Source: Rickettsiales bacterium (GTDB lineage: Bacteria > Pseudomonadota > Alphaproteobacteria > Rickettsiales > UBA3002). From it: a stretch of 64,000 nt of DNA. The stretch lies in contig JBIIAV010000002.1 in assembly GCA_044239745.1 (NCBI GenBank), forward strand, positions 12,583-76,582, written 5' to 3'. Position numbers and translations under genes: made by a program. The notes beneath the pieces were generated by a model that saw only the letters and a list, made by a program, of their open reading frames with translations, was not told the origin of the DNA and did not search any database. Below, one piece after another: positions 1 through 64,000 of the stretch (position 1 is the first letter of the stretch; each line of letters starts with the position of its first letter).

Positions 1-300
1 GGATTCACCCACCGCGACGAACGGGCGTTTGCTCACATCGACACTGGCGATATGGTCATGGATGATGGTGGTGCCTACATGCGCCGCTTGCGCTTCCATC
101 TGTTCCATCAGCCACGGGCCTTGTACCGCCTCGGCGAAGCCGGGGAAGTTCTCGACCTCGGTCGTGATGGTCAACTGGCCGCCGGGTTGCATCCCCCGCA
201 CCATGATGGGCTTGAGCGCCGCGCGCGCGGCGTAAATGGCGGCCGTGCAGCCCGCCGCGCCGGAGCCGATGATAAGAACGGGAGTGATGTGATCGGTCAT
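1..300 (-). CDS. trxB: thioredoxin-disulfide reductase, N-terminal part (gene runs off the window start)
   Basis: Not in the ORF track because there is no stop in the window. My translation of the minus strand from ATG at 298-300 gives [55 protein letters not shown]... This has the GxGxxG FAD fold and TrxR-typical GGQL/ENFPG motifs. It lies downstream of a peroxiredoxin gene. Confidence 0.85.
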
Positions 301-326
301 AAACGTCCATCGGATGTAAGAGGATA

Positions 327-347
327 GGGCGGTCAGCAGACCGCCCC
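327..347 (-). terminator. GC hairpin between the peroxiredoxin gene and trxB (possible partial terminator)
   Basis: Minus strand reads GGGGCGGTC-TGCT-GACCGCCC followed by the U-rich TATCCTCTT. A second long hairpin (362-406, AAGTACGC..CGATTTTT/AAAAATCG..GCGTACTT) lies just after the peroxiredoxin stop but has no trailing T-run. Confidence 0.3.
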
Positions 348-412
348 AGCCATGAGCTACGAAGTACGCGCCATCGATTTTTCAGCAGAAAAATCGGGGC
401 GTACTTAAAAAA

Positions 413-1015
413 CTACAACGCTTTCGCGTGGTCCTTGAGGTAGGAAGCCACGCCGTCCGCCGTCGGCTTCATGCCGGCCGCGCCTTTTTTCCAGTTGGCA
501 GGGCACACTTCGCCATGCTCCTCGTGGAAGTTCAGGGCATCGACCATACGCAGCGCCTCTTCCACGTTGCGGCCCAGCGGTAGGTCGTTCACCACTTGGT
601 GGCGCACGATGCCTTTTTTATCGATCATGAACGTGCCACGGAACGCCACGGCGTCGCCGGTCAGCACGTCGTACGAGCGGGCGATGGATTTGGTGAGGTC
701 GGCCACCAGCGGGAAGCGGATGTTACCGATGCCGCCTTTTTCCACCGGCGTGTTCTTCCACGCATAGTGGCTGTATTGCGAATCGACCGAAACGCCGATA
801 ATCTCGGCGCCGAGCTTCTTGAAATCGTCGACGCGGTTATCGAACGCGATGATCTCCGACGGGCAGACGAAGGTAAAATCGAGCGGGTAGAAGAACACGA
901 TGCCGACCTTGCCCTTGATGTGCGATTTCAGGTTGAAATCCGCTTTGATGGAATTGTCGCCCATCACCGCTTGGGCAGTGAAATCGGGGGCTTCTTTACC
1001 GACGAGTACGCTCAT
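413..1015 (-). CDS. ahpC: typical 2-Cys peroxiredoxin (AhpC/Prx1 family)
   Basis: 200 aa. Peroxidatic motif FYPLDFTFVCPSEI and resolving-Cys motif EHGEVCPANW. AGGAG ribosome-binding site upstream of ATG at 1015. Confidence 0.93.
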   Translation of the reverse strand: MSVLVGKEAPDFTAQAVMGDNSIKADFNLKSHIKGKVGIVFFYPLDFTFVCPSEIIAFDNRVDDFKKLGAEIIGVSVDSQYSHYAWKNTPVEKGGIGNIRFPLVADLTKSIARSYDVLTGDAVAFRGTFMIDKKGIVRHQVVNDLPLGRNVEEALRMVDALNFHEEHGEVCPANWKKGAAGMKPTADGVASYLKDHAKAL

Positions 1016-1083
1016 GAAAGGCTCCTGTAGTGGGGTTTAGCTGTGGTTACTGCAAGGCCAATCGCGTCCCTGCTACGCCTCCA

Positions 1084-1111
1084 GATATAGTACGAATTTT
1101 CGCCAGTGCAA
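1084..1111 (-). promoter_or_regulatory. candidate sigma70-type promoter of the peroxiredoxin gene
   Basis: Minus strand has TTGCAC (1106-1111), a 16-nt spacer, then TATATC (1084-1089). It sits about 70 nt upstream of the ATG. The inverted repeat AACCGT-N7-ACGGTT (1111-1129) abuts the -35. Confidence 0.3.
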
Positions 1112-1148
1112 CCGTTGTGCGCACGGTTACCAAAAGGTAATCCGGCCG

Positions 1149-1295
1149 CTACGGGCGCGGCGTGGTATCGCAGTCGGGGCGGGTGGCGCACCATCCCTCA
1201 AGGCTCTTGCCGATACTGGCGGCAGGGTCGGTGCAGGCGGCCAGCAAAAGCGCCACCATCGCAAGGCTCGTCCAGCGGTGAATCCTTCGGGTCAT
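1149..1295 (-). CDS. putative small lipoprotein (48 aa)
   Basis: Internal ATG at 1295 of ORF 1149..1346 gives MTRRIHRWTSLAMVALLLAAC..., a signal peptide plus lipobox LAAC. No homology recognised. Confidence 0.3.
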   Translation of the reverse strand: MTRRIHRWTSLAMVALLLAACTDPAASIGKSLEGWCATRPDCDTTPRP

Positions 1296-1305
1296 CGCAT
1301 GCCCT

Positions 1306-1566
1306 CTATTTACTATTGAGGACGCGCAGCGCCGTGTAGAACACATCCTTCACGTGTTCCTCGGGCTTGACGCGGCCGGTGCGCATTTCGTCGGCGATCT
1401 TTTTCCAGACATCGTCGGGCATCTCCTTGGCAATGATGGTATAGCCCGCCGCCTCCAGCGCCTTGAGCACCGCCTGCGCCTGTTTGGTATAATCCTCGAA
1501 GAAATAGCTCGAATCCGCCTTGCTGATAGCATTCTGAATCACGGTCTGTAGCTTGGGCTTGCTCAT
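1306..1566 (-). CDS. hypothetical 86-aa soluble protein, translationally coupled to putA
   Basis: Its ATG (1564-1566) overlaps the putA TGA (1563-1565) as ATGA. Intact ORF with no family recognised. Confidence 0.5.
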   Translation of the reverse strand: MSKPKLQTVIQNAISKADSSYFFEDYTKQAQAVLKALEAAGYTIIAKEMPDDVWKKIADEMRTGRVKPEEHVKDVFYTALRVLNSK

Positions 1567-4500
1567 GCCAGCAGCTCGACATTGCCGCCGATGGCAGCGG
1601 TGTTGATGGTGGTGGTGCGCTCGCTGATGAAGCGCAGCAAATAATGCGGGCCGCCCGCCTTGGGGCCGGTGCCCGAAAGCCCCTCGCCGCCGAACGGCTG
1701 CACGCCCACCACCGCGCCCGTCATGCTGCGGTTGACGTAGCGGTTGCCCACCGGCGCTTCGTCCAAGATCGCTTCCATCTTGGCGCGCAGGCGCGTATGC
1801 AGGCCGAAGGTCAGGCCATAGCCGCTGCCGCGGATCTCGCCTAAAATCTTGGGCAGCTCTTTCGATTTATACGTGAAGAAATGCAACACGGGGCCGAAGA
1901 TCTCCTCGCTAAGTTGGCTGGGCGAATCAAGGCCGAACACGTGCGGCGGCACGAAGGTATCGTCCGATGGGGGCGTTGCCCCCAAACCCCCTCCGCTTCG
2001 CGGCTCGCCTTCGGCTACGCACGGCTGAATCTCGCACGCATGGTGCCAGCGCGCGACGCGCTTCATCGCCCCGATATGGGCAAGCAGGCCTTGCTGCGCC
2101 CCACGGTCGATCACCGGACCGATATCGGTCGCAAGGTCGCGCGTGTCGGCCACCCGCAATTCGTCCATCGCGCCCACCAGCAAATCGCGCAGATGTTGCG
2201 CCACTTCTTCCTGCACAAATAGCATCCGCAAGCTGGAGCAGCGTTGCCCCGCCGAGCCGAACGCGCTCGTGATAATATCGTCGCAGGCCTGTTCCAGCAG
2301 CGCCGAGGAATCGACGATCATGGCGTTCATACCGCCCGTCTCGGCGATCAGCGGCACGATCGGGCCGTCCTTTTCGGCCAGTGCGCGCGCAATATATTTC
2401 GCAACGGTCGTCGAGCCGGTGAAGCAGACGCCCGCCACCTGCGGTGCCGTCACCAACGCGGCGCCCACCGTCTCGCCCGCGCCGCAGGCCAGCAGCAACG
2501 CGTCGGTCGGGATGCCCGCCTCGTGCAGCACGGCCACCGCTGCGGCAGCGATGCGCGGCGTTTGTTCGGCCGGTTTGGCGACCACACTATTGCCCGCAAC
2601 CAAGGCCGCCGCCACTTGGCCGATGAAGATCGCCAGCGGGAAATTCCACGGGCTGATGCACACGAACACCCCGCGGCCATGCAGCGTCAGCACGTTGCTT
2701 TCGCCGGTCGGCCCGTTCAGCGTTTGCGGCGCAAATATGCGTTCGGCCTCGTTGGCATAATAGCGGCAGAAATCGACCGCCTCGCGCAGCTCGGCCACGG
2801 CATCGGCATAGGTCTTTTTGGCTTCCGTCACGCATAGGGCGATCATGGCGTCGCGGCGTGCCTCAAGCAGGTCGGCGGCGCGGCGCAAAGCGGCCGCACG
2901 CGTCGCAACGGGGGTCGTGTCCCAGCCATGGAAGGCTGCCTGCGCCCGCGTCACCATCACCGCCGCATCGCTGGCGTGCATGTCCTTGGGTGCGGGTGTG
3001 GGGGTCGAAAAATGCTGCGCAACATGCTGCATGAAATCAAGGCGCACACTGCGGTAACCGAAATCGATGCCGAGCGGATTCTTGCGCGTCGCACCGTAGA
3101 GATCGACCGGCAGCGGAATATCACTCGCCGGTTGTGCGTCGGCGGCGCGCACATGCGCAATCGGGCTTACGGTCAGGTCATCGACCGCCGTGCGTTTATC
3201 CATCAACAGATGCACGAACGAGCTATTGGCGCCATTTTCGAGCAGCCGGCGGATGAGGTAGGCGAGCAGATCCTTGTGCGCCCCGACCGGCGCATAGATG
3301 CGCACGCGGTAGCCGGTAGCATCGTGATGCGCCGCTTGCGTAGGCTCCGCCGCCCCCTTAATCGACACAAGCTGATCATGCAGGCTTTCGCCCATGCCGT
3401 GCAAACGTTGGAACTCATACTGCGCGGGCACACGTTGCTGCGCCTCGGCCATGGTGATGATGGTGGCCACCGTCAGCGCGTTATGGGTCGCAAATTGCGG
3501 GTAAATCGTATCGCCCGCCGCCAATAATTGCTGCGCACAGGCGAGGTAGGAAAGGTCGGTATATTCCTTGCGCGTGAACACGGGATAGCCCGCCAATCCC
3601 TGCATCTGCGCATGCTTGATCTCGCTGTCCCAATAGGCGCCCTTGACCAGCCGCACCGGAATGCGTCGGCCCAGTTTCTTTGCCAATGCTGCAAGCGTTT
3701 CGGCCACGAACACGGCACGCTTCTGGTAGGCCTGCAACACGAATCCGATGCCCTCGAAATCGGCAAATTCGGGGTCCTCGAGCAGGTTCTTATAGATCTC
3801 GAGCTCGATCTCCAGCCGGTTGGCCTCCTCGGCATCCAGCGACACCGCGATGCGGTGCGCCTTGCCTTCGCGTAGAATATCCTTCAGGCGCGGTAGCAAT
3901 TCGTTCATCACGCGCGCTTCCTGTGTTTGGGCATAGCGCGGGTGCAGTGCCGAGAGCTTCACCGAAATGCCGGGGCGGGCGAACAGTTCCGTCTCCTTCG
4001 TCGCCGCCGCGATTTGGCGAATGCCGGTGAGGTACGATTGCACATAGCCTTGCGCCTGCGTGTCCGTGCGCGCGCCCTCGCCCAAAATGTCATAGGAAAT
4101 GGTGTAGCCCTTGGCCTCGTCGTCCTGCGCTTGTTTGATCGCGTCCGCCACCGTTTCGCCCATCACGAATTGGGTGCCGAGGAATTTCATGCCGGCGCGC
4201 AGTGCTTGCCGGATCACCGGCTCGCCGGAGCGTTTGATGAGCCCGCCGAACCATGCGGCCATCGAATCGCCGGCGTCCAAATCCAGCACCGAACCGGTCA
4301 GCATCAGCGCCCAGGTGCTGGCGTTCACCAGCGTCGATTCGCTCTGCCCCAGATGCTGCTTCCAGTTGCCCGAGGCGAACGTATCCTCGATCAGCGCATC
4401 GGCGGTGCTGCTATCGGGAATGCGCAGCAGCGCCTCGGCCAGGCACATCATCGCGATGCCTTCCTTGGTCGATAGGCCATAGGACTGCAAGAACGCCTCG

Positions 4501-4688
4501 ACCGTGTTGGCCGAGCCGACCGCGCGTTGCTTGGTGATGAGGGCGTGGGCGCGCGCGCGGATGGTGGCGTCCATCGCCGTAAGCGGGCGCACCCGTTCCA
4601 GCAGCGCCTGCACGCGGGTGCGTTCATCCGCCAGTGCGTGCGCGCTGATATTGTCGAGCCAATGTTCCATGGCCGCCGACCTTGCCAT
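1563..4688 (-). CDS. putA: bifunctional proline dehydrogenase / L-glutamate-gamma-semialdehyde dehydrogenase PutA
   Basis: About 1040 aa. PRODH barrel region plus aldehyde dehydrogenase domain (FTGST, EAGGKNA-like ETGGMNA, catalytic SAGQRCS). Start moved to ATG 4688 (MARSAAMEHW...) because the longer track ORF would overlap the tRNA at 4781-4857. Confidence 0.93.
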   Translation of the reverse strand: MARSAAMEHWLDNISAHALADERTRVQALLERVRPLTAMDATIRARAHALITKQRAVGSANTVEAFLQSYGLSTKEGIAMMCLAEALLRIPDSSTADALIEDTFASGNWKQHLGQSESTLVNASTWALMLTGSVLDLDAGDSMAAWFGGLIKRSGEPVIRQALRAGMKFLGTQFVMGETVADAIKQAQDDEAKGYTISYDILGEGARTDTQAQGYVQSYLTGIRQIAAATKETELFARPGISVKLSALHPRYAQTQEARVMNELLPRLKDILREGKAHRIAVSLDAEEANRLEIELEIYKNLLEDPEFADFEGIGFVLQAYQKRAVFVAETLAALAKKLGRRIPVRLVKGAYWDSEIKHAQMQGLAGYPVFTRKEYTDLSYLACAQQLLAAGDTIYPQFATHNALTVATIITMAEAQQRVPAQYEFQRLHGMGESLHDQLVSIKGAAEPTQAAHHDATGYRVRIYAPVGAHKDLLAYLIRRLLENGANSSFVHLLMDKRTAVDDLTVSPIAHVRAADAQPASDIPLPVDLYGATRKNPLGIDFGYRSVRLDFMQHVAQHFSTPTPAPKDMHASDAAVMVTRAQAAFHGWDTTPVATRAAALRRAADLLEARRDAMIALCVTEAKKTYADAVAELREAVDFCRYYANEAERIFAPQTLNGPTGESNVLTLHGRGVFVCISPWNFPLAIFIGQVAAALVAGNSVVAKPAEQTPRIAAAAVAVLHEAGIPTDALLLACGAGETVGAALVTAPQVAGVCFTGSTTVAKYIARALAEKDGPIVPLIAETGGMNAMIVDSSALLEQACDDIITSAFGSAGQRCSSLRMLFVQEEVAQHLRDLLVGAMDELRVADTRDLATDIGPVIDRGAQQGLLAHIGAMKRVARWHHACEIQPCVAEGEPRSGGGLGATPPSDDTFVPPHVFGLDSPSQLSEEIFGPVLHFFTYKSKELPKILGEIRGSGYGLTFGLHTRLRAKMEAILDEAPVGNRYVNRSMTGAVVGVQPFGGEGLSGTGPKAGGPHYLLRFISERTTTINTAAIGGNVELLA
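1966..2022 (-). repeat. palindromic-element copy inserted in-frame in putA
   Basis: Gene-sense sequence is GTGCGTAGCCGAAGGCGAGCCGCGAAGCGGAGGGGGTTTGGGGGCAACGCCCCCATC. It encodes CVAEGEPRSGGGLGATPPS inside the ALDH domain. Confidence 0.7.
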
Positions 4689-4780
4689 GCCCACGGCCAA
4701 TGTCAACACGCGGCAGCATTCGCCCCCGCCGATTCGCGGCTTCCCCCGCCCGTGCGATTGCGCTATGACCGGCCCAACGT

Positions 4781-4857
<77 letters not shown>

Positions 4858-4874
4858 TCAGCTTAATTTAAATT

Positions 4875-5104
4875 GAAGGGGGCATCGCCCCCTACGCGCC
4901 GCCCATTCACACGTTTGTGATTAGCGTTGCGTAGCGCTTTATGGCGCATCCGCGCGGGAGAGGCGCAGCAACGCGAAGCCAATCACATCGCGCTACGCGC
5001 CGCCCATTCACACGTTTGTGATTAGCGTTGCGTAGCGCTTTATGGCGCGAGCCGCGATAGTGGAGGGGGTTTGGGGGTGATACCCCCATCCACGCGCGAA
5101 GCGC
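4875..5104. repeat. tandem/composite copy of the palindromic-element family immediately 3' of tRNA-Arg
   Basis: GGGGGC-ATC-GCCCCC hairpin at 4878-4892. A 56-bp perfect direct repeat (4892-4947 = 4993-5048, period 101 bp) contains GCGTAGCGCTTTATGGCGC. It ends with GAGCC...GGGGGT-GAT-ACCCCC. Confidence 0.85.
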
Positions 5105-5125
5105 TTATCAACGGCTAGCCTACGG

Positions 5126-7720
5126 CTACGCCGCCACCAAATTGATGATGCGGTTGGGCACCACGATGGCCTTTTTCAGCGTCTTGCCATCAAGCGCGGC
5201 CTGCACGCTGGCGTTCTCCATCGCGGCGGCTTTCGCGGCGTCCTCGGGCATGTCTTTCGCCAATTGCAGCGTGGCACGCAGCTTGCCGTTCACTTGCACC
5301 GCCACTGTCACCGTGTCCTCGACCAGCAAGGCCGCGTCCGCCTTCGGCCACGGGCGCGTCGCGATCAGGTCGCCATGGCCGACCATCGACCATAATTCCT
5401 CGGCAAGGTGCGGCAGCAGCGGCGCGATGAGGTGGATCATCACCGTCACTGCCTCGGCCATATCGGCCTGCGCGGGGGCATCGGTCGCGCTGGTTTTTTC
5501 CAACTGGTTGGTCAGCTCGCGGATGCGCGCGACCGCCTTGTTGAAGTGGAATGCATCGTAATCCTTGGTCACGGCGTCGATGGTCTTGTGCGTTTGTTTG
5601 CGCAAGTCCGAGCTGCCGGTCGCGGCCGCAGCACTGGCCAGCGCCGCTTGGTTATCGGCGACCAACCGATAGAGCCGCTGCACATAGCGCCAGGCGCCGT
5701 CGATGCCGCTTTCCGTCCACTCCAAGCCACGATCCGGCGGCGAATCGCTCATCATGAACAGCCGCGCCGTATCCGCGCCATACGCCTCGATGATGTGGCG
5801 CGGGTCGACAACATTCTTCTTTGATTTGCTCATCTTCTCGCTGCGGCCCATCGTCACGGCGGCGCCGGTCGCTTCATGTTTCCAGCCGCCCTTGCCGTCC
5901 TCCATCACCTCGGCGGGGTAGACCCATTCGCCCGTGGCGCTGTTTTTGAACGTGGCGTGGGCGACCATGCCTTGCGTCATCAGCCGTGCGAACGGCTCGG
6001 CGATATCGAGAATGCCGCAGGTGGTGAGGGCGCGGGTGAAGAAACGGGCATACAGCAAATGCAGCACCGCATGCTCGATGCCGCCGATATATTGCTGCAC
6101 CGGCAGCCAGCGCGCGGCCTGCGCACGGTCGATGCCGTGGCCGCCGCCGCCACTGGCGTAGCAGGCGAAATACCAGCTCGATTCAAAGAACGTGTCGAAC
6201 GTGTCCGTCTCGCGCTGCGCCGGTTTGCCGCAGGTCGGGCACGGCACATGTTTCCATGTCGGGTGGTGCGCCAGCGGGTTGCCGGCCTTGTCGAACGTCA
6301 CGTCTTCCGGCAGCGTCACCGGCAACTGCGATTCCGGCACCGGCACCACACCGCAATCGTCGCAATGGATGATGGGGATCGGGCAGCCCCAATAGCGCTG
6401 ACGGCTGATGCCCCAGTCGCGCAGGCGATAATTGATTTTGCGCTCGCCGCACCCCGCGCGCTCAAGCTCGGCGATGGCTTTTTCCTTGGCGTCGGCCACG
6501 CTCAGCCCATTAAACAGCGGCGAGTTGATGAGGGTGCCGTCGCCGGTATAGGCCTCGTTCAACGGTTCGGGGTAGCCGCTGACCACGGGCAGGATGGGCA
6601 ACTTATATTTCGTCGCGAATTCGAAATCGCGTACATCGTGCGCGGGGCAACCGAACACCGCACCGGTGCCGTAACCCATTAGCACGAAGTTGGCGATGTA
6701 AAGTGGATGCTCGCTGCCGGTGAACGGGTTGACGACCGTAAGACCGGTGTCAAAGCCCAGCTTCTCCGCCTTCTCGATCGCCTCCTCCGAGGTTCCCAGT
6801 TGGCTGCATTCCTTGATGAACGCGGCCGCTTGCGGGTTGTGGGCGATCATGCTTTGCGCCAACGGGTGCTCCGGCGCGATCGCAACAAAACTCATGCCAT
6901 AGAACGTGTCGGGGCGCGTGGTATAGATCGCGATGCTGCTTTCGATGACGGGTTGATCGGGCTTATTGCACAGCACCTTCAACGTCACCAGCGCGCCGGA
7001 GGATTTGCCGATCCATTTCTCCTGCATCAGGCGCACTTTGTCCGGCCATGCGTCGAGCGTGGACAGCCCTTGCAATAAATCCTCGGCATAGTCGGTGATG
7101 CGCAGGAACCATTGATTGAGCGTGCGCCGCTCGACCGGTGCGCCGCTGCGCCAGCCGCGTCCGTCGATCACTTGTTCGTTGGCTAGCACCGTGTGGTCGA
7201 TCGGGTCCCAGTTGACCACCGCCTGTTTGCGGTAGGCAATGCCACGGCGCAGCATCTCGAGGAAGAAGCGCTGCTCGTGCTGGTAATATTCGGGGTTGCA
7301 GGTCGTCACCTCGCGCGACCAGTCGTAGCTCAGGCCGATATCGCTCAGCTGTTCGCGCATCGTCGCGATGTTCTGCAGCGTCCACGCCTTGGGGTGCGTG
7401 TTGCGCTCGATGGCGGCGTTCTCCGCCGGTAGGCCGAACGCATCCCACCCCATCGGGTACAGCACGTTATAGCCCAGCGCGCGGCGGAAGCGCGCCGTCA
7501 CGTCGCCCAAGGTGTAATTGCGCACATGCCCCATATGGATATTGCCCGACGGATACGGGAACATCTCGAGCACGAAATAGTCGGGCTTGCCGTTGGGTTC
7601 GGGTGTGCGGAACACGCCGGTATCGTTCCACACGGCCTGCCATTTCATCTCGGCGGCGCGGGCATGATAGCGTGGCGCGTTACGCGCAGCGCCCTGCGTG
7701 CTGTCGGGTTGGTCGGTCAC
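5126..7720 (-). CDS. leuS: leucine--tRNA ligase
   Basis: 864 aa. HIGH motif (PYPSGNIHMGH) and KMSKS motif (EKMSKSKKN). GTG start at 7720 gives the conserved N-terminal RY..AE.KWQ..W. Confidence 0.96.
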   Translation of the reverse strand: MTDQPDSTQGAARNAPRYHARAAEMKWQAVWNDTGVFRTPEPNGKPDYFVLEMFPYPSGNIHMGHVRNYTLGDVTARFRRALGYNVLYPMGWDAFGLPAENAAIERNTHPKAWTLQNIATMREQLSDIGLSYDWSREVTTCNPEYYQHEQRFFLEMLRRGIAYRKQAVVNWDPIDHTVLANEQVIDGRGWRSGAPVERRTLNQWFLRITDYAEDLLQGLSTLDAWPDKVRLMQEKWIGKSSGALVTLKVLCNKPDQPVIESSIAIYTTRPDTFYGMSFVAIAPEHPLAQSMIAHNPQAAAFIKECSQLGTSEEAIEKAEKLGFDTGLTVVNPFTGSEHPLYIANFVLMGYGTGAVFGCPAHDVRDFEFATKYKLPILPVVSGYPEPLNEAYTGDGTLINSPLFNGLSVADAKEKAIAELERAGCGERKINYRLRDWGISRQRYWGCPIPIIHCDDCGVVPVPESQLPVTLPEDVTFDKAGNPLAHHPTWKHVPCPTCGKPAQRETDTFDTFFESSWYFACYASGGGGHGIDRAQAARWLPVQQYIGGIEHAVLHLLYARFFTRALTTCGILDIAEPFARLMTQGMVAHATFKNSATGEWVYPAEVMEDGKGGWKHEATGAAVTMGRSEKMSKSKKNVVDPRHIIEAYGADTARLFMMSDSPPDRGLEWTESGIDGAWRYVQRLYRLVADNQAALASAAAATGSSDLRKQTHKTIDAVTKDYDAFHFNKAVARIRELTNQLEKTSATDAPAQADMAEAVTVMIHLIAPLLPHLAEELWSMVGHGDLIATRPWPKADAALLVEDTVTVAVQVNGKLRATLQLAKDMPEDAAKAAAMENASVQAALDGKTLKKAIVVPNRIINLVAA

Positions 7721-7723
7721 GGA

Positions 7724-8263
7724 TTAATATCCCAGCTGGGCGATGCGTAGCTGGCGCGCACGCGTCAGCACCGTGTCCTCGAGCTTGCGGCCGAGTTTGG
7801 CGTCCGTCGTCGCGTTCACCCAATTGCCCGCCTTGTCTTTTTTCTGGCGGAAGGTCGTGATCTTCAAACTATCGGCACGCAGTTGGCGATCCAAGATCAG
7901 CACGTTCACCTTGAAGCGTTCGCCGGCAGCATCGGGGTCCTCGTACCAATCGGTGAGGATGGTGCCGCCGAACGGATCGGCCGCGGTGATGGGCAGGAAC
8001 GAAAGCGTATCGAGCGCGCCGCGCCACAGGAAGCTGTTCACGCCCAGAGGGTTCTTGCCTGCCTCTTTTTCCTTATCGCTCACCCCGCCGATGGTCAGGC
8101 CTTCTTCGCCGGTCACTTTACCGATGCGCGCCTTGCGGCGGTCTTCTTCGGTCTTGGGATAGGTGGTGCCTTCATCCGGGCGCACATCGCTGCACGAAGG
8201 CAAGGCCAGCAGCAGCATACAGGCCATAAAAACCGCGCGCGGCGACGAGAAAGAAGCAGTCAT
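7724..8263 (-). CDS. DUF3576-type lipoprotein
   Basis: 179 aa. Signal peptide plus lipobox LALPSC. It sits directly upstream of leuS, with its stop 3 nt before the leuS start. Family assignment is from memory of alphaproteobacterial leuS neighbours. Confidence 0.6.
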   Translation of the reverse strand: MTASFSSPRAVFMACMLLLALPSCSDVRPDEGTTYPKTEEDRRKARIGKVTGEEGLTIGGVSDKEKEAGKNPLGVNSFLWRGALDTLSFLPITAADPFGGTILTDWYEDPDAAGERFKVNVLILDRQLRADSLKITTFRQKKDKAGNWVNATTDAKLGRKLEDTVLTRARQLRIAQLGY

Positions 8264-8334
8264 AATTCCATGCCTTCAGGGTGGATCAATGCCGCGTACA
8301 CTAGCAATAATCCATGGTTTTGCAAGGGGCATGC

Positions 8335-8365
8335 GCGGGCAGGCCATACATCACAGCCTGCCCGC
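8335..8365 (-). terminator. hairpin downstream of the DEAD-box helicase gene
   Basis: 10-bp stem GCGGGCAGGC/GCCTGCCCGC with an 11-nt loop, 13 nt after the stop. No clear U-tract. Confidence 0.35.
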
Positions 8366-8377
8366 GATAGTGTCGTT

Positions 8378-9598
8378 TCACGCCGCTTTTTTATCGGCGT
8401 GGAAATGGCGGCCACCGCCACCCGAACGGAAGGGTTTCTTGCCACCGTATTTCTTGTTGCGCGCCTTGGCGTAGGAGCGCGGCTTGTCGGCGAACTCACC
8501 GCCTTCGGGCTTCTGGTTGGGGTTGAGCAAGCGCTGGATCGCCTTCCATTTGCCGTTATCCTTTCCGGTGAGCAGGTTCACTGCCTCGCCGGTCTTGCCG
8601 TTACGGCCCGTGCGGCCGATACGATGGATGTAATCCTCCGGACATTGCGGCATGTCGTAGTTGATGACATGTTCGATATGCGGAATATCGAGCCCGCGCG
8701 CGGCGATGTCGGTCGCCACCAGGATGCGGCATTTCTGGGCACGGAAATCGGCGATGACGCGGTCGCGTTGGCGCTGGTTCAGATTGCCGTGGATGGCTTG
8801 GGCGCGGTGGTTCAGCGCTCCCAGCTTCTTGGCCATCTTCTCGGCGCCGAATTTGGTCTGCACGAACACAAGGATGCTGCCTTCGCGCTGTTGCAACTGC
8901 ACTTGCAGTTGGCCGTATTTATCGGCTTCGGAAACGGTGATGACCTCCTGCTTGATCTTCGCGATCGGGGTGTTGTTGTCACCGACCGAGACCCGCACCG
9001 GATCGGCCATGTATTTTTGCGACATCTTGACGATGTTGGCCGGAAAGGTCGCCGAGAACATCAAGGTCTGGCGCACGGCAGGCATATGTTTCACCACCGC
9101 GTCGATCTGGATGCCAAAGCCCATATCGAGCATGCGGTCGGTCTCGTCGAGCACCAAGAAACTCGCATCGGCAAGCTTCAGCGTGCCGCGGGTGAGGTGG
9201 TCGTTGATGCGGCCGGGCGTACCCACGATCAAACGCGGGCGAGCGCGCAGCTGGCCGAATTGTTTGCCCATCGATTCGCCGCCGATCAAAAGCGCCGTGT
9301 GAATGCCGCTATCGGCGCCGAGCAATTGCTCCAGCATCGTCATCACCTGCACCGCCAATTCGCGGGTCGGGGTCATGACAAGTGCGCTGCCGCGCGGGGT
9401 GGTCAGCAGCTTGGCGATCAGCGGAATGCCGAAGGCGCCGGTCTTGCCGGTGCCGGTCTGGGCGGAACCCAGAATATCCTTGCCCTCAAGCGCCGGCGGA
9501 ATGGCCGCGGCTTGGATCGGGGTCGGGGTCGTGAATTTCATGTAGTCGAGGGCTTGCAGCAAATATTCCGGCAAGCCGAGTGTCTTGAAGTTTTCCAT
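8378..9598 (-). CDS. DEAD-box ATP-dependent RNA helicase (RhlE/DeaD-like) with basic C-terminal tail
   Basis: Q-motif, AQTGTGKT, PTRELA, DETD (DEAD variant), SAT and HRIGRTGR motifs. Lys/Arg/Gly-rich tail. Confidence 0.92.
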   Translation of the reverse strand: MENFKTLGLPEYLLQALDYMKFTTPTPIQAAAIPPALEGKDILGSAQTGTGKTGAFGIPLIAKLLTTPRGSALVMTPTRELAVQVMTMLEQLLGADSGIHTALLIGGESMGKQFGQLRARPRLIVGTPGRINDHLTRGTLKLADASFLVLDETDRMLDMGFGIQIDAVVKHMPAVRQTLMFSATFPANIVKMSQKYMADPVRVSVGDNNTPIAKIKQEVITVSEADKYGQLQVQLQQREGSILVFVQTKFGAEKMAKKLGALNHRAQAIHGNLNQRQRDRVIADFRAQKCRILVATDIAARGLDIPHIEHVINYDMPQCPEDYIHRIGRTGRNGKTGEAVNLLTGKDNGKWKAIQRLLNPNQKPEGGEFADKPRSYAKARNKKYGGKKPFRSGGGGRHFHADKKAA

Positions 9599-9788
9599 GT
9601 TCTATCTTTCATGTCGTTGGTGCATGGCGGCCGAGCATTCGGCCGTCACGCGGGTTTCCATTGGGGGTCAAGCTACGTGATAGCGATCCTCGTGTGGTCG
9701 CAAATAATCGTCCGCCCAGTATGGAAAACGACTACAAAAACCTCCCTCACGGCACGCATGCCGCAAGAGAGGCTCTTTAAGATAGCTT

Positions 9789-9812
9789 AAAAAGAAGCGT
9801 CACGCTTTTTAG
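9789..9812 (-). terminator. symmetric rho-independent terminator candidate downstream of cspA
   Basis: AAAAAGAAGCG-TCA-CGCTTTTTAG: a short GC stem flanked by A-run and T-run. It lies between the cspA stop and the helicase start. Confidence 0.4.
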
Positions 9813-9952
9813 ATAGTGTCGTCACATGCGCTAGGGTTGGGCGAAAACCGTGTGTTACGAGAACCGCAACGCAAGTTTACATATAGTAAATGCGTAGTGG
9901 AAGCGCAGTAACTCATGGTTTGCAGCCAACGCTAGTAGCGTGTGCGGCCTAT

Positions 9953-10159
9953 CTACGCAGCGAGCTTCAAGTTCGCAGCCGACGTCTTGCCCTTATCGGT
10001 GGCAAGTTCGTAGCTCACTTTTTGGCCTTCGTTCAGCTGGCTGATGCCGGCGCGCTCAAGTGCGCTGATGTGAACGAACACATCGGTGCCGCCTTGATCG
10101 GGCTGAATGAAACCGAAACCCTTGGTTGGGTTGAACCATTTTACTGTACCTGTAGCCAT
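9953..10159 (-). CDS. cspA: cold-shock protein (CspA family)
   Basis: 68 aa from ATG 10159: [37 protein letters not shown]1/RNP2 motifs are present. GAGGAGA ribosome-binding site. Confidence 0.95.
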
Positions 10160-10366
10160 TGTTGTCTCCTCGACATAACGTTGAGCGCCCGTCCGGAATG
10201 AACGGTCGCGAGTGAGAATTTTCACCGAATGAGAACATCGGTCATTCTTGAATCAAACGCTGTCGGGATCAATCGTAGCTAGATCGTTATGTATCGAAAA
10301 GATACGCTGCTCGTAAGGGGTAGGTGCAGCCGGCATAAGGCAAAGAATAGAGAATACTCGAGGCGC

Positions 10367-10394
10367 ACCATAGGCAGTTTTTTCGACAAGTCAA
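10367..10394 (-). promoter_or_regulatory. candidate cspA promoter (would give a roughly 200-nt leader)
   Basis: Minus strand has TTGACT (10389-10394), 16 nt, then TATGGT (10367-10372), preceded by an AT-rich UP-like tract ATAATTTTTATAATCGA. Confidence 0.4.
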
Positions 10395-10572
10395 TCGATT
10401 ATAAAAATTATCCACGGGCGGCAGGGTGGGGTGGTGGCAGTGCGGTGGCGTCATGGTCGTCCGAACGCGCCGCGACGCTTGCTTCCTTGGCCGCTTCATC
10501 GCACAATGCCGCTTGACAGGAATGGGCGTACTGCCTAGACCTCCCCCGTTTGTCCGGAGAATGTTTGCGCAT

Positions 10573-10630
10573 GAAGGGGCCTCGCCCCTTCGCGAACGCT
10601 GACCCGAGGCTCGCCATGAAGGCTACGCAC
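10573..10630 (-). repeat. intergenic copy of the palindromic-element family (carA leader region)
   Basis: Reverse complement reads GTGCGTAGCCTTCATGGCGAGCCTCGGGTCAGCGTTCGCGAAGGGGCGAGGCCCCTTC. Confidence 0.75.
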
Positions 10631-10653
10631 GCTAAAGTAGGATTCGTTATACG

Positions 10654-11904
10654 ATGACCATGCCGCTGAAACCTGCACCCAACGCCGCCTTACTTCTTGC
10701 GGATGGGACAGTGTTTTTTGGCCAAGGCATCGGGCAAGCGGGCACCACCAGCGGCGAGATCTGCTTCAACACCGCCATGACCGGCTATCAGGAAATCCTG
10801 ACCGACCCTTCGTATGCCGGCCAGATCATCACCTTCACCTTCCCGCATATCGGCAATGTCGGCACGAATGACGAGGATATCGAGAGCCTCGTGCCCGTCG
10901 CCGCCGGACTCATCCTGCGCGAGGCGATCACCGAACCTTCGAACTTCCGCAGCCAAAGCCACCTCGATGCGTGGATGAAAAAGCACGGCCTGCGCGGCAT
11001 CAGCGGGGTGGATACGCGGGCGCTGGCGCGCCATATCCGCATCAACGGCGCGCAGAATTGCGCCATCATCATCAGCGCGCAAGGCGCGCCTAACCTCGAT
11101 AAACTCAAAGCCGCCCTCGAAGCCGCACCCGACATGAACGGCTTGGAATTGGCCGCGCATGTGACGACGAAAGAAGCCTATACGTGGCAAGAGCCGCGCT
11201 GGACATTGGGCGCGGGGCATACGCCGCAAACGCAAGCGGTCGATGCATCGGTGCGTAGCGTAAGCGAGCCGCGCAGCGGCGGGGTCAGCGGCGAAGCCGC
11301 GAAGGGGCAAAGCGCCCCTTCATTGTGCCACGTAGTGGCAATAGATTACGGCGTCAAACGCAACATCCTGCGTTCGCTGATATCAGCCGGCGTGCGCCTC
11401 ACGGTCGTACCCGCCACCGCCACCGCCGAGGAGATCTTGGCCCTCAACCCCGACGGCATCTTCCTAAGCAATGGCCCCGGCGACCCCGCCGCCACCGGCA
11501 GCTACGCCGTGCCCACCATCAAGAAACTGATTGCCAGCAGCAAGCCCCTTTTCGGCATCTGTCTTGGCCACCAGATGCTCGGCATCGCCCTTGGCTGCCG
11601 TACCGAAAAAATGCGCCAAGGGCACCGGGGTGCCAACCATCCGGTGAAGGATCTGGCCACCGGCAAGGTCGAGATCACCTCGCAGAACCACGGCTTCGCG
11701 ATTAGCGATACCAACCTACCCGAGGACGTCGAAGTCACCCACCGCTCGCTGTTCGATGGCACCATTCAGGGCATCCGCGTCGTCGGCAAGCCCATCTTCA
11801 GCGTGCAAGGCCACCCCGAGGCCTCGCCGGGGCCACATGATTCGCACTACCTTTTCCAGCGCTTCGTTCAGTGCATGCGCGCCGATACAAAGAAAGCAGC
11901 CTAA
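10654..11904 (+). CDS. carA: carbamoyl-phosphate synthase small (glutaminase) subunit
   Basis: 416 aa. Conserved N-domain and class-I GATase (GICLGHQ, HGFA, QGHPE). Stop overlaps the carB start (TAATG). Confidence 0.96.
11251..11322 (+). repeat. palindromic-element copy inserted in-frame in the carA interdomain linker
   Basis: GTGCGTAGCGTAAGCGAGCCGCGCAGCGGCGGGGTCAGCGGCGAAGCCGCGAAGGGGCAAAGCGCCCCTTCA. It encodes [24 protein letters not shown]. Confidence 0.75.
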
Positions 11905-14900
11905 TGCCCAGACGTACCGACATAAAATCCATTCTCATCATCGGCGCGGGGCCCATCGTCATCGGTCAGGCGTGTGAGTTCGATTATTCCGGCACACAGG
12001 CGGTCAAGACGCTTAAAGCCGAAGGCTACCGCGTCATCTTGGTGAATTCCAATCCCGCCACCATCATGACCGACCCCGAATTCGCCGACGCCACCTACAT
12101 CGAGCCCATCACGCCGGAATATGTCGAGAAGATCATCGCGCGTGAACGCCCCGACGCGCTGCTGCCCACCATGGGCGGCCAGACGGCGCTCAACTGCGCC
12201 AAGGCGCTGGCCGAATCGGGCGTGCTTGCGAAATACAACGTCGAGATGATCGGCGCCGATCTCACCGCCATCAACAAGGCGGAGGATCGCCAATTGTTCG
12301 GCGACGCCATGGCGCGCATCGGCCTTGCCGTGCCGAAGAACGTCGTCGTCAAATCGATGGAAGAAGCGCGCGAGGCGCGCAAGGTCATCGGCCTGCCCGC
12401 CATCATCCGCCCCAGCTTCACCATGGGCGGCTCCGGCGGCGGTATCGCCTACAACCACGAGGAATTCGAGGCCATCGTCGCCTCCGGCCTCGATGCATCC
12501 CCCATCGGCGAGGTGATGATCGACGAGTCCGTGCTCGGCTGGAAAGAATACGAGATGGAGGTCGTGCGCGATAAGCACGACAACTGCATCATCGTCTGCA
12601 GCATCGAGAACATCGACCCGATGGGCGTGCATACGGGCGACTCCATCACCGTCGCGCCGGCGATGACCCTGACCGACAAGGAATACCAGATCATGCGCAA
12701 CGCATCCATCGCGGTGCTGCGCGAGATCGGGGTGGATACCGGCGGCTCCAACGTGCAGTTCGCGGTCAATCCGGCGGATGGCCGCATGGTCGTCATCGAG
12801 ATGAATCCGCGCGTGTCGCGCTCCTCGGCGCTGGCGTCGAAGGCCACCGGCTTTCCCATCGCCAAGGTCGCGGCCAAACTCGCCGTCGGCTACACGCTCG
12901 ACGAGATCATGAACGATGTCACCAAGGCAACGCCCGCAAGCTTCGAGCCGAGCATCGATTACGTCGTCGTCAAAATTCCGCGCTTCGCGTTCGAGAAATT
13001 CGCCGGTGCCGACACCACCCTCACCACCGCCATGAAATCCGTCGGCGAGAGCATGGCGATGGGTCGCAACTTCCCCGAGGCGCTGCAAAAGGCGCTGCGT
13101 TCGCTCGAGACCGGCCTTACCGGCCTCGATGCCATCGCCATCGCTGGCGTCACGCTCGATCATCTCGAAGGTTTGCGCGGTGCGCTTTCCATCGCCAGCC
13201 CGGATCGGTTGCTGCGCATCGCTCAAGCCATGCGCTACGGCATGGGCATCGACGAGATCCACGCCGTCACCAAATACGACCCGTGGTTCTTGGCGCAGCT
13301 TCGCAGCATCATCGACGCCGAGCAATGGGTCGAGATCAACGGCCTGCCGGCCGATGCTCCCTCGCTGCACCACCTCAAATCCCTCGGCTTCTCGGATAAG
13401 CAATTGGCGCGGCTTTCCGGCACCGGCGAGATGGATGTGCGCGCATTGCGCCACCGGCTCAACGTCCGCCCTGTCTTCAAGCGGGTCGATACCTGCGCCG
13501 CCGAATTCGATTCGCAGACCCCTTACATGTACTCGACCTACGAGGGCGACGGCACCCACCCCGCGCAGTGCGAATCCGCGCCCACCGCGCGCGAGAAGAT
13601 CATCATCTTGGGCGGCGGGCCCAACCGCATCGGCCAAGGCATCGAGTTCGATTATTGCTGCGTCCACGCGAGTTACGCACTGCGTGCGACGAATGAAGGG
13701 GACAAAAAGTCCCCTTCTTATGAAACAATAATGATCAACTGCAATCCCGAAACGGTATCGACCGATTACGACACCTCCGACCGCTTGTATTTCGAGCCGC
13801 TGACCGCCGAGGACGTCATCGAGATCATCGAGAAGGAAAAACAGAACGGCAGCATCAAGGGAGTCATTGTGCAGTTCGGCGGGCAAACACCCCTCAAGCT
13901 CGCCCACGCCCTCGAGAGCGCCGGCATCCCTATCATCGGCACCTCGGTCGATTCCATCGACTTGGCGGAGGATCGCGAGCGCTTCCAACAATTGCTGCAC
14001 GCGCTGAACCTGAAACAACCGAAGAACGCCATCTGCCGCCACGCCGAAGATGTCATCGCCCAAGCCGAGGAGATCGGCTACCCCGTGGTGGTACGTCCGT
14101 CCTACGTACTCGGCGGCCGCGCCATGAAGATCATCCACGATAGCAGCACCCTCAAGGCCTACGTCACCGAGCTGTTCACCCTATTCGGCGACGGGCCGGT
14201 GCTGCTCGATTCCTACCTGCAAGACGCCATCGAGCTCGATGTCGATTGCCTGTGCGACGGCGAGAACACCTTCGTCGCCGGCATCATGGAGCATATCGAG
14301 GAGGCGGGCATCCATTCCGGCGATTCGGCGTGTAGCTTGCCGCCCTATTCCCTGCCCGATGCGATCGTCGACGAAGTGCGCACACAGACCATCGCCCTCG
14401 CCAAAGCACTCAAGGTGCGCGGGTTGATGAACGTCCAGTTCGCGGTGCAAGCCGGCGAGATCTACATCATCGAGGTGAATCCGCGCGCGTCGCGCACCAC
14501 GCCGTTCGTCGCCAAGGCCACCGGCATCCCCATCGCCAAAATCGCCGCACGGCTGATGGCGGGTTCAACGCTTTCGGAATTCGATTTACCGGATGATAAA
14601 ACCCACATGAAGGCGCTTGGCCATATCGCGGTGAAGGAAGCGGTGTTCCCGTTCGCGCGTTTCGCGGGCGTCGATGTCCTGCTCGGGCCGGAGATGAAAT
14701 CCACCGGCGAGACCATGGGCATCGACCGCAGCTTCGCCGCCGCCTTCGGCAAGGGCTTCATCGGTTCGGGTTCCACGCTGCCCAAAACCGGCACCGCCTT
14801 CCTCTCGGTGCGCGACCGCGATAAACCCATGGCCGCCGTCATCGCGCAGGAATTGCTCGCGGTCGGGTTCAAAGTCGTCTGCACTCGTGGCACCGGCGAA

Positions 14901-15215
14901 TATTTGCAACTGCAAGGCCTGCCCATAACCATCGTCAACAAGGTGCATGAAGGCCGCCCCCACATCGTCGACATGATGAAGGACGGGCTGATCCACCTCG
15001 TCTTCAACACGACCGATGGCGCGCAAGCGATCGCCGATTCGGCGTCCATCCGTAAAACGGCGCTGTTCGGCAAGATCCCCTACGCCACCACCATCGCGGG
15101 CAGCCGTGCCATGGCGCAGGCCATCGCCACCATCATCCGCACCTCGGGTGGGCTCACCGTCGCGCCGCTGCAAAGCTATTTCGCCAAGGCCAACACCAAA
15201 AAGGACGCGGCGTAA
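11904..15215 (+). CDS. carB: carbamoyl-phosphate synthase large subunit
   Basis: About 1100 aa from [30 protein letters not shown]. Two ATP-grasp halves plus an MGS-like C-terminal domain. Confidence 0.97.
13696..13718 (+). repeat. minimal GC hairpin inserted in-frame in carB
   Basis: GAAGGGGAC-AAAAA-GTCCCCTTC: perfect 9-bp stem with a 5-nt loop. It encodes the extra residues in [19 protein letters not shown]. From memory, E. coli has ALREDGYETIM. Confidence 0.55.
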
Positions 15216-15279
15216 AGCACCCTGTTGGGTGAATCATGCCCTGCCTTTTTATAGAAATTCATCTTGAGTAAGGATCATT

Positions 15280-15963
15280 ATGTCGCGCCCAGACCTCATC
15301 GCCCTCGCCACCACTCATGGTACAGATAAATGGAATGGCCACTGGTATGCGCAGCATTATCAAAACCATTTGAAACACTTTATAGATGAGCCAATTTCCT
15401 TACTTGAAATCGGCATCGCGAATGGTGATTCGCTGCGCATGTGGCGTGACTATTTCCTGAAAGCGACCATTTACGGACTCGATATCAATGACAAACGGCA
15501 GTATGCGGAAGAACGTATCCGTATCCATCACGGCTCACAGGCGGACCCCGTCACTATCGCCCGCATCATCGCGGATTGCCCAAACGGCTTCGACGTCATT
15601 GTGGATGATGGCAGCCACCGTAGCGAACATGGCATCACAACACTCCACATGCTCTGGCCAAGCCTAAAGGATAATGGCTGGTATATTATTGAGGATCTGC
15701 AGACCAGCTACTGGGCTATGTTCGGCGGCAATCCGCAGGGCGTCGGACAACAAACTATGTTAGACTACCTGCAATCGCTGGTTCATTCCCTCAACTGGCA
15801 GGAAATTCATCGTCCCCGCTACGAGCCCAGCCTGCTCGATACAACGCTCGTTGGCATGCATTTCTATCATAACATGGTCTTCCTTCAGAAAGGTAATAAC
15901 CGCGAAGGTAGCAACGTCCTGAAGGATAATATCATGCCCAATACCATGCCTTGGGAGAACTAG
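15280..15963 (+). CDS. class I SAM-dependent methyltransferase (HGTDKW... sugar/LPS-modifying type), in an AT-rich islet
   Basis: 227 aa. Motif I LLEIGIANGDS, post-I IYGLDIN, motif II FDVIVDDGSH, motif III GWYIIEDL. AAGGA ribosome-binding site. The sequence is visibly AT-richer than its flanks. Confidence 0.75.
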   Translation: MSRPDLIALATTHGTDKWNGHWYAQHYQNHLKHFIDEPISLLEIGIANGDSLRMWRDYFLKATIYGLDINDKRQYAEERIRIHHGSQADPVTIARIIADCPNGFDVIVDDGSHRSEHGITTLHMLWPSLKDNGWYIIEDLQTSYWAMFGGNPQGVGQQTMLDYLQSLVHSLNWQEIHRPRYEPSLLDTTLVGMHFYHNMVFLQKGNNREGSNVLKDNIMPNTMPWEN

Positions 15964-16052
15964 CTTCTTGAACACTTCTTGCAGATAGATACGCTTATCC
16001 GCTATAGAGAGAGCTGCCATTCATACAGATATTGATAATACACGGAAATATC

Positions 16053-16529
16053 ATGGAAAAAATCCCAATGACCCAAACGGGCTTCACCCGTCTTGAGAAG
16101 GAACTCAAGAGCCTGAAATCGGTCGAGCGCCCCGCCGTCATCGCCGCGATCTCGGAAGCGCGTGCCCATGGCGATCTGAAGGAGAACGCCGAATACCACG
16201 CCGCCAAGGAAAAGCAGAGCTTCATCGAAGGCCGCATCCAAGAGCTCGAGGCCGTCATCAGCCGCGCCGAGATCATCGATGTGAAGGCCTTGACCGGCGA
16301 TAGCATCAAGTTCGGCGCCACCGTCACCATCGTCGACGAGGACACCGAGGAAAAGATCAAATACCAGATCGTCGGCGATTACGAGGCGGACATCAAACGC
16401 AATCTCATCAGCACTTCGGCGCCCATCGGCCGCGCCCTCATCGGCAAAAAAGTCGGCGCCAGCGTCGAGGTCGTAACCCCCAAAGGCGCGCGCTTCTACG
16501 AAGTGCTGAAGGTGGAGTTCGTCGAGTGA
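16053..16529 (+). CDS. greA: transcription elongation factor GreA
   Basis: [22 protein letters not shown]... has a GreA-typical N-terminus and length of about 158 aa. The track start at 16032 is a TTG, so the ATG at 16053 is preferred. Confidence 0.93.
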
Positions 16530-17482
16530 CAAACGTCTGGGGTCTGGTCGACGACCGCACAGGGCATACCGGCCAAGTGCTCGGCGTCATCACGCGGCTC
16601 GGCCTTCCTTACACCTTGAAACGGCTCGATTATAACGGGTTTGCAGCACTGCCTTCGCTGCTACTGGGCGCGTCGCTATTGGGTGTCGATGCCGCAACCA
16701 AGGCCCGTCTCGCGCCGCCGTATCCGTCGCTGGTCATCGCTGCCGGCAGGCGCACCTTGCCGGCACTGCGCTACATCAAGCAGCATGCGCCCGCCACCCG
16801 CACCGTCTATCTCATGCGGCCGGAGATCGACCGCGACATCGACCTCGTCGTCGTGCCCGAACATGACCGTGTCGCGCCGGCGGCGCACATCATCACCAGC
16901 CTTGCGCCGCTGCATGCCGTAACGCCCGATACACTGGCGCGCGCCCGCGCCGAGTGGGAGGGGAAATTCGCCCATCTGCCACGGCCGTTCATCACGCTGT
17001 GCATGGGTGGCAACACCAAGCGCGGCAGCTACAGCGCCGCCCAATGGCGCGAGGTGATCCAGCGTTCGTTACTGCTCGCGGGGCAGGGTTCGCTACTCAT
17101 CACCACCAGCCGCCGCACCCCGAAAGAAGCAATCGCCATGTGCGAACCGCTGCTGCAAAAACCGCACGTGCTGCACCGCTGGGATACCGATAAGGACAAC
17201 CCCTATCTCGGCATGCTCGCCTGCGCCGATGGCATCGTCGTCACTGGCGATTCGCTCTCCATGTGTGCCGAGGCCTGCGTCGCCGGTAAGCCCGTATTCG
17301 TTTATGCGGCAAGCAATGTCGCGCCGGTTAAACATGTGCAGTTGCACCAAACACTTTACGACCGCGGGCTGGCGCGCCCGCTCGATAATGCGGCGCGGCT
17401 CGATTGGCAGCCCGCCGGCGCGCTCGACGATGTCGGCGATGTCGTCGCCCAGATCCGCAACCGCTTCGCGGAGATAGGTTAG
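16526..17482 (+). CDS. ELM1/DUF1022-family protein (mitochondrial-fission ELM1-like, glycosyltransferase-like fold)
   Basis: 318 aa. The GTG start overlaps the greA stop (GTGA). N-terminus [18 protein letters not shown] and the ...[10 protein letters not shown] motif are typical of this family, as recalled from memory. Confidence 0.65.
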
Positions 17483-17490
17483 TTTTTTAG

Positions 17491-17671
17491 TAGGGGACTC
17501 TTTGTCCCCTACGCTTCGCTGACCCCCAGCCGCTTCGCGGCTCGCCATGGAAGGCTACGCACCGCCTACTCAAACGTTTGGATTATCCGTGCGTAGCGCT
17601 TTATGGCGCGAGCCGGAGCGAAGCGAACGAGGGGGAACGGAGTGGGGGCGAAACGCCCCCATAGCGAAGCG
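17491..17671. repeat. full inverted dimer of the palindromic-element family between convergent genes
   Basis: Left hairpin GGGGAC-TCTTT-GTCCCC. Left arm CCGCTTCGCGGCTCGCCATGGAAGGCTACGCAC. Loop CGCCTACTCAAACGTTTGGATTATCC. Right arm GTGCGTAGCGCTTTATGGCGCGAGCCGGAGCGAAGCG. Right hairpin GGGGGC-GAAAC-GCCCCC. Confidence 0.85.
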
Positions 17672-17679
17672 AACGACTC

Positions 17680-18933
17680 TCAAAACCCCTTCGGTGGTGG
17701 CGAGATCACCTGCAACGTATTGCCCTGCACCTGCATGATGGCAAGCCCGCGCTGCACCGAGCCGTTCGCCCGCAGGCGGAAAATGCCGTTCGCTGGGCCG
17801 GCGAATCCGTTGGGGTTGGTCAGCGCCGCGGCATCGAACGGCCGGCCGGAAGTCGCCAGCGTCACCGCCAGTGCCACCGCGTCGTAGGCAAGGCTTGCCA
17901 AGCGTGGCGGCGGGTAGGCATAGGTCGCCAAGAATCGCGCCTCGAATTTGCTGGTCAGTGCCGGCGGGCTCGAGGCGAACCACGCCGTATCGAGGTTGAC
18001 GCGGCGCAGCAGGTCGGCGTCGTCCCACAGGCCGGTGCCGAGGAATTGCATATTGCTCGGTTTCACACCGCGGGTGTTCAGCCCGCGCAGGATCGTATCG
18101 AGCGTGGTGCCGCCTTCGGGAATGAGGATCGCATCGAAATTCGGGGTCTGGCCGTTACGCACCAGCCCGTTGAGGGCGGTGTCCATGCCGCCGCCTTGCA
18201 GCAAATATTTCGATTCCGCCGCCAGCTTCAGCCCTTGCTTGGCCGCCGCATCGCGCGCGCTGGCCAGCACGGCATCGCCCAGCGGCGTGTTGGGTGCCAA
18301 CACTGCAATGCGCGTCTTGCCGCTTAAAATGGCATAGGTCACCACCCGTTCGGTCTGCTCGGCGGGCGAGAACCCGAACATATAAGTGCCGGGGCTCGCC
18401 TGCGTGCGGGTGTTGGAGAAGCTGAGCACGCTGACATTCTTTGCCTGCGCCAGCGGTGCGCCAGCGGCGGCGTCCTCGGCGAATAGCGGGCCGATGATGA
18501 ACTGCGCGCCTTCATCGAGCGCTTCCTTCATCGCTTTGGCGGCCTGTTCGGGGGTGTCGCCGGTATCTTTCGGCAACAGCTCCACCTTGGTCTTCAGCTG
18601 GTTCACGCCCAGCCGCGCGTATTTATCGAACAACGAGACCGAGGCCGCGTCCTGCAGTGCCTTGCCCAGTTCGGCGTTGCGCCCCGAAAGCGGCAGCAGC
18701 AGACCCACCTTCACATGGGCGCTGGGCACTAGCGTATCCACCGGCGCGGTTTCATCAAACGCCGCCGAGGAACCGATACCGCTTTGGCTGGGGTTGGTGA
18801 TCAATGTCTGTTGCAAGCTGGGTGCGCGCTGCGTGGTCGAGGGATAGGGCGACGGCGCCACCGCACATCCCGCTACGAGCAACAGCACGCCGATGGCGGT
18901 CACGGCCGATTTCCAAAAATGGTGGCAGTTCAT
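17680..18933 (-). CDS. LpoA-like / LivK-type periplasmic-binding-fold lipoprotein (penicillin-binding protein activator family)
   Basis: ATG 18933 gives MNCHHFWKSAVTAIGVLLLVAGC, with a lipobox. Type-1 periplasmic binding protein fold. It is divergent from rsmI, as lpoA is in E. coli. Confidence 0.7.
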   Translation of the reverse strand: MNCHHFWKSAVTAIGVLLLVAGCAVAPSPYPSTTQRAPSLQQTLITNPSQSGIGSSAAFDETAPVDTLVPSAHVKVGLLLPLSGRNAELGKALQDAASVSLFDKYARLGVNQLKTKVELLPKDTGDTPEQAAKAMKEALDEGAQFIIGPLFAEDAAAGAPLAQAKNVSVLSFSNTRTQASPGTYMFGFSPAEQTERVVTYAILSGKTRIAVLAPNTPLGDAVLASARDAAAKQGLKLAAESKYLLQGGGMDTALNGLVRNGQTPNFDAILIPEGGTTLDTILRGLNTRGVKPSNMQFLGTGLWDDADLLRRVNLDTAWFASSPPALTSKFEARFLATYAYPPPRLASLAYDAVALAVTLATSGRPFDAAALTNPNGFAGPANGIFRLRANGSVQRGLAIMQVQGNTLQVISPPPKGF

Positions 18934-18989
18934 GCGCAGCCCCTCTAGTATCATTGCCACGCATCCTATCACGAATTCATGGCGCCTGC

Positions 18990-19859
18990 ATGCTTTCTAC
19001 CAAGACCACAGAAAAAAGCCAGCCCCCGCACGGGGAATTATTTCTGGTCGCCACGCCGATCGGCAACTTGAAGGACATCACCCTGCGCGCGCTCGAGATA
19101 TTGCAAGCGGTCGATCGCATCGCTTGCGAGGATACCCGCACCAGCGGCGTGCTGCTCAAGCATTATGGCATCACCACCCCGATGAGCGCCTACCACACCC
19201 ACAACGAGGCCGAGGCCACCGAGCAACTGGTCGCGCAGCTCACCCGCGGTGCGCGCATCGCCCTCATCAGCGACGCCGGCACCCCGCTGCTTTCCGATCC
19301 GGGGGCGCGGCTGGTACGCGCCTGTATCGACGCCGGCGTGCGGGTCACGCCCATTCCGGGCGCTAGCGCACTGCTCGCGGCGGTCTCCATCGCAGGGCTT
19401 CCGGCCGAGCAGTTGCACTACGCCGGTTTCCTGCCCAACAAAACGAATGCGCGGTGCGCTGCATTGGCACCACTCGCCGGCATTCCCGCCACCCTTGTCT
19501 TTTACGAAGCACCCCACCGCCTGTGCGACACCCTGAGCGACATGGCGGCTTGCCTCGGTGTGCGCGAAGCCGCCGTCGGCCGCGAGCTGACCAAGCTGCA
19601 CGAGGAATGCATCCGTGGTACCCTGACCGATCTCATCGACCATTTCAGCCAGCATGCCCCGCGCGGTGAATGCGTCATCATCGTCGGCGGCGCACCGGCC
19701 GCCCAAGCGATGGACGACGACGCGATCGATGCTGCACTTCTCGCTGCGATGGAAACCGCCAGCGTCAAGGAATCCGTCGCGCAGGTCACGGCACAATCCG
19801 GCCGCGCCAAAAGCGATGTCTATGCCCGCGCGCTGGCCTTGAAGGAAGGTCGGGCATGA
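18990..19859 (+). CDS. rsmI: 16S rRNA (cytidine1402-2'-O)-methyltransferase
   Basis: From ATG 18990: ...GELFLVATPIGNLKDITLRALEILQAVDRIACEDTR, a tetrapyrrole-methylase fold. The upstream part of the track ORF overlaps the divergent gene. Confidence 0.92.
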   Translation: MLSTKTTEKSQPPHGELFLVATPIGNLKDITLRALEILQAVDRIACEDTRTSGVLLKHYGITTPMSAYHTHNEAEATEQLVAQLTRGARIALISDAGTPLLSDPGARLVRACIDAGVRVTPIPGASALLAAVSIAGLPAEQLHYAGFLPNKTNARCAALAPLAGIPATLVFYEAPHRLCDTLSDMAACLGVREAAVGRELTKLHEECIRGTLTDLIDHFSQHAPRGECVIIVGGAPAAQAMDDDAIDAALLAAMETASVKESVAQVTAQSGRAKSDVYARALALKEGRA

Positions 19860-20233
19860 CCTCCGCCACCCACACAAATTCCCGCAAACGCAATCACCGG
19901 CGCGGTATCATGGCCGAATATGCCGCGCTGGCGCTGCTGGTGTGCAAGGGTTACCGCTTCGTGGCGTGGCGCTATAAAACCCCCGTCGGCGAGATCGACC
20001 TCATCGTCCGTCGTGGCGGCCAGCTTGTCTTCGTCGAGGTGAAGGCGCGCGCCGACGCCGATGACGCCGCCCATGCCGTGCACGCCAAAAATCAATCGCG
20101 TGTGGTACGCGCATCACAATATTTCCTCGTTCGCCATCCCGCTTACGCTTCCCTTCAGGTTCGATTCGACGCCGTGCTCATCGCATGGTATAGAATGCCG
20201 CATCATCTGGTGCACGCCTTCGGCGCGCCCTGA
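19856..20233 (+). CDS. yraN: YraN-family (UPF0102) endonuclease-like protein
   Basis: ATGA overlap with the rsmI stop. Motif GEIDLIV...LVFVEVKAR. Conserved rsmI/lpoA/yraN neighbourhood. Confidence 0.85.
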   Translation: MTSATHTNSRKRNHRRGIMAEYAALALLVCKGYRFVAWRYKTPVGEIDLIVRRGGQLVFVEVKARADADDAAHAVHAKNQSRVVRASQYFLVRHPAYASLQVRFDAVLIAWYRMPHHLVHAFGAP

Positions 20234-20262
20234 CTAGTATTAACGCATAAGGAGATTACGCC

Positions 20263-21135
20263 ATGATGTTTAGTGGTTCGAAGAACAAGGGAAATTTCGA
20301 TGGCGTAGCGGGATCTACGGCAGAGAAATTTATCGCCGTTATTCGAGCCAATAAACCATGGCGCCTGCTTGTTCTGTGTTCGCTTCCGCTACTGCTCAAT
20401 GGCTGTGCGGGGCTTTTGGTCAGCGGCGCCACCCAGACCGGCGTCGCCGTTGCCGAGAATCGCTCCATCGGCCGCAAGGTCGACGATACCGTCATCTATA
20501 CCGACCTCACCAACCAGTTCCTGCAGGCCGATCAAGCGGCGCTGTTGGGGCATGTCACCTTCAACGTGCGCTATGGCCGCGTCATGCTGACGGGCAACAT
20601 TCCGTCGGAAGAGGAGGCCGCCCGTGCTGCCGCGCTTTCATGGAAGGCCAAGGGCGTGACGGAAGTCATCAACGAGCTGGTCGTCAATCCCGACAAGACC
20701 CTGATCGATACCGCCGGTGATGCGATTATCAAGCGCAATCTCGAAGCGCGCCTGCTCATCACCAAGGGCGTCTGGGTCATCAACTACTCGATCGATGTAA
20801 TCAATGGAACCGCCTACCTCATCGGCCGCGTCAAGGATCAGCCCGAACTCGATCGCGCGCTGAACGTCGCGCGTTCTACCAAAGGCGTCAAGCGCGTGGT
20901 CAGCCACTTGCAGATCAACGCCGACGTCAACCATGCCGTCACCAGCGCCGAGGAAACGCCCGCCGCCACCCGCAACGCCACCTCCGATAGCAGCAGCGGC
21001 AGCAGCAACAGCGGCAGCGATGTCTATACCGGCCCGGTTTATGGCAGCTCTTCGACCGGCACCGTCAGCGCACCGGAAAGCGTCGAATCGGCACCGCTGA
21101 ACGCGCCGAAAGAGCCCGTCGGCGGCGGGTATTAA
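20263..21135 (+). CDS. BON-domain lipoprotein (DolP/OsmY-like) with Ser/Gly-rich tail
   Basis: Lipobox LLLNGC. Two BON-like repeats (V.V.NG.V.L.G.V). AAGGAGA ribosome-binding site. Same neighbourhood as E. coli yraP/dolP. Confidence 0.8.
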   Translation: MMFSGSKNKGNFDGVAGSTAEKFIAVIRANKPWRLLVLCSLPLLLNGCAGLLVSGATQTGVAVAENRSIGRKVDDTVIYTDLTNQFLQADQAALLGHVTFNVRYGRVMLTGNIPSEEEAARAAALSWKAKGVTEVINELVVNPDKTLIDTAGDAIIKRNLEARLLITKGVWVINYSIDVINGTAYLIGRVKDQPELDRALNVARSTKGVKRVVSHLQINADVNHAVTSAEETPAATRNATSDSSSGSSNSGSDVYTGPVYGSSSTGTVSAPESVESAPLNAPKEPVGGGY

Positions 21136-21139
21136 TCCG

Positions 21140-22072
21140 GTGAAGATCGCCGTCCTGCTCGATCACCCCTCGAAACTCAATCCCATCTCCGACACCAGCT
21201 TCATGCTGATGGAGGAAGCACAACGCCGCGGCCATCGCGTTCATTTCTATGAGGCACCGCAACTGAGCTGGCGCGAAGGCGATCTTCTCGCACCGCTTTC
21301 CCCCATCACCATCGACATGGCAGCAACCCCCGTTTGGTCGGCGGGCACCCCCGCACTCACTTCGCTACGCACGATGGACGTGGTGCTCATGCGCCAAGAC
21401 CCGCCGTTCGACATGGCCTACATCACCGCCACCCACCTACTCGAACGCATCGCCGGCGACGTCGTGGTGTGGAACGATCCCGCGAGCGTGCGCAACGCAC
21501 CGGAGAAATTATCCGTCCTTGGTTTCGCGCAGTTCATGCCGCCCACCCTCATCAGCCGCGATCCCGTCGCCATCGCCCAATTCGCGGCCGAGCACGAGGC
21601 TATCGTCGCCAAACCGCTGTATGGTTACGGCGGGCGCAGCGTCTTCAAACTCACCCGCGGCGATGCCAACCTCGAGACCCTGCTCGAACATTGGAGCGAG
21701 TCCTCGCGTGAGCCGTTGATGTGGCAACAATTCCGCCCCGAGGTGCGGGACGCCGACAAGCGCGTGCTGTTCATCGACGGGCAGGTCGCCGCTGTCTTTG
21801 GCCGCACGCCCGATAGCGGCTCCATCCGCGCCAATATGCGCGTCGGCGGCACGCCGGTGGTGGCCGAGCTCAACGCCAAGCAACGCAGCATCTGCGACGC
21901 GCTCTCGCCCTTCTTGAAGCAGCACGGCCTCATGCTTGCCGGCATCGACCTCATCGGCGATTTCCTGACCGAGATCAACGTCACCTCGCCCACCGGCCTG
22001 CGCGCCGCCCAGCGGCTTTATGGCATCAACCTCGCCGCCACCTTCTGGGATGCCGTCGAAGCGCCTGCGTAA
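21140..22072 (+). CDS. gshB: glutathione synthetase (prokaryotic ATP-grasp type)
   Basis: 310 aa, GTG start. MKIAVLLDHP..., FMLMEEAQRRGH, RQDPPFD, KPLYGYGG, EINVTSPTG. Confidence 0.93.
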   Translation: MKIAVLLDHPSKLNPISDTSFMLMEEAQRRGHRVHFYEAPQLSWREGDLLAPLSPITIDMAATPVWSAGTPALTSLRTMDVVLMRQDPPFDMAYITATHLLERIAGDVVVWNDPASVRNAPEKLSVLGFAQFMPPTLISRDPVAIAQFAAEHEAIVAKPLYGYGGRSVFKLTRGDANLETLLEHWSESSREPLMWQQFRPEVRDADKRVLFIDGQVAAVFGRTPDSGSIRANMRVGGTPVVAELNAKQRSICDALSPFLKQHGLMLAGIDLIGDFLTEINVTSPTGLRAAQRLYGINLAATFWDAVEAPA

Positions 22073-22155
22073 CGCGCCGCACTGCACAATGCTTTTTGCT
22101 TTCCCTTTTCCGCTAAGTTGGTAATGAGCAGGCATGTCACATTCTTAGAGTTTGT

Positions 22156-25100
22156 ATGGCGCCGAATTATTCGTCCCTCCACCAGCATCTACTGAATAAA
22201 ATCATCGCCGCAGTACCACGCAGCGCTGGTAAAAAATCCCTCGATTTCGTGCGCAGCTTCTATGCGCTTTCCCCCGTCAACGAGCTGGAGGAACTCTCGC
22301 CCGAGCGCGCCGCCAGCATCGCCGTTGCGTGCGAAATCTTCTTCGCCAATCGCGGCAAATCCGGCCCCAAGGTCAGCATCACGCACGGCAAGGTCACCGA
22401 GAACAAACGTAGCCTCACCCGCACCCAGATCATGGTGCTCAACAACGACATGCCGTTTCTGGTCGATTCGTTGTCGGCGCTGTTCACGTCGCTGGGGCTT
22501 TCCATCCATCTCATGCTGCACCCCATTCTCTCCGTCACGCGTGACGCCAAGGGCAAGCGCGTCGAGGGCGGCAAGAACCCCAAACCCGAATCGCTGATGT
22601 ATGTCGAGCTGTCGGCGCTGCCGGCCGAGCTGTCGGCCGATGCGCTCACCGCCCATATCCTCAATGCCTTGGCGCATGTCGCCGCCTCCGTCGCCGATTG
22701 GGCAGCCATGCGCGACCGCGTGCTGGCGCTGGCCAAACAACTGCATCTGCCCAAATCCGCCGCCGCCGAATCCGAGGAGATCCGCGACCTGCTCGTATGG
22801 TTGGCCAGCAACCATTTCGTCTTCTTGGGCCTTGCCGACTACCGCACGCACGGCAGCGCGCTTGCACTCGATACCGCCAGCGCGCAGGGCATCTACCGCC
22901 TGCCTTCCACCAGCAAGAAACCGACGATCGAACGCGCCACCACCGCCACCGCCAGCGAACCGCTGAGCGTGCTCAAGGCGTCGGATTTCTCGTTGGTGCA
23001 CCGCCACGCGCCGATGGATCTCATCGTCTTGAAGCGCTTCGACGCCAAGGGCAAATGCTTGGGCGAGACCCGCATCCTCGGCCTGTTCACCTCGACCGTC
23101 TATTACCGCGAGACCCAGAACATCCCGTTCATCCGTCGCAAGGCGGCGCGCGTCATCGCCCGCACCGGCTTCGACCCCCACGGCCATTCCGGCAAAACGC
23201 TCAAGACCATCCTCGAATTCCTGCCGCGCGACGAGCTGTTCCAGATGGACGAGGAGCGCCTGTTCCAGACCGCCATGGGCATCGTCTCGCTCGAGTCCAA
23301 GCCGCAGGTGAAGCTGTTCGTGCGCCCCGATCCGTTCGGCCGTTTCGTCAGCGCCATGATCTATATCCCGCGCGAGCGTTTTTCGTCGGACCTGCGCGGC
23401 GAGATGATCCGCATCATCGAACGCGCCTATGGCGGCCGTACCACGGCATTCTACACCCAGCTGACCGATTCGCCGCTGGCGCGCCTGCATATCCTGACCG
23501 AGACCACGCCCGATCACGCCACCGCGGTCGATGAGGTCGCGCTCGAAAAACACATCGCCGGCCGCGCCAACATCTGGGCGGATGCGCTGCGCGACGCGGT
23601 CGTCGCCGAAAGCAAAGGCGACGAAGGCGACGCCCTCGCCCAAAGCTTCGCCGACGCGTTCCCACCGTCCTACATCAACAGCTACAGCGCCACCTCCGCT
23701 GCCCATGATATCCAGTGCGTGCTCGCATGCGTGCGCGGCGACGGCCTCGCCCTCGAACTCTTCCGCGCCGAGGGCACGCCCGCCAACCAGCTGCATCTCA
23801 AATGCTTCACGCGCGACCTCAACTCCGAGCTTTCCTCCATCATTCCCTTGCTCGAGAACATGGGCTGCACCGTGGTCGACGCCACGCCCTACATCATCAC
23901 GCCGCATGCCCCCACGCCGCCGGTGCTGCTACGCAATTTCACGCTGCGCATCGCCGGTATCGAGAGCTTGCCGCTGGTCACCAGCAAAGCGCGTATCGAG
24001 GCCGCCATCGGCGATATCTGGCGGGCGCAGGTCGATAACGACGCCTTGAACGCCCTCGTCTTCTCGACCGATCTGAGCGCCCGCGACATCAGCATCCTGC
24101 GCGCCTATAGCCGCTATCTGCAACAGCTCAATTTCCCTTACAGCCAAGGCGTCATCGCCGCCGCACTCAATGCCCATGCGCCGCTGGCGCGTGCGCTTGT
24201 CACGCTGTTTCATGCCCGCTTCGACCCCGCCGTCAAGAACCGCACCGAGAAGATGGCCGCAATCCAAGGCGCGCTCGAGACCGCGCTCGAGGCCGTCACC
24301 AACCTCAGCCAAGATCGCATCATCCGCCGCATCCAAGCGCTCATCATGGCCAGCTTGCGCACCAACTTCTATCAGCGCGAGAACGGCACACCGAAATCCT
24401 ATCTATCGATCAAGTTCCGTTCGGCACAGATACCGGAAATGCCGTTGCCCGTGCCCTACGCCGAGATCTTCGTCACCAGCATGCGGGTCGAGGGCATCCA
24501 TCTGCGCGGCGGCACCGTCGCCCGTGGCGGCCTGCGCTGGAGCGACCGGCCGGAGGATTTCCGCACCGAAGTGCTGGGGCTGGTGAAAGCACAAATGGTG
24601 AAGAACGCCGTCATCGTACCGCAAGGTGCCAAGGGCGGGTTCATCCTGCGCAAGGCCCCGTCGGAGCGCGACGCACTGACGGCCGAAGGCATCGCCTGCT
24701 ACCAGCTTTTCCTGCGCGGCCTGCTCGATATCACCGATAACATCGTCGCCGGCAAGCTCACGCCGCCGCCGCTTACCACCCGTCACGACGACGACGATCC
24801 CTACCTCGTTGTCGCCGCCGACAAAGGCACCGCCACCTTCTCGGATATCGCCAATGCCATCTCGGCCGAATACGGCTTTTGGCTGGGCGATGCCTTCGCT
24901 TCCGGCGGCTCTGTCGGCTACGATCACAAGGCCATGGCCATCACTGCGCGTGGCGGCTGGGTCGCGGTCGAGCGCCATTTCCGCGAGATGGGCAAGGACA
25001 TCGCCCGCGAGGCCTTCACCGCCATCGGCATCGGCGATATGTCGGGCGACGTGTTCGGCAACGGCGCACTATTATCAAAGAACATGCGCCTTGTTGCGGC

Positions 25101-26904
25101 CTTCAATCACCGTCATATCTTCATCGACCCGACGCCCGACGCCGCCAGCAGCTTCACCGAGCGGGGGCGCCTGTTCAAGCTGCCGCGTTCGGGTTGGAAC
25201 GATTACAACACCAAGCTCATCAGCAAAGGCGGCGGCGTGTTCGAGCGCAGCGCCAAATCCATCGCGCTCACGGCCGAAATGCGCAGCGCATTGGGCACCG
25301 ACACCAAGACCGCCACACCGGACGAGCTCATCCGTATCATTCTCAAGGCACCGGTCGAGCTGTTGTGGAATGGCGGCATCGGCACCTATGTCAAGGCCAC
25401 CACCGAGACCCACGAACAGGTCGGCGATCGCACCAACAACGCCGTGCGCGTCGACGGCGCGGAGCTGCGCTGCAGCATCGTCGGCGAGGGCGGCAACCTC
25501 GGCTTCACCCAGCGCGGCCGCATCGAATATGCCCGCAAAGGTGGCCGCATCAACACCGACGCCATCGATAATTCCGGCGGCGTCGATTGTTCCGACCACG
25601 AGGTCAACATCAAGATCGCCATGGGCGCTGCCATCGCCGCCAAGCGCACCACGCTGAAATCGCGCGACGGCCTGCTCAAGAAAATGACCGACGAGGTCGC
25701 CGAGCTGGTACTGGTCGATAACCGCCTGCAAACGCAGGCCATCTCCATCGCCCAGATGCAAGGCGTCAGCCTGCTCGAGCCGGCTTCGCAGCTGATGACC
25801 CAGCTCGAGTCGGAGAATTTCCTCAACCGCGCAGTCGAATACCTGCCCGATGGCAAGCAACTGGCCGAGCTGCGCAGCACCAAGCAAGGCCTCACCCGCC
25901 CCGAGATCGCCGTGCTGTTGGCCTATGCCAAGATGTCGTTCTTCCGCGATCTGGCCACCTCGCCCCTGCTCGACGCACCGTATTTCGAGGCCGATTTGCT
26001 GCGCTATTTTCCGAAAGCGATGCAAAAGGATTATGCCCGCGAGATCAAATCGCACCGCCTGCGCCGCGAGATCGTCGCCACCATGATCACCAATTCCATT
26101 GTCAACCGCACCGGCTTTGCGATGGCGGCCAGCCTCATGCGCGCCACCGGCCTCGCCGCCGGCGATGTCGCGCAGGCCTACATCGCCACCCGCGACGCCT
26201 TTGGTTTGCGCGCGGTGTGGAAGGATATCGAAGCGCTCGACGGTCGCGTCGCCGCCAGCGTGCAGTCGCAACTATTCGTACAGGTCAACCAGTTCATCGA
26301 GCATAGCTGCCGCTGGTTCCTCCAGCATGTGCCGCAACCGATGGCAATGGACAAAGTGATGGCGCATTACATGCCCGCCATCGCCCAGATCGAAACGCAC
26401 GCCACCCGCATCATGAGCGAAAGTGCCCGCCGCGCCTTCGATCAGACCATGGAACGCCTCACCGCGCTGGCCGTGCCCGAAGCCTTGGCAAAACGCATGG
26501 CCATGCTCGAGATCATGACCGCTGCCTGCGACATCGCGGATGCAGCGCGCATCAGCAAACTGCCGGTGGCCACCGTCGGGCGCATTTATTTCGAGCTGGG
26601 CGCCGTGCTCAAGCTGGGCTGGCTGCGCAGCAGCGCGCAGGATCTTTCGGCCGAGAATTACTGGCAGCAACTGGCCGTCAAATCGCTGGCGGTGGAGTTC
26701 TATCAGGCCCAGCGCCGTCTCAGCCTCGAGGTCATCGCCCGCTACGGCAAACACGCCGATGCCGGCGCCGCGTGGCGCAACGCCAACCGCGACGCGCTTG
26801 CCCGCTACGACAGCTTCATCGCCGATCTGCGGGCGCAGGCCACGCTCGATTATCCCATGCTCATCGTGGCGTTGCGGCAGGTTCAGGCCATCACCAGCGT
26901 CTAG
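22156..26904 (+). CDS. gdhB: large NAD-specific glutamate dehydrogenase (about 180-kDa GdhB class)
   Basis: 1582 aa. Catalytic core motifs RGGLRWSDR, KAQMVKNAVIVPQGAKGGF, VVAADKGTATFSD, GDMSGDVFGNG. Confidence 0.93.
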   Translation: MAPNYSSLHQHLLNKIIAAVPRSAGKKSLDFVRSFYALSPVNELEELSPERAASIAVACEIFFANRGKSGPKVSITHGKVTENKRSLTRTQIMVLNNDMPFLVDSLSALFTSLGLSIHLMLHPILSVTRDAKGKRVEGGKNPKPESLMYVELSALPAELSADALTAHILNALAHVAASVADWAAMRDRVLALAKQLHLPKSAAAESEEIRDLLVWLASNHFVFLGLADYRTHGSALALDTASAQGIYRLPSTSKKPTIERATTATASEPLSVLKASDFSLVHRHAPMDLIVLKRFDAKGKCLGETRILGLFTSTVYYRETQNIPFIRRKAARVIARTGFDPHGHSGKTLKTILEFLPRDELFQMDEERLFQTAMGIVSLESKPQVKLFVRPDPFGRFVSAMIYIPRERFSSDLRGEMIRIIERAYGGRTTAFYTQLTDSPLARLHILTETTPDHATAVDEVALEKHIAGRANIWADALRDAVVAESKGDEGDALAQSFADAFPPSYINSYSATSAAHDIQCVLACVRGDGLALELFRAEGTPANQLHLKCFTRDLNSELSSIIPLLENMGCTVVDATPYIITPHAPTPPVLLRNFTLRIAGIESLPLVTSKARIEAAIGDIWRAQVDNDALNALVFSTDLSARDISILRAYSRYLQQLNFPYSQGVIAAALNAHAPLARALVTLFHARFDPAVKNRTEKMAAIQGALETALEAVTNLSQDRIIRRIQALIMASLRTNFYQRENGTPKSYLSIKFRSAQIPEMPLPVPYAEIFVTSMRVEGIHLRGGTVARGGLRWSDRPEDFRTEVLGLVKAQMVKNAVIVPQGAKGGFILRKAPSERDALTAEGIACYQLFLRGLLDITDNIVAGKLTPPPLTTRHDDDDPYLVVAADKGTATFSDIANAISAEYGFWLGDAFASGGSVGYDHKAMAITARGGWVAVERHFREMGKDIAREAFTAIGIGDMSGDVFGNGALLSKNMRLVAAFNHRHIFIDPTPDAASSFTERGRLFKLPRSGWNDYNTKLISKGGGVFERSAKSIALTAEMRSALGTDTKTATPDELIRIILKAPVELLWNGGIGTYVKATTETHEQVGDRTNNAVRVDGAELRCSIVGEGGNLGFTQRGRIEYARKGGRINTDAIDNSGGVDCSDHEVNIKIAMGAAIAAKRTTLKSRDGLLKKMTDEVAELVLVDNRLQTQAISIAQMQGVSLLEPASQLMTQLESENFLNRAVEYLPDGKQLAELRSTKQGLTRPEIAVLLAYAKMSFFRDLATSPLLDAPYFEADLLRYFPKAMQKDYAREIKSHRLRREIVATMITNSIVNRTGFAMAASLMRATGLAAGDVAQAYIATRDAFGLRAVWKDIEALDGRVAASVQSQLFVQVNQFIEHSCRWFLQHVPQPMAMDKVMAHYMPAIAQIETHATRIMSESARRAFDQTMERLTALAVPEALAKRMAMLEIMTAACDIADAARISKLPVATVGRIYFELGAVLKLGWLRSSAQDLSAENYWQQLAVKSLAVEFYQAQRRLSLEVIARYGKHADAGAAWRNANRDALARYDSFIADLRAQATLDYPMLIVALRQVQAITSV

Positions 26905-26963
26905 GGCATGGCCACGAGCGAAGGCGTGACAAATGCCTAAAATCCCTCTAGGTCTTGGGCATC

Positions 26964-27680
26964 ATGATCACCGTCTACATCTTCATCCTTACCTTCTCGG
27001 CATGGCTGGGTGCCTATGGTCTGCTCAAGGTCGGCCAGCGCATCACGTTGCTGATCAGCCGCACGTTGCGTCTGCCGGCAGGGCTGTTCGCGCTCGCCTG
27101 CGTGACCCTCTTCTTGGTCGTGGTCGGGGCGCCGGCATCCTTGCTGGTCGGGGTCATCCTGCTGGCGCTGTTTCATTTCATGAACACCCTTTATTACCTG
27201 CCCAAACTGGCGCAGTGGGGCATTCCTTTCCTTGCCGCGCTGCTGGCCGTCGGCGGCGGCGGTGTGCCGGTGGTCGCTGGCCTGCCCCAACCGCTGGTGC
27301 AGGCCGCCATGCTGGCGCTGCTCATGGCCATCGTGTGGGGGTCGGCACGCACGCCGACGGAGCTCGCCCCCGCCAGCGCCGGTTGGCTTGCCTGCCTGTT
27401 TCCGGTATTGCTCGCACCGCTGTTTGGCGCCCCCTCCTTCCTCGCGCTCGATAGCGCCCTCATCGCCGCCGCGCTGCTTGGCGCATTGATGGCCGCACCC
27501 GCTGACGCCCGCATGAGCATCGCCCGCGCGCCGTTCGCCCTGCTCATCGGCTGGCTCATGCTGCAACCTGCGGCGCATGGGGTGGCATGGGCAAGTGCCC
27601 TTGGCCTGCTCATCTATGGCGTCTTCCTTCTCGCCCAGCGCCCCACCCGCGCGATCGGTACTCCGCATGCGGCCGCTTAG
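26964..27680 (+). CDS. polytopic inner-membrane protein of unknown function
   Basis: About 238 aa and almost entirely hydrophobic (6-8 predicted helices by eye). Its end overlaps the start of the CapD-like gene. The track start at 26955 is a TTG, so the ATG at 26964 is used. Confidence 0.5.
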   Translation: MITVYIFILTFSAWLGAYGLLKVGQRITLLISRTLRLPAGLFALACVTLFLVVVGAPASLLVGVILLALFHFMNTLYYLPKLAQWGIPFLAALLAVGGGGVPVVAGLPQPLVQAAMLALLMAIVWGSARTPTELAPASAGWLACLFPVLLAPLFGAPSFLALDSALIAAALLGALMAAPADARMSIARAPFALLIGWLMLQPAAHGVAWASALGLLIYGVFLLAQRPTRAIGTPHAAA

Positions 27681-29553
27681 ATTCTCGCAAAATGTCCTCG
27701 CCATCGTGCATGACGGGGCGATGGCCACGCTCAGCCTCATACTGGCTTTGGCCTTGCGGTTGGGGTCGCGCACCTTCAGCTACACCGAAAGCTTCATCGT
27801 CGAAGGCTGCATCGCCTTCAGCGTGCTGCTGGTCGCCATCTTGCTTTATTTCCGCGCCTATCGCCATGTCTGGCGCTACACGGCGCTGGGCGATCTGGTG
27901 ATCATCGCGCGGGCGGCGTCGCTGGCGCTGCTGCTATTCTATCTCGGCCTGTTTGCCTTCACCCGCCTCGAATACATGCCGCGCTCGGTGCCCTTCATCC
28001 ACTGGATGACCCTCATGCTGTGCCTGATGGCAGGGCGCGTGCTGACGCGCCTCATCCATGACCGCGACCTCATCAACCGCCTGATGGGACGCACCGGCAA
28101 CCGCATTCCGGTGCTGCTGGTGGGCGTCACTTCGCAAGCCGAGATGTTCATCCGCGAATCGGCGCGGCGCGTCGATTTCCCCTACCGCGCCATGGGCATC
28201 CTTGATGACGACAAACGCCAGCACGGCCGCGAGATCCACCGCGTGCGCGTCTATGGCGGGGTCGACGAGATCGGCTACGTCCTCAAGAAACTGGCGCGCA
28301 AAGGCAAAAGCCCGCAGCGGATCATCTTGGCCGACGCCAACATCACCGCCGATGCCTTCAAGCATCTGCTCGCCATCGCCGAGGAGCACAGCCTAACCCT
28401 TGCCCGCCTGCCCTCGCTGAGTGAGCTGCGCGACGGCGACCGCCTGCACGACATCCGCCCCGTCGCGGTGGAGGATATCCTCGGCCGGCCGCAAGCCACG
28501 CTCGACCGCCCCGCCATGCGCGCCTTCGTGCAGGGTAAGCGCGTGCTCATCACCGGTGCCGGCGGTTCCATCGGCGCCGAGCTGGTGCGTCAGATCAGCG
28601 GCTTCCAACCCGCCGAGCTACTGCTGTTCGACCTGTCGGAATACAATCTCTATTCCATCGACCAAGAGCTCACCGAGATCGCTCCCGCCATCCCCCGCCA
28701 CCCCATCATCGGCGATGTGCGCGACCACGATCATCTCGCGCGCACCTTCGCCCGCTTCAAACCCGAGGTGGTGTTCCACGCCGCTGCCATCAAGCATGTG
28801 CCGCTGTCGGAATCCAACCCCGAGCAGGCCGTGCTCACCAATGTGCTCGGCAGCAAGCACGTGGCGGACGCCTGCATCGCCCACGGCGTCACCGCCATGG
28901 TGCAGATCTCGACCGATAAGGCGGTCAACCCGCTTTCGGTCATGGGTGCCACCAAGCGCACCGCCGAGATCTATGGCCAGATGCTGGCGCAGGACGGCGC
29001 GCCCACCCGCTTCATCACCGTGCGCTTCGGCAATGTCCTCAATTCCGCCGGTTCGGTCGTGCCGCTGTTCCAAAAACAAATTGCCCGCGGCGGCCCCGTC
29101 ACCGTCACCCATCCGGATATGGTGCGCTATTTCATGTCCATCGCCGAGGCGGTGCAGTTGGTGCTGCAAGCGGCGGTGCTTGGCACCACCGGCGAGGATC
29201 GCGCGCCCATTTTCGTCCTCGATATGGGCGAGCCGGTACGCATCGAGGACCTCGCCTGCCAGATGATCCGCCTCGCGGGGCTCAAGCCCTACGAGGACAT
29301 CGCGATCGAGTTCACCGGCCTGCGTCCGGGCGAGAAACTGTTCGAGGAATTGTTCCACGACGCCGAGAACATGCTCGATACCGCCCATCCCTCCATCCGT
29401 TTGGCGCGGGCGCGCAGCTACGATCGTTTGAGCATCCTCGGCGCCATCACCGATTCCATCACCGCCGCCAAGAACGGCGATAAGGCGGCCTTGCGCGGGC
29501 TGCTCAAACGCATCATCCCCGAATATGAACCCGAACAGAAAAGCGCCGCATGA
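27667..29553 (+). CDS. membrane-anchored polysaccharide biosynthesis protein (CapD/PglF/WbpM-type NDP-sugar 4,6-dehydratase)
   Basis: N-terminal TM helices, then SDR Rossmann ITGAGGSIGAEL, and the motifs AAIKHVP and STDKAVNP. Confidence 0.88.
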   Translation: MRPLRFSQNVLAIVHDGAMATLSLILALALRLGSRTFSYTESFIVEGCIAFSVLLVAILLYFRAYRHVWRYTALGDLVIIARAASLALLLFYLGLFAFTRLEYMPRSVPFIHWMTLMLCLMAGRVLTRLIHDRDLINRLMGRTGNRIPVLLVGVTSQAEMFIRESARRVDFPYRAMGILDDDKRQHGREIHRVRVYGGVDEIGYVLKKLARKGKSPQRIILADANITADAFKHLLAIAEEHSLTLARLPSLSELRDGDRLHDIRPVAVEDILGRPQATLDRPAMRAFVQGKRVLITGAGGSIGAELVRQISGFQPAELLLFDLSEYNLYSIDQELTEIAPAIPRHPIIGDVRDHDHLARTFARFKPEVVFHAAAIKHVPLSESNPEQAVLTNVLGSKHVADACIAHGVTAMVQISTDKAVNPLSVMGATKRTAEIYGQMLAQDGAPTRFITVRFGNVLNSAGSVVPLFQKQIARGGPVTVTHPDMVRYFMSIAEAVQLVLQAAVLGTTGEDRAPIFVLDMGEPVRIEDLACQMIRLAGLKPYEDIAIEFTGLRPGEKLFEELFHDAENMLDTAHPSIRLARARSYDRLSILGAITDSITAAKNGDKAALRGLLKRIIPEYEPEQKSAA

Positions 29554-31112
29554 GCACCGAATCCCCCATCCGCCGCGCCCTCATCTCCGTCTCCGATAAA
29601 ACGGGGCTACTCGATTTTGCGCGTTTCTTGGTCGCCCAGCAGGTGGAGCTGTTATCGACCGGCGGCACTGCCGAGTTGCTACGCAAAAACGCCATCCCCG
29701 TGCGCGACGTGGCCGAGGTCACCCAGTTCCCCGAGATGATGGACGGGCGCCTCAAGACCCTGCATCCGGCCGTGCATGGCGGCCTGCTCGCCCGCCGCGC
29801 CGACGCTTCACACATGGCCGCCGCCAGCGCCCACCACATCCCGATGATCGACCTGCTGGTGGTCAATCTCTACCCGTTCGAGACCACGCTCAACGCCAAA
29901 AAAGATGTCGACACGCTGGTCGAGAACATCGATATCGGCGGGCCCGCCATGATCCGCGCTGCCGCAAAAAATCATGAAAGCGTCACCGTCATCGTCGATG
30001 TTAGCGACTACGCAATGCTGCAGCAAACCATGCAGCAACATGGTAATCATGTTCCCGCCGATGCGCGCCGCGCATTCGCCGCCAAAGCCTTCGCCCGCTG
30101 CGCGGCGTATGACACCCTCATCGCCAGTTGGCTGACGGGTGCAGCAACGGGCGCGCCGTGGCCGGCCTACCTGCTCGACGCCAAACACGCCCAAACCCTG
30201 CGCTACGGCGAGAACCCCCATCAGGCCGCCGCGCTCTATCAGCGGCTGGATGGTAAGGGCGGCATCGCCCATGCGCAGCAGCTGCAAGGCAAGGAGCTCA
30301 GCTACAACAACTTGGCCGATGCGGATGCGGCATGGAATATCGTCAGTGGTTATTCCGTGCCAATCGCAGCACTCATCAAACATGCCAATCCCGCCGGTGT
30401 CGCCACCGGTGCGGATATCACCGCCGCCTTCACCGCCGCGCTCGCCAGCGATCCGGTCAGCGCGTTCGGTGGCATCCTTGCCGTCAACCGGCCGGTCGAT
30501 GCAGCGTTGGTCGCCGCCATCGGCGGCCTGTTCCTCGAGGTCATCATCGCACCCGAATTCACCCCCGAAGCGCTCAGCGCATTGGCCGCCAAAAAGAACC
30601 TGCGCCTGCTCGTCGCCACGCCGGAGACCCATGCCAGCCCGCTTTCCGGCTGGGTGGTCGCCGCCATCAGCGGCGGTTATATCGTGCAGCAAACCGATGG
30701 CGCCGCCACACCGTTCGCGCAGTGGCAATGCGTCGCGGGCAGCGCCCCCTCGCCCACCCAACAGGCGGATGCAACGCTGGCGTGGCATGTCGTCAAATAC
30801 GTCAAATCCAATGCCATCGTGCTGGTGAAAAACGGTGCCACCATCGGCGTCGGCGCAGGGCAGATGAGTCGGGTCGATTCGGTGCGTATCGCGATCGAAA
30901 AAGCGCGCGCGCACGGCCATGATCCGCGCGGCGCAGTGCTAGCGTCGGATGCGTTCTTCCCCTTTGCGGATAACGTGGAACTGGCAGCCGCTGCGGGCAT
31001 CGCCACCATTGTGCAAACGGGCGGTTCGGTGCGCGACGGCGAGGTGATCGAGGCGGCCCAGAAGCACGGCATCACCATGTTGTTCACCGGCGCGCGGCAC
31101 TTTAAGCATTAG
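29550..31112 (+). CDS. purH: bifunctional AICAR transformylase / IMP cyclohydrolase
   Basis: 520 aa. ALISVSDKTG, TGGTA, LHPAVHGG, IDIGGPAMIRAAAKN, FTGARHFKH end. ATGA overlap with the upstream gene. Confidence 0.96.
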   Translation: MSTESPIRRALISVSDKTGLLDFARFLVAQQVELLSTGGTAELLRKNAIPVRDVAEVTQFPEMMDGRLKTLHPAVHGGLLARRADASHMAAASAHHIPMIDLLVVNLYPFETTLNAKKDVDTLVENIDIGGPAMIRAAAKNHESVTVIVDVSDYAMLQQTMQQHGNHVPADARRAFAAKAFARCAAYDTLIASWLTGAATGAPWPAYLLDAKHAQTLRYGENPHQAAALYQRLDGKGGIAHAQQLQGKELSYNNLADADAAWNIVSGYSVPIAALIKHANPAGVATGADITAAFTAALASDPVSAFGGILAVNRPVDAALVAAIGGLFLEVIIAPEFTPEALSALAAKKNLRLLVATPETHASPLSGWVVAAISGGYIVQQTDGAATPFAQWQCVAGSAPSPTQQADATLAWHVVKYVKSNAIVLVKNGATIGVGAGQMSRVDSVRIAIEKARAHGHDPRGAVLASDAFFPFADNVELAAAAGIATIVQTGGSVRDGEVIEAAQKHGITMLFTGARHFKH

Positions 31113-31123
31113 CGTTCTCTTCG

Positions 31124-31258
31124 CTAATGCTGCACTGGCCGCGGCTTCTCGCTGGCATCCTTCTTTTGTTCGCGGCGCTGTTCTTGGCGCGCCATGAAAT
31201 CGACGATGCATTGTTCCAGTGGCGTGAGTTCGTCGTAGGTGAAGTGCGTCGGCGACAT
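31124..31258 (-). CDS. possible 44-aa small protein (below the ORF-track cutoff)
   Basis: My translation: MSPTHFTYDELTPLEQCIVDFMARQEQRREQKKDASEKPRPVQH. A strong GGGAGG ribosome-binding site sits 5 nt before the ATG. The antisense track ORF 31127..31315 has no ribosome-binding site. Confidence 0.3.
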   Translation of the reverse strand: MSPTHFTYDELTPLEQCIVDFMARQEQRREQKKDASEKPRPVQH

Positions 31259-31504
31259 ACAGACCTCCCGTTAGCAATAGCTTCAGCTTACGTCGCGAAG
31301 ATGAAGAATGTATGAAGACGCCCAGCGCCTGTGAATAACTTGGCCGCATACTGCATTATACGTGCGACTGCTGATTAAAAAATTAGGCGTGTCAGGATGG
31401 ATGCAGTGCTAGGAACGACAGCGCACAGAATGTTCCAGTGTAGCAGCGCCACATGAGCGTTCGAGCACTGGCATGACGACGCAATGCGCCATCCTCACGC
31501 GCCG

Positions 31505-33298
31505 CTACCTTCTGCCAAACAGCTTCTCGATATCCGCCTTGGCGAGCGCAACATAGGTCGGCCGCCCATGATTGCACTGGCCACTGAAGGGCGTCGCTTC
31601 CATCTGCCGCAGCAGCGCGTTCATTTCATTCAGATTCAGGGGTCGCCCGGCGCGCACGCTGCCATGGCAGGCCATGGAGCTTAGGATCTCCTCCAGCTTA
31701 TCGGCCAGCGCCAAGCCGTCGTCGTAAAGCGCGAGATTATCCGCCAAGTCCTGCACCAGCCCGATGATGTTGGCATCGCCCAGCAGGCTCGGCACTTCGC
31801 GCACCAGCACCGTCGCCTCGCCGAAGGCTTCCATCACCAGCCCGAGGCGCGCCCATTCCTCCGCACGCGCCATCAGCCGTGCGGCCTGCGCGTCCGTCAG
31901 CTCCACCACCTCGGGGATCAGCAGCATTTGCCGTGGCACCCCGTCGGCCAGCATCGCTTTCTTGAATGTCTCGTACATAATACGCTCATGCGCGGCGTGC
32001 TGATCGACGATCACCAGCCCGTCACGCGTCTGCGCAACGATATAGGTATGGTGCAGCTGCGCCACCGCCGCACCGAGGGGGAATTCGGGGTTGAGGGCGA
32101 CGACGGTTGCCGCGGCGCTGCGATGCTGCGGCGGCAAAGAACTGCCACCCCAGAGGGATGGTTTCGGTGCAGCAAATTCTGCCGCAGCCGTCACATACGG
32201 ATGACCGCCGGCGCCCCTGAATCCTGAATCCTGAATCCTGAATGCCGAAAGCGCCTCTTCGCCCACCGTTGTGCTCGCCCGTTGCGCCGTGGTGCCGATG
32301 GCATGGCGCAGCGCACTTAAAATCAGCCCGCGCACCAGCTGCGCATCGCGGAAGCGCACCTCGGATTTGGCGGGGTGGACGTTCACGTCCACCTGCTCGG
32401 GCGGCACCTCCAAAAACAGCACCGCGACGGGATGGCGGTCGCGCGCGAGATAATCCTGATAGGCCGCACGGATGACGCCGAGCAGCAATCGGTCACGCAC
32501 GGGGCGGCGGTTGACGAACAGATATTGCGCTTGGGATGTGCTGCGGTGGAAGGTGGGCAGGCCTGCAAATCCTGTCACGCGGATGCCCTCGCGCTGCATA
32601 TCGACTAGCGCGGTGTTGGCAGCAAATCCACTGCCCAGAATCTTCTCCAGCCGCTGTGGTGCGGCGCTCACCCAATCCATGGTCAACGCCGGAAAATCAC
32701 GCACACTGCGCCCGTCATGGCTTAAGCGGAAGCGGATATCGGGATGCGCCATCGCGAGGCGCTCGATGATGTCGACGACGGCGGTCAGTTCGCTGCGCGG
32801 CGATTTCAAGAATTTCAGCCGTGCGGGGATCGCGTAAAATAAATCGCGCACCTCGACCAAGGTGCCGTCGGTCAGTGCGGCGGGCACCAGCGGCTGCATC
32901 ACGCCACCTTCGACCGTCAGCGCGAACGCCTCCGCCGCACCGCGGGCACGGCTGCTGATGGTCAGCCGCGCGATCGAGCCGATGGAAGGCAACGCCTCGC
33001 CGCGAAAGCCCATGAAATGGATCGCGAGCAGATCGTCATCGGGCAGCTTGCTGGTGGCGTGGCGTTCCAGCGCCAAGGGCATGTCCGCCGGTGTCATGCC
33101 GCGCCCATTGTCGCGCACGCGGATGAGGGCCACCCCACCTTGTTCCAGCGCCACATCGATATCGTTCGCACCGGCATCGATGGCGTTCTCGACCAGCTCC
33201 TTCACCACCGAAGCGGGGCGCTCGATCACCTCACCGGCGGCGATCTGGTTGACCAGTGTCGTCGGTAAGCGGCGAAGCTGTGGCTGCGCGCCCGCCAC
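31505..33298 (-). CDS. mutL: DNA mismatch repair protein MutL
   Basis: 597 aa, GTG start. NQIAAGEVIERPASVVKELVENAIDAG (GHKL ATPase), DNGRGM, and a C-terminal dimerisation/endonuclease-type region (ACHGSVRAG). Confidence 0.95.
   Translation of the reverse strand: MAGAQPQLRRLPTTLVNQIAAGEVIERPASVVKELVENAIDAGANDIDVALEQGGVALIRVRDNGRGMTPADMPLALERHATSKLPDDDLLAIHFMGFRGEALPSIGSIARLTISSRARGAAEAFALTVEGGVMQPLVPAALTDGTLVEVRDLFYAIPARLKFLKSPRSELTAVVDIIERLAMAHPDIRFRLSHDGRSVRDFPALTMDWVSAAPQRLEKILGSGFAANTALVDMQREGIRVTGFAGLPTFHRSTSQAQYLFVNRRPVRDRLLLGVIRAAYQDYLARDRHPVAVLFLEVPPEQVDVNVHPAKSEVRFRDAQLVRGLILSALRHAIGTTAQRASTTVGEEALSAFRIQDSGFRGAGGHPYVTAAAEFAAPKPSLWGGSSLPPQHRSAAATVVALNPEFPLGAAVAQLHHTYIVAQTRDGLVIVDQHAAHERIMYETFKKAMLADGVPRQMLLIPEVVELTDAQAARLMARAEEWARLGLVMEAFGEATVLVREVPSLLGDANIIGLVQDLADNLALYDDGLALADKLEEILSSMACHGSVRAGRPLNLNEMNALLRQMEATPFSGQCNHGRPTYVALAKADIEKLFGRR
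32216..32243. repeat. perfect heptanucleotide tandem repeat (CCTGAAT)x4 inside the mutL linker
   Basis: Plus strand reads cctgaat cctgaat cctgaat cctgaat. In gene sense this is (ATTCAGG)n, encoding FRIQDSGFR. Confidence 0.95.
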
Positions 33299-33303
33299 GG
33301 CCG

Positions 33304-34671
33304 TTACTTGATATCGCTATGGCTGAGCGTGCCGGCCGCCATCGGCGCGGCGCTGCCGCTTTCAGGCGCACCGCCGACGACCGAGAACACGAAGCGCGAC
33401 GGGCTCAGGAATTCTTCGGCGACGGCATTGATATCACCGCAGCTGACCTTGTTGAACAGCGCCTCGCGGGCGTTGATGTAATCCTCGCCCAAGCCTTGGA
33501 TCTGCATGGCCAGCAACTGCTGCGCGATGGCGCCGTTGCCGTCGAGCTTGCGGGCATAGGCACCGATGACACCGCTTTTGGCATCGGCACATTCTTCGGT
33601 CGTGATGCCTTTGGTATGCAGCGTCTCAAGCGTCGTTTTCACTTCGCGAATGGCCTCGTCCGCCGTGGCGTTGCGGGTCGATAATGCACCGGTGATGAGG
33701 GCTGCGCCGCGCTTGATCTCGATGTCGGATTGCACGCTGTACACCAGCCCCTTCTTTTGGCGCACTTCATCGCCAAGGCGTGAGAACAGGCCGCTGCCGC
33801 CAAGGATATGGTTCAGTAAATACGCGGCATAGAAGCGCGCATCGTCGCGCGCCACGAAGGGTGCCGCGAACAGCACCGTCGTTTGCGGTGCCTCCATCGT
33901 TTTGCGCACCGTCTCGCCGCCGCCTTGCAGCGTGGTCTGGGTGACGGCGACGGCGCCCGAATCGTTCTTGGCCAATGCATCCACCACCGGCTCGAGCACA
34001 TCGTCGAGCAAGGCGGTATCGATATCGCCCGACGCCGCGATCAGCACATTGCCGCGCGTGATGTAGGTGCTCACATAATCACGTACATCCTGCGCGGTGA
34101 GCGCCGCGATGCTGTTCGCATCGCCATACGGTGCGTTGGCATACGGGTGCCCCTTGAAGCCGCGCTGCATCAGCAGTCGCTGCGCATGATAACTCGGGCG
34201 CTCGTTCATACGCGCCAGCAGAGAACGCATATCGGCCTTCATCCGCGCCTGATCGACCTCGGCCAGTTGCGGCTTGGAAAGCGCCAGCGCCAGCAACTGT
34301 CCGGCGCGGGTGGCATGTTCGCGCAGCGCATAGAGATGCACTGTCAGGCGGTCGTCCTCGGCCTGCATCTCCATGACGATCGCCTTCTCATCAAGGGCGC
34401 GGCGGAACGCCACGCTATCCATCGTGCCGGCGCCTTCGGTCAGCAGCGCGGCGGCAAAAGCAGCGCGGCCGGCCTTGCCCTCAGGGTCACTCGCGGTGCC
34501 GGCACCTTCGAAGCTGAGCACGATATCGACCACCGGTGCGGTGTCGTTTTGGGTATACCACACCTTCACCCCATGGCCGACGGTGCGCGTGCCCACCACC
34601 AGTTCGGCATGTGCCGGAAAGGCGAGTAACAGCGCGCCCGCAAGCAGCAACAACGCAGCGGCATGACGCAT
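33304..34671 (-). CDS. M16-family (pitrilysin-like) peptidase, non-catalytic partner subunit
   Basis: Signal peptide MRHAAALLLLAGALLLAFPAHA. M16 fold but no HxxEH motif. The alternative upstream start at 34719 would overlap the preceding gene. Confidence 0.8.
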   Translation of the reverse strand: MRHAAALLLLAGALLLAFPAHAELVVGTRTVGHGVKVWYTQNDTAPVVDIVLSFEGAGTASDPEGKAGRAAFAAALLTEGAGTMDSVAFRRALDEKAIVMEMQAEDDRLTVHLYALREHATRAGQLLALALSKPQLAEVDQARMKADMRSLLARMNERPSYHAQRLLMQRGFKGHPYANAPYGDANSIAALTAQDVRDYVSTYITRGNVLIAASGDIDTALLDDVLEPVVDALAKNDSGAVAVTQTTLQGGGETVRKTMEAPQTTVLFAAPFVARDDARFYAAYLLNHILGGSGLFSRLGDEVRQKKGLVYSVQSDIEIKRGAALITGALSTRNATADEAIREVKTTLETLHTKGITTEECADAKSGVIGAYARKLDGNGAIAQQLLAMQIQGLGEDYINAREALFNKVSCGDINAVAEEFLSPSRFVFSVVGGAPESGSAAPMAAGTLSHSDIK

Positions 34672-34708
34672 GCTGCGCGGGTAGGTAGCGACAGCGGCAC
34701 GGGCGCGG

Positions 34709-36112
34709 TTAGGGTGCATGGGTGGCCTCCGTCACAGTCGGCGGGGTGGGCACTTGCGGCAGCAACTGGCCGGTGACACCGCGTGGGGCAACCAACACCG
34801 CGCGCGCCGCTTCAAGCGCCGAGGCGGCACTCACCTGCTCGATGCTATCCGTCCATTGATAGAAATACTGTTCGTCGAGCCCGATGGCATAAAGTTGCGC
34901 CATCCACTGCGCCAGCGGCTGCAGTCCGTCCTGCGCGAATACCGCATCGGCCTTGAGCAATGTTTTGGCGCGGTCGATACCGGCGGCATCCAGCGGTGCG
35001 GTCATGGCCTGTTCCAGTGCGCGGTTGAGCGCTTCCTCCAATTGGCCAAGCGATACTCCCGCCGCCGGAATCGCACGGATGCGAAACAGCGCCGGCCCGA
35101 TCGATTGCGGGTCATAGCTCACGCTCACTTGCGTCGCCACGTTCTGTTGCCGCACCAGCGCATCGTAAAGCACACTGGCATCGCCGCCGCCGAGATATTG
35201 CGCGAACACGGCCAATGCCATGGCCTGCGCGCTGGTGCCTTCCTTCACACTGGGCGCAACATATTGCCGCAGCAAACGCGGCTCATTAACGCGCACATCG
35301 CGCATCTCGCCGCGGCGCGTCAGCCGCATCGGCGGCTCCTTCGGCCATGCGCGCACCGGCGCAGCACTGGCGGTCAGTCCACCGTAATAGCGCTGCGCAT
35401 CGCGGCGCACTTGCGCCACCGTCACGTCGCCCGCCACCACCAGAATCATGTTGGAAGGACGGTAATACATCGCGTGGAACGCAGCGGCATCCTCGGGCGT
35501 GAAGCTGGCCATATCCTCCGCCCAACCGATGACCGGCCGGCCATACGGATGGTTGAGGAATGTCAGGGCGTCGAGCTGTTCGTGCCATTGCGCGGCGGGA
35601 TTGTTCTCGACCCGTATGCCCCGCTCTTCGGTGATGACCTTAAGTTCGCGCGCGGCGATCGTAGGGTCGATGATGAGGTTGGCCAAGCGGTCGGCCTCCA
35701 TCGTCATCACCGCCGGCATATGCTGCTTGGGCACCGTCGCGTAATAGAGCGTATAGTCGCGCGTGGTATAGGCGTTCTGTTCACCGCCGACACGGGCGAT
35801 GGCGCGGTCATAGGCGCCTTCGGGAAAATTCTTGGTGCCACCGAACATGAGATGTTCCAGGTAATGCGCAAGGCCGGATTTGCCGTAAGGGTCATCCGCC
35901 GCGCCGGCTTTCACCACCAGCAGATGGCTGACGACCGGCATGCGATCGTTGGGCATCACCACCACCTCAAGGCCGTTGGTGAGGCGGAATTTCTCGACCG
36001 GCACGGCCGTGCGCACATCACGCTCGCGCACCGCGGAGCCGCTGACGAAATAGATACCGACCGCCAGCAGCACCAACAACACCATCAGCGGGATGAAATA
36101 GCGCTTGAGCAT
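34709..36112 (-). CDS. M16-family zinc peptidase (catalytic subunit)
   Basis: N-terminal TM/signal sequence. Inverted zinc motif GLAHYLEHLMF (HxxEH). Confidence 0.88.
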   Translation of the reverse strand: MLKRYFIPLMVLLVLLAVGIYFVSGSAVRERDVRTAVPVEKFRLTNGLEVVVMPNDRMPVVSHLLVVKAGAADDPYGKSGLAHYLEHLMFGGTKNFPEGAYDRAIARVGGEQNAYTTRDYTLYYATVPKQHMPAVMTMEADRLANLIIDPTIAARELKVITEERGIRVENNPAAQWHEQLDALTFLNHPYGRPVIGWAEDMASFTPEDAAAFHAMYYRPSNMILVVAGDVTVAQVRRDAQRYYGGLTASAAPVRAWPKEPPMRLTRRGEMRDVRVNEPRLLRQYVAPSVKEGTSAQAMALAVFAQYLGGGDASVLYDALVRQQNVATQVSVSYDPQSIGPALFRIRAIPAAGVSLGQLEEALNRALEQAMTAPLDAAGIDRAKTLLKADAVFAQDGLQPLAQWMAQLYAIGLDEQYFYQWTDSIEQVSAASALEAARAVLVAPRGVTGQLLPQVPTPPTVTEATHAP

Positions 36113-36718
36113 CTAGAAGATACGATCGATCAGGGAATCGCTGCCGGATTTCTCGACCGGCACCTCCCCTTCGGTGACAGGTTTTCCCTCGTCCTTATTC
36201 GCGCGCAGGCGCTCGGCCTCTTTCTTGGCGTCCACCGTCGGTTCGTTCTTCTCGGCACCGCTGATCTTCTCAAGCAGCGAGGTCGCTTTGCTGGTGTCGG
36301 CAGGGGTCGCGGCATCCACGCTCAATTGGGTACGAATATCCTCGCGCGCCGCATCAGCGCCGGCGCGTTTAAGCAAGCTTTGTGCGCCGCCGCTCAAGGC
36401 ATCGCTTCGTTGCACCGGCGTCACGGCGGTGTCGGCCGTCGTGGCTTCAAGCGCCGCGGGGTCGGGCAATGCGGTCACGGGTTTGCCGGTGATCAGGGCG
36501 CGCGCTTTTTCATCGGTGGCGGTGCCGCGCGGCTCCTCGCCGGCACGCGGTGGGCGCAGCGTGAATTCCGGTGGCAGCGAAAGCGGCGGGCGCGAGACCA
36601 CGGTGAATTCGTCCGGCGCTTCGCGGTTGATGCCGAGCGTTTCTTGCACGCTGTTATTATCGCATGCGGCAAGCAGCAGCGGCAGCATGATGACAAGCGG
36701 TTTCAAAAACGTTTTCAT
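36113..36718 (-). CDS. DUF3035-type lipoprotein
   Basis: Lipobox LLLAAC. Low-complexity Ala/Pro/Glu-rich body. Its stop abuts the M16 start. Confidence 0.6.
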   Translation of the reverse strand: MKTFLKPLVIMLPLLLAACDNNSVQETLGINREAPDEFTVVSRPPLSLPPEFTLRPPRAGEEPRGTATDEKARALITGKPVTALPDPAALEATTADTAVTPVQRSDALSGGAQSLLKRAGADAAREDIRTQLSVDAATPADTSKATSLLEKISGAEKNEPTVDAKKEAERLRANKDEGKPVTEGEVPVEKSGSDSLIDRIF

Positions 36719-36749
36719 GGGCGCTAGACTACACCGATTGGCGAGAACT

Positions 36750-37232
36750 TCAAGGGCGCGCTGGTGCTTTCAACAAGCAAAACAACAACAGGCCGACACC
36801 GGTGCAGATCGCCATATCGGCCACGTTGAACGCCGGCCAGCCGCGCGCCCCGATATGGGCATAGAAAAAATCGGCGACCGCGCCGAAGCGCAACCGGTCA
36901 AGCGCGTTGCCCATCGCCCCGCCGATGACCATCGCATAGCCGATGCGCTCGAGGCCATGCTCGCTGCGCAGCGCAAGCCGCGCCAACAGCGCCGAAATGC
37001 TCGCCGCCAGCGCCGCCAGCACATAGGGCATCCATTCCGAGGAATGCGAGAACATGCTGAAACTCACGCCACGGTTCCACGCCATCACCAGCGCGAAATT
37101 CTCGTGCAGGCGCACCGGCGCCCGTGCCGCGATGTCGAACACCGCCAGCAGCCAATATTTGCTCGCCTGATCGAGCGCGAACACGATAAGCGCGATCACA
37201 ACGAGCGATGGGGTGGAAATACGACGGCTCAT
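36750..37232 (-). CDS. lspA: lipoprotein signal peptidase II
   Basis: From ATG 37232 (ATGA overlap with the ribF stop): DQASKYW, NRGVSFSMF, GGAMGNALDR and FNVAD motifs. Confidence 0.93.
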   Translation of the reverse strand: MSRRISTPSLVVIALIVFALDQASKYWLLAVFDIAARAPVRLHENFALVMAWNRGVSFSMFSHSSEWMPYVLAALAASISALLARLALRSEHGLERIGYAMVIGGAMGNALDRLRFGAVADFFYAHIGARGWPAFNVADMAICTGVGLLLFCLLKAPARP

Positions 37233-38158
37233 GCCTGCGCCTCCAGCCATTGGCGCGCCTGCGCAGTGTCGGTTGCAATTTGGGCGCGCAACGCCTCCAG
37301 CCCGTCGAATTTCTTCTCCGGCCGTAAAAAATGTAACAACGAAAGTTTCATGGTTTTTCCGTAAATTTCCTGCATGGTATCAAAAAGATGCGCTTCGGCG
37401 ATGGGGTGTTGATAACTTCCGGCGGTCGGCCGCATCCCTACATTGGCGACACCCGCATAGGTTGCGCCGTCGATCTCGGCACGGATGGCATAGACCCCGT
37501 AGGCCGGCGCCAAAAGGCCACGCGCGATCGGCAGGTTGGCGGTGGGAAAGCCAAGCGTGCGGCCGCGTTTCTCGCCGTGCACCACCCGCCCAGTCAGGCT
37601 GTAGGGGCGGCCGAGCAGCTGGGTGGCCGTCGCCATGTCGCCTTGTGTCAGCGCCACGCGGATCGCGCTCGACGAACAGATCCGCCCGTCCACCATCACC
37701 GGCGGCAGCGTGGTGATCGCCACATTGTTCGCTGCGCCCCAAGCCGCCAGCATGGCGCGGTCGCCGCGGCGCTTATGGCCGAAGGAAAAGTTCTCGCCCG
37801 TCACCACCGCTTTGGCGCCAAGCCGGCGGCCGAGCACATCGTCCAAGAAGGCTTCGGGTGAAAGCTGCGCAAACGCCTGATCGAAACGCGGCATCACCAA
37901 TCGCTCCACCCCCGCGTCGCGCAGCCGCGCGATTTTATCCTGCACGCGCGCGATACGAAACGCCGCGATGTTGGGGGCAAAGAACCGGCGCGGGTGCGGC
38001 TCGAATGTGAGCGCCGAGGCGACCAGCCCGTGCTGCTTGGCGGCGCGTTTCATCGCATCGATCACCGCTTGGTGGCCTTGGTGCAGCCCATCGAAATTGC
38101 CGATCGCCACCGCCGAAGGGCGTGGGCTTTGGTCGGGCAATTGACGAATAAGCTGCAT
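37229..38158 (-). CDS. ribF: bifunctional riboflavin kinase / FMN adenylyltransferase
   Basis: MQLIRQL...AIGNFDGLHQGHQ. C-terminal kinase motifs G.RLGFPTAN and PTxG...E.H. The alternative ATG at 38185 adds 9 aa. Confidence 0.93.
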   Translation of the reverse strand: MQLIRQLPDQSPRPSAVAIGNFDGLHQGHQAVIDAMKRAAKQHGLVASALTFEPHPRRFFAPNIAAFRIARVQDKIARLRDAGVERLVMPRFDQAFAQLSPEAFLDDVLGRRLGAKAVVTGENFSFGHKRRGDRAMLAAWGAANNVAITTLPPVMVDGRICSSSAIRVALTQGDMATATQLLGRPYSLTGRVVHGEKRGRTLGFPTANLPIARGLLAPAYGVYAIRAEIDGATYAGVANVGMRPTAGSYQHPIAEAHLFDTMQEIYGKTMKLSLLHFLRPEKKFDGLEALRAQIATDTAQARQWLEAQA

Positions 38159-38245
38159 GTTGCGCTCGGTTCCCGTTAGTGGCATGGTGCGGCTTCCTTA
38201 TATCGTTCGCATGACCGCGTGTAAATTCATTAGGACAACCCAGCT

Positions 38246-39790
38246 ATGTCGCTAGTAAAATCCACCATGACCATTGGCTTCTTCACGCTCCTGTCACGCA
38301 TCAGCGGGTTCGTACGCGACGTACTGATGGCCAACCTCATCGGCGCCAGCTGGCTTTCAGACGCGTTCTTCGTCGCTTTCAAACTGCCCAATTTCTTCCG
38401 CCGCCTGTTCGCCGAGGGCGCCTTCAACGCCGCCTTCATCCCCTGCTTCTCTTCGATCCTGACCGAACATGGCCGCGAGGCCGCCATCAAATTCGCCGGC
38501 GAGGTGATGAGCGTGCTGCTGCTGGTACTGCTCGTGCTCAATGCCATCTTCATCCTGTTCATGCCGTGGATCACCCCGTTCTTCGCCCCCGGTTTCGCCG
38601 ATACGCCCGAGAAATTCGACCTCACCGTTACGCTTTCACAAATCACTTTCCCCTATATTCTCTTCATTTCGCTGGTGTCGCTTCTGGGCGGCATCCTCAA
38701 TTCCATGGGCAAGTTCGCCGCCCCCGCCGCCAGCCCTATCCTATTGAATCTGTGCATGATCGGCGGCATGCTCTGGCTTAATGGCGTAAGTTCCACCCCC
38801 GCCCATGCCCTCAGCTATGCCGTGTTCATCGCCGGTATCGTCCAGCTGGGCTGGCTCATCTTCATTTGCATGCGTCACGATATGATGCCCGCCATCAGCA
38901 GCCCGCGGCTGACAAAGCAAGTGCGCGGCATGCTGTTTTTGATGGCTCCGGCGGCGCTTGGCTCCGGCGTGCAGCAGCTCAACCTGCTGATCGACGTCAT
39001 CATCGCCAGCCACATCGCGGGCGCCGTCTCCTATCTCTATTACGCCGACCGCATCACCGAACTGCCCATCGGCATGATTGGTGTCGCGGTGGGCACGGTG
39101 CTGCTACCGATGATGAGCAAGCAAATTCGCAGCGGTAATCTGGCCGAGGCGCGCAGCAGCATGAACCGCGCGCTGGAGCTGGTGCTGCTGTTCGGCCTGC
39201 CCTCCACCGCCGCGCTGCTCGTCATTGCCGAGCCGGTCATCCGCGTTCTTTATTTCCACGGCGCTTTCACCGAGATCAATATGATCGCGACCAAGAACGC
39301 CCTGCTCGCCTTCACCGCCGGGCTGCCCGCGTTCCTTGCCGTTAAAATTTTCGCGCCGGGGTTTTTCGCTAACCACGATACCAAAACCCCCTTCAAGATT
39401 GCCATCGTCTGCGTGCTCGTCAATCTGTTCTTCAACCTTACCCTCATCCATCATTTTTCTCATGTCGGCATGGCGATGGCGACTTCCATCGCCGGTTGGG
39501 TCAATGTCGGCATGATGGCTTATATCCTTCATAAACGTGGCATCTTCGTGCCGGACGCGCTGCTCAAATCGCGCCTGCTCAAGCTGCTGGTCGCCTCCGT
39601 CATCATGATGGTGGCGCTGGTCATCGTGCAGCAGTATTTCGTATCGTTTTATATGCAGGGCACATGGATGAAGATCGCGGGCTTAAGCAGCGTCATCGCT
39701 ATGGGTGCCACTGTATTCGGCCTGAGTGTCTTGGCGCTCAAAGCCTACGACGTGGAACTGGTGAACCAGCTCATCCGCCGCAAAAAATAG
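38246..39790 (+). CDS. murJ: lipid II flippase MurJ
   Basis: 514 aa. SRISGFVRDVLMANLIGAS...AFFVAFKLPNFFRRLFAEGAF is the signature N-terminus. About 14 TM helices. Confidence 0.94.
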   Translation: MSLVKSTMTIGFFTLLSRISGFVRDVLMANLIGASWLSDAFFVAFKLPNFFRRLFAEGAFNAAFIPCFSSILTEHGREAAIKFAGEVMSVLLLVLLVLNAIFILFMPWITPFFAPGFADTPEKFDLTVTLSQITFPYILFISLVSLLGGILNSMGKFAAPAASPILLNLCMIGGMLWLNGVSSTPAHALSYAVFIAGIVQLGWLIFICMRHDMMPAISSPRLTKQVRGMLFLMAPAALGSGVQQLNLLIDVIIASHIAGAVSYLYYADRITELPIGMIGVAVGTVLLPMMSKQIRSGNLAEARSSMNRALELVLLFGLPSTAALLVIAEPVIRVLYFHGAFTEINMIATKNALLAFTAGLPAFLAVKIFAPGFFANHDTKTPFKIAIVCVLVNLFFNLTLIHHFSHVGMAMATSIAGWVNVGMMAYILHKRGIFVPDALLKSRLLKLLVASVIMMVALVIVQQYFVSFYMQGTWMKIAGLSSVIAMGATVFGLSVLALKAYDVELVNQLIRRKK

Positions 39791-39825
39791 TATTCGTATG
39801 GCGCGAGTCCCTCGCACCCAGACGC

Positions 39826-40608
39826 TTACAGTAATGCCAAAATCGCAGCACCGAGCGCAATGCGGTACCATGCGAACAGCGCAAAGCCATGCGTCTGCAC
39901 GAAACGCACCACCCACCGCACTACCAGCAGCGCAACAATAAATGCCGAAAGAAATCCAACCGCGATCAACTCCATGCCTTGCGTATCGAGCGTGCCGCGA
40001 TTCTTGTAAAGGTCGTAGACCGTCGCTGCCAGCATGGTCGGCACCGCAAGGAAGAAGGAGAATTCCGCGGCGGCCTTGCGTTCCACTTTCAGCATCAGCG
40101 CGCCCATGATGGTGGCACCCGATCGCGACACGCCGGGAATCATCGCAATGCATTGAATGAAGCCGATGGTGAGCGCCGTTTTCCAGCCCATATCCTCGGT
40201 GGCGGTAATGCTCGGTGCGGGCTTGTATTTCTCGATCAGCAGTATGGCCACGCCGCCCAGCATCAGCGCCCATGCCACCACGGTCGGGTTAAATAAGGCG
40301 GCCTTGATGGTCTCATGCGCCACCACGCCGATGGCCATCGCCGGCAGGAATGCGAGCAGGATATTGCGCACAAAATACTGCGAGGTAGGCGACCGTAGCG
40401 TGGTCAGAACCGTCCAGAATTTGCGCCAATAAAGCGCCATAATGGCAAGGATAGCGCCGAACTGAATCGCTACCTCGAACACCCGTCCCGGCGGGCCTTG
40501 AAACTTTAATAGATCGACGAACAGGATGAGGTGGCCGGTGGACGAGATCGGCAAGAATTCGGTCAACCCCTCGATGATGCCAAGCAGTGCTGCGTTCAGA
40601 TATTCCAT
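39826..40608 (-). CDS. uppP: undecaprenyl-diphosphate phosphatase
   Basis: 260 aa. GIIEGLTEFLPISSTGHL and PGVSRSGATI motifs. Confidence 0.95.
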   Translation of the reverse strand: MEYLNAALLGIIEGLTEFLPISSTGHLILFVDLLKFQGPPGRVFEVAIQFGAILAIMALYWRKFWTVLTTLRSPTSQYFVRNILLAFLPAMAIGVVAHETIKAALFNPTVVAWALMLGGVAILLIEKYKPAPSITATEDMGWKTALTIGFIQCIAMIPGVSRSGATIMGALMLKVERKAAAEFSFFLAVPTMLAATVYDLYKNRGTLDTQGMELIAVGFLSAFIVALLVVRWVVRFVQTHGFALFAWYRIALGAAILALL

Positions 40609-40753
40609 GACTTACTTTCTTCCTTCACCGACGAAGTCGGACACTAGAAGAGTGGGTCGGATGCTCGGCGCTGGCGCTCCGAAAAACCGCAGCGTAGCAT
40701 CGCTACGTGAGGATTTGACGGAGTGACGGCAACAACGCAGACGATCCGCTATG

Positions 40754-41521
40754 CTAGTGTAAATTGCTCCAGACGCGTTTTTTGACGAGGTAGAAGAAGG
40801 TCGTCATGATCCCCAAAAACAGCATCACATGCACGCCCATGGACTTGCGCTCTTCCATTTCCGGCTCCGCCGCCCATTGCAGGAAATTCACCACGTCATG
40901 CGCCTGTTGGTCGATGGTGGCTTTGGTGCCGTCCTGATAGGTCACGCCCTCTTCCACCAATGGCCCCGCCATCTTGATGATGCCGCCGTCCATGTAGGGG
41001 TTGTAATGCGTTCCTTCGGGCACGCTCATGCCTTCCGGCGGTGTCTGGCCGTAGCCGGTGAGCAGCGAGTAGACGTAGTTCGCCCCGTCATGCCGCGCCT
41101 TGACGATGAGGCTCAAATCCAGCGGATAGGCACCGTTGTTGGCCGCACGCGAGGCTTTCTCGTTGGGGTACGGGCTTGGCAAATAATCCGACAGGCGGCC
41201 GGGGCGCTCGAACATTTCACCGTCGTCGTTCGGGCCGTCCTTGACACTGTAAGTGGCGGCAAGCGACTTTAGCTCCGCGTCCGAGAAGCCGACCGATTCT
41301 AGCTGCCGGAATGACACGCGCTTCATGGCATGGCAGGCCGAGCAGACTTCCTTGTACACCTGAAAGCCACGCTGGATCGAGGGCTTATCGACACGGCCGA
41401 GCACGCCGTCGAAGCTCCAGTCCATTTGCTTAGGGTGTGTTTGGCTGCCGCCGGCAGCAAGGGCAGGCATGGCGACCGTTGCCATCAATGCCGCGCAGAA
41501 AAAACGTGATAAACGATGCAT
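40754..41521 (-). CDS. petC: cytochrome c1 of the bc1 complex
   Basis: From ATG 41521: signal peptide MHRLSRFFCAALMATVAMPALAAGG, heme motif CSACH, C-terminal TM anchor. The longer track ORF overlaps petB and was trimmed. Confidence 0.93.
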   Translation of the reverse strand: MHRLSRFFCAALMATVAMPALAAGGSQTHPKQMDWSFDGVLGRVDKPSIQRGFQVYKEVCSACHAMKRVSFRQLESVGFSDAELKSLAATYSVKDGPNDDGEMFERPGRLSDYLPSPYPNEKASRAANNGAYPLDLSLIVKARHDGANYVYSLLTGYGQTPPEGMSVPEGTHYNPYMDGGIIKMAGPLVEEGVTYQDGTKATIDQQAHDVVNFLQWAAEPEMEERKSMGVHVMLFLGIMTTFFYLVKKRVWSNLH

Positions 41522-41532
41522 GGCAAACGCTC

Positions 41533-42981
41533 CTAGTGGTGGGCAGTGGATGCGGTGACCGCAGCCGTGATGGATGCAGGTAGCGGGCGCGGTTTCTCGA
41601 TGCGGCCGACGATGGGCAGCACCACCAAGAAATGCGCGAAGTAGTAGCCGGTGCACAGCAACGAAAGCAGCGGGAAGATGCCTTCCGGCGGCTTGCTGCC
41701 GCAATAGCCGAGGATTACAGCGTTGATGGCGAACAGCCAGAAGAACCAACGATAGATCGGGCGGTAATTGCTCGAGCGCACGGGGCTGGTATCCAGCCAC
41801 GGCAACGCGAACAGGATGAGAATGGCGCCGAACATGGCGAGCACCCCACCGAGCTTCGACTCAATCACTGCGCCTGCAAAGCCTGTCACCGTCAGCACGG
41901 TCGCAAGCGTGAGCATCGACGCGATACACATCACGCCGCATGGTTTCTTGGGCAGGAACGAAGCCAGCGCCCCCAGAATGCCGTTGGTGCCAAGCAGTGC
42001 GCGCACCAGCGTCGCGTAGCGCAGCACCGCGGTCAGCCCGAACAGGCCAAGGCCTAAAATCCATAGCGGGATATCAAACGTGATGGCGCGCAGGATCGCG
42101 TAGAACGGCAGGAAATACCATTCCGGCACGATGTGCTTGGGCGTCACCAGCGGGTCAGCGGGGATGTAGTTATCGGGGTGGCCGAGATAGTTCGGCGCGA
42201 AGAACACGAATGCCGCGAACACCAAGAAGAACACCCCGAACCCGAAGAAATCTTTCGAGGTATAATACGGGTGGAACGGAATTTGGTCCTGCGGGCCCTT
42301 CACATCGATACCCGTCGGGTTGTTGCTGCCATGTTGGTGCAGCGCCATCAAATGCATCATCACCACGCCGACCAGCACGAACGGCATCAGAAAATGCAGC
42401 GCAAAGAAGCGGTTCAGCGTCGGGTTATCGACCGAGAAGCCGCCCCACAACCACGCCACGATATCCTCGCCCACCAGCGGGAAGGCCGAGAACAGGTTGG
42501 TGATCACCGTCGCGCCCCAGAAGCTCATCTGGCCCCATGGCAGCACATAGCCCATGAACGCCGTCGCCATCATCAGCAGCAAAATAATGATGCCAAGGAA
42601 CCATAGCAGTTCGCGTGGCCGCTTGTAGGAGCCGAAATACAGCCCGCGCGCGATATGGATGTAGGTGACGATGAAGAACATGCTGGCGCCCACCGCATGC
42701 ATGTAGCGAATGAGCCAACCGTAATTGACGTTACGCATAATCTGCTCGACCGAATCGAACGCGAGCGCGGTGGAGGCGGCATAGTGCATGGCAAGGAACA
42801 GGCCGGTCAGGATCTGGCTGACGAGCATGACGCCCGCAAGCGAGCCGAAGTTCCAGAAATAGTTCAGGTTGCGCGGCGTCGGGTACTGAACCAGCGAGTT
42901 GTTCAGCATCGAGAAAATCGGCAGACGATATTCGATCCAACCGACGATACCGGGTTTTTCTTCCTGTGGTGCGTGGGCCAT
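41533..42981 (-). CDS. petB: cytochrome b of the bc1 complex (with an unusually long hydrophobic insertion after the PEWYFL motif)
   Basis: 482 aa. His ligands in the [13 protein letters not shown] and [20 protein letters not shown] contexts. [13 protein letters not shown] motif. Confidence 0.94.
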
Positions 42982-43427
42982 TAGCTTACCCCTTTTCCTT
43001 TGTTATCGATCATTCCTACGCTTCTGGCGGTATGCAAAATTTGATTTTTCAATTCGCCGATTTCGGTCGATTCCGTGTTGACGATGGTGAGCATCTGCTT
43101 CACGACGCTTTTAAGTCCCTCGCGGGTCGCTTTCGGCATATCCCTATCCTTCTCTGAAGCCGTCAGCACATGCATGATCGCGGCACAGAGGTAGTGCGGG
43201 TCTTTTGCATCGGCGTCACCGACTGCGTTGAACGCATCTAAACCCCAACTGCTCATGCCATAGCCTTCGCGCAAGCCGCCGGTTCTCGCCCCGCCCGACA
43301 GTACATGGCTGGCCACGGCGCGCATTTGTATCACTACGTCCGAACGTTTGAATAGCGCTTCAAGCCGCAGCTTGAGAGTCACATCGACCGGCGCAGAATA
43401 CAGATTGGGTGAGAAGGCAATGGTCAC
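42981..43427 (-). CDS. hypothetical 148-aa soluble protein inserted between petA and petB
   Basis: Intact ORF filling the whole petA-petB gap. GTG start 3 nt after the petA stop. Its TAA overlaps the petB ATG (TAATG). Visibly AT-richer than its neighbours. No TM segments or known motifs recognised, and only a weak ribosome-binding site. Confidence 0.5.
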
Positions 43428-43430
43428 GAT

Positions 43431-43970
43431 CTATCCAATTTTCACTTTGGTGTCCGTCATAAATTCATAGGGCGGTATCATCAAATTCGTAGGCGCGGGG
43501 CCTTTGCGGATGCGCCCCGAGGAATCGTAGTGCGAGCCATGGCACGGGCAGAACCAGCCGTCGTAATCGCCGCCGCCGGAGCCGATCGGCACGCAGCCCA
43601 AATGGGTGCAAACGCCCACCATCACCAGCCATTTTTCCTTGCCCACCTTCACGCGCGCCGTGTCCGTCTCGGGGTCGCGCAGCTCGGCAATATTCACTGC
43701 ATTCGCCTCATCGATATTTTTGGCCGTGCGGTGGCGAATGAACACCGGCTTACCGCGCCACATCACCTTAATTTCCTGCCCCTCAGCGATCGCGCCGATA
43801 TCCACTTCGGTGCTCGAAAGCGCCAACACGTCCGCGCTGGGGTTCATGCTGTCGATGAACGGCCAGATCAGCGCCGCAGCACCAAGGCCGCCCATGGCCT
43901 GTGCGCTGAGCACCAAAAAGTCGCGGCGGGGGGGGTTGTCGGGGTTGGTGTTCGCGTGGTCGGCGCTCAT
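43431..43970 (-). CDS. petA: ubiquinol-cytochrome c reductase Rieske iron-sulfur subunit
   Basis: Tat signal RRDFL. 2Fe-2S boxes CTHLGC and CPCHGS. GAGGA ribosome-binding site. Confidence 0.95.
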
Positions 43971-44138
43971 ACATCCTCAGGGCTAAAACGATTGCTTTTC
44001 ACGTCTGCTACTAGGGGTAGCAAGGCCTGTCAAGTTACGAGGCGGGCGAACGGTGGATAGGGCATGGTGAATAGTGGCGTGCTGACGCGTTTGTGATACA
44101 ACCGGCGGCATCGCGTTTCCCTCCACGGCCGGCATCCC

Positions 44139-44672
44139 ATGCTCAATCTCGTCCTCTATCAACCGGATATTCCCCAAAATCTAGGGGCTTGCCTGCGGCT
44201 TTGCGCATGCATGGGCGCCACGGTGCACATCATCGAGCCCTGCGGCTTTGTGCTGGATGATACCAAAATTCGTCGCGCCGGCATGGATTATATGCATAAA
44301 GTCAACTATGTCCGCCATCTCGATTGGCAGGCCTTTCTAAACTATCGCCATGCAGCGGATGAAGCCCGCGTAGCCTCCCATGGCGAGCCGCGTGCGGAGG
44401 GGGGAAGCAAAGCGAGGGGGGCGATGCCCCCTTCACGATTACTCCTACTCGAGACGGATGGCGCCACCCCCTACACCGAGATTTCCTACCAACCCACCGA
44501 TTACATCGTCTTTGGCCGCGAATCGGCCGGCACGCCGGCAGCGCTCTATGCGCAGATGGACACCACCCTCACCATCCCGATGGTGGCGGGCATGCGCTCC
44601 TTGAATGTCGCGATGAGCGCTGGCATGGTGGTCGCCGAAGCCTGCCGCCAAATGAATTGGAAATTTGCATGA
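44139..44672 (+). CDS. trmL: tRNA (cytidine/uridine-2'-O)-methyltransferase TrmL (SpoU/TrmH family)
   Basis: MLNLVLYQPDIPQNLGACLRLCA..., FGRESAGTP, IPM..GMRSLNVAMSAGMV. Roughly 24 aa longer than canonical because of the repeat insertion. Confidence 0.9.
   Translation: MLNLVLYQPDIPQNLGACLRLCACMGATVHIIEPCGFVLDDTKIRRAGMDYMHKVNYVRHLDWQAFLNYRHAADEARVASHGEPRAEGGSKARGAMPPSRLLLLETDGATPYTEISYQPTDYIVFGRESAGTPAALYAQMDTTLTIPMVAGMRSLNVAMSAGMVVAEACRQMNWKFA
44367..44434 (+). repeat. palindromic-element copy inserted in-frame in trmL
   Basis: CGCGTAGCCTCCCATGGCGAGCCGCGTGCGGAGGGGGGAAGCAAAGCGAGGGGGGCGATGCCCCCTTC. It encodes ARVASHGEPRAEGGSKARGAMPPS. Confidence 0.75.
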
Positions 44673-45766
44673 GCCTTGACGAGAAAAAAGCCACCGCCGC
44701 CGCATGGTTTCGCACCCTGCGCGACGATATCTGCGCCAAATTCGAGACGATCGAGGCGGAATACGCCGCCGCACATCCCGTAGCGGATTCGAGCATGCGT
44801 AGCGCGGATGGCCCGCGCGAGCCGGAGGCCGTTAGGCCGAACGATGGGGGGCCGGTAGGCGGGGGCGACTTCGCCCCCCGTGGCGAAGCCACCGCACGCT
44901 TCATACGTACTCCGTGGCAGCGCGACGGTGGCGGCAGCGGCGAGATGTCGATCATGAAAGGCCGCGTGTTCGAGAAGGTCGGCGTCAATATCTCGGTCGT
45001 TCAAGGCACATTTTCAGAGCAGTTCCGCCACGAGATCCCTGGTGCTAGCGAGGACCCGAATTTCTGGGCGGCGGGCATTTCGCTCGTCGCGCACATGGCA
45101 TCGCCCCTCGTGCCGGCGGCACATATGAACACCCGCATGATCGCGGTGGGCGAGCGCCCTACCCGCCTGTGGTTCGGCGGCGGCGGCGACCTCAACCCCA
45201 TGGTCGAGAATTCGCAGGACACCGCCGATTTCCACGCCGCCTTCAAAGCCGCCTGCGATGGGCTGAATACCGCAGCACATGCGAGCAGCGAGCCATCCAG
45301 CAACTACTACGACGCCTTCAAGCAATGGTGCGACGAATATTTCTTCATCCCCCACCGCAACGAGGCGCGCGGCGTCGGCGGCATTTTCTACGATTATCTC
45401 GGCCTCAACCGCTTCGGGGCGGATACCGCGCCCGTCACCTCCGGCCGCTTCGGCAAGGGCGGGGTCACCGCCGCGGCGACCGCTCACGGCATGCAGCTTG
45501 CCGCCAACGCCGCCATCGACTGGGGGCAAGGGCTTGCCTTCACGCAACAGGTCGGGCGGGCGTTCGCTTCCATCTACCCAGCCCTCATCCGCCGCCATAT
45601 GTTCGAGCCATGGACCGAGGCCGAGCGTCACCACCAACTCGTTAAGCGCGGGCGCTATGCCGAGTATAATTTGCTGTACGATCGTGGCACCCGCTTCGGC
45701 CTGATGACGGGTGGCAACACCGAAGCGATTTTAATGTCGCTGCCGCCCGTGGCTATTTGGGAATAG
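44669..45766 (+). CDS. hemF: oxygen-dependent coproporphyrinogen III oxidase
   Basis: From ATG 44669 (ATGA overlap with the trmL stop). Motifs WQRDGGG, H.NTR, WFGGGGDL, HRNEARGVGGIF, RGRY.E.NL.YDRGT.FGL and PP...W. Roughly 65 aa longer than the E. coli enzyme. Confidence 0.92.
   Translation: MSLDEKKATAAAWFRTLRDDICAKFETIEAEYAAAHPVADSSMRSADGPREPEAVRPNDGGPVGGGDFAPRGEATARFIRTPWQRDGGGSGEMSIMKGRVFEKVGVNISVVQGTFSEQFRHEIPGASEDPNFWAAGISLVAHMASPLVPAAHMNTRMIAVGERPTRLWFGGGGDLNPMVENSQDTADFHAAFKAACDGLNTAAHASSEPSSNYYDAFKQWCDEYFFIPHRNEARGVGGIFYDYLGLNRFGADTAPVTSGRFGKGGVTAAATAHGMQLAANAAIDWGQGLAFTQQVGRAFASIYPALIRRHMFEPWTEAERHHQLVKRGRYAEYNLLYDRGTRFGLMTGGNTEAILMSLPPVAIWE
44795..44890 (+). repeat. palindromic-element copy inserted in-frame near the hemF N-terminus
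   Basis: ATGCGTAGCGCGGATGGCCCGCGCGAGCCGGAGGCC...GGGGGCGACTTCGCCCCC...GGCGAAGCC. It encodes MRSADGPREPEAVRPNDGGPVGGGDFAPRGEA. Confidence 0.7.
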
Positions 45767-45771
45767 TTTTT

Positions 45772-45806
45772 GCCGCGGCTTCGCCGCAGGGGGCGATGCC
45801 CCTTCA
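45772..45806. repeat. short element fragment / hairpin between convergent hemF and ampG
   Basis: GCCGCGGCTTCGCCGCAGGGGGC-GAT-GCCCCTTCAG. Likely also acts as a bidirectional terminator. Confidence 0.55.
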
Positions 45807-45816
45807 GTATCTATAT

Positions 45817-47055
45817 CTAAATCGGCTTGCGTCGCTCGATCCAACGCAGCAGCAACAGCGCGGGGATCGCCATCAAGCTCGAGATCGCGAAGAATATCTC
45901 CCAGCCCACCGCCACCGAAAGCGCACCTGAAGGGGTCGAAAGCCATGTGCGACCGAATGCCGCGAGCGACGATAACAACGCGTATTGTGTCGCCGTGTAG
46001 TTGACGCGGCACAGCGCACTGAGGTACGCGATGAACGCCGCCGTGCTCATGCCACCGCTGAAATTCTCCAAGCTGATGCTGAGGATAAGGAAATGCAGAT
46101 CGGCACCGAGTTTCGCCTGCACCACCAACAGCAAGTTGGTCAGCATATGGCCAAACCCGCACAGGATGAGCGAGCGATACATACCGATGCGCGTCACCAC
46201 CCAGCCGCCGGCGAACGTCCCCAGAATGGTCGCGAACAATCCATAGACCTTCACCACCTGCGCGATTTCCGTCTTGGTGAAACCGATATCGAGCAGGAAC
46301 GGGTTGAACATCACGCCCATGAAGGCATCGCCCAGCTTATACAGTACCACGAACGCCAGCACCGCCAACCACAAGGGGCGCGTCATGAAATCACGGAACG
46401 GTGCCACCACGTAATTGCGCAAAAACGGCATCATACCGCCGGCTTTTTCGCGCAGTACCGGCACCACCTGCGGCTCGCGCATGGCAAGCGTCAGCAGGCA
46501 TGCCGAAGCCATCACACCCGCCATGATGAAATAGGTCATCCGCCAGCCGACATGATCGGCGAGATAAAGCGCCCCCGCGCCCGACACCAACATGCCGATG
46601 CGGTAGCCGAACGTCGCCCATGCGGCGCCGGTGCCTTGTTCCTCAACGGGCAATCGCTCCACGCGGTAGGCATCGATCACCGTGTCCTGCGTCGCCGAAA
46701 GCGCGGCGATGACGACACCCACCAGCGCCGTCATCCAAGGGTTGATAGCGGGGTTGGTGAAGGCCATGCCCAAAATGGCCAGCGCCAGCAGCGCCTGCGT
46801 TAGCAGCAGCCAACCACGCCTACGGCCAAGCCATGCGCTAAGCAACGGTAGGCGCAGCCCATCGAGCAGCGGCGCCCACAGAAATTTCAAGGCATAAGGG
46901 GTCGCGATCGCCGCGAACAGGCCGATGCTGGCGCGCGCCACTTTCGCGTCTGCCAGCCACGCGGTCAGGGTGCCCGCCGTCAACGCCAGCGGCAACCCAC
47001 TGAAGAATCCCAGCAGGCCGATCAATACCCAACGCGAGGTGATGGTGATGCGCAT
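45817..47055 (-). CDS. ampG: muropeptide permease AmpG (MFS)
   Basis: 412 aa. 12+ TM MFS protein. N-terminus ...GFFSGLPLALTAGTLTAWL and the PLLD...GRRRGW loop are typical of AmpG. Confidence 0.85.
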   Translation of the reverse strand: MRITITSRWVLIGLLGFFSGLPLALTAGTLTAWLADAKVARASIGLFAAIATPYALKFLWAPLLDGLRLPLLSAWLGRRRGWLLLTQALLALAILGMAFTNPAINPWMTALVGVVIAALSATQDTVIDAYRVERLPVEEQGTGAAWATFGYRIGMLVSGAGALYLADHVGWRMTYFIMAGVMASACLLTLAMREPQVVPVLREKAGGMMPFLRNYVVAPFRDFMTRPLWLAVLAFVVLYKLGDAFMGVMFNPFLLDIGFTKTEIAQVVKVYGLFATILGTFAGGWVVTRIGMYRSLILCGFGHMLTNLLLVVQAKLGADLHFLILSISLENFSGGMSTAAFIAYLSALCRVNYTATQYALLSSLAAFGRTWLSTPSGALSVAVGWEIFFAISSLMAIPALLLLRWIERRKPI

Positions 47056-47099
47056 CGTCCATGCTTAGCGCATGGGGCGGTGTTCGCAACACAGAAAAT

Positions 47100-47336
47100 T
47101 TAGCGCGAAAGCGGCTCGAATAGTGGCCGCCCCGTATCATAGCGCACGATCGCAAGAACCACCGTGAAGGTGAGGATACCCGCCATCAAGAACGCGAACA
47201 TGGCACCGTTGGCATCGGTCGGCAACATCGCGAGGCCTTGATTGAGCGCGCTGCGAGCCACCAATGCTGCAAGAATGCCGAAGGCCATTTTGCCATCGCG
47301 CGATGTCGGGATGTTCTTGATCGTTTCGTAGTTCAT
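47100..47336 (-). CDS. small two-TM membrane protein, unknown function
   Basis: 78 aa. GAGGA ribosome-binding site. Two hydrophobic segments. Directly upstream of ampG on the same strand. Confidence 0.45.
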   Translation of the reverse strand: MNYETIKNIPTSRDGKMAFGILAALVARSALNQGLAMLPTDANGAMFAFLMAGILTFTVVLAIVRYDTGRPLFEPLSR

Positions 47337-47457
47337 GGTCGTCCTCGCCGTCGTTTAAGCCGCAGATACCCTATCGTTGCGGGGGAACATTCTTACGATA
47401 GCCTTCGCATATAAGCAAGTGCTTATTGCACCGCAATACGCAAAAATCGTGTGCGCC

Positions 47458-47579
47458 GATTCAGGATGGTTTTAGAGCGAAAATGGTGTTTTGCGAGCAC
47501 CGCAGCGTAAGCGTACATTTAAGTACGTGCGCAGCGGAGCGCAGCACAACGCCTTTTGCAGCCTAAAAACGCCTGAATC
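47458..47579. repeat. 122-bp imperfect palindrome (MITE/REP-like) immediately 3' of the kinase gene
   Basis: Termini GATTCAGG.../...CCTGAATC. The arms pair over most of their length, with mismatches and small bulges, by hand alignment. Central hairpin CCGCAGCGTAAGCGTAC-ATTTAA-GTACGTGCGCAGCGG. Confidence 0.8.
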
Positions 47580-47583
47580 AAGC

Positions 47584-48576
47584 TCACGCGGCAAGCAAGC
47601 GTTTCAGCGGCTTTTGTGCCCGTGCGCCCAAATGGGTGATGATATCGCCGGCGCAGGCCGAGCCCAGTCTTCCACACTCCATCAGCGGCAGACCCTTGGT
47701 GTAGCCGAACAGGAATCCGGCGGCGTACAGGTCGCCCGCACCGGTGGTATCGACCACCTCATGCACCGGCGCCGCGTTGATCTGGATGCGCTCCTTCGCT
47801 GTCAGAATGATGGAGCCCTTCGCGCCGCAGGTCACCGCCACCACTTCGCATTTGCCTTGCAGCGTATCGAGGATCTCCTCGAAGCTCTTGCCAGGATAGA
47901 GCGCTTGCGCCTCCTCCTTGTTGCAGAACAAAATATCGAAATCCTCGTCGATCATTTTCAAATAATCCTCGCGCGAACGCTCGACGCAGAACACGTCGGA
48001 AAGCGTGAAGGCAATTTTGCTGCCCGCAGCGCGCGCGGCCGCGAACGCATGGCGCAGCGCGGCTTTGGTGCAGTCCATGTCCCACATATAGCCTTCGCCG
48101 TAGAACACTTTCGCCTTGGCGATGAGCGCGGTATCGACATCCTCTTTGTGGATCTCACCGGCAGCGCCGAGGAAGGTGTTCATGGTGCGCTGGCCGTCGG
48201 GCGTCACTGCAATCAGGCAGCGTGCGGTCGGGATGCCGTTGGTCGCGTCCGGCGTCTTGAATTCGACACCGATCGCGTTCATGTCATGACGGAAGATGCC
48301 GCCCAATTCATCGGCTTTCACTTTACCGATGAACGCCGTTTTCGAGCCCAGATCCGCCATGCCCGCCAGCGTGTTGGCGGCCGAACCGCCGGATACCCGC
48401 GCCGCCTGACCCATCGCGTTGTAAAGCTGCTCGGCGCGCTCGGCATTGATGAGCTGCATGGTGCCTTTGCGCATTTCCTGTGCCGCAATGAACGCATCGT
48501 CGCACGGGGCAAGCACATCGACGATGGCATTGCCGATAGCGACAACATCATAGGGTTTGGTCGGGTTCATGGTCAT
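47584..48576 (-). CDS. PfkB-family adenosine/carbohydrate kinase
   Basis: From ATG 48576: MTMNPTKPYDVVAIGNAIVDVL... C-terminal VDTTGAGDLYAAGF anion-hole motif. The upstream part of the track ORF overlaps kdsB and was trimmed. Confidence 0.85.
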   Translation of the reverse strand: MTMNPTKPYDVVAIGNAIVDVLAPCDDAFIAAQEMRKGTMQLINAERAEQLYNAMGQAARVSGGSAANTLAGMADLGSKTAFIGKVKADELGGIFRHDMNAIGVEFKTPDATNGIPTARCLIAVTPDGQRTMNTFLGAAGEIHKEDVDTALIAKAKVFYGEGYMWDMDCTKAALRHAFAAARAAGSKIAFTLSDVFCVERSREDYLKMIDEDFDILFCNKEEAQALYPGKSFEEILDTLQGKCEVVAVTCGAKGSIILTAKERIQINAAPVHEVVDTTGAGDLYAAGFLFGYTKGLPLMECGRLGSACAGDIITHLGARAQKPLKRLLAA

Positions 48577-48589
48577 GGGTCTCTCTCGT

Positions 48590-49339
48590 TCAAGCAGTGA
48601 TGATTGCGTTGGCACGCGCCAGATCTTCGGCCGTATCGACGCCGAGTGGTACCGTATCGACCACGGCCACGTCAATGCGTAATCCGGCCTCAAGGGCGCG
48701 CAGTTGCTCCAGCTTCTCGCGCAGTTCCAGCGGGCTGGGTGGCAGCGCCACGAACCGTTCCAACGCCGCGCGGCGATAGGCATAGACACCGATATGGTGG
48801 TAGCGTTCGCCCTCACCGTAGGGGGCGCAGGCACGCGTAAAATACAGCGCACGCGCAATGTTGCCTCTCTCGGCAGCGTCATGAAAACTCAACACCGCCT
48901 TCACGACCGAAGGATTCTCATGCTCCTCCTCGCGGCGGATGGGCGCAGCAAGCGTGGCGATATCGACCGCCGGATCGTGCAGCGGCCGCAGCAATTCCTT
49001 CAGCAAGCGCGGCTCCAAGGTCGGCACATCGCCTTGCAGATTGATGATTGTTTCGTAGTGTTTGGTTGGCGCGTCAGCGCTCAACGAAGCCAGCGCCTCC
49101 CAGATGCGGTCGGAGCCGCTGGGGTGGTCAGGGTCAGTGATGATAGCGACGCCGCCCACGGCACGAACGGCCTGTGCGATCTCCTCGCCGTCGCAGGCGA
49201 CGATCACATCCCCAACACCCGATTCCATCGCCCGCCGCCAGACCTGCACGATCATCGGCGCATCCCCAATCAGCGCCAGCGGCTTGTTGGGCAAGCGCGT
49301 GGCTTTCAGGCGCGCGGGGATGACAATCAGGACGGACAT
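48590..49339 (-). CDS. kdsB: 3-deoxy-manno-octulosonate cytidylyltransferase (CMP-Kdo synthetase)
   Basis: [22 protein letters not shown]..., NLQGD.P, VDT.EDL. Confidence 0.93.
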
Positions 49340-49456
49340 GGCGATCGCTCGCTTCAAAGTTGTTGCGACAAACTAGGACGTATGATACCGCGCAGTTATA
49401 GCGATTATGGCTCCATCGGCCACCAAAAACTAACCACCTCATCCCACGGGTCACCT

Positions 49457-50020
49457 ATGTCGAATCTCAATACGAATAAAATCGCCGCTGCCATTCTGGT
49501 CGCCGGTCTCATCGGTATGGTGACGGGCAAGGTGACGGAGTTCCTCTATTTCGGCGGGCCGACCCACCCGGGTGCGCACCACGAGGAAAAGCGCGGCTAC
49601 AGCATCGAGGTGACCGAAGCCCCCGCCGATGGCGGCGCCGCTGCTCCACAGGAAGCACCGGATATCACGGGGCTTTACGCCACGGCGGATGTGAAGGCCG
49701 GCGGTGAATATTTCGCCAAGAAATGCTCGGTCTGCCACAACATCGAAAAGGGCGGCGCCAACAAGGTCGGGCCGCATCTGTGGGGCGTCATCAACCGTCC
49801 GGTCGGTTCGGTCAGCGACTTTGGCTACTCCACGGCCATGAAAGCCTATGGCGGGAAATGGACATTCGAGGAAATGAACAAATTCCAATGGAACCCGAAA
49901 AAAACCATGCCCGGCACCATCATGGCCTACGGCGGCAACAAAAAGGATCAGGAGCGCGCCAACCTGATCGCCTACCTCAACAGCCAGTCGGATAGCCCAG
50001 CGCCGCTACCCAAGAAGTAG
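49457..50020 (+). CDS. cycM: membrane-anchored class I cytochrome c (CycM-like)
   Basis: N-terminal TM anchor, a linker, then a mitochondrial-type cytochrome c domain: CSVCH, GPHLWGV, KKTMPGTIMAY. The upstream part of track ORF 48704..50020 is antisense to kdsB. Confidence 0.88.
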   Translation: MSNLNTNKIAAAILVAGLIGMVTGKVTEFLYFGGPTHPGAHHEEKRGYSIEVTEAPADGGAAAPQEAPDITGLYATADVKAGGEYFAKKCSVCHNIEKGGANKVGPHLWGVINRPVGSVSDFGYSTAMKAYGGKWTFEEMNKFQWNPKKTMPGTIMAYGGNKKDQERANLIAYLNSQSDSPAPLPKK

Positions 50021-50080
50021 CTGCCGACCGGATTCATCTTTGCGCTAGACGTGCGGCCATCCTCCGCTTACGCTTTCGCC

Positions 50081-51928
50081 ATGAAACGTTCCGCCGTCGT
50101 CTGGATGCTCGTGGCGCTGTTGGCAAGCAGCGCCTATGCCGCGCACGGCATCGCGCTGTGGGGCGAACTGAAATACCCCGCAAACTTCCAGCATTTCGAT
50201 TACGTCAACCCCAACGCCCCCAAAGGCGGCGCCCTCAAGCTTTCCACCAACGCCGCCTTCGACAGCATGAACCCGTTCATCCTGAAGGGGGTGGCGGCGC
50301 CGGGGGTGGCGGGCTTCGTCTATCAAAGCCTGATGGTCGCCTCCTACGACGAGCCGCAATCCTATTACCCTCTCATCGCCCGCAGCATCACCCTCGCGCC
50401 CGATCGCACGAGCGCCGTATTTGCCCTCAACCCCAACGCCCGCTGGCAGGACGGCAAAGCCATCACCGCCGCGGACGTGGTCTGGAGCTTCGATATCCTT
50501 AAAGCGAAAGGCCACCCGTCGCTGCGCGCGCAATATAAACCCATCACCGCCGAAGCGGTCGACCGCAGCAGCGTGCGTTTCCGCTTCGCCGACCGCGCCC
50601 ACCGCGAACTACCCCTCATCGCCGCCAGCATGCCGGTGCTGCCCAAGCATGCGTTCTGCGAGGGGCAAGCGACCCCTGCCCCCACCTGCACCCCCTTCGA
50701 CAAGACCACCCTCACCCCGCCCATGGGCTCGGGGCCGTACCGCGTCAGCGCGGTCGATGCGGGACGCAGCATCACCTTCACCCGCGTTGCGGATTATTGG
50801 GGCGCGGCGCTGCCCAGCCAGCGCGGCTTGAATAATTTCGATACCATCCGCTACGATGTCTACCGCGACGACACCGTCGCGCTCGAGGGCATCAAATCCC
50901 ACCAGTTCGATTACTACGAGGAATTCATCGCCCGTAACTGGGCGACCGCCTACGACGTCCCCGCCGTGCGCTCGGGCGAGCTCATCAAAACCAAAATTCC
51001 GCACAAAATCCCGCGCGGCATGCAAGGCTTCATCTTCAATACCCGCGCGGCCAAATTCGCCGATGTCCGCGTGCGCGAGGCCATCGGGCTGACGCTGGAT
51101 TTCGAGTGGATGAACCGGACGCTTTTCTACGGCGCTTATGATCGCGGCCGCAGTTATTTCAACAACACCGAGTTCGAGGCCAACGGCCTGCCGGACGCGG
51201 CAGAGCGGGCGCTGCTTGCCCCCTATAAAAGCCAATTGCCCGCCCGCTTGTTCACCGAGGAATACCGCGTGCCGACGACCGACGGCACGGGCATCGCCCG
51301 CGCCAATCTCATCAAAGCACAGCAGCTCCTCAACGATGCGGGTTGGGTGATGCGTGACGGCGTGCGCGTCAACAAAACGACCGGCGAAGCCCTCACCATC
51401 GAATTCCTGATGACGCAGCGCACGTTCGAGCGCGTCATTGCCATCATGCGGCACAATCTTTCCAAGCTCGGCATCGCGTCGAGCTTCCGTTATGTCGATG
51501 CGTCGCAATACCAAAAACGGCTCGAGAAGAAACAGTTCGATATCGTTTCCGTCTGGTGGAATCAGGGGCTGTTCTACCCCTCGACCGAACAATATCTCTA
51601 TTGGCATTCCTCGCAGGCCGATATCGAAGGCAGCCAGAATCTCGGCGGCGTGAAAAATGCGGCGGTCGACGCGCTGGTGGAAAAAATACAGAACGCCCAA
51701 ACGCTCGATACGCTGCGCCCCGCGGCCCGCGCGCTCGACCGCGTACTAACGCAGGAACATTACATCATCCCGCATTGGAATCTGAATGCGTGGCGCGTCG
51801 CCTATTGGGATCAATTCGGCCGGCCGGACATCACCCCCGCCTACAATCTCGGCATCGACACATGGTGGCAGGCCACGCCTGAGCATGCGACGAAGGAGCA
51901 AGCCCCCCTTCAGAAAGGATCGCCATGA
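50081..51928 (+). CDS. yejA: ABC transporter substrate-binding protein, family 5 (YejA-like, peptide/microcin C type)
   Basis: Signal peptide [20 protein letters not shown]. About 615 aa. Followed by the yejB/E/F-like genes in the canonical order. Confidence 0.85.
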
Positions 51929-53028
51929 TCGGTTATATTTTGCGCCGACTGCTATTGATGATCCCGACCCTGCTTGGCATCCTGCTCATCAATTTCGTCA
52001 TCATCCAAGCTGCCCCCGGTGGGCCGGTCGAGCAGCTCATCGTCAAGCTCTCCACCCCTGCCGGTGCCGGCGGCGCGAGCGATCGCATCGGCGGTGGCGG
52101 CGATGTTTCGGCCAGTGCCGTCACCACCACCCAAGGCGGCGGTGCTGCGGCCTATCGCGGGGCGCAGGGCATCGACCCCGAGCTCATCGCCGATATCAAG
52201 AAACAATACGGCTTCGATAAACCAGCGCCGGAGCGTTTCTGGCTCATGCTCAAGCAATATGTCACGTTCGATTTCGGCAACAGCTTCTTCCGCGACACGC
52301 CCGTCATCGACTTGATCTTGGAAAAGCTCCCCGTCTCCATCTCGCTGGGGCTATGGACGACCCTCATCGTCTATCTCGTCTCCATTCCGCTGGGCATCCG
52401 CAAGGCCGTGCGCGACGGCTCGTCGTTCGATGTCTGGACATCGACGCTTTTCGCCATCGGTCAGGCCATACCGGGGTTCCTGTTCGCGGTGTTGCTGCTC
52501 ATCGTCTTTGCCGGTGGCAGCTATCTGCAATGGTTCCCGCTGCGCGGCATCGTCTCGGATGATTGGCAAACGCTCAGCCTATCGGGAAAGATACTCGACT
52601 ATCTGTGGCATATGGCGCTGCCCGTCACCGCCATGGTGGTGGGCGGCTTCGCCTCGCTCACCCTGCTCACCAAGAACTCCTTCATCGAGGAAATTTCCAA
52701 GCATTACGTGATGACAGCGCGCGCCAAAGGCCTGAGCGAGACCCGCGTACTCTATGGCCATGTCTTCCGCAACGCCATGCTCATTGTCATCGCGGGGTTG
52801 CCGGCGGCCATCCTTTCCATCCTGTTCACCAGCGCGCTGCTCATCGAGGTCATCTTCTCGCTCGATGGCTTGGGGTTGCTGGGGTTCGAGGCGGCGCTCG
52901 CGCGCGATTACCCCGTCATGTTCGCGACGTTATTCATCTTCACGCTCATCGGCCTTGTGCTCAAGCTCATCGGCGATATCACCTACATGTTGGTCGATCC
53001 GCGCATTGATTTCGAGGGGCGCTCATGA
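51925..53028 (+). CDS. yejB: ABC transporter permease (YejB-like)
   Basis: 367 aa. [19 protein letters not shown]... BPD-transporter EAA loop (ARAKGLSE). Overlapping stop/start with both neighbours. Confidence 0.88.
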
Positions 53029-54059
53029 CCCTCTCGCCCATCACGAAGCGCCGAATACAAACCTTCAAGGCCAACCGCCGCGGCTATATCAGCGCCATCG
53101 TGCTGCTGGTGCTGTTCGCCTTCAGTGCCTGCGCCGAACTCATCGCCAACGATAAGCCTTTGCTAGTTTATTATAAGGGCGAACTGCTGTTTCCCATCGT
53201 CGAGAGCTACCGCGAGGACACCATTTTCGGCGGCGCGCTCGAGTCCGAAGCCGACTACAACGACCCATGGGTGATCCACGAAATCGCCTCCCATGGCTGG
53301 ATGCTGCGCGCGCCCATTCCCTTCAGCTACACCACCATCAATTTCGGAATTTTGCGCGCACCGGCACCGCCCTCCTCCACCAATTTCTTCGGCACGGACG
53401 ATCAAGCCCGCGATGTCTTCGCCCGCGTGCTTTACGGCTTCCGCCTCAGCATGTGTTTTGCCATGTTGCTCGTGTTCTTCTCGAGCGTGATCGGCATCGC
53501 CGTCGGTGCGCTCAGCGGCTATTTCGGCGGCGCGCTCGATCTTTTGCTGCAACGCTTCATCGAGATATGGGAAGGCATTCCGGTGCTGTTCCTGCTCATC
53601 ATTTTGTCCTCCATGGTGGTGCCCAATTTCTGGTGGGTGCTGGGGCTGATGCTGCTATTTCGCTGGATGGCACTGGTCGATGTGGTGCGCGCCGAATTTC
53701 TGCGCGCCCGCAATTTCGATTATGTCCGCGCCGCCCGCGCCATGGGGCTTTCGGAACTGACCATCCTCTGGCGCCACGTGCTGCCCAACGCCCTCGTCTC
53801 GGTCTTCACGTTCCTGCCATTTCTCATCACCGGCGCCATCGCCAGCCTCACCTCGCTCGACTTTTTGGGCTTCGGCCTGCCGCTTGGCTCACCATCGCTC
53901 GGCGAGCTACTGGCGCAAGGCAAGAACAACCCGCAGTCGCCGTGGCTGGGGCTTATCGGGTTCTTCACCCTCGCCTTCGTTCTGTCGCTGTGGCTGTTCA
54001 TCGGCGAGGCCGTGCGTGACGCCTTCAACCCACGCAAAATTTTTGCGGGGCGCGCATGA
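53025..54059 (+). CDS. yejE: ABC transporter permease (YejE-like)
   Basis: 344 aa. DppC/OppC-type permease with EAA loop (ARAMGLSE). Confidence 0.88.
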
Positions 54060-55645
54060 GCCTGCTTTCCATCGAACATCTGTCGATCGCTTTCGGCACC
54101 ACCCAAGTGGTGCGCAACGTGTCGCTGCATGTCGCCAAAGGCGAGGTGCTGGCGCTGGTCGGCGAGTCGGGTTCGGGCAAGTCGCTCACCGCCCAATCCA
54201 TCACCCGATTGCTGCCCGCCAACGCCCGTATCGAGGGCCGCATCGCGCTCAACGGCCGCGTGCTTTCGTCGCTTGGCGATAGCGCCATCACCCAGGTGCG
54301 CGGCCGCGAAGTCGGCATGATCTTCCAAGAGCCGATGACCGCCCTCAACCCACTGCATCCAATCGACAAGCAGATCATCGAATCGTTCTGCCTACATCAG
54401 CGCGTGGCGCGCCACAGTTCCACCGCCCAAGCAAAGCTCGGCGAGCTTTGTGTTGCCGTTGGACTGCAGCATTTGGATACGCGCGGCACCGTCTATCCGC
54501 ACCAGCTTTCCGGCGGCGAACGCCAACGCGTGATGATCGCGATGGCGATTGCCAATAACCCGTCGCTGCTGATCGCGGACGAGCCAACGACCGCGCTCGA
54601 CGTCACGCTGCAAGGGCAGATTCTGAAGCTGTTGGCGCGCCTGCAGCGCGAGCGCAATATGGGGCTGCTGTTCATCACCCATGACTTGCTGATGGTGCAG
54701 CAAATTGCCGATCGTGTTGCCGTCATGCATGCGGGCGAAATCGTCGAGACCGGCGCGGTGGCGGACGTGTTCGCCAACCCCCAGCACGCCTATACGCGCA
54801 TGCTGCTCAACGCCACGCCAAGCGGCGTTTCCACCCCCATTGCTGCAACGGCCAAGGCCATTATTTCCTGCGATCATCTGTCCGTACGCTTTGATATCAA
54901 AAGCCCGATATTGCGCCGCCGGCTACGCGTCGTGCAAGCGGTGAAGGACGCCACATTCGCTCTGCATGCCGGCGAAACATTGGGCGTCGTCGGTGAATCG
55001 GGTTCGGGTAAAAGTTCGCTTGGATTTGCCCTGCTGCGCCTGATCAAAAGCGACGGCCCCATCGTCTTTCTGGGCGAACGCATCGACACGCAAACCATCA
55101 AGCAATTACGCCGCGTGCGCCATGCCATGCAGATCGTTTTCCAAGACCCATTCAGCAGTCTCAATCCGCGCATGAGCGTCGGCGAGATCATCGCGGAAGG
55201 ATTGCGACTGCACCGCAAAAAATTCAACGAAGATACCGATGCCTTGGTGGACGATATATTGCAAAAAGTCGGCCTAACGCCGGAGATGAAATACCGCTAT
55301 CCGCATGAGTTCTCGGGCGGTCAGCGACAGCGCATCGCCATTGCCCGTGCCATGGTGCTCAAGCCGGCGCTGGTGGTGCTCGACGAACCAACTTCCGCGC
55401 TCGATATGTCGGTACAACAACACGTGCTGGAGCTACTCAAGGACCTACAACGCACGCATGATGTGGCGTATATTTTCATCACGCATGATCTGCGCGTGGT
55501 GCGCGCGATGGCACACCAAATGCTCGTCCTCAAGCGCGGTGAAGTGGTCGAATCGGGCGCGTGCGAAACGGTATTTGCTGCACCGCAGCATGATTATACG
55601 CGTACACTTCTTGCTGCAGCATTAAGTGCAGCAAAAATTACTTAA
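54056..55645 (+). CDS. yejF: ABC transporter ATP-binding protein with duplicated ATPase domains (YejF-like)
   Basis: 529 aa. Two Walker A motifs (GESGSGKS x2), two LSGG signatures (LSGGERQR, FSGGQRQR) and two Walker B motifs. Confidence 0.92.
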   Translation: MSLLSIEHLSIAFGTTQVVRNVSLHVAKGEVLALVGESGSGKSLTAQSITRLLPANARIEGRIALNGRVLSSLGDSAITQVRGREVGMIFQEPMTALNPLHPIDKQIIESFCLHQRVARHSSTAQAKLGELCVAVGLQHLDTRGTVYPHQLSGGERQRVMIAMAIANNPSLLIADEPTTALDVTLQGQILKLLARLQRERNMGLLFITHDLLMVQQIADRVAVMHAGEIVETGAVADVFANPQHAYTRMLLNATPSGVSTPIAATAKAIISCDHLSVRFDIKSPILRRRLRVVQAVKDATFALHAGETLGVVGESGSGKSSLGFALLRLIKSDGPIVFLGERIDTQTIKQLRRVRHAMQIVFQDPFSSLNPRMSVGEIIAEGLRLHRKKFNEDTDALVDDILQKVGLTPEMKYRYPHEFSGGQRQRIAIARAMVLKPALVVLDEPTSALDMSVQQHVLELLKDLQRTHDVAYIFITHDLRVVRAMAHQMLVLKRGEVVESGACETVFAAPQHDYTRTLLAAALSAAKIT

Positions 55646-56565
55646 ACGCCGCCACCCAAACGCCGCAAAATTTCGTCGAGCTGGGTCAGCGAATCGTAGC
55701 CGATGATCACCTCGCCGGACTGACCACTGCGCGTATCGATGCTGACGCGAAGGCCAAGCGAATCGGCGAGCATATTTTCAAGCTGGATGACATCTTCGCT
55801 CTTGGTTGCGCTGCTACGCGATTTGGTTGCGCCGGAACGCGGTGTGCTTTGCTTTTCCTCGCTCTTAGCGTTTGCGGCTTCTCCCTTGGCGCGCGCTTCC
55901 GCCTCACGCACGCTGAGGCCGATCTCGATAATTTGCTGCGCCAATTCTTCCGGATTTTTTGCCATCAGAATCGCGCGGGCATGCCCCATCGTCAGCTCAC
56001 CGGAATCGATGCGCTGCTTGATGCTTTCGGGCAGTTTTTGCAAGCGCAGCAAATTGGCGACGTGGCTGCGGCTTTTTCCGATCACCGGCGCCAAACGTTC
56101 CTGCGTGTAACCAAATTCGTCCATCAACCGTTGATAGCCGGCGGCCTCCTCCAGCGGATTGAGATCCGCGCGCTGAATATTTTCGATCAGCGCCAATTCC
56201 AGCGCCTGCGTATCATTCACTTCGCGGATGATGACCGGCACTTTCGCTAATTTTGCAAGGGTGGCAGCGCGCCAACGGCGCTCTCCCGCGATGATCTCAT
56301 AGGCGTTGGGCGCGACCAAGCGCACCACAATCGGCTGCATCACGCCGTGCTTTTCGATCGAGTCGGCAAGCTCGGCGAGCGCGGCGTCATCGAAATGGCG
56401 GCGCGGCTGATATTTGCCCGCCTTCAATTGCTGGATGGGCAGTTGCAACGTGCCGTTTTCGTTGATGCTCACTGCCACCGGCTCGGCCAAGCTGGCGGCC
56501 GTTTCCCCCATCAGCGATGAAAGCCCGCGACCGAGACCTTTAGTGTTTTTTGCTGCTATTGCCAT
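55642..56565 (-). CDS. parB: chromosome partitioning protein ParB
   Basis: 307 aa. GLGRGLSSL, the ParB box QPRR.FD...L.ELA.SI...G..QPI.VR, GERRWRA (CTP-binding arginine patch), and an HTH region. AAGGAG ribosome-binding site. Confidence 0.95.
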   Translation of the reverse strand: MAIAAKNTKGLGRGLSSLMGETAASLAEPVAVSINENGTLQLPIQQLKAGKYQPRRHFDDAALAELADSIEKHGVMQPIVVRLVAPNAYEIIAGERRWRAATLAKLAKVPVIIREVNDTQALELALIENIQRADLNPLEEAAGYQRLMDEFGYTQERLAPVIGKSRSHVANLLRLQKLPESIKQRIDSGELTMGHARAILMAKNPEELAQQIIEIGLSVREAEARAKGEAANAKSEEKQSTPRSGATKSRSSATKSEDVIQLENMLADSLGLRVSIDTRSGQSGEVIIGYDSLTQLDEILRRLGGGV

Positions 56566-56586
56566 GATGTTTCTCCTTGTTAAATG

Positions 56587-57375
56587 TTAGGCCGCCGCTT
56601 TGATGGCGAATTGTTTTTCACGTTGAATGAGCTCGCGGGCGAGTTGCAGATAGGCTTGGCTGCCGGGGCATTTGAGATCGTAGACCAGCGCCGGTTTGCC
56701 ATGGCTTGGCGCCTCGGACATCCGCACATTGCGGGGGATGACGGTCTTGTAGACATCCGTTCCCAAGAAGCCGCGCACGTCCTCTTCGATCTGCTCGGTG
56801 AGCTTGTTGCGACGATCGTACATCGTCAGCACTACGCCGTGGATGGTGAGTCCGGCATTCAAATTCGCCTGCACCAGCTTGATGGTCTTGAGCAAATGCG
56901 CCAACCCCTCGAGGGCATAGAATTCGCATTGCAACGGGATGAGTACGGCGTTGCTTGCCGTCAGCGCGTTGAGGGTCAACAGCCCAAGCGACGGCGGACA
57001 ATCGATGATGGCATAGTCCCATTGCGCGGACATCGAGGCCAGCGCTTGCCGTAATTGAAATTCCCTTTTATCCATGGTTACAAGCTCGATCTCGGCTCCG
57101 GTGAGGTCGATGGTCGCCGGCGCCACAGAAAGTCGTGGAATGGCCGTTTTAACGGCCGCTTGCTCCAAAGTGGCATTCCCGATGAGCACATCGTACGAAG
57201 TGCGCACCCGTTTGCTTTGATCGATGCCCAGACCCGTCGAGGCATTGCCCTGCGGGTCGAGGTCGATCACCAGCACTTGCTTGCCGATGGCAGCCAGTGC
57301 GGTGGCCATATTGACAGCGGTGGTCGTCTTGCCCACCCCCCCTTTTTGGTTCACGACCGAGATAATGCGTGTCAT
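56587..57375 (-). CDS. parA: chromosome partitioning ATPase ParA
   Basis: From ATG 57375: MTRIISVVNQKGGVGKTTTAVN, the deviant Walker A motif. The longer track ORF overlaps rsmG. Confidence 0.94.
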   Translation of the reverse strand: MTRIISVVNQKGGVGKTTTAVNMATALAAIGKQVLVIDLDPQGNASTGLGIDQSKRVRTSYDVLIGNATLEQAAVKTAIPRLSVAPATIDLTGAEIELVTMDKREFQLRQALASMSAQWDYAIIDCPPSLGLLTLNALTASNAVLIPLQCEFYALEGLAHLLKTIKLVQANLNAGLTIHGVVLTMYDRRNKLTEQIEEDVRGFLGTDVYKTVIPRNVRMSEAPSHGKPALVYDLKCPGSQAYLQLARELIQREKQFAIKAAA

Positions 57376-57382
57376 AAAAAAC

Positions 57383-58012
57383 CTATCTGTTTCCGTGCGG
57401 TTTAAGTGATAATTGCGATATCGAAATAATGCTGGATATCGCATGCGTTTTACTTGGTTTTGCGGTGCTTTGATAGTCCCATGATTCACTGGCTTTTTTC
57501 AATTCCTCGGCAGCGTTTTCGCCTTTGGGAAAGAGGGCGATGCCCCCTGCCCCCATCAGCCGATGCGCCATAGCGAACAGACCATCCAGCGCCGTCAACG
57601 CCCGCGCCGTCACCACATCGTATTGCCCGACGAGCTCGGCGATATCGATCGCCATGACCGTAACATTGGAAAGACCAAGACGATGCTTTGCTTCGGTAAG
57701 GAACGCTGCCTTACGCTGGTCCTGCTCGACCAAGGTAACGAACAGTTGCGGACATTGTATCGCAATCACCAACCCCGGTAAGCCAGCCCCACTTCCCAAA
57801 TCGACAAGGGTTTTGGCATTTTTGGGAATCAACGGAACCAATTGCAAGCTATCATCGATATGGCGCGACCAAATATCGGCTTGTGTTGCAGGGCCAATCA
57901 GATTGATCTTCGCGTTCCACTTTAAAAGCAGCGCGACATAATCGGCCATGGGTGAAAATGTTTCACGTGAAACATTTTGTGGCGATGATGTTTGTTGATC
58001 AACACGAAGCAT
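57383..58012 (-). CDS. rsmG: 16S rRNA (guanine527-N7)-methyltransferase
   Basis: 209 aa. VSRET...LLLKWNAKINL N-terminus. SAM motif DLGSGAGLPG. Confidence 0.93.
   Translation of the reverse strand: MLRVDQQTSSPQNVSRETFSPMADYVALLLKWNAKINLIGPATQADIWSRHIDDSLQLVPLIPKNAKTLVDLGSGAGLPGLVIAIQCPQLFVTLVEQDQRKAAFLTEAKHRLGLSNVTVMAIDIAELVGQYDVVTARALTALDGLFAMAHRLMGAGGIALFPKGENAAEELKKASESWDYQSTAKPSKTHAISSIISISQLSLKPHGNR
57959..57974. promoter_or_regulatory. parS: parS centromere site 1 (inside rsmG codons for VSRET)
   Basis: Perfect TGTTTCACGTGAAACA. The palindrome extends to 24 bp (57955-57978). Confidence 0.9.
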
Positions 58013-58061
58013 GGTGTCTACATAATCAATCTGACGCGTCTTGTCATCTCGAATCTAAAAA

Positions 58062-58077
58062 TGTTTCACGTGAAACA
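58062..58077. promoter_or_regulatory. parS: parS centromere site 2 (rsmG-mnmG intergenic)
   Basis: Perfect TGTTTCACGTGAAACA. The palindrome extends to 26 bp (58057-58082). Confidence 0.9.
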
Positions 58078-58089
58078 TTTTTGGATGGT

Positions 58090-59952
58090 TCAGGCCGCGG
58101 ATTGACGGCGACGCATATAGGTCATGATGGCGGTGATAGCCGCTGGCGTGACGCCCGGGATGCGGCTGGCTGCGCCCAACGTGGGTGGTCGAGTACGTTT
58201 CAATTTGTCACGGATTTCGTTGGAAAGTGATCCGACCACATCGTAATCGACCGACTCTGGGATGACCAATTGTTCGTCCATTTTAAAGGATTCGATATCG
58301 GCCTGCTGACGTGCAAGATAGGATTTATAGACCGATTCGATCTCTATCTGTTCGCGAATATCCGGTCGGAAGGATTTCAATATTGGCCATATCTCTGATA
58401 GGCGATCGAAGCTGATGGTCGGATATGCCAACAGATCAAGAATGGAACGTTTGACACCGTCCTGATTAATTTGGAGTCCGACGTCGACTGCTTTATTGGG
58501 TGAAATTGTTTCACGTGAAACAATTTGCATCGCGTCTTCGAGGAGAGAATGTTTCACGTGAAACATTTTTTGACGTTCCGGACGGACACAGCCGATGGAA
58601 ATACCAATCGGAGTGAGGCGAAGGTCGGCATTGTCGGGGCGTAAGCTCAACCGATACTCCGAACGCGACGTGAACATACGATACGGCTCTTGGGTACCGA
58701 GGGTCGTGAGGTCGTCGATCATCACGCCGATATAGGCTTGCGAACGATCGACGATAAAGGGGTCGGAGCCAGAAGCGGCGAGGGCGGCATTAAGCCCCGC
58801 GACAAGCCCTTGGCCACCAGCTTCTTCGTATCCGGTGGTGCCATTGATCTGGCCGGCAAGGTATAAGCCTTTGACTTTTTTGGTTTCTAAGGTTTGTTTC
58901 AGTTCGCGTGGGTCGACATAATCATATTCGATGGCGTAGCCAACGCGGATGATATGGGCGTTCTCCAACCCCGGGATGCTGGCGATCATGGCGCGTTGAA
59001 CTTCCTCGGGGAGGGATGTCGAGATGCCGTTGGGGTAAACGGTGGTATCGTCCAAACCCTCCGGCTCGAGGAAAATCTGATGGCGCTCGCGGTCAGCAAA
59101 ACGGGTGATCTTATCCTCGATCGAAGGGCAATAGCGTGGGCCCGAGGACTTGATCTGTCCCGAATACATGGGCGAACGATGGACGTTGTTACGAATAATT
59201 TCGTGAGTTTTTTCAGTCGTATGTGTGATATAGCAGGTAATTTGCGGCACCGTTACGTGATCCGTCATATAAGAGAAGGGGGCGGGTGGATTATCGCCCA
59301 TTTGCGGGGTGAGGATGCTCCAGTTTATCGTTGTTCCATCCAACCGGGCAGGGGTGCCGGTCTTCAATCGACCGACGGTCAGCCCCAGGGCGCGAATGGA
59401 ATTGGCAAGGGCGATCGAGGGTTTTTCACCGACACGGCCGGCGGGCGTTTGCGTTTCACCACAATGGATGAGGCCATTCAAGAATGTTCCGGTCGTAAGT
59501 ACCACGCGGCCGGTTTGATAGGTGGTTCCGGACGCCCCGACAACGGCCACAACCGCGCCGTTTTCCATGACAATATCATCGGCCGCATCCTCGATGATGG
59601 TGAGGTTCGCATACTCGCTAAGCAAGGCCTGTACTGCGTTACGATAGAGTTTGCGATCGGCCTGCGCGCGCGGCCCACGCACCGCCGGCCCCTTACTGGC
59701 ATTGAGCATTTTGTAATGGATGCCGGCGCGATCAATAGCGCGTCCCATGACACCGTCGAGGGCATCGATCTCGCGTACCAAGGTGCCCTTGGCGATGCCG
59801 CCGATGGCGGGGTTGCACGACATTTCGCCCACCGTGTCGCGCTTATGGGTCAGCAAACAGGTGGTGGCGCCAAGGCGCGCGGCGGCCGCGGCAGCCTCGG
59901 TGCCGGCATGCCCGCCGCCAATGACGATGACATCAAATAATTTGTTATTCAT
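58090..59952 (-). CDS. mnmG: tRNA uridine-5-carboxymethylaminomethyl synthesis enzyme MnmG (GidA)
   Basis: 620 aa. [19 protein letters not shown] motif, [30 protein letters not shown]. Confidence 0.96.
58507..58522. promoter_or_regulatory. parS: parS centromere site 3 (inside mnmG, read as VSRET)
   Basis: Perfect TGTTTCACGTGAAACA within the 24-bp palindrome AAATTGTTTCACGTGAAACAATTT. Confidence 0.9.
58550..58565. promoter_or_regulatory. parS: parS centromere site 4 (inside mnmG, read as MFHVKH)
   Basis: Perfect TGTTTCACGTGAAACA, 43 bp from site 3. It is translated in a different frame from site 3. Confidence 0.9.
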
Positions 59953-60009
59953 AAGCTTGCAGCAGTGTGTTCATGTTATTGTTGATTGTGTGATCGGCCG
60001 TTCAAGCCC

Positions 60010-61329
60010 CTATTTGCCAATGCAAAAGCGGCTGAAAACGAGGTCTAATACATCATCGACCCAGATCTTGCCAGTGATTTTGCCAATGGCCGTCGCCGCT
60101 ACCCGTAACTCCTCACAGACCAGCTCGAGCGGCGCATCGGCACGGAAGCGTTTGAGGCTTGCTGCGGCCTCGGCCAAGGCCTCGCGATGGCGGGCGCGAG
60201 TGATAAGGGGCGAGGCGGCCGTATCCATCCGCTGTGCCACCGCTTCGGCAAGCGCGCTCATCAAACCGTCCAACCCGTCGCCGGTCTTGGTCGAGATGGC
60301 AAGGGCGCCCGCGGGCAAGGCGGGAAGGGGCGAAAGATCGGATTTGGTGAAAACCACGATTTTGTTATGATTTTCAGATGGCTGCTTGCTTTGTGTCGCG
60401 CGGTCGGACGCGTCGCGCAGCTCCAGAACGATATCGGCATGCTGGGCGCGGGTGCGCGCGCGGCGGATGCCCTCGGCCTCGATGCTGCCAGCATGTTCGC
60501 GGATGCCGGCAGTGTCGACAAGCGTCAGGGCATAGCCACCGAGTTCCATCGCCACCTCAATGATGTCACGGGTGGTGCCCGCCTCGGCCGAGACGATGGC
60601 CGCATCGCGCTTGACCAACACATTGAGAAGGCTTGATTTTCCGACATTGGGCGCGCCGGTGATGACCACGTCCAGCCCGTCGCGGATCTTCTCGCCGATG
60701 GCGCCATCATCAAGCAAGGCCTCAAGCTCGGTCACAAGGGCGGCGACGCGGGCGTTTGCCTCAGCGATCACGGCCTCGGGGATCTCCTCGTCGGGAAAAT
60801 CGATATAGGCTTCCATCAAAGCGAGGGGCTGGATGATGGCGGCGCGCAAGTCCTCGACCCGACGGCTCATGCCGCCATCGAGCTGGCGCAGGGCTTGGGT
60901 GTGCTGGGAGGCGGTTTGCGCGTCGATCAAATCGGCCAAACCCTCGGCCTGAGCCAGATCCAGCTTGCCGTTGGCGAAGGCGCGGCGGGCGAATTCACCG
61001 GCCTGCGCCATGCGTAGGCCATCGCATTGGCCGAGTGCATCGAGCAATAGGCGCATTACGGCGCGGCTGCCATGGGTGTGCAGCTCGACCACGTCCTCGC
61101 CGGTGAAGGAGTGTGGGGCAGGGAAATACAAGCCGAGGGCTTGATCGATGGTATTGCCCCGATGGGTGAGCGTTACCAGTGTTGCGTGACGGGGCGCTAG
61201 CGGCTTTTCCACCCCTAAAAAGCGAACGGCTGCCAGCGCCGCGGGCCCGCTGATGCGAACGACGGCGACACCAGCGCGGCCGGCGGCGGTGGCAAGGGCA
61301 TAAATGGTGGCGGCGGTGGCGTGGCTCAT
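60010..61329 (-). CDS. mnmE: tRNA modification GTPase MnmE (TrmE)
   Basis: 439 aa. TIYALAT N-terminus, G-domain GAPNVGKSSL / DTAGIR / TKSD, and a C-terminal CIGK. Confidence 0.95.
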   Translation of the reverse strand: MSHATAATIYALATAAGRAGVAVVRISGPAALAAVRFLGVEKPLAPRHATLVTLTHRGNTIDQALGLYFPAPHSFTGEDVVELHTHGSRAVMRLLLDALGQCDGLRMAQAGEFARRAFANGKLDLAQAEGLADLIDAQTASQHTQALRQLDGGMSRRVEDLRAAIIQPLALMEAYIDFPDEEIPEAVIAEANARVAALVTELEALLDDGAIGEKIRDGLDVVITGAPNVGKSSLLNVLVKRDAAIVSAEAGTTRDIIEVAMELGGYALTLVDTAGIREHAGSIEAEGIRRARTRAQHADIVLELRDASDRATQSKQPSENHNKIVVFTKSDLSPLPALPAGALAISTKTGDGLDGLMSALAEAVAQRMDTAASPLITRARHREALAEAAASLKRFRADAPLELVCEELRVAATAIGKITGKIWVDDVLDLVFSRFCIGK

Positions 61330-61416
61330 GATGCTGCGGATGTAGGCAGATTGGGCGTGAAAGGCAAGCGTGACCGATAGGGGCGGCGCCTTAAAATCGG
61401 TAGCGATAAGGCGGCC

Positions 61417-62457
61417 TCACGCGGCGCGGGCAGAAGCGGGGGCGGCAAAGCGAGCGACCTCCATCAGCCCGTGCGCCATGCGGCTGAGCGATTCGTCGCT
61501 GTAGCGTTTGGAATCAAGCTCGAGCCCTTGCAGCCGCGCCAGCGCTTGCGTACAAGCGGCCACATGCCAACGCCCCGCATGGGATTTAAGCAACGGTTTT
61601 GCCTTGAAGAATACCGGCGGGCGCAGGCCTTCGATGATGCCATCGATGTTGCCGCCCTCGGCGCGTTTGAGGGCGATGGCCTCGAGCCGCTGGATGTAGC
61701 GCATGATGCTGCGCACCATCAAAAGCCCGGGATTTCCCTCCATCAACAGACGATCGCTCAGGCGGCAGATAGCCGCCATATCGCCGCCGGCGACGGCGAC
61801 ATTGAGGTCGTCGAAGGATTTATCGTTGTTCTCGCCGACGGTGGCCACCACGTCGTCGATCGAGATTTCCTCGGCTTCGTCGCCGACATAAAGTGATAAT
61901 TTCTCAAGCTCGTTGATGATGATCTGGCGATCGCCGGAAAGCTGGGAGGCGAGCATGCGCAACGCTTCGCCACTGGCGCGCAGGCCGTAGCCGCGCAAAT
62001 GATCGCGGATGAATTGCTCCAGACCCGAGCCTTCGTCCTTGTAGCAAGCGATGGTGCCCACCTGTGCCGAACGCTCGCCCCACAGCCGTAATTTGCTGGT
62101 CGAGGGCAACGCTTCGGTCGCGTAAAGAATAAGGAAATTCTCCGGCGCGCGGCGGCTTACCGCCTCCTCGATCGCCGGCAGCAGGGCATCTTCCGCCTCA
62201 CGCACAATGATAACGCGGCGCGGCGCCATCAGCGACATGGCGGCAAGCTCGTCGCTCAAGGCGGCGTGGTCCTCCTTCAGACGCTCCACCGTCAGTTCGA
62301 CCTGTGCCATGGGGTCGGGGTTTTTACCCAGCCAGCTTTGGCAAAGCTCCGCCACGCGCTGACGCACTTGCCCAGCGTCGGTGCCGTAGATAAGGGCGGC
62401 GGAGGCCTGCGCCGGCGCGCGGACGAAGCCCTCAATATCGCGGGTAGATAGTTTCAT
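61417..62457 (-). CDS. holA: DNA polymerase III delta subunit
   Basis: From ATG 62457 (MKLSTRDIEGF...), about 346 aa. It has the position and length of holA downstream of lptE. The longer track ORF extends into lptE. Sequence conservation in this family is weak. Confidence 0.75.
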   Translation of the reverse strand: MKLSTRDIEGFVRAPAQASAALIYGTDAGQVRQRVAELCQSWLGKNPDPMAQVELTVERLKEDHAALSDELAAMSLMAPRRVIIVREAEDALLPAIEEAVSRRAPENFLILYATEALPSTSKLRLWGERSAQVGTIACYKDEGSGLEQFIRDHLRGYGLRASGEALRMLASQLSGDRQIIINELEKLSLYVGDEAEEISIDDVVATVGENNDKSFDDLNVAVAGGDMAAICRLSDRLLMEGNPGLLMVRSIMRYIQRLEAIALKRAEGGNIDGIIEGLRPPVFFKAKPLLKSHAGRWHVAACTQALARLQGLELDSKRYSDESLSRMAHGLMEVARFAAPASARAA

Positions 62458-63067
62458 GGGCGCGGGTGGGTTGGGGTAAAGCGGGCATACGCGGCGACTC
62501 CATAACGGGGGCGATGGAGGTGCCATTGGTGCTGTTGAGGGTGGGCAGGAGCGTGGCGAGGCGCAGTTTATAATCCTGTGCGAGGGCGAGCATCCCTTTT
62601 TTGCGGGCGTCCTCGACCGAGACATAGGAAGCGTAATCGGCGGTGGGTGAGGCGCTGTAGCTGCTGGAGCGCTGGATGTTGCCGCTGGCGATCACCTTGC
62701 CGTCACTCATGCGGGTGAGGGTGTAACTGCTGGCATATTGAAGATCGCCGCGGCTCGACGTGCCGTCGGGATTGACGAATAGCGAGGTATCTTGCTCGGT
62801 GTAATTGATGGATAGCAGGAACTGTTTTTGCCCCTGCGTGCCGCGCGGGTTGGTCTGGTCCTCGATCTCGGCCTTCAAAAGCTCGCTGGAGCGCCGCGAG
62901 ATGGTGCTGGGTGCATTGGCAGTGATGGTAGAGCCGATGACCGTGACCGCCACCGATGACAGATCGACCGCAGCGGCAGTGGTGGAATCCTTGGCGTATT
63001 GCGGCTTGAAGCCGCAGCCAGCAAGCAAGACAAGGGCGGCCAAAGCCGATAGGAGGGGATAACGCAT
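62432..63067 (-). CDS. lptE: LPS-assembly lipoprotein LptE (RlpB)
   Basis: Lipobox LLAGCGFKP is typical of LptE. 211 aa. Immediately upstream of holA with a 26-nt overlap. Confidence 0.78.
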   Translation of the reverse strand: MRYPLLSALAALVLLAGCGFKPQYAKDSTTAAAVDLSSVAVTVIGSTITANAPSTISRRSSELLKAEIEDQTNPRGTQGQKQFLLSINYTEQDTSLFVNPDGTSSRGDLQYASSYTLTRMSDGKVIASGNIQRSSSYSASPTADYASYVSVEDARKKGMLALAQDYKLRLATLLPTLNSTNGTSIAPVMESPRMPALPQPTRAHETIYPRY

Positions 63068-63163
63068 GCATCTGTAGTAGCACGCTGCTGCGAAAGCGCA
63101 AATGCTTCCGAAACGAAGCGGCGCGGGGCAATGGCGATGGGGCCGCGCAGTGCGAAGCAGGCA

Positions 63164-63205
63164 AGAAAAAAGGGGCGGCTCTTGCGAACCGCCCCCTCTT
63201 TTTAG
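63164..63205 (-). terminator. rho-independent terminator of the porin gene
   Basis: Minus strand reads GGGGGCGGTTCGCAAGAGCCGCCCC followed by TTTTTTCTT, 15 nt after the porin stop. Confidence 0.85.
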
Positions 63206-63219
63206 TGTCGCTCTAAGAC

Positions 63220-64000
63220 TTAGAACGCAACCTGGGTACCGAGGATAACCGTGGTACCTTGGTTGTCGTAGACTACGCCGGCGCTGTCGAACTCGTAGAA
63301 CGAGACTTCAGCGTACGGGGTCAGACCAGCAGCGAGTTTGTACTCAGCACCGAGAACGAGGTTCTGGAATTCGTTCTGTGTGGTTGCGGTAACGTCGCGG
63401 GTCGAGTCGATGTAGGTAGCCGACAGACCGATTGGGCCTGCAGTGTAACCACCACCGAGGGTCCAGTAGTCGCTATCGCGACCAGCGGTGTTGTCGGAAT
63501 CCGACCAGTCACCGTACGAACCAGCTACGCTGAAACCTTGGAAGCCAACGAGAGCACCAATGTTGTAGGCTTTGGTGTCTTCGGTAGCTGCGGTCTCTGC
63601 TTCACCGAGTTCGTAGGTACCGGCAGCAGCCAATTTAACGCCGCTGAAGGTGCCTTCGTAACCCAGACCCAGATCCCAGATGTTGCCAATGTCACCCGCG
63701 TTGTTGTCAGCGCGAGCAATGGTTTGACCACGGCTGAGCGACGGGGTGTAGCTCACACCAGCTTGGAAGCCCGAGAATTTCGGGGTGTAGTAGCTTACTT
63801 TGGTCGAGTTGTACTCCGACTCGTCACCGAAATCGGTCAGCGAGCCATGCTCGGTAACCAGTTTCGAGGTGGTGATGAACGAAGCAGTGTTCACGCCGTT
63901 CACGAAGTAGGTCCACGCACCGTTGATACCGCCGGTAGCAGCAGCAAGGGTCGAAGCGTCAACGCGCATAGTCGAAGCAACCGATTTGTTGTCGCCCAGT
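63220..64000 (-). CDS. outer-membrane porin (alphaproteobacterial Porin_2 type), C-terminal part; gene continues past the window end
   Basis: Alternating beta-strand pattern rich in Gly/Tyr/Thr/Ser. C-terminal ...TVILGTQVAF, with terminal Phe. The frame stays open to position 64000. Codon usage looks highly expressed. A strong terminator follows. Confidence 0.85.
   Translation of the reverse strand, partial: LGDNKSVASTMRVDASTLAAATGGINGAWTYFVNGVNTASFITTSKLVTEHGSLTDFGDESEYNSTKVSYYTPKFSGFQAGVSYTPSLSRGQTIARADNNAGDIGNIWDLGLGYEGTFSGVKLAAAGTYELGEAETAATEDTKAYNIGALVGFQGFSVAGSYGDWSDSDNTAGRDSDYWTLGGGYTAGPIGLSATYIDSTRDVTATTQNEFQNLVLGAEYKLAAGLTPYAEVSFYEFDSAGVVYDNQGTTVILGTQVAF

Follow-up and report, generated by a model that had tools for sequence, protein, structure and literature searches.

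The question raised by this locus is whether a short segment in the P5C-dehydrogenase domain of PutA is a native part of the enzyme or a copy of a repeat that has entered the coding sequence in frame. In the window, i.e. the whole 64-kb stretch of DNA analysed, the host gene was placed as follows:

1563 to 4688, minus strand: putA (proline dehydrogenase / P5C dehydrogenase), 1041 aa from the first ATG

The mechanically derived ORF extends to 4844, overlapping a tRNA-Arg gene. Pfam assigned to the product the domains Pro_dh-DNA_bdg (E = 8.8e-43), Pro_dh (3.9e-98) and Aldedh (2.8e-98), the columns of the catalytic motifs E264-T-G-G and C298 are invariant in a 62-sequence PutA alignment, and the solved structure 3HAZ (B. 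japonicum PutA) matches the window protein at E = 4.8e-137.

On the minus strand, positions 2022-1965 read GTGCGTAGCCGAAGGCGAGCCGCGAAGCGGAGGGGGTTTGGGGGCAACGCCCCCATCG. In the putA frame, the codons at 2021-1965 encode CVAEGEPRSGGGLGATPPS and then DDTFVPPHVFGLDSPSQLSEEIFGPVLH, and this translation places CVAEGEPRSGGGLGATPPS immediately ahead of the FVPP...EEIFGPVLH region, just where the earlier note had located it (before F(V)PP..F...EE.FGPVLH). The segment was resolved into the following parts:

1966 to 2022, minus strand: short-form repeat copy, read in frame within the Aldedh (P5C-dehydrogenase) domain encoded by putA
2022 to 2015, minus strand: head of the copy, GTGCGTAG
2015 to 2007, minus strand: hairpin hp1, GCC-GAA-GGC
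2003 to 1993, minus strand: hairpin hp2, CCGC-GAA-GCGG
1992 to 1985, minus strand: G-run
1984 to 1968, minus strand: terminal hairpin (hp4), TGGGGGC-AAC-GCCCCCA

The presence of a repeat in frame in the aldehyde-dehydrogenase domain, which the earlier note had claimed with almost exact coordinates, was confirmed by two nhmmer searches: a profile built from other copies matches 1957-2029 (minus strand) at E = 2.4e-16, and a 48-copy profile puts the element at 2021-1966 at E = 4.6e-11. The 20-mer core of the putA copy has four matches in the window with up to 3 mismatches, against 0.02 expected, and the copy aligns column for column with 15 other short-form copies.

About ten copies of the repeat lie in the 64 kb. 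At least four fall within ORFs, namely putA, carA, that of a SpoU-type methylase and hemF, the copy in hemF being divergent; the intragenic share in the window is about 4-5 of 10. Apart from the copy in putA, they are:

4874 to 4903 (minus strand) and 4928 to 4955 (plus strand): partial copies inside a 101-bp duplication
5029 to 5090, plus strand: intergenic short-form copy adjoining tRNA-Arg(CCT)
10575 to 10630, minus strand: intergenic copy without hp2, directly upstream of the carA start
11251 to 11321, plus strand: long-form copy, in the carA reading frame, within the linker that joins the domains CPSase_sm_chain and GATase; it encodes a 24-residue peptide in the EPRSGG frame
17495 to 17562, minus strand: intergenic long-form copy that forms, with the next copy, a head-to-head inverted pair between convergent genes, of which it is the left arm
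17589 to 17659, plus strand: intergenic copy, right arm of the same pair
44368 to 44435, plus strand: in-frame long-form copy within the ORF (44139-44672) of a SpoU-family RNA methyltransferase, peptide ARVASHGEPRAEGGSKARGAMPPS
44796 to 44888, plus strand: divergent element-derived segment, in the frame of the coproporphyrinogen oxidase (hemF) ORF and close to its N-terminus, GCGTAGCGCGGATGGCC... to GGGGGCGACTTCGCCCCC

The EPRSGG core frame noticed in putA is also used in the carA and SpoU-type ORFs; the SpoU-type protein has 164 residues against 140 profile positions. The hemF segment encodes MRSADGPREPE...GGGDFAPRG, its nucleotide match being weak. The spacer between the heads of the 17495-17659 pair is conserved also at 4892-4935. 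The window lies left of a GC-skew minimum and its copies divide 4 to 5 between the strands, which gives no support for a replication-strand bias.

The monomer measures 56-82 nt and is made up of a GCGTAG head and, after it, three or four short hairpins. The shared architecture, to which the putA copy conforms, is as follows: GCGTAG head, hp1, GAG, hp2 (CCGC-GNA-GCGG), G-run and a terminal GGGGGY-N3-RCCCCC hairpin. The element is modular, with short and long forms in which individual hairpins are present or absent; GTAG stands directly before the terminal hairpin only in the long-form copies. The GCGTAG head is found in every window copy recovered by the profile search, whereas its conservation in other genomes is partly circular, as the scan pattern demanded GCGTAGC. 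The GC content is about 70% (our own count of the consensus) versus about 61% for the genome. As folding of single copies is uninformative in such GC-rich sequence (z-scores from -0.4 to -2.6, one positive), covariation was used instead. The stems of hp1-hp4 vary between copies yet remain complementary: in the short-form alignment 98.6% of the cells pair, as against 41-60% in slid controls, compensatory changes occur at three pairs, and the covariation score was reached by none of 500 shuffles. Rfam returned no family at the gathering threshold except tRNA, and no meaningful match came from scanning the intergenic pair at permissive settings. A reading of the hairpins as terminators was rejected, since an A-rich tail and no T-run follows the terminal hairpin on either strand. 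CTAC is enriched 9-23 nt beyond the terminal hairpin, where about a third of the copies have it; in the putA locus L001 and in L060 this CTAC coincides with a native Tyr codon, and it may be either the tail of the element or its target.

These data bear directly on one alternative, namely that the segment is a native, lineage-specific PutA loop whose likeness to other loci is a coincidence of GC-rich, low-complexity sequence. The length before the F-V-x-P strand does vary among PutAs. However, the nucleotide E-values against non-coding copies range from 1e-11 to 1e-16, the spacing of all the motifs and hairpins is common to the copies, and near-identical sequence is found in the intergenic DNA of other MAGs. 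This reading is thus effectively refuted and we consider it scarcely credible.

Comparison with orthologues supports an insertion. In 50 of the 60 closest PutA homologues there are no residues at the insert position, the 3HAZ sequence aligns with a 20-residue gap exactly there (G862/P863), and an empty site was found at the DNA level in a relative, in the 77%-identical putA orthologue L002. The peptide itself was found only in the PutAs of MAGs that carry the repeat elsewhere, and aligned to PutA in no taxon without the repeat. The copy has 57 bases, corresponds to PutA residues 890-908 and, relative to an empty orthologue, adds a net 51 nt or so (17 codons), the PutA protein gaining about 17-19 residues. 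AlphaFold predicts the insert (residues 371-389 of the modelled fragment) to be without secondary structure, between the strands at 362-365 and 397-401, with pLDDT below 50 at residues 374-387, while the remainder of the domain is confident (pTM 0.87).

We therefore regard the segment at 1966-2022 as very probably a frame-keeping copy of a small, non-autonomous, GC-rich repeat, carried as a tolerated passenger and not as a designed part of PutA. The earlier note had spoken of an independent insertion. That it is an insertion relative to orthologues, by the same element and in the same frame as in carA and the SpoU-type ORF, holds; the site, on the other hand, is not unique to this genome, since nine related PutAs have this loop filled as well. 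With several related species occupied, two possibilities arise: an old insertion, or a hot spot.

Under the first of these possibilities, a single insertion in the PutA loop of the clade's ancestor was inherited vertically and lost many times, and the window copy is old. All filled orthologues have a common 3' junction (..PPS, three residues, F/Y-V/I), some copies look decayed (P0003, P0024, P0027), and loss by deletion does occur: the PutA site of P0007/L105 has been reduced to a deletion remnant, GCGATGCCTCCATC, which is the 3' half of the terminal hairpin. Against this, filled and empty sites interleave on the PutA tree, so that under vertical descent the insert must have been cleanly lost at least eight times independently. 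Different variants occupy the site in the sisters P0001 and P0002: one is a short form whose hp1 is GCC-TCCCAT-GGC, the other a long form whose hp1 is GGC-TCC-GCC and which has an additional hp3 and another hp4. Moreover, a neutral loop is expected to diverge faster than its flanks, but here it diverges more slowly: the window and L001 share an identical core, GGCGAGCCGCGAAGCGGAGGGGGTTTGGGGGC, despite about 77% identity of their putA DNA, and the element is thus far more conserved than its flanks. Finally, the intergenic DNA of a MAG with just 67% PutA identity holds copies nearly identical to the window subvariant (hp1 GCC-GAA-GGC). A single old insertion is possible, but on balance we doubt it. 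The different variants in the sisters, together with the deletion remnant, point to a hot spot with turnover, and we infer that the PutA site is recurrently used or converted. Alleles of the same species were sought in JGI metagenome contigs with two degenerate flank patterns, in empty and filled spacing, and none were found.

Differences in occupancy are not confined to putA. The carA site is filled in the window, whereas the CarA of L060 (67% identical) is devoid of these 22 residues; for carB the situation is reversed, as the gene is filled in L060 and nhmmer detected no copy in that of the window. Compared with the filled genes of L076, the window purH is shorter by about 39 residues and its mutL by about 25, and the domain stretch of the window purH nearly equals the profile length. 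Altogether the element occurs in about 14 uncultured alphaproteobacterial MAGs, some of them labelled Rickettsiales, other taxa giving single chance matches. Across the related loci at least 18 of about 60 copies are intragenic; about a third of all copies stand in frame in housekeeping genes, in either orientation. Eleven host genes in relatives were verified by Pfam: those for an inositol-phosphatase family protein, PurH, MutL, PriA (two copies), Aat, MnmC, ClpB, UvrC, RsmE, a PRTase and, as the eleventh, CarB. An assembly artefact was rejected, as the ORFs are continuous and the same architecture is present in independent assemblies. A 48-aa concatenate of two peptide variants, run against an index of 5.8 billion proteins, was an uninformative query (11 candidates, one weak match).

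How such a copy might be accommodated can be outlined from the alignments and the structural model. The repeat has inserted into putA with the reading frame kept. At a beta-hairpin turn of the catalytic P5C-dehydrogenase domain it would give rise to a loop that is rich in Gly, Pro and Ser and probably disordered; owing to this position and disorder, the enzyme most likely still works. The loop would be tolerated and neutral, and its peptide presumably retained. Selection would remove copies that break the frame, bear the TAG of the head in frame or fall in structured regions; this filter would account for the few shared frames of the surviving intragenic copies and for their position in loops and linkers. 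A trans-acting enzyme of REP/RAYT or IS200/IS605 (HUH) type may recognise the hairpins in single-stranded DNA, to which the GNA triloops would point; alternatively, copies may spread by gene conversion. No transposase or RAYT gene was found by Pfam among 49 greedily selected, non-overlapping window ORFs of at least 80 codons, and tblastn with an approximate E. coli RayT query, a weak test, gave no match below E = 0.6 in about 0.8 Mb of related loci. No target-site duplication was definable, filled and empty sites having only 75-80% nucleotide identity.

A segment that persists in this way might also have been co-opted, either as a flexible surface loop of PutA or as an mRNA or DNA hairpin that acts on transcript stability, translational pausing or protein binding and thereby modulates the expression of putA. 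The hairpin stems are indeed under structural constraint, REPs in other bacteria have been reported to function as RNA or DNA elements (PMC3733652), and the filling of the same loop in nine related PutAs could reflect an acquired function. However, intergenic copies and those in a dozen unrelated host genes show the same stem constraint, which therefore belongs to the element, not to PutA. Most PutAs, including those of equally close relatives, do without the segment, AlphaFold gives it no structure, and the hairpins lack the T-runs of a terminator. Co-option is in our opinion improbable, and the interpretation as a tolerated passenger is retained.

Rickettsia is the textbook case of small palindromic repeats invading housekeeping genes in frame. 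In R. conorii nearly half of the RPE copies are intragenic according to a review, and a 2024 review (PMC10969869) considers in-frame invasion unusually frequent in Rickettsia and only 'conceivable' elsewhere. Like the RPEs (RPE-1 and its relatives; Ogata et al. 2000, cited through PMC3733652 and PMC10969869), the window element is a short, hairpin-forming dispersed repeat of alphaproteobacterial hosts, with many copies in frame in unrelated, intact housekeeping genes, where it adds a conserved peptide in loops or linkers; its insertion points are fold-compatible (the PutA loop according to AlphaFold and the 3HAZ gap, and the interdomain linker of CarA). Unlike them, it is very GC-rich and of apparently unrelated sequence, which sets it apart in appearance and composition, is 56-82 nt long as compared with about 100-150 nt, and is built of a GCGTAG head with 3-4 mini-hairpins, both orientations being used in genes. 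The hosts differ too: reduced, obligate intracellular Rickettsia on the one side and GC-rich uncultured MAGs with full biosynthetic genes on the other. Because of the GC-rich composition, homology to the RPEs (RPE-1 to RPE-10) seems unlikely.

With the GTAG REP/REPIN/BIME sequences, which are mobilised by RAYTs (Di Nocera et al. 2013, PMC3733652), the element shares the invariant GTAG head, GC-rich hairpins with compensatory stem changes, frequent head-to-head inverted pairs (17495-17562 with 17589-17659 in the window; L042, L043 and L076 in relatives) and copies between convergent genes near stop codons. Intragenic REPs are known in several species and their hosts include the repair/replication genes uvrA and uvrB (PMC3733652); the present family likewise has UvrC, MutL and PriA. 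A classical REP, however, is one palindrome of 20-40 nt right after the tag; no such single palindrome adjoins the tag here, where 3-4 distinct hairpins follow, and the intragenic fraction is much higher than usual. Bacterial MITEs, such as ERIC, BOX and the QMITE1 of Coxiella (PMC10969869, PMC5896051), are also small non-autonomous repeats that overlap ORFs and add peptide segments, but QMITE1, at 300-400 bp, is much larger. A MITE reading was not favoured, as neither terminal inverted repeats nor a detectable target-site duplication was found: the monomer ends, TGCGTAGC... and ...CCCCCATC, are not inverted repeats, and only the composite pair has inverted arms.

The window element appears to be a new repeat family, the behaviour of selfish DNA inside genes being itself known from Rickettsia. 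Taken by itself, the putA finding has an ordinary explanation, that of a tolerated passenger repeat. The window genome, which encodes PutA, CarAB and PurH, is not visibly reduced, and a comparable frequency of in-frame gene invasion in such GC-rich genomes suggests that the process does not depend on reductive intracellular evolution. A bolder reading, speculative and in our view rather unlikely, would be that of a second, independent gene invasion on the scale of the RPEs, in a GC-rich and probably free-living clade, by a string of mini-hairpins (GNA triloops closed by C:G) that is still active or homogenised by conversion. In sister species, different variants would repeatedly settle in identical permissive loops of a given enzyme, as at two sites in PutA. 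If this were true, site-preferential integration, or conversion from dispersed copies, would keep remodelling protein loops, and the system could bear on the origin of the Rickettsia habit, as some of the MAGs are labelled Rickettsiales. In practical terms, the family calls for caution in the annotation and alignment-based phylogeny of these MAGs.

The repeats also constitute natural 'loop-insertion scans' of many enzymes, and these include two permissive sites in PutA. The second of them lies in the linker between the PRODH and P5CDH domains:

3337 to 3359, minus strand: decayed, reverse-oriented remnant in the PRODH-P5CDH linker of putA, AAGGGGGC..GGAGCCTACGCA, encoding KGAAEPTQ

This linker site holds full reverse copies in some relatives and is empty in others.

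The minus-strand sequence of window positions 2022-1965, GTGCGTAGCCGAAGGCGAGCCGCGAAGCGGAGGGGGTTTGGGGGCAACGCCCCCATCG, is read in the frame of its host gene as CVAEGEPRSGGGLGATPPS, followed immediately by DDTFVPPHVFGLDSPSQLSEEIFGPVLH, which confirms both the sequence and the peptide given for this segment in the earlier note. The host ORF extends mechanically over 1563-4844 and its first ATG lies at 4688; the part upstream of this ATG overlaps a tRNA-Arg gene. The mechanical start, a GTG at 4844, is spurious; the ORF is read from there antisense through tRNA-Arg. Pfam identified the product as PutA (Pro_dh-DNA_bdg, Pro_dh and Aldedh domains).

The closest PutA homologues found among 5.8 billion proteins were only 75-77% identical, and all came from metagenomes or MAGs. 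In the alignment of 61 sequences the segment is missing altogether from 50 of the 60 homologues, a related peptide, typically RVASHGEPRSGGGLGAMPPS, fills the position in nine, and one has eight unrelated residues there; the catalytic-motif columns (ETGG and the Cys of GQRCS) are invariant. The solved PutA of B. japonicum (3HAZ), which matches the window PutA with E=4.8e-137, shows a 20-residue gap at the segment, between G862 and P863. At the DNA level the site is empty in the related locus L002 (PutA 77% identical), while the element is present in L001 (PutA 74% identical), where its 32-nt core is identical to that of the window despite only ~77% identity of the putA DNA. The AlphaFold2 model of the C-terminal 522 PutA residues, based on a 62-sequence alignment, had a pTM of 0.87; within the insert (residues 371-389), residues 374-387 have pLDDT <50 and no secondary structure, and the insert is flanked by strands 362-365 and 397-401. 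The orthologue gaps, the empty L002 site, the modelled loop and the invariant motif columns therefore identify the segment as an insertion that keeps the frame and extends a hairpin-turn loop, the enzyme being otherwise normal and probably still functional. The earlier proposal of an insertion is thus supported by the orthologue alignment, the 3HAZ gap and the empty L002 DNA.

Four matches to the 20-nt core with <=3 mismatches occur in the window, against 0.02 expected. A first profile, built from six hand-picked copies, placed the putA copy at 1957-2029 (-) with E=2.4e-16, and a second, built from 48 copies from many genomes, bounded it at 2021-1966 (E=4.6e-11). The remaining features are as follows.

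Element copies and related segments in the window
~5021-5102, + strand, element copy (six-copy profile)
~17486-17568, - strand, element copy (six-copy profile)
~17582-17670, + strand, element copy (six-copy profile)
~44360-44440, + strand, element copy (six-copy profile)
~11245-11313, + strand, element copy (six-copy profile)
~10577-10632, - strand, element copy (six-copy profile)
near 4874-4958, element fragments (six-copy profile)
44796-44888, + strand, divergent element-like copy, N-terminal and in frame in the coproporphyrinogen oxidase gene (ORF 44657-45766)
3359-3337, - strand, decayed reverse-oriented remnant, AAGGGGGC..GGAGCCTACGCA, peptide KGAAEPTQ, in the PRODH-P5CDH linker of putA

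Of about 10 copies in the window, 4-5 are intragenic. Three ORF copies, in putA, carA and a SpoU-family methylase gene, share the EPRSGG frame, so that the same element does occur in the same frame in other genes, as had been claimed. In carA (CPSase_sm_chain + GATase) it occupies the interdomain linker; the methylase comprises 164 residues versus 140 profile positions. The coproporphyrinogen oxidase segment (~35-40 aa, MRSADGPREPE...GGGDFAPRG) appears to belong to a divergent subfamily of the element, and in loci L103 and L104 the same GCGTAGCGCGGATGGCC head forms a second arm within the PutA linker. Between convergent genes, 17495-17562 and 17589-17659 form a head-to-head inverted pair with a conserved central spacer; a related arrangement is found at 4874-5090, and such pairs are also present in the related loci L042, L043 and L076. 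A perfect 56-nt direct repeat at 4892-5048 (spacing 101 bp), adjoining tRNA-Arg(CCT), is a local duplication of the central spacer and head of the element.

The 48 copies taken from the window and from related loci align well and gave the following anatomy.

Parts of the element, in order
Head, (G)TGCGTAG
Hairpin hp1, stems GCC/GGC, GCGC/GCGC, GCCC/GGGC, GCGTT/AACGC or flipped GGC/GCC, loops GAA, TCCCAT or TTTATG
Triplet GAG
Hairpin hp2, mostly CCGC-GNA-GCGG
G-run
In long copies only, TCA and hairpin hp3, e.g. GC-GAA-GC, GCGGC-GAA-GCCGC, GCAAC-GAA-GTTGC, GCACC-GAA-GGTGC, GCCTGC-GTA-GCAGGC
Terminal hairpin hp4, stems GGGGGC/GCCCCC, GGGGGT/ACCCCC, GGGGAC/GTCCCC or GAGGGT/ACCCTC
(A/T)TCA and an A-rich tail

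In three copies hp2 is compensated to CCGAGC...GCTCGG, and the tail ends in CTAC in about one third of copies. The copy in putA has the short form, and its hp1 is GCC-GAA-GGC; this subvariant recurs in intergenic DNA of one MAG, with a PutA of only 67% identity, and within PurH of a second. In the alignment of 16 short-form copies, 98.6% of cells pair, versus 41-60% with slid partners, three hp4 pairs show compensatory change, and the covariation score was reached by none of 500 shuffles; constraint thus acts on the structure at every location of the element. GNA triplets with a closing C:G pair make up many of its loops. As in d(GCGAAGC) mini-hairpins, they mark hairpins of unusual stability in DNA rather than in RNA, and for this reason we infer that the element is recognised as single-stranded DNA. 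Rfam contained no family matching it.

The anatomy also bears on the common frame. The TAG of the head closes one forward frame, and by sequence logic a frame avoiding it leads into EPRSGG at the three common hp1 lengths (9, 12 and 14 nt), which accounts for much of the frame sharing to which the earlier note drew attention. Other open frames are CVALGASREAAGVS, in MnmC, and AAKRRG, seen only outside genes.

Scanning one genome per species with a sequence pattern gave 100 stretches; the genome of the window is absent from the scanned genomes carrying the element. The profile confirmed it only in ~14 uncultured alphaproteobacterial MAGs, often at several loci each, which bear the labels uncultured Azospirillum, Rickettsiales bacterium, Alphaproteobacteria bacterium or Pseudomonadota bacterium. 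The hits in other groups, Actinomycetes and Acidobacteria among them, are single matches due to chance. Of about 60 copies detected, no fewer than 18 lie within genes. Pfam-confirmed hosts of in-frame copies on the gene strand are an inositol-phosphatase family gene, PurH, PriA (two copies), Aat, MnmC, PRTase and CarB; those of opposite-strand copies, encoding ...GGLTP..AASRLAMEGYA-type peptides, are MutL, ClpB, UvrC, RsmE and PutA. Presence and absence are reciprocal between genomes: carA is filled in the window and empty in L060, which has a copy in carB, where nhmmer found none in the window. Likewise, purH and mutL are filled in L076, and their window orthologues are ~39 and 25 residues shorter, the purH domain stretch being near profile length. 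In L085 (982-1477, MAG JBIIEL01) one priA holds two clear in-frame copies and a possible third fragment (..GGGTPPS..), and in L097 an extra hairpin-derived piece, GGASPPS, stands just ahead of the full copy in MnmC.

In the neighbour-joining PutA tree, lineages with filled sites are interspersed with lineages with empty ones. An old insertion with later losses is favoured by the constant 3' junction in filled orthologues, by the decayed appearance of some copies and by L105, which retains only the 3' half of hp4. Against pure vertical descent, the sisters P0001 and P0002 carry different variants at this one site (short versus long form, with differing hp1, hp3 and hp4), and the element is far better conserved than its flanks. 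A second, reverse-oriented site, in the linker of PutA, has a similar filled/empty pattern: L103, L104 and L105 have the full copy (encoding ..GGLTPPAASRLAMEGYA..), L001 and L002 have none, and the window retains a remnant. We conclude that the two PutA loops are probably hot spots with turnover, by re-insertion or gene conversion from dispersed copies. A search of JGI metagenome contigs found no same-species sequence in which a polymorphic empty putA site could have been seen.

Pfam detected no transposase or RAYT family among 49 window ORFs, and tblastn, a weak test, no RAYT in related loci. The element resembles REPs/REPINs in its GTAG head, CTAC near the opposite end, inverted doublets, hairpin covariation and DNA-type triloops; by this analogy, mobilisation by RAYT (HUH) transposases would be a possible specific mechanism, though less likely than not. 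The outcome, a non-autonomous repeat whose intragenic survivors are the copies that kept the frame and landed in loops, has good support. The element differs from REPs in not being a single 20-40 nt palindrome, and no MITE ends could be demonstrated for it. In behaviour it is like the Rickettsia RPEs, palindromic repeats lying in frame within genes (PMC3733652, PMC10969869). Intragenic GTAG/CGTC REPs occur in Opitutus terrae, Thauera, Thioalkalivibrio and R. conorii (PMC3733652), and MITEs such as ERIC, BOX and QMITE1 are also known within genes (PMC10969869, PMC5896051). The element is best filed as a new family among known in-frame intragenic repeats; our literature search found no earlier description of such repeats in this alphaproteobacterial clade. 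Taken alone, the putA insertion is what one would ordinarily expect from such a repeat family, and it is the family that holds moderate interest.

Unrelated PutA inserts of the PSPQPSPGGRG / PSPASGRGKLS type in the homologues P0043 (~residue 231) and P0023 (~residue 569) seem to be translated from another GC-rich repeat family. The C-terminal domain match of the cytochrome b ORF (41533-42981, -) covers 175 residues versus 102 Pfam profile positions; some 70 residues may have been inserted here, in a stretch where the element profile has no match. The predicted ORFs 7883-9790 (+), 34718-36727 (+) and 26937-27773 (-), of 635, 669 and 278 aa, had no Pfam match at E<=1e-3 to 1e-5. At 57951-58575 the mnmE-mnmG-rsmG-parA-parB cluster and its surroundings contain four copies of the palindrome TGTTTCACGTGAAACA, which is the parS consensus. 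With its cumulative GC-skew minimum at ~57-58 kb, the window is probably close to the origin.

Follow-up and report, generated by a model that had tools for sequence, protein, structure and literature searches.

The carA gene, encoding the small subunit of carbamoyl-phosphate synthase, is at 10654..11904 (+) of the window, the 64,000-nucleotide stretch of DNA analysed here, where it was recognised by its ORF, its Pfam domains, and its match to E. coli CarA (1bxr_B; E = 1.9e-124). The ORF is intact and encodes 416 aa, of which residues 13-138 form a CPSase_sm_chain domain and residues 229-406 a class-I glutamine amidotransferase (GATase) domain. When 30 relatives are aligned, the columns of the catalytic residues Cys303, His387, and Glu389 show no variation. 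The stop codon of carA and the start codon of carB share one base, at TAATG, an overlap that suggests translational coupling of the two genes. Because the catalytic triad is invariant and the stop overlaps the carB start, carA looks to be a fully functional gene, aside from the insert that it carries.

This insert, at 11251..11322 (+), is a copy of a dispersed repeat and was identified by an nhmmer match, by its fold, and by a two-box pattern. Its 72 nt are 24 in-frame codons, CarA residues 200-223, in the linker between the two domains. Box 1 (GCGTAGC, 11253-11259, +) and box 2 (GCGAGCC, 11264-11270, +) are followed by a mini-hairpin, GCGGC-GAA-GCCGC, at about 11288-11300 (+) and by a terminal hairpin, GAAGGGGC-AAAGC-GCCCCTTC, at 11301-11321 (+); the fold has a strong hairpin with an 8 bp GC stem within the coding sequence. 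The unit is a multiple of three and is stop-free in the frame used, and carA therefore remains open. The limits of the insert are taken to be correct within about 10 nt, since the profile match extends over 11247-11324 (E = 6e-10), CarA is 27 aa longer than its nearest insert-free orthologues, and a pair of alleles with and without the insert places the 5' junction at, or 1-2 nt before, (G/C)TGCGTAGC.

The first-pass annotation had described this segment as a copy of a dispersed repeat that is in frame in carA, and the repeat identity, the insertion status, and the intact frame all hold. It had also put the E. coli linker at roughly 24 aa shorter. In the alignment with 1bxr_B, CarA residues 10-195 pair with E. 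coli residues 4-186 and residues 225-410 with 192-376, leaving 29 unaligned residues between the two blocks against 5 in E. coli, which is exactly 24 extra.

An AlphaFold2 model, run on a 30-sequence alignment and compared with the PDB by Foldseek, is weak overall (mean pLDDT 68.5; TM 0.52 and rmsd about 12.8 Å to E. coli CarA), with both CarA domains recognisable and a poor inter-domain geometry. The insert directly precedes the first beta-strand of the GATase domain (model strand 225-231), and residues 196-221 have a pLDDT of 27-32 and no secondary structure, which supports, within the bounds of this weak model, an insert that is unstructured. The counterpart residues in E. coli are the charged AKKEDELP, which would suggest a solvent-exposed loop. 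No other part of CarA varies in length as much as this linker, and in the cultured Sphingobium boeckii there is an unrelated repeat-derived insert at the same place in CarA, the 3' 30-35 nt of which recur three times nearby in the genome. Independently of the model, the natural length variation and the S. boeckii insert support a permissive site.

The repeat family in the window

Each unit of the family begins with box 1, (G)TGCGTAGC, followed by a spacer of 2-16 nt, box 2, GCGAGCC(G), a G-rich stretch in which small GCNNC-GNA-GNNGC hairpins are frequent, and a terminal GC hairpin. The terminal hairpin is present in all units, with a stem of 8-9 bp in which the sequence varies and the pairing is maintained. 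A single unit has unlike ends, with the boxes 5' and the hairpin 3', and is without terminal inverted repeats; only the head-to-head pairs look inverted. Units are 57-105 nt long and about 70% G+C, in a window of about 61% G+C. The 64 kb have 8 exact matches to GCGTAGC-N(2-16)-GCGAGCC, where dinucleotide-preserving shuffles give an expectation of 0.04 and none of 100 shuffles reaches 8. By profile HMM the window holds 9 full units, 4 of them genic and 5 intergenic, with one or two partial units in addition. No Rfam family matches the repeat.

One of the intergenic copies (10566..10635, -; profile E = 5e-9) precedes the carA start by about 20 nt and is oriented against the gene; it is also present on the independent contigs L081 and L082. 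A cluster found by repeat and profile searches adjoins tRNA-Arg (4871..5138, both strands), made up of a hairpin and partial unit at 4871-4976, a full unit at 5023-5096 (+), and a unit at 5064-5138 (-) that overlaps it. Two further units (17488-17567, -, and 17584-17667, +) are arranged head-to-head around a CAAACGTTTG centre at 17488..17667, with fold z-scores of -2.5 and -3.5. The units at 17488-17667 and at 5023-5138 are therefore inverted, BIME-like pairs. In some copies GTAG precedes or enters the stem (window 17491, L083, L183, L010), as in GTAGGGGAC...GTCCCCTAC at 17491-17513, whereas the carA, ig10628, and L011 copies have GAAG instead; box 1 contains GTAG too.

The other genic copies are in frame in putA, trmL, and hemF. 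The putA copy (1960..2027, -; gene 1563-4844, -), found by profile, encodes (P)CVAEGEPRSGGGLGATPPS, and a 19-20 aa gap in the Bradyrhizobium (B. japonicum) PutA structure 3haz faces EIQPCVAEGEPRSGGGLGA. In trmL (44139-44672, +) the copy at 44361..44438 (+), also found by profile, encodes ARVASHGEPRAEGGSKARGAMPPS, and residues 69-96 are opposite two residues of E. coli TrmL (4kdz), giving 26 aa extra. The copy near the N-terminus of hemF (44790..44896, +; gene 44657-45766, +; profile E = 7e-5) is longer and more divergent and encodes MRSADGPREPEAVRPNDGGPVGGGDFAPRGEATA; compared with solved HemF structures there are about 45 extra residues, which separate the N-terminal helix from the core. A TrmL that is 84% identical (P0123) has the same insert at the same site, almost unchanged, which shows that an insert can outlast considerable divergence of its host protein.

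Codon reading agrees with the first-pass description, in which GAG CCG CGN is read as E-P-R in carA, putA, and trmL and only E-P is shared by hemF. It likewise agrees that the 3' hairpin is read as (A/P)-P-S, this being APS in carA and PPS in both putA and trmL. All four copies have the orientation of their host gene, as had been claimed, with putA on the reverse strand and the other three on the forward strand. Replication strand was rejected as the cause of the copy orientation, since the copies follow the gene on both strands.

carA alleles and further copies among relatives

The best CarA matches are from MAGs labelled Alphaproteobacteria, Pseudomonadota, 'Rickettsiales', and 'Azospirillum sp.', at no more than 80% identity. 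In a species-representative collection, of which the source genome is not a member, 80 carA loci were compared. In 78 of these there is a linker of 10-21 residues between conserved flanks, with nothing homologous to the insert, and the two closest loci (80% and 78% identity) are among the 78. The identical 416-aa CarA is found on independent contigs of JGI and ENA metagenomes, and these share the upstream intergenic copy as well; an assembly artefact is rejected on the basis of this identical protein.

Among relatives at 76-81% identity in a large protein collection there are both empty CarA alleles, of 389 aa (P0006-P0009), and filled alleles with related yet different inserts at the same CarA site. 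The T1 insert, AVRSASEPLAAGVSPKGVGGKAPF, is present in P0002 and P0003, and the T2 insert, SVRSRDGRGEP..RGGAVAGAER, in P0004 and P0005, with other insert types in P0010, P0020, P0028, and P0097. T1 combines a short spacer with three hairpins, and T2 differs from it in its long CGCGATGGCCGCG spacer and in its 3' half. The T1, T2, and empty alleles interleave in a neighbour-joining tree of CarA made with the gapped columns left out. Every filled carA allele keeps the frame, with inserts of 81-90 nt.

Outside a single 30-aa gap, the filled T1 protein P0003 and the empty P0009 are about 98% identical, with 97.5% identity in their DNA. The empty allele reads ...GACGATAGCC directly followed by TGCCCCATG at the junction, where the filled allele reads ...GACGAGTCAGCC, then an element running from CTGCGTAGC to TTCAATGAACAATTTT, and then TGCCCCATG. 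The one clean filled/empty junction, that of L207/L208 (...AGCC-element-TGCCCC against ...AGCC-TGCCCC), is free of any target-site duplication. The insertion in carA is, on the evidence of these alleles, recent and polymorphic. An ancestral linker is rejected as the origin of the insert by the 78 of 80 loci without it, together with the near-identical filled and empty alleles. The homologous peptide in repeat-free genomes that the first-pass annotation had set against an insertion is absent from these 78 orthologues, and the genomes with carA copies of the repeat (L083, L084, and L207) also have intergenic copies, an outcome that favours the first-pass reading.

Over the window and related loci, frame-blind DNA searches, by profile HMM and by a two-box regular expression requiring a downstream hairpin, gave 48 units. 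Besides those in carA, copies are present in carB (one in L011, two in L084), priA (three in L002, two in L188), leuS (L169), and hemF (L167, at a site that differs from that of the window hemF). Units of the T2 type are present in carB and priA also, and a cytochrome-b chaperone-like protein, P0122, carries the peptide of the E-P frame. A metagenome scan with GTGCGTAGC-N(2-12)-GCGAGCCGCG matched at least 120 loci, mostly by chance in unrelated GC-rich DNA without a downstream hairpin, with about 17 loci among the matches listed being true members of the family. When the concatenated E-P-frame peptides were used as a query against 5.8 billion proteins there were 4 matches at E <= 1, so few because matches of about 24 residues cannot reach significance in a collection of this size. 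Judged from these sequences, the presence of the repeat within genes is clade-wide.

Orientation and reading frame of the genic copies

The reading phases of the unit differ in how often they are open. Among 30 non-genic copies, the forward E-P phase is stop-free in 27, the forward phase with the TAG of GCGTAGC in 9, and the forward third phase in 15, with the reverse phases stop-free in 19, 22, and 23. A stop-codon filter alone would predict the E-P phase for 23.5% and the sense orientation for 44% of genic copies. In the window all four genic copies are in the E-P phase (P = 0.003) and all four are co-oriented with the gene (P = 0.04). Across all the frame-blind genic copies the E-P phase is used in 13/15 (P = 4e-7) and the sense orientation in 14/15 (P = 1e-4), these P values being indicative only because the genic copies are not all independent events.

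The agreement in orientation and frame, which the first-pass annotation had considered improbable by chance, exceeds what avoidance of stop codons would give too (13/15 against 23.5%). The further suggestion, that only one orientation and frame is tolerated, stands as a strong bias but not as an absolute rule: one priA copy in L188 is in the opposite orientation, and the leuS copy in L169 reads box 2 as R-A-A, with its 5' and 3' ends in the usual phases. The peptide of the E-P phase is rich in Gly, Arg, Ala, Ser, Glu, and Pro and of mixed charge, and the alternative phases are 21% Arg or are Leu/Pro-rich, a composition that fits with selection for what may be the least disruptive loop. Units are preceded by a semi-conserved 5' flank, ..GAT(T)A(G/T)CC, which is followed by GT-GCGTAGC. 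The empty carA site already reads GATAGCC up to the junction, and a sequence preference at the insertion step may therefore add to the re-use of the site and to the phase bias.

Origin of the insert and its relation to known elements

The carA insert is very probably a non-autonomous GC-rich palindromic repeat, of the REP or MITE type, that landed in frame and is carried as a translated, tolerated loop. The unit would have landed in the variable CarA linker with the frame kept. Given the intact frame and the conservation, its transcription and translation are most probable, and would give a flexible loop of some 24-27 residues in which Gly, Ser, Glu, Arg, Pro, and Ala are abundant. This loop, presumably exposed and neutral, would be tolerated by the enzyme as a passenger rather than as a functional module, and the hairpins, melted by the ribosome, would be irrelevant to the protein. 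The same family has entered putA, trmL, and hemF here, and carB, priA, leuS, and hemF in relatives. One orientation and frame predominates among the copies that survive in genes, probably since its peptide is the most innocuous, and an insertion preference may contribute.

It is improbable that the frame is a by-product of stop codons alone, with insertions in all six phases of which the stop-free survive. The frame in use is indeed the most open (27/30) and the frame containing TAG is open in only 9/30, but each of the other four phases is open in 50-77% of copies, so that use of the E-P phase is predicted at about 23.5%, where 4/4 and 13/15 are observed. Less probable still is that the insert has turned carA into a disabled pseudogene, or that it is taken out ahead of translation. 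A strong hairpin, with its 8 bp GC stem, does lie within the coding sequence, yet the frame is exact here and in all of the filled alleles, the catalytic residues are invariant, and the one-base overlap with carB suggests translational coupling. In addition, the insert in trmL has been retained with its frame intact over 16% protein divergence, and the 72 nt in carA fit no intron-like or intein-like features and have no match in Rfam. Beyond these 64 kb, the genome may have a second carA that is free of the insert. An old lineage-specific expansion of the CarA linker, with intergenic look-alikes that are unrelated or derived from it, is extremely improbable. Linker length does vary in many lineages, and a similar peptide does occupy the site in several relatives; against this, the DNA of two boxes plus hairpin is also intergenic and in unrelated genes, on both strands, near-identical carA alleles differ by the presence of the insert, and the closest species representatives are without it.

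A possibility with considerably more in its favour, if still somewhat short of probable, is that the patchy presence of the insert in carA reflects the exchange of linker alleles by homologous recombination among co-existing strains, rather than repeated insertion and excision at a hot spot. In the L207/L208 pair (97.5% identical) a stretch of about 45 nt just upstream of the insert has about 10 substitutions and a 6-nt indel, compared with 14 substitutions over the remaining 1,090 nt or so, and the filled alleles of different lineages have a common 5' flank, CA(A/G) GCG NNN GA(T/G). This clustering of differences upstream would mean that recombination may explain part of the patchy distribution. 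On the other hand, at least two structurally different subtypes, T1 and T2, are at the same site, and T2-type units are in carB and priA, which still calls for at least two insertions or for an internal replacement. Allele exchange concerns the history of the insert and not its nature, and is compatible with an in-frame insertion of the repeat carried as a tolerated loop.

The mobility of such a repeat would be compatible, by analogy, with the IS200/IS605-RAYT-like single-strand 'peel and paste' proposed for REPs (PMC3733652), because there is no target-site duplication, the empty sites are clean, and GTAG is beside the hairpin in many copies. Among the ORFs of the repeat-rich locus L183, which are ordinary and densely packed, there is no obvious transposase.

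Rickettsia palindromic elements (RPEs) belong to the AT-rich genomes of obligate intracellular Rickettsia. The families RPE-1 to RPE-10 (Ogata et al. 2000) are in-frame palindromic repeats in housekeeping genes, as outlined in PMC10969869 and PMC3733652, with RPE-1 being about 150 bp (PMC10969869). Like them, the carA family is made up of short palindromic dispersed repeats, both intergenic and in frame in unrelated housekeeping genes of alphaproteobacteria, with one reading phase giving a conserved peptide per family (here 13/15 in the E-P phase) and host proteins that are apparently functional. The carA family differs in its units, which are 57-105 nt long and around 70% G+C, in its host genome, which has a G+C content of about 61% and carries carAB, putA, and hemF, and in that near-identical filled and empty alleles are seen. 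With a host outside Rickettsia and a markedly different base composition, the repeat does not count as an RPE, and sequence homology to RPEs is unlikely, judging by G+C and length only. As an analogy, the comparison with RPEs made at first pass would be an apt one, there being a palindrome in frame and one dominant phase.

Intragenic GTAG/CGTC REPs have been described in several bacteria by Di Nocera et al. 2013 (PMC3733652), contributing 20-30 residues, sometimes twice per gene. These REPs are GC-rich hairpin repeats of 20-40 nt, frequently in inverted pairs and with some within ORFs, and the carA family is likewise a short GC-rich imperfect palindrome of many copies (9 per 64 kb; 48 overall). 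Its unit differs in being composite, with two conserved boxes and one to three hairpins, and its GTAG pairs inside the stem rather than being a free tag, with GAAG in the carA copy. Intragenic REPs are also a minority, whereas the genic fraction of the carA family is very high (4/9 window units). The repeat may belong to the RAYT-REP class, with which the palindrome and the dimers agree, the GTAG tag being ambiguous.

Intragenic MITEs, QMITE1 and QMITE2, are present in Coxiella burnetii (PMC5896051), and intragenic ERIC and related elements in enterobacteria (Delihas; PMC2229807, as reported in PMC10969869). These are similar as small non-autonomous elements that are sometimes within ORFs, adding segments of peptide, but they are bounded by terminal inverted repeats and, in part, by target-site duplications. 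Since both are absent from the carA unit, the repeat is not a classical MITE.

No REPs in carA, priA, leuS, hemF, or putA are reported in the supplement of Di Nocera et al. (PMC3733652), and no earlier description of the carA-family repeat or of such inserts in carA was found there. This is a new repeat family, and a new host lineage for a known phenomenon, whether RPE-like or intragenic-REP-like. To that phenomenon it adds a high genic fraction, near-identical filled and empty alleles, one site that is re-used by subtypes, and a phase bias beyond that due to stops. In-frame palindromic repeats in essential genes are best known from Rickettsia, where they have been discussed as a selfish-DNA route to new loops. 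The carA family behaves in the same way in a GC-rich, non-Rickettsia alphaproteobacterial lineage, with at least 7 housekeeping proteins affected. That near-identical filled and empty alleles co-occur in nature makes tolerance, mobility, and phase dominance directly testable. In the annotation of MAGs such inserts inflate protein lengths and break domain alignments, and recognition of the family avoids mis-annotation.

A wider reading, offered tentatively and rather doubtful as yet, is that these uncultured, GC-rich, and metabolically fairly complete alphaproteobacteria (about 2.1-2.4 Mb, from lakes, soils, and wastewater) host an actively mobile REP-like family, which inserts into coding sequence, and perhaps leaves it cleanly, at sites that resemble its own 5' flank (..GAT.A.CC up to the junction). 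If so, loops of 20-30 residues in essential enzymes, among them CarA, CarB, PriA, LeuS, HemF, TrmL, and PutA, would be polymorphic for presence and absence, and at least 3 subtypes would have entered the one CarA linker site independently. The RPE phenomenon would then be no peculiarity of reduced intracellular genomes, and the clade would be a natural system in which to watch proteins gain loops from selfish DNA in real time.

Insertion sites in CarA and other proteins

In Sphingobium boeckii DSM 25079, a cultured sphingomonad, carA has an insert encoding 28 residues (positions 10553-10636 of its contig, L061), which is unrelated to the insert of the window yet occupies the corresponding linker of CarA. 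At the 3' end of this insert, 30-35 nt form the hairpin GTCCCGAGCGCAGTCGAGGGAC, of which there are three more copies just upstream, at L061 8936-8965, 9261-9295, and 9322-9355. The S. boeckii insert also derives from a repeat and entered this site independently of the one in the window.

The linker is not the only part of CarA to contain insertions. A loop of the N-domain is a second insertion hot spot, occupied in at least 12 relatives (columns ~83-135 of A2, the alignment of CarA relatives), where inserts of 5-50 residues follow EDIES, near position 80 of the CarA encoded in the window. At this hot spot the relative P0075 has GVRSVSTEGAKGQRAPTEH, similar to the peptide of the palindromic repeat of the window. 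There is a third insertion site, inside the GATase domain, in the carA of P0005 (L084 10889-10990); this insert is a different repeat, encoding LRGAAGDAAIQ...LLRSARNDRP, partial copies of which are present in loci L188 and L067. The contig L003 (JBIIJL010000144.1), from a metagenome-assembled genome titled 'Legionella sp.', encodes a CarA 76% identical to the alphaproteobacterial CarA of the window; it has probably been mis-binned or mislabelled.

Several inserts can be present within a single gene, as in carB of L084 and priA of L002. There are at least five extra segments in the former (11843-15520), including three occurrences of VTSHQSPVTS, yet another repeat, while the latter (~17.3-19.8 kb) contains three units of the palindromic family found in the carA of the window. 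HemF of the window has a second extra segment at residues 250-292 (45404-45532), 43 residues long against 7 in solved homologues. No further copy of this stretch was found in the window or in the compared DNA, and the HemF of L167 has a similar segment, so that it is probably a clade-specific extension rather than a repeat copy.

The tRNA-Arg and probable origin-proximal regions of the window

Directly downstream of tRNA-Arg(CCT) (4781-4857), the 5' part of a palindromic repeat unit is duplicated as a perfect 56 nt direct repeat (4892-4947 and 4993-5048), with a spacing of 101 nt.

The origin-proximal parB-parA-gidB(rsmG)-gidA(mnmG)-mnmE cluster is on the minus strand at 55642-61329 and contains, at 57951-58575, four copies of the 16 nt palindrome TGTTTCACGTGAAACA, which matches the parS consensus. 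The minimum of the cumulative GC skew is at ~56-58 kb and therefore the replication origin is probably close by.

History and conservation of the inserts

The filled carA allele of P0003 (L207) and the empty allele of P0009 (L208) are 97.5% identical, with about 10 substitutions and a 6 nt indel clustered within ~45 nt on the upstream side of the insert (region L207 4500-4700). Such clustering may be a sign of a recombination tract or of element-linked local mutagenesis. In TrmL, P0123 and the window protein (44139-44672) are only 84% identical overall, but their insert peptides, ARVA-EGEPRAEGGSKARGAMPPS and ARVASHGEPRAEGGSKARGAMPPS, are nearly identical; the insert is therefore better conserved than its host protein.

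Follow-up and report, generated by a model that had tools for sequence, protein, structure and literature searches.

A probable lineage-specific family of composite GTAG-tagged palindromic repeats, with in-frame copies in housekeeping genes of an uncultured alphaproteobacterial clade

Positions 17488-17676 of the window (the whole 64-kb stretch of DNA that was analysed) hold a long inverted repeat between two convergent genes, and similar pieces recur elsewhere in the same stretch, both between and within housekeeping genes. The initial annotation took these for copies of a mobile, REP-like element, which raises the question of what kind of repeat this is, how it could have spread, and how genes tolerate it. 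Based on the evidence below, we read it, with a probability of about 0.7, as belonging to a family of REP/BIME-like palindromic repeats that is specific to this lineage, composite in build and GTAG-tagged.

Architecture of the inverted dimer and its unit

Two inverted copies of one 70-95 nt unit lie back to back at 17488-17676 and occupy the whole gap between the end of an ELM1-like gene (17482) and that of a minus-strand gene for an LppC/periplasmic-binding-like protein (17680). The left arm (17488..17565, minus strand) is a full unit and gives the best nhmmer score in the window (55.5 bits); the head is placed at 17562, and the terminal hairpin spans 17490-17512. It consists, in order, of the head GTGCGTAGCC, a first hairpin (H1, GCC-ttccat-GGC), GAGCC, a second hairpin (H2, GCCGC-GAA-GCGGC), GGGGGTCAGCGAAGC and lastly a terminal hairpin that bears the GTAG tag (GTAGGGGAC-aaaga-GTCCCCTAC). 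In the right arm (17586..17676, plus strand, 37.9 bits), the head lies at 17589 and the terminal hairpin spans 17643-17661; this arm carries a second spacer subtype, GAGCCGGAGCGAAGCGAACGAGGGGGAACGGAGT, and a tail made of the hairpin TGGGGGCG-aaa-CGCCCCCA followed by AGCGAAGCGAACGA. One 28-nt stretch of this arm, GCGAGCCGGAGCGAAGCGAACGAGGGGG, is identical in two copies within priA of the related locus L004.

Between the two heads lies a 26-nt central spacer (17563..17588, CGCCTACTCAAACGTTTGGATTATCC) that contains the palindrome CAAACGTTTG and the pre-head motif GATTATCC. This sequence had been described as a hairpin loop, and it is present as reported, but it is not a mere loop: similar letters, CGCCCATTCACACGTTTGTGATTAGCG, are found again at 4899-4926 and at 5000-5027, which makes the centre a component of the element itself. 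The proposed hairpin of ~180 nt, formed by two copies facing each other between convergent genes, is borne out by both the sequence and folding in silico. As RNA, 17486-17676 reaches -107.8 versus -72.2 for shuffled sequences (z = -8.0), and as DNA it forms a single long hairpin of -62 kcal/mol versus -36.7 +/- 3.4 (z = -7.4); none of 200 shuffles matches its folding energy. It is thus an inverted doublet predicted to fold across a spacer as single-stranded DNA or RNA, as REPINs do. Inverted dimers recur at seven other loci (L124, L136, L139, L165, L170, L188 and L189), so that eight are known including that of the window, all with the GTAG ends inside. The arms of one dimer usually differ in subtype, and the centre is variable. 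The L170 dimer lies between genes read as ndk and purN.

It had also been suggested that the element rebuilt the C-terminus of the ELM1-like protein, the last codons of which coincide with an 11-mer of the repeat. This does not hold. Each of the eight relatives compared has Arg-Phe at this site, with Ala, Pro or Cys as the next residue; five also keep the Glu (RF[A/P]E), and L009 carries CCGCTTCGCCG at the ELM1 C-terminal position. As Arg-Phe is ancestral in these relatives, the 11-mer is ancestral coding sequence that resembles the repeat by chance.

Across the family, the unit is a composite string of three to four hairpins in the order GATTAKCC, GCGTAG, variable H1, GAGCC, H2, G-rich spacer and GGGGGC/GCCCCC terminal hairpin, and half-units likewise fold as a hairpin string. 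Most copies carry a GATTAKCC-like motif in front of the head. GCGTAG, directly before H1, and GAGCC, after it, are invariant elements of the unit; CGTAG stands directly 5' of H1 in 85 of 89 copies. H2 has the form (A)GCCGC-GAA-GCGGC(T), with the alternative spacer GGAGCGAAGCGAACGA in its place in some copies. The G-rich stretch is often GGGGTCAG, found at a fixed position in 22 of the 89 copies; (G)TAG(C) precedes the terminal hairpin in at least 20 of 75, and some units include a fourth hairpin (GCGC). An arm can stand without a partner, and so can a lone terminal hairpin.

The hairpins co-vary. The MAFFT alignment (A1) was too gappy for RNAalifold, and stems were instead counted from motif anchors and compared with shuffles. 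H1 exists in 33 distinct versions whose stems, 2-6 bp long, stay complementary (for example GCC/GGC, GCGC/GCGC, GCGCT/GGCGC, GCCGC/GCGGC, GCGGCG/CGCCGC and GCTG/CAGC); its outer stem averages 3.48 bp versus 0.68 bp after shuffling, with a maximum of 1.39 over 1000 shuffles. The terminal hairpin shows 46 distinct complementary stems of 5-10 bp. An alternative pairing given by RNAalifold joins the GC..GC of GCGTAGC with the GC..GC of GCGAGC, which would place GTAG in an internal loop and not in a free 5' tag.

Copies in the window and their reading frame

The repeats form a real family. The head pattern GCGTAGC-N2-14-GCGAGCC occurs eight times in the window versus 0.06 times expected, a number that none of 100 shuffles reaches, and all ten strong GGGG hairpins of the window fall at the loci of the initial list. 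An nhmmer search (E < 0.01) found 89 copies in ~2 Mb of DNA, made up of the window together with 80 loci from related MAGs and 120 from metagenomes. At least nine loci in the window, all of them listed, had been thought to share the whole module. Seven do have the head (1966, 4875, 10573, 11251, 17491, 44367 and 44795, with two heads each at 4875 and 17491), but 13696 and 45772 contain a terminal hairpin or partial tail only. The 9-mer GTGCGTAGC, named as a part of the module, is not enriched by itself when one mismatch is allowed (24 versus 20.3). Its exact occurrence at 21364 in gshB was considered as a tenth copy and rejected as a chance match, since there is no insertion relative to E. coli GshB. 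The GCGAAGC mini-hairpin is likewise not enriched over the window as a whole (26 versus 25.7), though it is concentrated inside the elements.

Three loci other than the dimer are intergenic. A composite cluster (4873..5106, plus strand) separates tRNA-Arg(CCT) (4781-4857) from leuS, whose 3' end faces it. Its parts are a terminal hairpin, an inverted head that is truncated, a 101-bp tandem duplication that supplies two heads (4892-4992 and 4993-5093, with 56 nt 100% identical), and finally a complete tail plus a GCGC-GAA-GCGC hairpin. The copy at 10568..10640 (minus strand) is antisense to carA, 14 nt upstream of its start codon, and L006 has a copy likewise just upstream of carA in the same orientation. 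Between convergent hemF and MFS genes (the latter assigned by Pfam), a partial copy without the head module (45772..45806) combines a GCGGC-ttc-GCCGC hairpin with the terminal hairpin AGGGGGC-gat-GCCCCTT.

The other five of the nine loci lie in frame within intact housekeeping genes, in keeping with the coding-region copies of the initial annotation, and relatives or PDB homologues lack the corresponding segments. In putA (1962..2034, minus strand; ORF translation and nhmmer), the copy encodes EIQPCVAEGEPRSGGGLGATPP, which appears as a clean 20-residue gap in the alignment with Bradyrhizobium PutA (3haz_A). The carA copy (11241..11324, plus strand) encodes 27 residues in the interdomain linker, mapping between E. 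coli CarA residues 186 and 192; these are absent from CarA of L003 and L004 (80% and 78% identity) and of other relatives, and this linker is occupied by a copy in L156 too. The carB insert (13692..13718, plus strand) is only 27 nt long and consists of the terminal hairpin alone (GAAGGGGAC-aaaaa-GTCCCCTTC), encoding NEGDKKSPS. Among the 48 related loci compared, 45 show an uninterrupted segment of 32-33 residues here, whereas the same loop holds a full unit in L013 and an unrelated insert in L011.

In trmL, a gene for a SpoU-type tRNA methyltransferase, the copy (44357..44438, plus strand) encodes DEARVASHGEPRAEGGSKARGAMPP and replaces two residues between positions 68 and 71 of 4kdz_A, at a site where homologues have inserts of 0 to ~45 residues. 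In the AF2 model of TrmL, residues 82-100 are coil with pLDDT 60-67, whereas most other parts of the model score ~90 or higher. The hemF copy (44785..44890, plus strand; a pattern match with a weak nhmmer match) is near the N-terminus, encodes DSSMRSADGPREPEAVRPNDGGPVGGGDFAPRGEA and precedes the part that aligns with coproporphyrinogen oxidase 3e8j_A; HemF of L172 and L151 has no insert at this site. In-frame insertion with the frame preserved is thus seen for PutA, CarA, CarB and TrmL against relatives or PDB homologues, and for HemF against relatives.

About a dozen further in-frame cases occur in relatives beyond the window. They include three copies in priA of L004, two in an mnmC-like gene of L198, and copies in CarB of L013, CarA of L156, TrmL and HemF of L092, and HemF of L172 and L151 at a second site. 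The decorated genes thus comprise carA, carB, putA, hemF, trmL and priA, as well as genes read as mnmC and purH, and the inserts sit in linkers and loops. All sense intragenic copies use the frame in which GAG-CCG is read as Glu-Pro. Two antisense intragenic copies, in L191 (purH-like) and L144, encode a different peptide. The orientation of the intragenic copies in the window tracks the gene and not the replichore: within one replichore, the putA copy lies with its gene on the minus strand, and the remaining four copies lie with theirs on the plus strand.

The intragenic copies would be translated, and they may be lost wherever the peptide that they encode does harm; such a filter would explain the constant GAG-CCG frame of the sense copies. 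The peptide, rich in Arg, Gly, Ala, Pro, Ser and Glu (...RVA..GEPRSGGG...PPS), is probably disordered. Its strong frame bias and its placement in linkers and loops could also suggest a module selected at the protein level, with a Gly/Pro/Arg-rich peptide serving as linker or tag and the DNA similarity being secondary. We regard this as extremely improbable, as about three-quarters of the copies are non-coding and one third of those carry stops in the GAG-CCG frame, the two antisense copies encode another peptide, and the conserved bits of peptide follow DNA motifs (RVA from GCGTAGC, GEP from GGCGAGCC and PP from CCCCC).

A more speculative idea, which we consider unlikely, is that the family evolved to be coding-competent, with a consensus that is open and benign in one sense frame and that can colonise essential genes and persist there for this reason. 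It is prompted by the use of one sense frame although four are usually open (in about two-thirds of the non-coding copies, four of the six frames are stop-free) and by the occupation of the same loops by different subtypes in diverged relatives. In a stronger version, some inserts may have been co-opted, such as the three in PriA or those in TrmL and MnmC, which are tRNA-modification enzymes; in another, the element may spread without any RAYT. If coding-competence were true, the family would keep supplying housekeeping proteins with new disordered loops throughout a whole uncultured alphaproteobacterial clade.

Distribution among relatives and age of the family

The nearest relatives of the window are uncultured MAGs with CarA identity of at most 80%. 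Copies occupy different positions in different genomes, and sites filled in one are empty in others, as in carA (L003 and L004) and carB (45 of 48 loci). Mobility of the element is suggested by this distribution in the sequences. The trmL, hemF, carA-linker and carA-upstream sites are occupied in relatives too (L092, L156 and L006). L092 is ~70% identical to the window in DNA, and its HemF copy is of a different subtype in the same place.

The initial annotation had read the density of copies as the sign of an active or recently active element, which these comparisons do not support. Mean identity among copies is 0.738 within a locus and 0.737 between loci, and the best partners of the window's copies belong to other organisms. 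Together with the occupied sites shared with relatives as distant as L092, this makes the family look old and persistent, and most copies would be old and vertically inherited.

A conserved regulatory or structural RNA, for instance a terminator, mRNA stabiliser or protein-binding site kept by selection and not mobile, could likewise have hairpins that co-vary and a dimer between convergent genes. It could also account for copies at the same site, such as that in the 5' region of carA in L006, and for the similar left flanks of the dimers in L165, L170 and L189. However, copies are found in both orientations and in 5' regions, 3' regions and coding sequence, and many sites are empty in close relatives. 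Because copies lie at different places in different genomes, the family does not look like a single conserved regulatory structure. Rfam curated covariance models gave no family match in the window, where only tRNA-Arg reached the gathering score. An intrinsic terminator role was considered and discarded: the hairpins are not followed by a T-run, and a terminator scan finds none. We therefore judge a non-mobile RNA element very improbable. Dimers between convergent genes are probably also transcript-end hairpins, distinct from canonical terminators.

Possible modes of spread and relation to known repeats

The initial annotation did not recognise the element as described, which holds at most for the family itself; no earlier description of this lineage-specific family seems to exist, and GCGTAGC, GCGAGCC and GEPR are absent from the supplementary lists of Di Nocera et al. 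2013 (PMC3733652). The kind of element is already known, including GTAG-tagged REPs, inverted dimers and intragenic REPs (PMC3733652). As in GTAG-REPs, dispersed GC-rich palindromes exceed chance, stem-loops have GTAG at one end, sub-families keep complementary stems, dimers of the "TT" type are 20-100 bp apart with GTAG ends inside, gaps between convergent genes are favoured, and a minority of copies lie inside ORFs that include replication genes (PMC3733652), here priA in L004. Intragenic GTAG and CGTC repeats encode 20-80 residues, often in replication or repair genes (Di Nocera 2013, PMC3733652).

The family differs from GTAG-REPs in that these are 20-40 bp long with a single 6-13 bp stem, whereas the present composite unit spans 70-95 nt and includes the invariant blocks GCGTAG and GAGCC. 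The intragenic share is also high, at five of the nine window loci. GTAG repeats are reported mainly from Gammaproteobacteria, and the CGTC type, for which no transposase is known, dominates Alphaproteobacteria (PMC3733652); the host here belongs to a GC-rich uncultured alphaproteobacterial clade.

In the "full" element, two units stand 20-50 nt apart with GTAG pointing inward, which corresponds to the REPIN or "TT dimer" arrangement. By analogy, the units may be non-autonomous DNA, recognised in folded single-stranded form and spread in trans by an HUH/Y1 transposase (RAYT or TIRYT) encoded elsewhere; we hold this tentatively, at slightly less than even odds. GTAG is required for the binding or cleavage of folded single-stranded REPs by TnpA-REP (PMC8266576), and inverted REP doublets pair into hairpins that carry compensatory changes (Bertels and Rainey 2011, PMC3116915). 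REPIN-RAYT systems (PMC3116915, PMC8266576) share with the present family the inverted pair that folds across a spacer, compensatory stem changes, single units that look like remnants, and an apparently old and persistent rather than recently expanded population. They differ in that no cognate RAYT was found here, the arms of a dimer are often of differing subtypes, and many single units are intragenic.

The candidate transposase (for example TnpA-REP/IS200-like) that the initial annotation had proposed to look for did not appear: no RAYT, TIRYT or IS200 gene was detected in the window and ~2 Mb of related and metagenome loci, by insensitive searches covering a small part of any genome. These used tblastn with RayT and IS200 TnpA queries against the window, 82 loci and 120 metagenome loci, and an HUH...Y..NP pattern that yielded nothing relevant in all ORFs of 90 residues or more. 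A weak tblastn match in L176 is antisense to fabD and spurious, and the gene between inward-facing heads in L170 encodes a membrane protein.

One alternative needs no dedicated transposase: recombination, gene conversion or hairpin-templated repair would both spread the repeats and homogenise them, a mode that has been proposed for alphaproteobacterial CGTC REPs. This would fit the results of the search, the abundance in Alphaproteobacteria of CGTC REPs without an associated transposase, and the sharing of permissive sites by different subtypes in the window and L092, which conversion would give. The equality of identities within and between loci, and the 28-nt identity between non-orthologous copies in genomes that differ by ~20% in CarA, also agree with it. 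On the other hand, the invariant GCGTAG before a co-varying hairpin and the inward-facing dimers have the look of RAYT substrates, and conversion by itself leaves the arrival at new intragenic sites unexplained. We consider this alternative unlikely.

A classical TIR-type MITE, in which the arms are terminal inverted repeats of a deletion derivative of a DDE-transposase IS moved by cut-and-paste, would be suggested by the ~180-nt inverted repeat, the long hairpin and the recurring dimers, all typical of MITEs. The target-site duplications that the initial annotation had proposed to look for are not visible at the eight dimers or at the carB insert, which is cleanly bounded, unlike the carA insert with its junction in a variable linker. 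Dimer arms usually of differing subtypes, variable centres, the occurrence of single arms or lone terminal hairpins, and the lack of an IS-like gene in the sampled DNA argue further against a MITE, which we rate as improbable.

Spread by a GTAG-recognising transposase in trans finds one more lead in the terminal inverted repeats that flank TIRYT tyrosine-transposase genes, which are composites of a degenerate GTAG unit, unrelated stem-loops and a GGGGWSAS motif (PMC3733652). The units described here are similarly composite, and GGGGTCAG, fixed in position in 22 of the 89 copies as noted above, fits GGGGWSAS. The match is to an 8-nt motif only, with no TIRYT gene seen here, and is a lead rather than a test. 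If a cognate Y1 transposase is found, the family would provide a compact case for the entry of REPs into coding sequence and their survival in one frame.

Selfish DNA inside protein-coding genes is best known from the RPEs of Rickettsia and a few intragenic REPs, and is shown here to be pervasive in this GC-rich uncultured alphaproteobacterial clade. Rickettsia RPE-1 and its relatives, attributed to Ogata et al. in 2000, are reportedly palindromic repeats inserted in frame inside housekeeping genes. RPEs are AT-rich, and no sequence relationship to the present family is expected. Common to both are unbroken genes, several inserts per gene, tolerated loops, and a consistent frame and orientation; by description RPEs differ in base composition (here, a window of ~61% G+C), in their CGTC in place of GTAG, and in their host. 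The CGTC tag of RPEs is given by Di Nocera (PMC3733652). The host here is not Rickettsia, and some of the related MAGs are loosely labelled "Rickettsiales bacterium".

The repeats can serve as a sequence marker for the clade. They also have practical consequences, as low-complexity inserts of 9-35 residues confuse alignments and gene calling may suffer too. The units break short-read assemblies as well: two Logan contigs end within an element.

Composite hairpin repeats

Matches to GCGTAGC-N2-14-GCGAGCC number eight in the window versus 0.06 expected, in line with the initial annotation of a shared module repeated across it, and all ten strong GGGG hairpins of the window lie at loci named there. 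Seven of the nine listed loci (1966, 4875, 10573, 11251, 17491, 44367, and 44795) contain the head of the repeat (GCGTAG, hairpin H1, and GAGCC); the remaining two, 13696 and 45772, have the tail hairpin only. Taken alone and with one mismatch allowed, the 9-mer is not enriched in the window, and an exact 9-mer match in gshB was rejected as a chance match.

An alignment of 19 copies, anchored at GCGTAGC, and their DNA folds show a string of small hairpins. A unit runs from GATTAKCC through the invariant GCGTAG, H1, the invariant GAGCC, H2, a G-rich stretch, and the terminal GGGGGC/GCCCCC hairpin (H3), sometimes with a GCGC hairpin (H4). H2 is (A)GCCGC-GAA-GCGGC(T) or is replaced by a GGAGCGAAGCGAACGA spacer, and GGGGTCAG occurs in the G-rich stretch at a fixed +15 in 22 of the 89 copies matched by nhmmer in the window, related genomes, and metagenomes. 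H1 exists in 33 versions whose stems vary yet remain complementary (mean outer stem 3.48 bp; shuffles average 0.68, and none of 1000 exceeds 1.39). H3 has 46 different complementary stems and is preceded by (G)TAG(C) in at least 20 of 75 copies.

Two inverted units form a dimer at 17488–17676, comprised of a minus-strand tail hairpin, spacer, and head, then the 26 nt CGCCTACTCAAACGTTTGGATTATCC, then a plus-strand head, spacer, and tail hairpin. It fills the gap between convergent genes, an ELM1-like gene ending at 17482 and an LppC/periplasmic-binding-like gene ending at 17680. As DNA it folds into one long hairpin (−62 kcal/mol versus −36.7 ± 3.4 in shuffles, z = −7.4) and as RNA it reaches −107.8 (versus −72.2 in shuffles, z = −8.0), so folds and sequence agree with the first description of two copies facing each other as a long hairpin. 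Its centre, CGCCTACTCAAACGTTTGGATTATCC, had been taken for a mere loop, but belongs to the element, because a related stretch recurs beside tRNA-Arg at 4899–4926 and 5000–5027. The same organism is represented by two independent short-read assemblies (Logan contigs L001, 3209–3281, and L002, 1424–1496), and both stop within the left arm, indicating that the repeat breaks assemblies; these contigs and GCA_041442895.1 are the only records of the exact ELM1 protein. A canonical terminator role for the hairpins was rejected, as they lack T-runs; dimers could plausibly serve as transcript-end structures between convergent genes.

The proposal that the element rebuilt the C-terminus of the ELM1-like protein does not hold, as Arg-Phe is kept in all eight relatives compared. 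The next residue is Ala, Pro, or Cys, Glu is also kept in five of the eight, and one related locus (L009) has CCGCTTCGCCG at this position. The 11-mer at the end of the gene is ancestral coding sequence.

In-frame copies within genes

Five window copies, as the report of coding-region copies had implied, lie inside intact ORFs, all in sense orientation and each an insertion relative to homologues. The PutA insert corresponds to a clean 20-residue gap against 3haz_A, and that of HemF is N-terminal to the portion aligning with 3e8j_A. In CarA the insert adds 27 residues to the interdomain linker and falls between residues 186 and 192 of the E. coli protein; L003 (80% identical), L004 (78% identical), and other relatives lack it. 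In CarB the tail hairpin alone encodes the 9 inserted residues; the loop concerned is without an insert in 45 of 48 related loci compared, and holds a full unit in L013 and an unrelated insert in L011. Empty sites in relatives are thus found for both proteins. In TrmL, ~26 residues stand in place of two residues of 4kdz_A, at a site holding 0 to ~45 residues among homologues, and an AlphaFold2 model has residues 82–100 as coil with a pLDDT of 60–67, versus ~90 or more over most remaining residues.

Every sense intragenic copy (~11 independent sites) is in the GAG-CCG (Glu-Pro) frame, and both antisense intragenic copies, in L191 (PurH-like) and L144 (genes named from their translations), share one other frame. 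Stop codons alone are insufficient for this bias, because, of the six frames, four are each free of stops in roughly two-thirds of the 69 non-coding copies. Copy orientation tracks the gene, not the replichore: within one replichore, putA is encoded on the minus strand and the four other host genes on the plus strand. The favoured frame encodes a peptide rich in Arg, Gly, Ala, Pro, Ser, and Glu, and we infer that selection would retain intragenic copies whose peptide is flexible and does no harm.

Compared with solved homologues, HemF also carries another additional segment of ~35 residues (residues 246–288; window 45401–45532), which is common to relatives and not repeat-like. The trmL product (44139–44672) is recorded with a length of 153 residues (100% identity, 86% coverage), and its start was probably annotated 24 codons too far downstream, because the alignment with homologues already begins at the first Met of the 177-codon ORF. 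Unrelated in-frame inserts also occur in relatives: PPVPPLEERRVARGEVSRERRAH in CarB of L004 (gene 11414–14761), GAVASEAWPVMGQEPHILHPAPRITA in CarB of L011 (~8545) in the loop that also holds the window and L013 inserts, and a long linker insert in CarA of L019. Other repeat families may do likewise in this clade.

Distribution and age

In a carA-based scan with one genome per species, the closest relative is at 80%, and the closest are all uncultured alphaproteobacterial MAGs with inconsistent labels. Profile scans (nhmmer) of relatives and metagenome loci, as initially suggested, found further copies. They place the family in L004 (five copies within 3.6 kb, with three in-frame copies in PriA), L006, L012, and L013, and gave no copy in the sampled stretches of L003, L005, L008, and L009. 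The metagenome scan returned 120 loci, 51 with true copies, and seven further inverted dimers. Among these metagenome loci, L156 has a copy in the same CarA linker as the window, L172 and L151 have one at a second HemF site, and an MnmC-like protein of L198 (named from its translation) has two. In L092, a syntenic trmL-hemF pair has both insert sites occupied by subtypes different from those of the window.

Immediately before the carA start codon, the window (10568–10640) and L006 (1893–1968; CarA identity 74%) each have a copy, antisense in both, that is missing in L003, L004, and L012; such a copy might affect carA expression. Two other palindromic repeat types, GTCATTGCGAGGAGCCGAAGGCGACGCGGCAATCCAG and GTCATTCCAGCGAAAGCTGGAATCC, each with its inverse, occur beside a family copy in L176 (4690–4800 and 5395–5480).

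The initial annotation favoured an active or recently active element. However, within-locus pairs average 0.738 identity over HMM match columns, against 0.737 for pairs from different loci. Window copies have their best partners in other organisms, and the same sites are occupied in relatives ~70% identical in DNA. Such shared occupancy and the diverged subtypes point to a family that is old and persistent, not to a recent burst. The sole sign of recent change within the window is a 101-bp tandem duplication (4892–5093; 56 nt 100% identical) in the repeat cluster beside tRNA-Arg(CCT).

Relation to known repeats and genomic setting

In REP systems, TnpA-REP needs a conserved GTAG beside a GC-rich hairpin to bind or cleave the folded strand (PMC8266576), which is single-stranded. 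Inverted REP doublets form hairpins with compensatory changes (PMC3116915), and dimers, clusters, and intragenic copies encoding 20–80 residues, often in replication/repair genes, are described (PMC3733652). By its sequence, the window family appears to show all published DNA features of REP/REPIN elements. It resembles GTAG-tagged REP/BIME/REPIN elements in anatomy and shares most defining DNA features of GTAG REPs, although its unit is a longer composite and its RAYT is putative. A search for target-site duplications and for a candidate transposase gene had been suggested; no duplication is visible at the eight dimers or the carB insert, and no transposase was found in the sampled DNA, a small part of any one genome. 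The missing duplication is consistent with single-strand HUH transposition and speaks against a DDE-type MITE. The family behaves like Rickettsia RPEs, but identity with them was rejected because tag, base composition, and host all differ. The opinion that the element was undescribed stands at most for its motifs, which are in neither the supplementary lists of the main REP survey nor Rfam, but not for its kind, as GTAG REPs, dimers, and intragenic copies are published. We file these repeats as a putative new family within a known, REP-like kind.

Between carB and greA lies a lower-GC ORF (15280–15963) with a weak Methyltransf_24 match on record. It looks like a local insertion, because carB and greA almost adjoin in L004 and L012.

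The palindrome TGTTTCACGTGAAACA, which we take to be the parS consensus, has four copies (57955–57978, 58058–58081, ~58503–58528, and ~58546–58571), two of them inside mnmG. These copies, the gene order mnmE-mnmG-rsmG-parA-parB, and a cumulative GC-skew minimum at ~57–58 kb place the window close to the replication origin.

Follow-up and report, generated by a model that had tools for sequence, protein, structure and literature searches.

A gene of a new protein family located between petA and petB in the cytochrome bc1 operon of a small alphaproteobacterial clade

Inspection of the window (the whole stretch of 64,000 nt that was analyzed) revealed a cytochrome bc1 operon in which an additional gene, designated orfX, separates the genes encoding the Rieske protein (petA) and cytochrome b (petB). 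orfX is a genuine, conserved protein-coding gene, which is vertically inherited and bound to the bc1 operon. It occurs in a single, seldom sampled alphaproteobacterial group. Additional components of the bc1 complex are already known from bacteria; what is new is a bc1 operon with an accessory gene derived from a new protein family. The strict conservation of its position is best read as a sign of an accessory role linked to bc1, a reading drawn from the context of the gene.

The pet operon is located on the minus strand of the window, in the gene order petA-orfX-petB-petC, as defined by the list of ORFs and by Pfam matches. Its features, given from the 5′ end of the operon, are the following:

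43431..43970, minus strand: petA, Rieske iron-sulfur subunit, 179 aa (Pfam PF10399, 1e-15; PF00355, 1e-10)
43433..43431, minus strand: stop codon of petA, TAG
43428..43430, minus strand: petA-orfX spacer, ATC, 3 nt, with no good Shine-Dalgarno sequence upstream (dG -3.1)
42981..43427, minus strand: orfX, 447 nt, GTG start, 148 aa plus stop, 15.9 kDa, predicted soluble all-alpha protein of a new family
42574..43244, minus strand: recombination tract, as compared with the near-identical strain L101, from codon 62 of orfX to codon 136 of petB
42989..42998, minus strand: purine-rich Shine-Dalgarno sequence of petB, AAAAGGGG, within the final codons of orfX (dG -7.9)
41533..42981, minus strand: petB, cytochrome b, 482 aa (Pfam PF00033, PF13631, PF00032)
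41866..42084, minus strand: insertion in cytochrome b of ~70 aa (residues ~300-372), with two extra hydrophobic segments
40754..41521, minus strand: petC, cytochrome c1, 255 aa (Pfam PF02167, 8.5e-99), ATG start preceded by AGGAG
40688..40707, minus strand: terminator-like hairpin and T-run directly 3′ of petC, the likely end of the operon (consensus scan only)

PetA carries a twin-arginine signal (RRDFL). On the minus strand, the petA/orfX junction reads ...AAA ATT GGA TAG ATC GTG ACC..., and the orfX/petB junction reads ...GGG GTA AGC TAATG GCC..., with the TAA of orfX overlapping the ATG of petB. An earlier note on this DNA had described a 148-codon ORF filling the petA-petB gap, with a GTG codon 3 nt past the petA stop and a TAATG overlap with petB. 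The ORF is indeed present (43427..42981), and both junctions are read on the minus strand, which that note had left unstated. A consensus scan of the minus strand detected neither promoter-like nor terminator-like sites within orfX.

As was also observed earlier, orfX is richer in AT (GC 0.537) than petA (0.611) and petB (0.590), and the values of GC3 in the window are 0.62, 0.79 and 0.81, respectively. In each of the 10 lineages that carry the gene, orfX has a lower GC3 than petA and petB, which indicates that AT-richness is a stable property of orfX and not the mark of a recent import. When the 447 nt of orfX were shuffled 20,000 times, the frame stayed open in only 16 cases, and the remaining five frames of this region contain 4-12 stops. 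A chance open frame is ruled out by the conservation of orfX in other genomes, together with the result of the shuffling.

An exhaustive phmmer/HMMER search of 1.84 billion cluster representatives yielded eight full-length homologs (137-145 aa; E-values from 1e-41 to 2e-5), and a ninth homolog cluster was added by a profile search. The family thus defined comprises 10 clusters at 90% identity, with ~17 sequences in a collection of 15 billion proteins, and every named copy is annotated as "hypothetical protein". The exhaustive search was required, since a word-index homology search with the single orfX sequence missed the homologs and returned the query itself as its sole match. The homologs align end to end, with 23-59% identity between lineages and 85% in one close pair (L082/L083). 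The family alignment contains seven invariant residues (L18, L22, Y56, F66, P77, L126 and I130) and six near-invariant ones (F26, K34, H41, L63, L80 and D94). The members share (i) solubility and a helical character, (ii) a length of 137-148 aa, and (iii) the motifs FFNRPDV, H41, GYG and DGDPHNL; the orfX of the window has all of these traits. Neither Pfam nor NCBIfam has a match to orfX, and none of the 10 members matched Pfam at E<=1. The profile search suggested in the earlier note has therefore led to a new small family with no match to a known one, and the lack of conservation in relatives that the note would have taken as a refutation was not seen, as nine further clusters were found, all at the same site. 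Two giant repeat proteins (P0008 and P0010) were rejected as homologs, because their scores are sums of weak repeat matches. No copy of orfX at any other locus was found among the 1.84 billion cluster representatives, and the window contains no paralog.

The proteins encoded by orfX and its homologs have a mass of 15-16 kDa and isoelectric points ranging from 5.4 to 9.1. The maximal Kyte-Doolittle mean over 19 residues is 0.76 for the protein of the window and 0.5-1.5 for the members of the family; judged by hydropathy, none of them contains a transmembrane segment. No signal peptide was apparent by inspection, and the N-terminus has neither a hydrophobic core nor a twin-arginine motif. These results, together with the database searches mentioned above, agree with the earlier description of a product with no transmembrane segment, signal peptide or recognizable motif.

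An AlphaFold2 model based on the 10-sequence alignment (pLDDT 86, pTM 0.84) predicts an all-alpha protein with helices at residues 13-27, 29-42, 58-66, 77-91, 99-118 and 125-136, followed by a disordered tail (pLDDT <50 at residues 143-148). The alignment-based model was used because the model built from the single sequence was poor (pLDDT 61). The structure-based search, also suggested earlier, thus had a confident model as its query, and it revealed no relative with a known fold. Foldseek returned nothing significant against the PDB (best E-value 0.89, TM <=0.36, among the best 50 of 302 matches) or against BFVD. When all PDB chains were searched with the profile (E<=10), only designed repeat proteins and no bc1 chain were retrieved; one of these designed proteins, 7rdr, was rejected as a homolog, its score being again a sum of weak repeat matches.

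All nine homolog clusters and a strain variant are flanked by a Rieske gene on one side and a cytochrome b gene on the other (loci L081-L090 and L095-L102). In the loci of the family, orfX starts 2-5 nt past the petA stop, and its own stop codon either overlaps the petB ATG or lies within 3 nt of it. The wider neighborhood is common to all contigs that are long enough, with genes for an AmpG-like MFS protein, HemF and a SpoU methylase upstream of petA, and for UppP, MurJ and RibF downstream of petC, as in the window. In 77 other alphaproteobacterial species-representative loci (among the matches listed), tblastn detected no orfX homolog and the petA-petB gap, as judged from alignments, does not exceed about 110 nt; the survey of this spacing that had been suggested earlier therefore bears out that the gap in the window is unusual.

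Some relatives (L091, L093, L094 and L001) have the same long cytochrome b and no orfX, and the gene neighborhood of L091 and L093/94 agrees with that of the window as well. The absence of orfX from these four loci implies that a bc1 complex which is all but identical can do without it. The divergence of the family alignment precluded its use for finding loci in metagenomes, and the lineage-specific insertion of cytochrome b was used as the query instead. Four loci were found in this way; three of them include the petA-petB junction, and orfX is absent from all three.

The translation signals of orfX differ from those of the core genes. In the 11 loci compared, orfX starts with GTG (5), TTG (3) or ATG (3), whereas petA, petB and petC start with ATG in every case, each after a Shine-Dalgarno sequence of the GAGG or AGGAG type. 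The mean energy of the anti-SD duplex in these loci is -3.6 kcal/mol for orfX, vs -6.1 for petA, -7.4 for petB and -7.1 for petC. Equivalents of the petB Shine-Dalgarno sequence are present inside the orfX tail in 11/11 loci. Their overlap with the final codons accounts for the C-terminal K-G tail of the protein, which is conserved although disordered.

The earlier note had proposed that expression across both junctions is coupled. The geometry of the junctions fits this proposal, since a 3-nt spacer lacking a good Shine-Dalgarno sequence is compatible with termination-reinitiation; however, the start signals of orfX are the weakest of the operon, and petB has a strong Shine-Dalgarno sequence of its own. 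From these signals, together with the consensus scans, we infer that the operon gives rise to one transcript and that coupled translation yields the orfX product more slowly than the catalytic subunits. According to this model, orfX would be the fourth cistron of a petA-orfX-petB-petC transcript, petB would be started independently from the strong Shine-Dalgarno sequence in the orfX tail, and weak re-initiation after petA would probably result in less orfX product than that of each of the three catalytic subunits, although weak start signals alone are no proof of low abundance.

In the relatives that lack orfX, petB begins 4-11 nt past the petA stop (4-8 nt in L091, L093 and L001). The start of orfX occupies the re-initiation position used there by petB, and in the orfX-bearing genomes petB has acquired a new, stronger Shine-Dalgarno sequence within the orfX tail. 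Such an exchange of signals would be expected if the translation of orfX itself, more than its product, tuned the ratio or timing of Rieske and cytochrome b synthesis, with orfX acting as a translated spacer that uncouples petB. A foldable protein of 140 aa, under purifying selection and with conserved motifs, is not expected of a spacer, and we regard this explanation as very improbable.

The evolutionary history of orfX was considered using a concatenated neighbor-joining tree of six proteins. All orfX-bearing lineages are grouped with L091 in one clade with 89% bootstrap support, to which L093 does not belong. Bootstrap values are 33% for the monophyly of the orfX-bearing lineages and 60% for L091 as the sister of L084. 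L091 may be sister to these lineages or nested among them, and the history of the gene therefore comprises a single gain followed by either no loss or one, the latter being a possible secondary loss in L091. The divergence of orfX tracks that of the core genes (Mantel r = 0.75, p ~2e-4), and its identity saturates near 30-36% once the core proteins drop below ~90%. Across L082, L083 and L084, the identity to the window is 77-86% for PetA, 79-82% for PetB, 79-84% for MurJ and 30-35% for the orfX product.

Pairwise dN/dS ratios of orfX are 0.19 for L082/L083, 0.29 for the window and L095, and 0.20-0.36 for deeper pairs, and those of the neighboring genes are 0.03-0.24; at nonsynonymous sites (dN), orfX has diverged 3-10 times as much as petA and petB. 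The recombination tract that distinguishes the window from strain L101 is surrounded by ~10 kb of ~100% identical sequence, and its codon changes (nonsynonymous:synonymous) are 9:14 in orfX and 3:31 in petB. In the orfX protein, the changes seen between strains are concentrated in helix 6. As judged by the dN/dS ratios, orfX is under purifying selection.

Such a rapid rate of change raises the question of whether orfX is a hitch-hiker of recent, possibly de novo, origin, with no function or one that has nothing to do with bc1. It would have originated in, or been inserted into, the petA-petB junction of a single ancestor, and would have been kept there owing to the embedded Shine-Dalgarno sequence of petB and to guaranteed expression. 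The very narrow range of the family (10 clusters and ~17 sequences in 15 billion proteins), the lack of homologs elsewhere among the 1.84 billion cluster representatives and of a known fold, the high dN and the changes in the recombination tract (9:14, vs 3:31 in petB), as well as the sister lineages without orfX, with a possible secondary loss in L091, are all consistent with this explanation. On the other hand, dN/dS is always <0.4, the length, helix pattern and motifs (FFNRPDV, H41, GYG and DGDPHNL) are kept at ~30% identity, and no pseudogenization or truncation is seen in any of the 10 lineages (0/10). These observations and the confident AlphaFold model favor a selected protein function. 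Moreover, genes retained in an operon usually have the function of that operon. We therefore consider an unrelated hitch-hiker unlikely.

The earlier note had also envisaged a horizontally acquired selfish gene, a suggestion which is not borne out. The AT-richness relative to the flanks and the failure of the first word-index search to find a homolog might point to a mobile or selfish gene (toxin, phage or defense) or to a non-coding chance frame. However, PHROGs, PADLOC and Pfam gave 0 matches for all 10 members, no relatives were found on viral contigs and no bounding repeats were detected; the clear match to a mobile-element gene for which that note had allowed was thus looked for and not found in PHROGs, PADLOC or viral contigs. 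orfX is confined to one locus, has no other copy, is inherited together with the genes of its host (the Mantel correlation given above), has a low GC3 in all lineages and is under purifying selection. The conserved homologs and the rarity of open frames after shuffling contradict a non-coding origin. Either possibility is highly improbable.

The association of orfX with the bc1 operon is perfect (10/10 lineages), and a functional link is suggested on the principle of guilt by association. The earlier note had proposed a new accessory or regulatory subunit of the bc1 complex. The accessory role is retained here as the best reading of the gene's position, and a stoichiometric subunit is ranked lower. 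With a confidence somewhat short of even, we propose that orfX encodes a cytoplasmic, clade-specific and sub-stoichiometric factor for the biogenesis or maintenance of bc1. Such a factor would act on the cytoplasmic (N) side of the membrane. It might, for example, hold the folded Rieske precursor before Tat export in the manner of a chaperone or, alternatively, assist the assembly of cytochrome b, and would then be a functional analog of operon-encoded chaperones of the NarJ type or of the mitochondrial Mzm1. The Rieske protein is known to fold and gain its cluster before translocation by Tat or Bcs1, and Mzm1 protects it in the mitochondrial matrix (PMC12219900). Our literature search retrieved no dedicated cytoplasmic chaperone for Tat-exported bacterial Rieske proteins, so orfX would be a candidate for one.

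Bacterial operons of redox enzymes often encode their own cytoplasmic maturation chaperone between the structural genes; in narGHJI, for instance, narJ is located between narH (Fe-S subunit) and narI (cytochrome b). The product of orfX resembles NarJ, TorD and DmsD in being a small, all-helical and apparently cytoplasmic protein encoded in the operon of its putative client, and these chaperones act before the targeting or export of cofactor-loaded subunits. Unlike them, the orfX members have no meaningful Pfam match or PDB fold match. In mitochondria, QCR7 is bound to the matrix face of cytochrome b, and Mzm1/LYRM7 and QCR7/UQCRB are, like the proposed factor, small helical proteins of the N (matrix) side, a likeness confined to the proposed role. 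The orfX alignment contains no LYR motif (conserved L-Y-R/K), and no Pfam or Foldseek match to the LYRM fold was found; similarly, no Pfam match to QCR7/UQCRB was obtained for the 10 members at E<=1, nor any PDB fold match. Against the proposed accessory factor stands the fact that the family has no detectable similarity to a known chaperone, subunit or fold, and both the wide span of isoelectric points (5.4-9.1) and the ~30% identity (vs 80-90% for the core subunits) would likewise be compatible with a young gene under weak constraint.

The orfX product could instead be a stoichiometric, peripheral supernumerary subunit of the N side that modulates the stability or activity of the complex, an explanation that we consider rather improbable, though appreciable. 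Such a subunit would dock, e.g., on the N-side loops or on the cytochrome b insertion. The mitochondrial QCR7 and the soluble domain of R. sphaeroides subunit IV would then be comparable to it, but solely as regards their role. Its strict position between two core genes in 10/10 lineages and its small, helical and soluble character are compatible with this role, and all orfX-bearing cytochromes b have the two-helix insertion, whose cytoplasmic FLPKK loop offers a possible docking surface. Supernumerary subunits are, in addition, recruited lineage by lineage and evolve fast, and the lineage-unique subunit IV of R. sphaeroides raises activity threefold (PMC10041115). The insertion is also present, however, in genomes devoid of orfX (L091, L093 and L001), and is therefore not diagnostic of the gene. 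No residues of the Rieske protein, and only three positions in the insertion of cytochrome b, separate orfX-bearing from orfX-less lineages, the residues of the core subunits do not co-vary with the presence of orfX, and the surface charge of its product is not conserved. The protein also lacks a membrane anchor, and none of the bc1 subunits in the PDB resembles it in fold (best 50 of 302 Foldseek matches); its gene has a lower GC3 than the core genes, as well as a far weaker start codon and Shine-Dalgarno sequence. A dispensable, sub-stoichiometric accessory factor is in better agreement than a fixed structural subunit with the weak starts and low GC3 of orfX, its rapid evolution, the sister lineages that lack it and the missing covariation with the Rieske protein. 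A Cys motif within the insertion (FLPKKxCxxxC) was considered as a marker of orfX and rejected, since L095 and L099 lack it and the orfX-less L091 has it in part.

Compared with the canonical alphaproteobacterial petABC/fbcFBC operons, the locus has the same three genes in the same order, a Rieske protein with a Tat signal and, at its end, a terminator-like hairpin; the difference lies in the 447-nt fourth cistron, as petA and petB are adjacent in the canonical arrangement. The sole well-studied supernumerary subunit of a proteobacterial bc1 complex is subunit IV (FbcQ) of R. sphaeroides, which contains a transmembrane helix and is encoded outside fbcFBC (PMC10041115). Like the orfX product, it is lineage-restricted, of ~14-16 kDa, has a cytoplasmic soluble part and is unlike other supernumerary subunits, and it demonstrates that a bacterial bc1 complex can recruit extra components. 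In contrast to subunit IV, whose C-terminal transmembrane helix lies on the Rieske and c1 helices, the orfX product has no transmembrane segment and is encoded inside the operon. No similarity between the two in sequence or fold was found (PDB profile search at E<=10; best 50 of 302 Foldseek matches).

In Thermus thermophilus, Mooser and colleagues are said to have described in 2006 an operon, fbcCXFB, whose extra subunit FbcX is reportedly membrane-anchored and co-purifies with the complex. As in the window, one lineage-specific extra gene is located between core genes of a Rieske/cytochrome b operon, but the phylum and the gene order are different; our literature search returned nothing relevant on FbcX. 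Neither of the known extra components of bacterial bc1 complexes (subunit IV and FbcX) resembles the orfX product, and neither is encoded between petA and petB. A description of any gene at this site was likewise absent from the results of the literature search.

The bacterial bc1 complex is usually seen as a minimal enzyme of three subunits, and the reasons and mechanisms by which it recruits further subunits or dedicated assembly factors are an open question (PMC10041115). It is conceivable, although we do not think it probable, that orfX was born recently, possibly de novo, with an unseen fold, in one small alphaproteobacterial clade, and was recruited as a fourth bc1 component (subunit or assembly factor). 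If so, it would represent a living early stage in the acquisition of supernumerary subunits by respiratory complexes; if unrelated to bc1, it remains an example of how a rapidly evolving orphan gene can become fixed within an essential operon. The locus offers an undescribed family with no fold relative, tied to bc1 in every known case, and close relatives with the same core enzyme and no orfX, i.e. lineages with and without the gene that nature provides for comparison. An in-frame deletion of orfX can be designed so as to keep the Shine-Dalgarno sequence of petB. The nearest species representatives, among the matches listed, are MAGs labelled Rickettsiales, Rhodospirillaceae or Alphaproteobacteria.

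The end of orfX and the start of petB are linked at the nucleotide level, and a segment covering parts of both genes distinguishes the window from a near-identical strain (locus L101, from a JGI metagenome). The features concerned, including an insertion within petB, are:

42989-42998 (-), petB Shine-Dalgarno sequence within the orfX tail, with equivalent sites in loci L082-L101
~42574-43244 (-), divergent patch of ~660 bp, 86-94% identical to L101 (4150-4850 in that locus)
41866-42084 (-), cytochrome b insertion of ~70 aa (petB residues ~300-372)

The petB Shine-Dalgarno sequence, which takes the forms AAAGGGG, GAGGAG and AAGGAG in the window and L082-L101, coincides with the K-G(x)(x) tail conserved at the C-terminus of orfX. 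Since this tail doubles as a ribosome-binding sequence, the conservation of what is a disordered protein segment is probably imposed at the RNA level.

The comparison with L101 spans 10.2 kb, over which the two sequences are essentially 100% identical outside the patch, the few scattered mismatches being confined to one end. The patch, which begins at codon 62 of orfX and ends at codon 136 of petB, looks like an import by homologous recombination. Within it, the codon changes in orfX comprise 14 synonymous and 9 nonsynonymous ones, mostly in helix 6 (residues 125-136 of the AlphaFold2 model), and those in petB 31 synonymous and 3 nonsynonymous ones.

The cytochrome b insertion is placed between the ef-loop and helix F, and contains a cytoplasmic loop with two additional hydrophobic segments around it, which implies a 10-helix protein. 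It is common to every orfX-bearing locus that extends far enough, and is also present in the orfX-less loci L091, L093/94 and L001. A different long insert occupies the same cytochrome b site in L039, a Micavibrio MAG. In the concatenated six-protein tree, L001 falls apart from the other insertion-bearing lineages, and the insertion may therefore have been gained or lost more than once.

Further features concern gene calls in the window and in L098, an orfX-bearing relative:

44139-44672 (+), SpoU-type methylase ORF
44657-45766 (+), HemF (coproporphyrinogen oxidase) ORF, TTG start
4781-4854 (+), tRNA gene, Rfam match
L098 3339-3935, Rieske gene, 198-aa called product

The SpoU-type methylase and HemF ORFs, which are divergently oriented, share 16 nt; the true start of HemF is uncertain, because its ORF opens with TTG. 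Relative to their homologs in related loci, the two ORFs seem to contain additional low-complexity stretches rich in Ala, Gly, Pro and Arg. The Rieske product of L098 has a Cys/His-rich N-terminal extension (MLIVRGFMHHHDGCCGQAHDD...), which is probably the result of a mis-called start. The tRNA gene, the sole Rfam match across the 64-kb window, adjoins the 5′ end of a 1093-aa ORF on the opposite strand (1563..4844, (-)), with overlapping coordinates.
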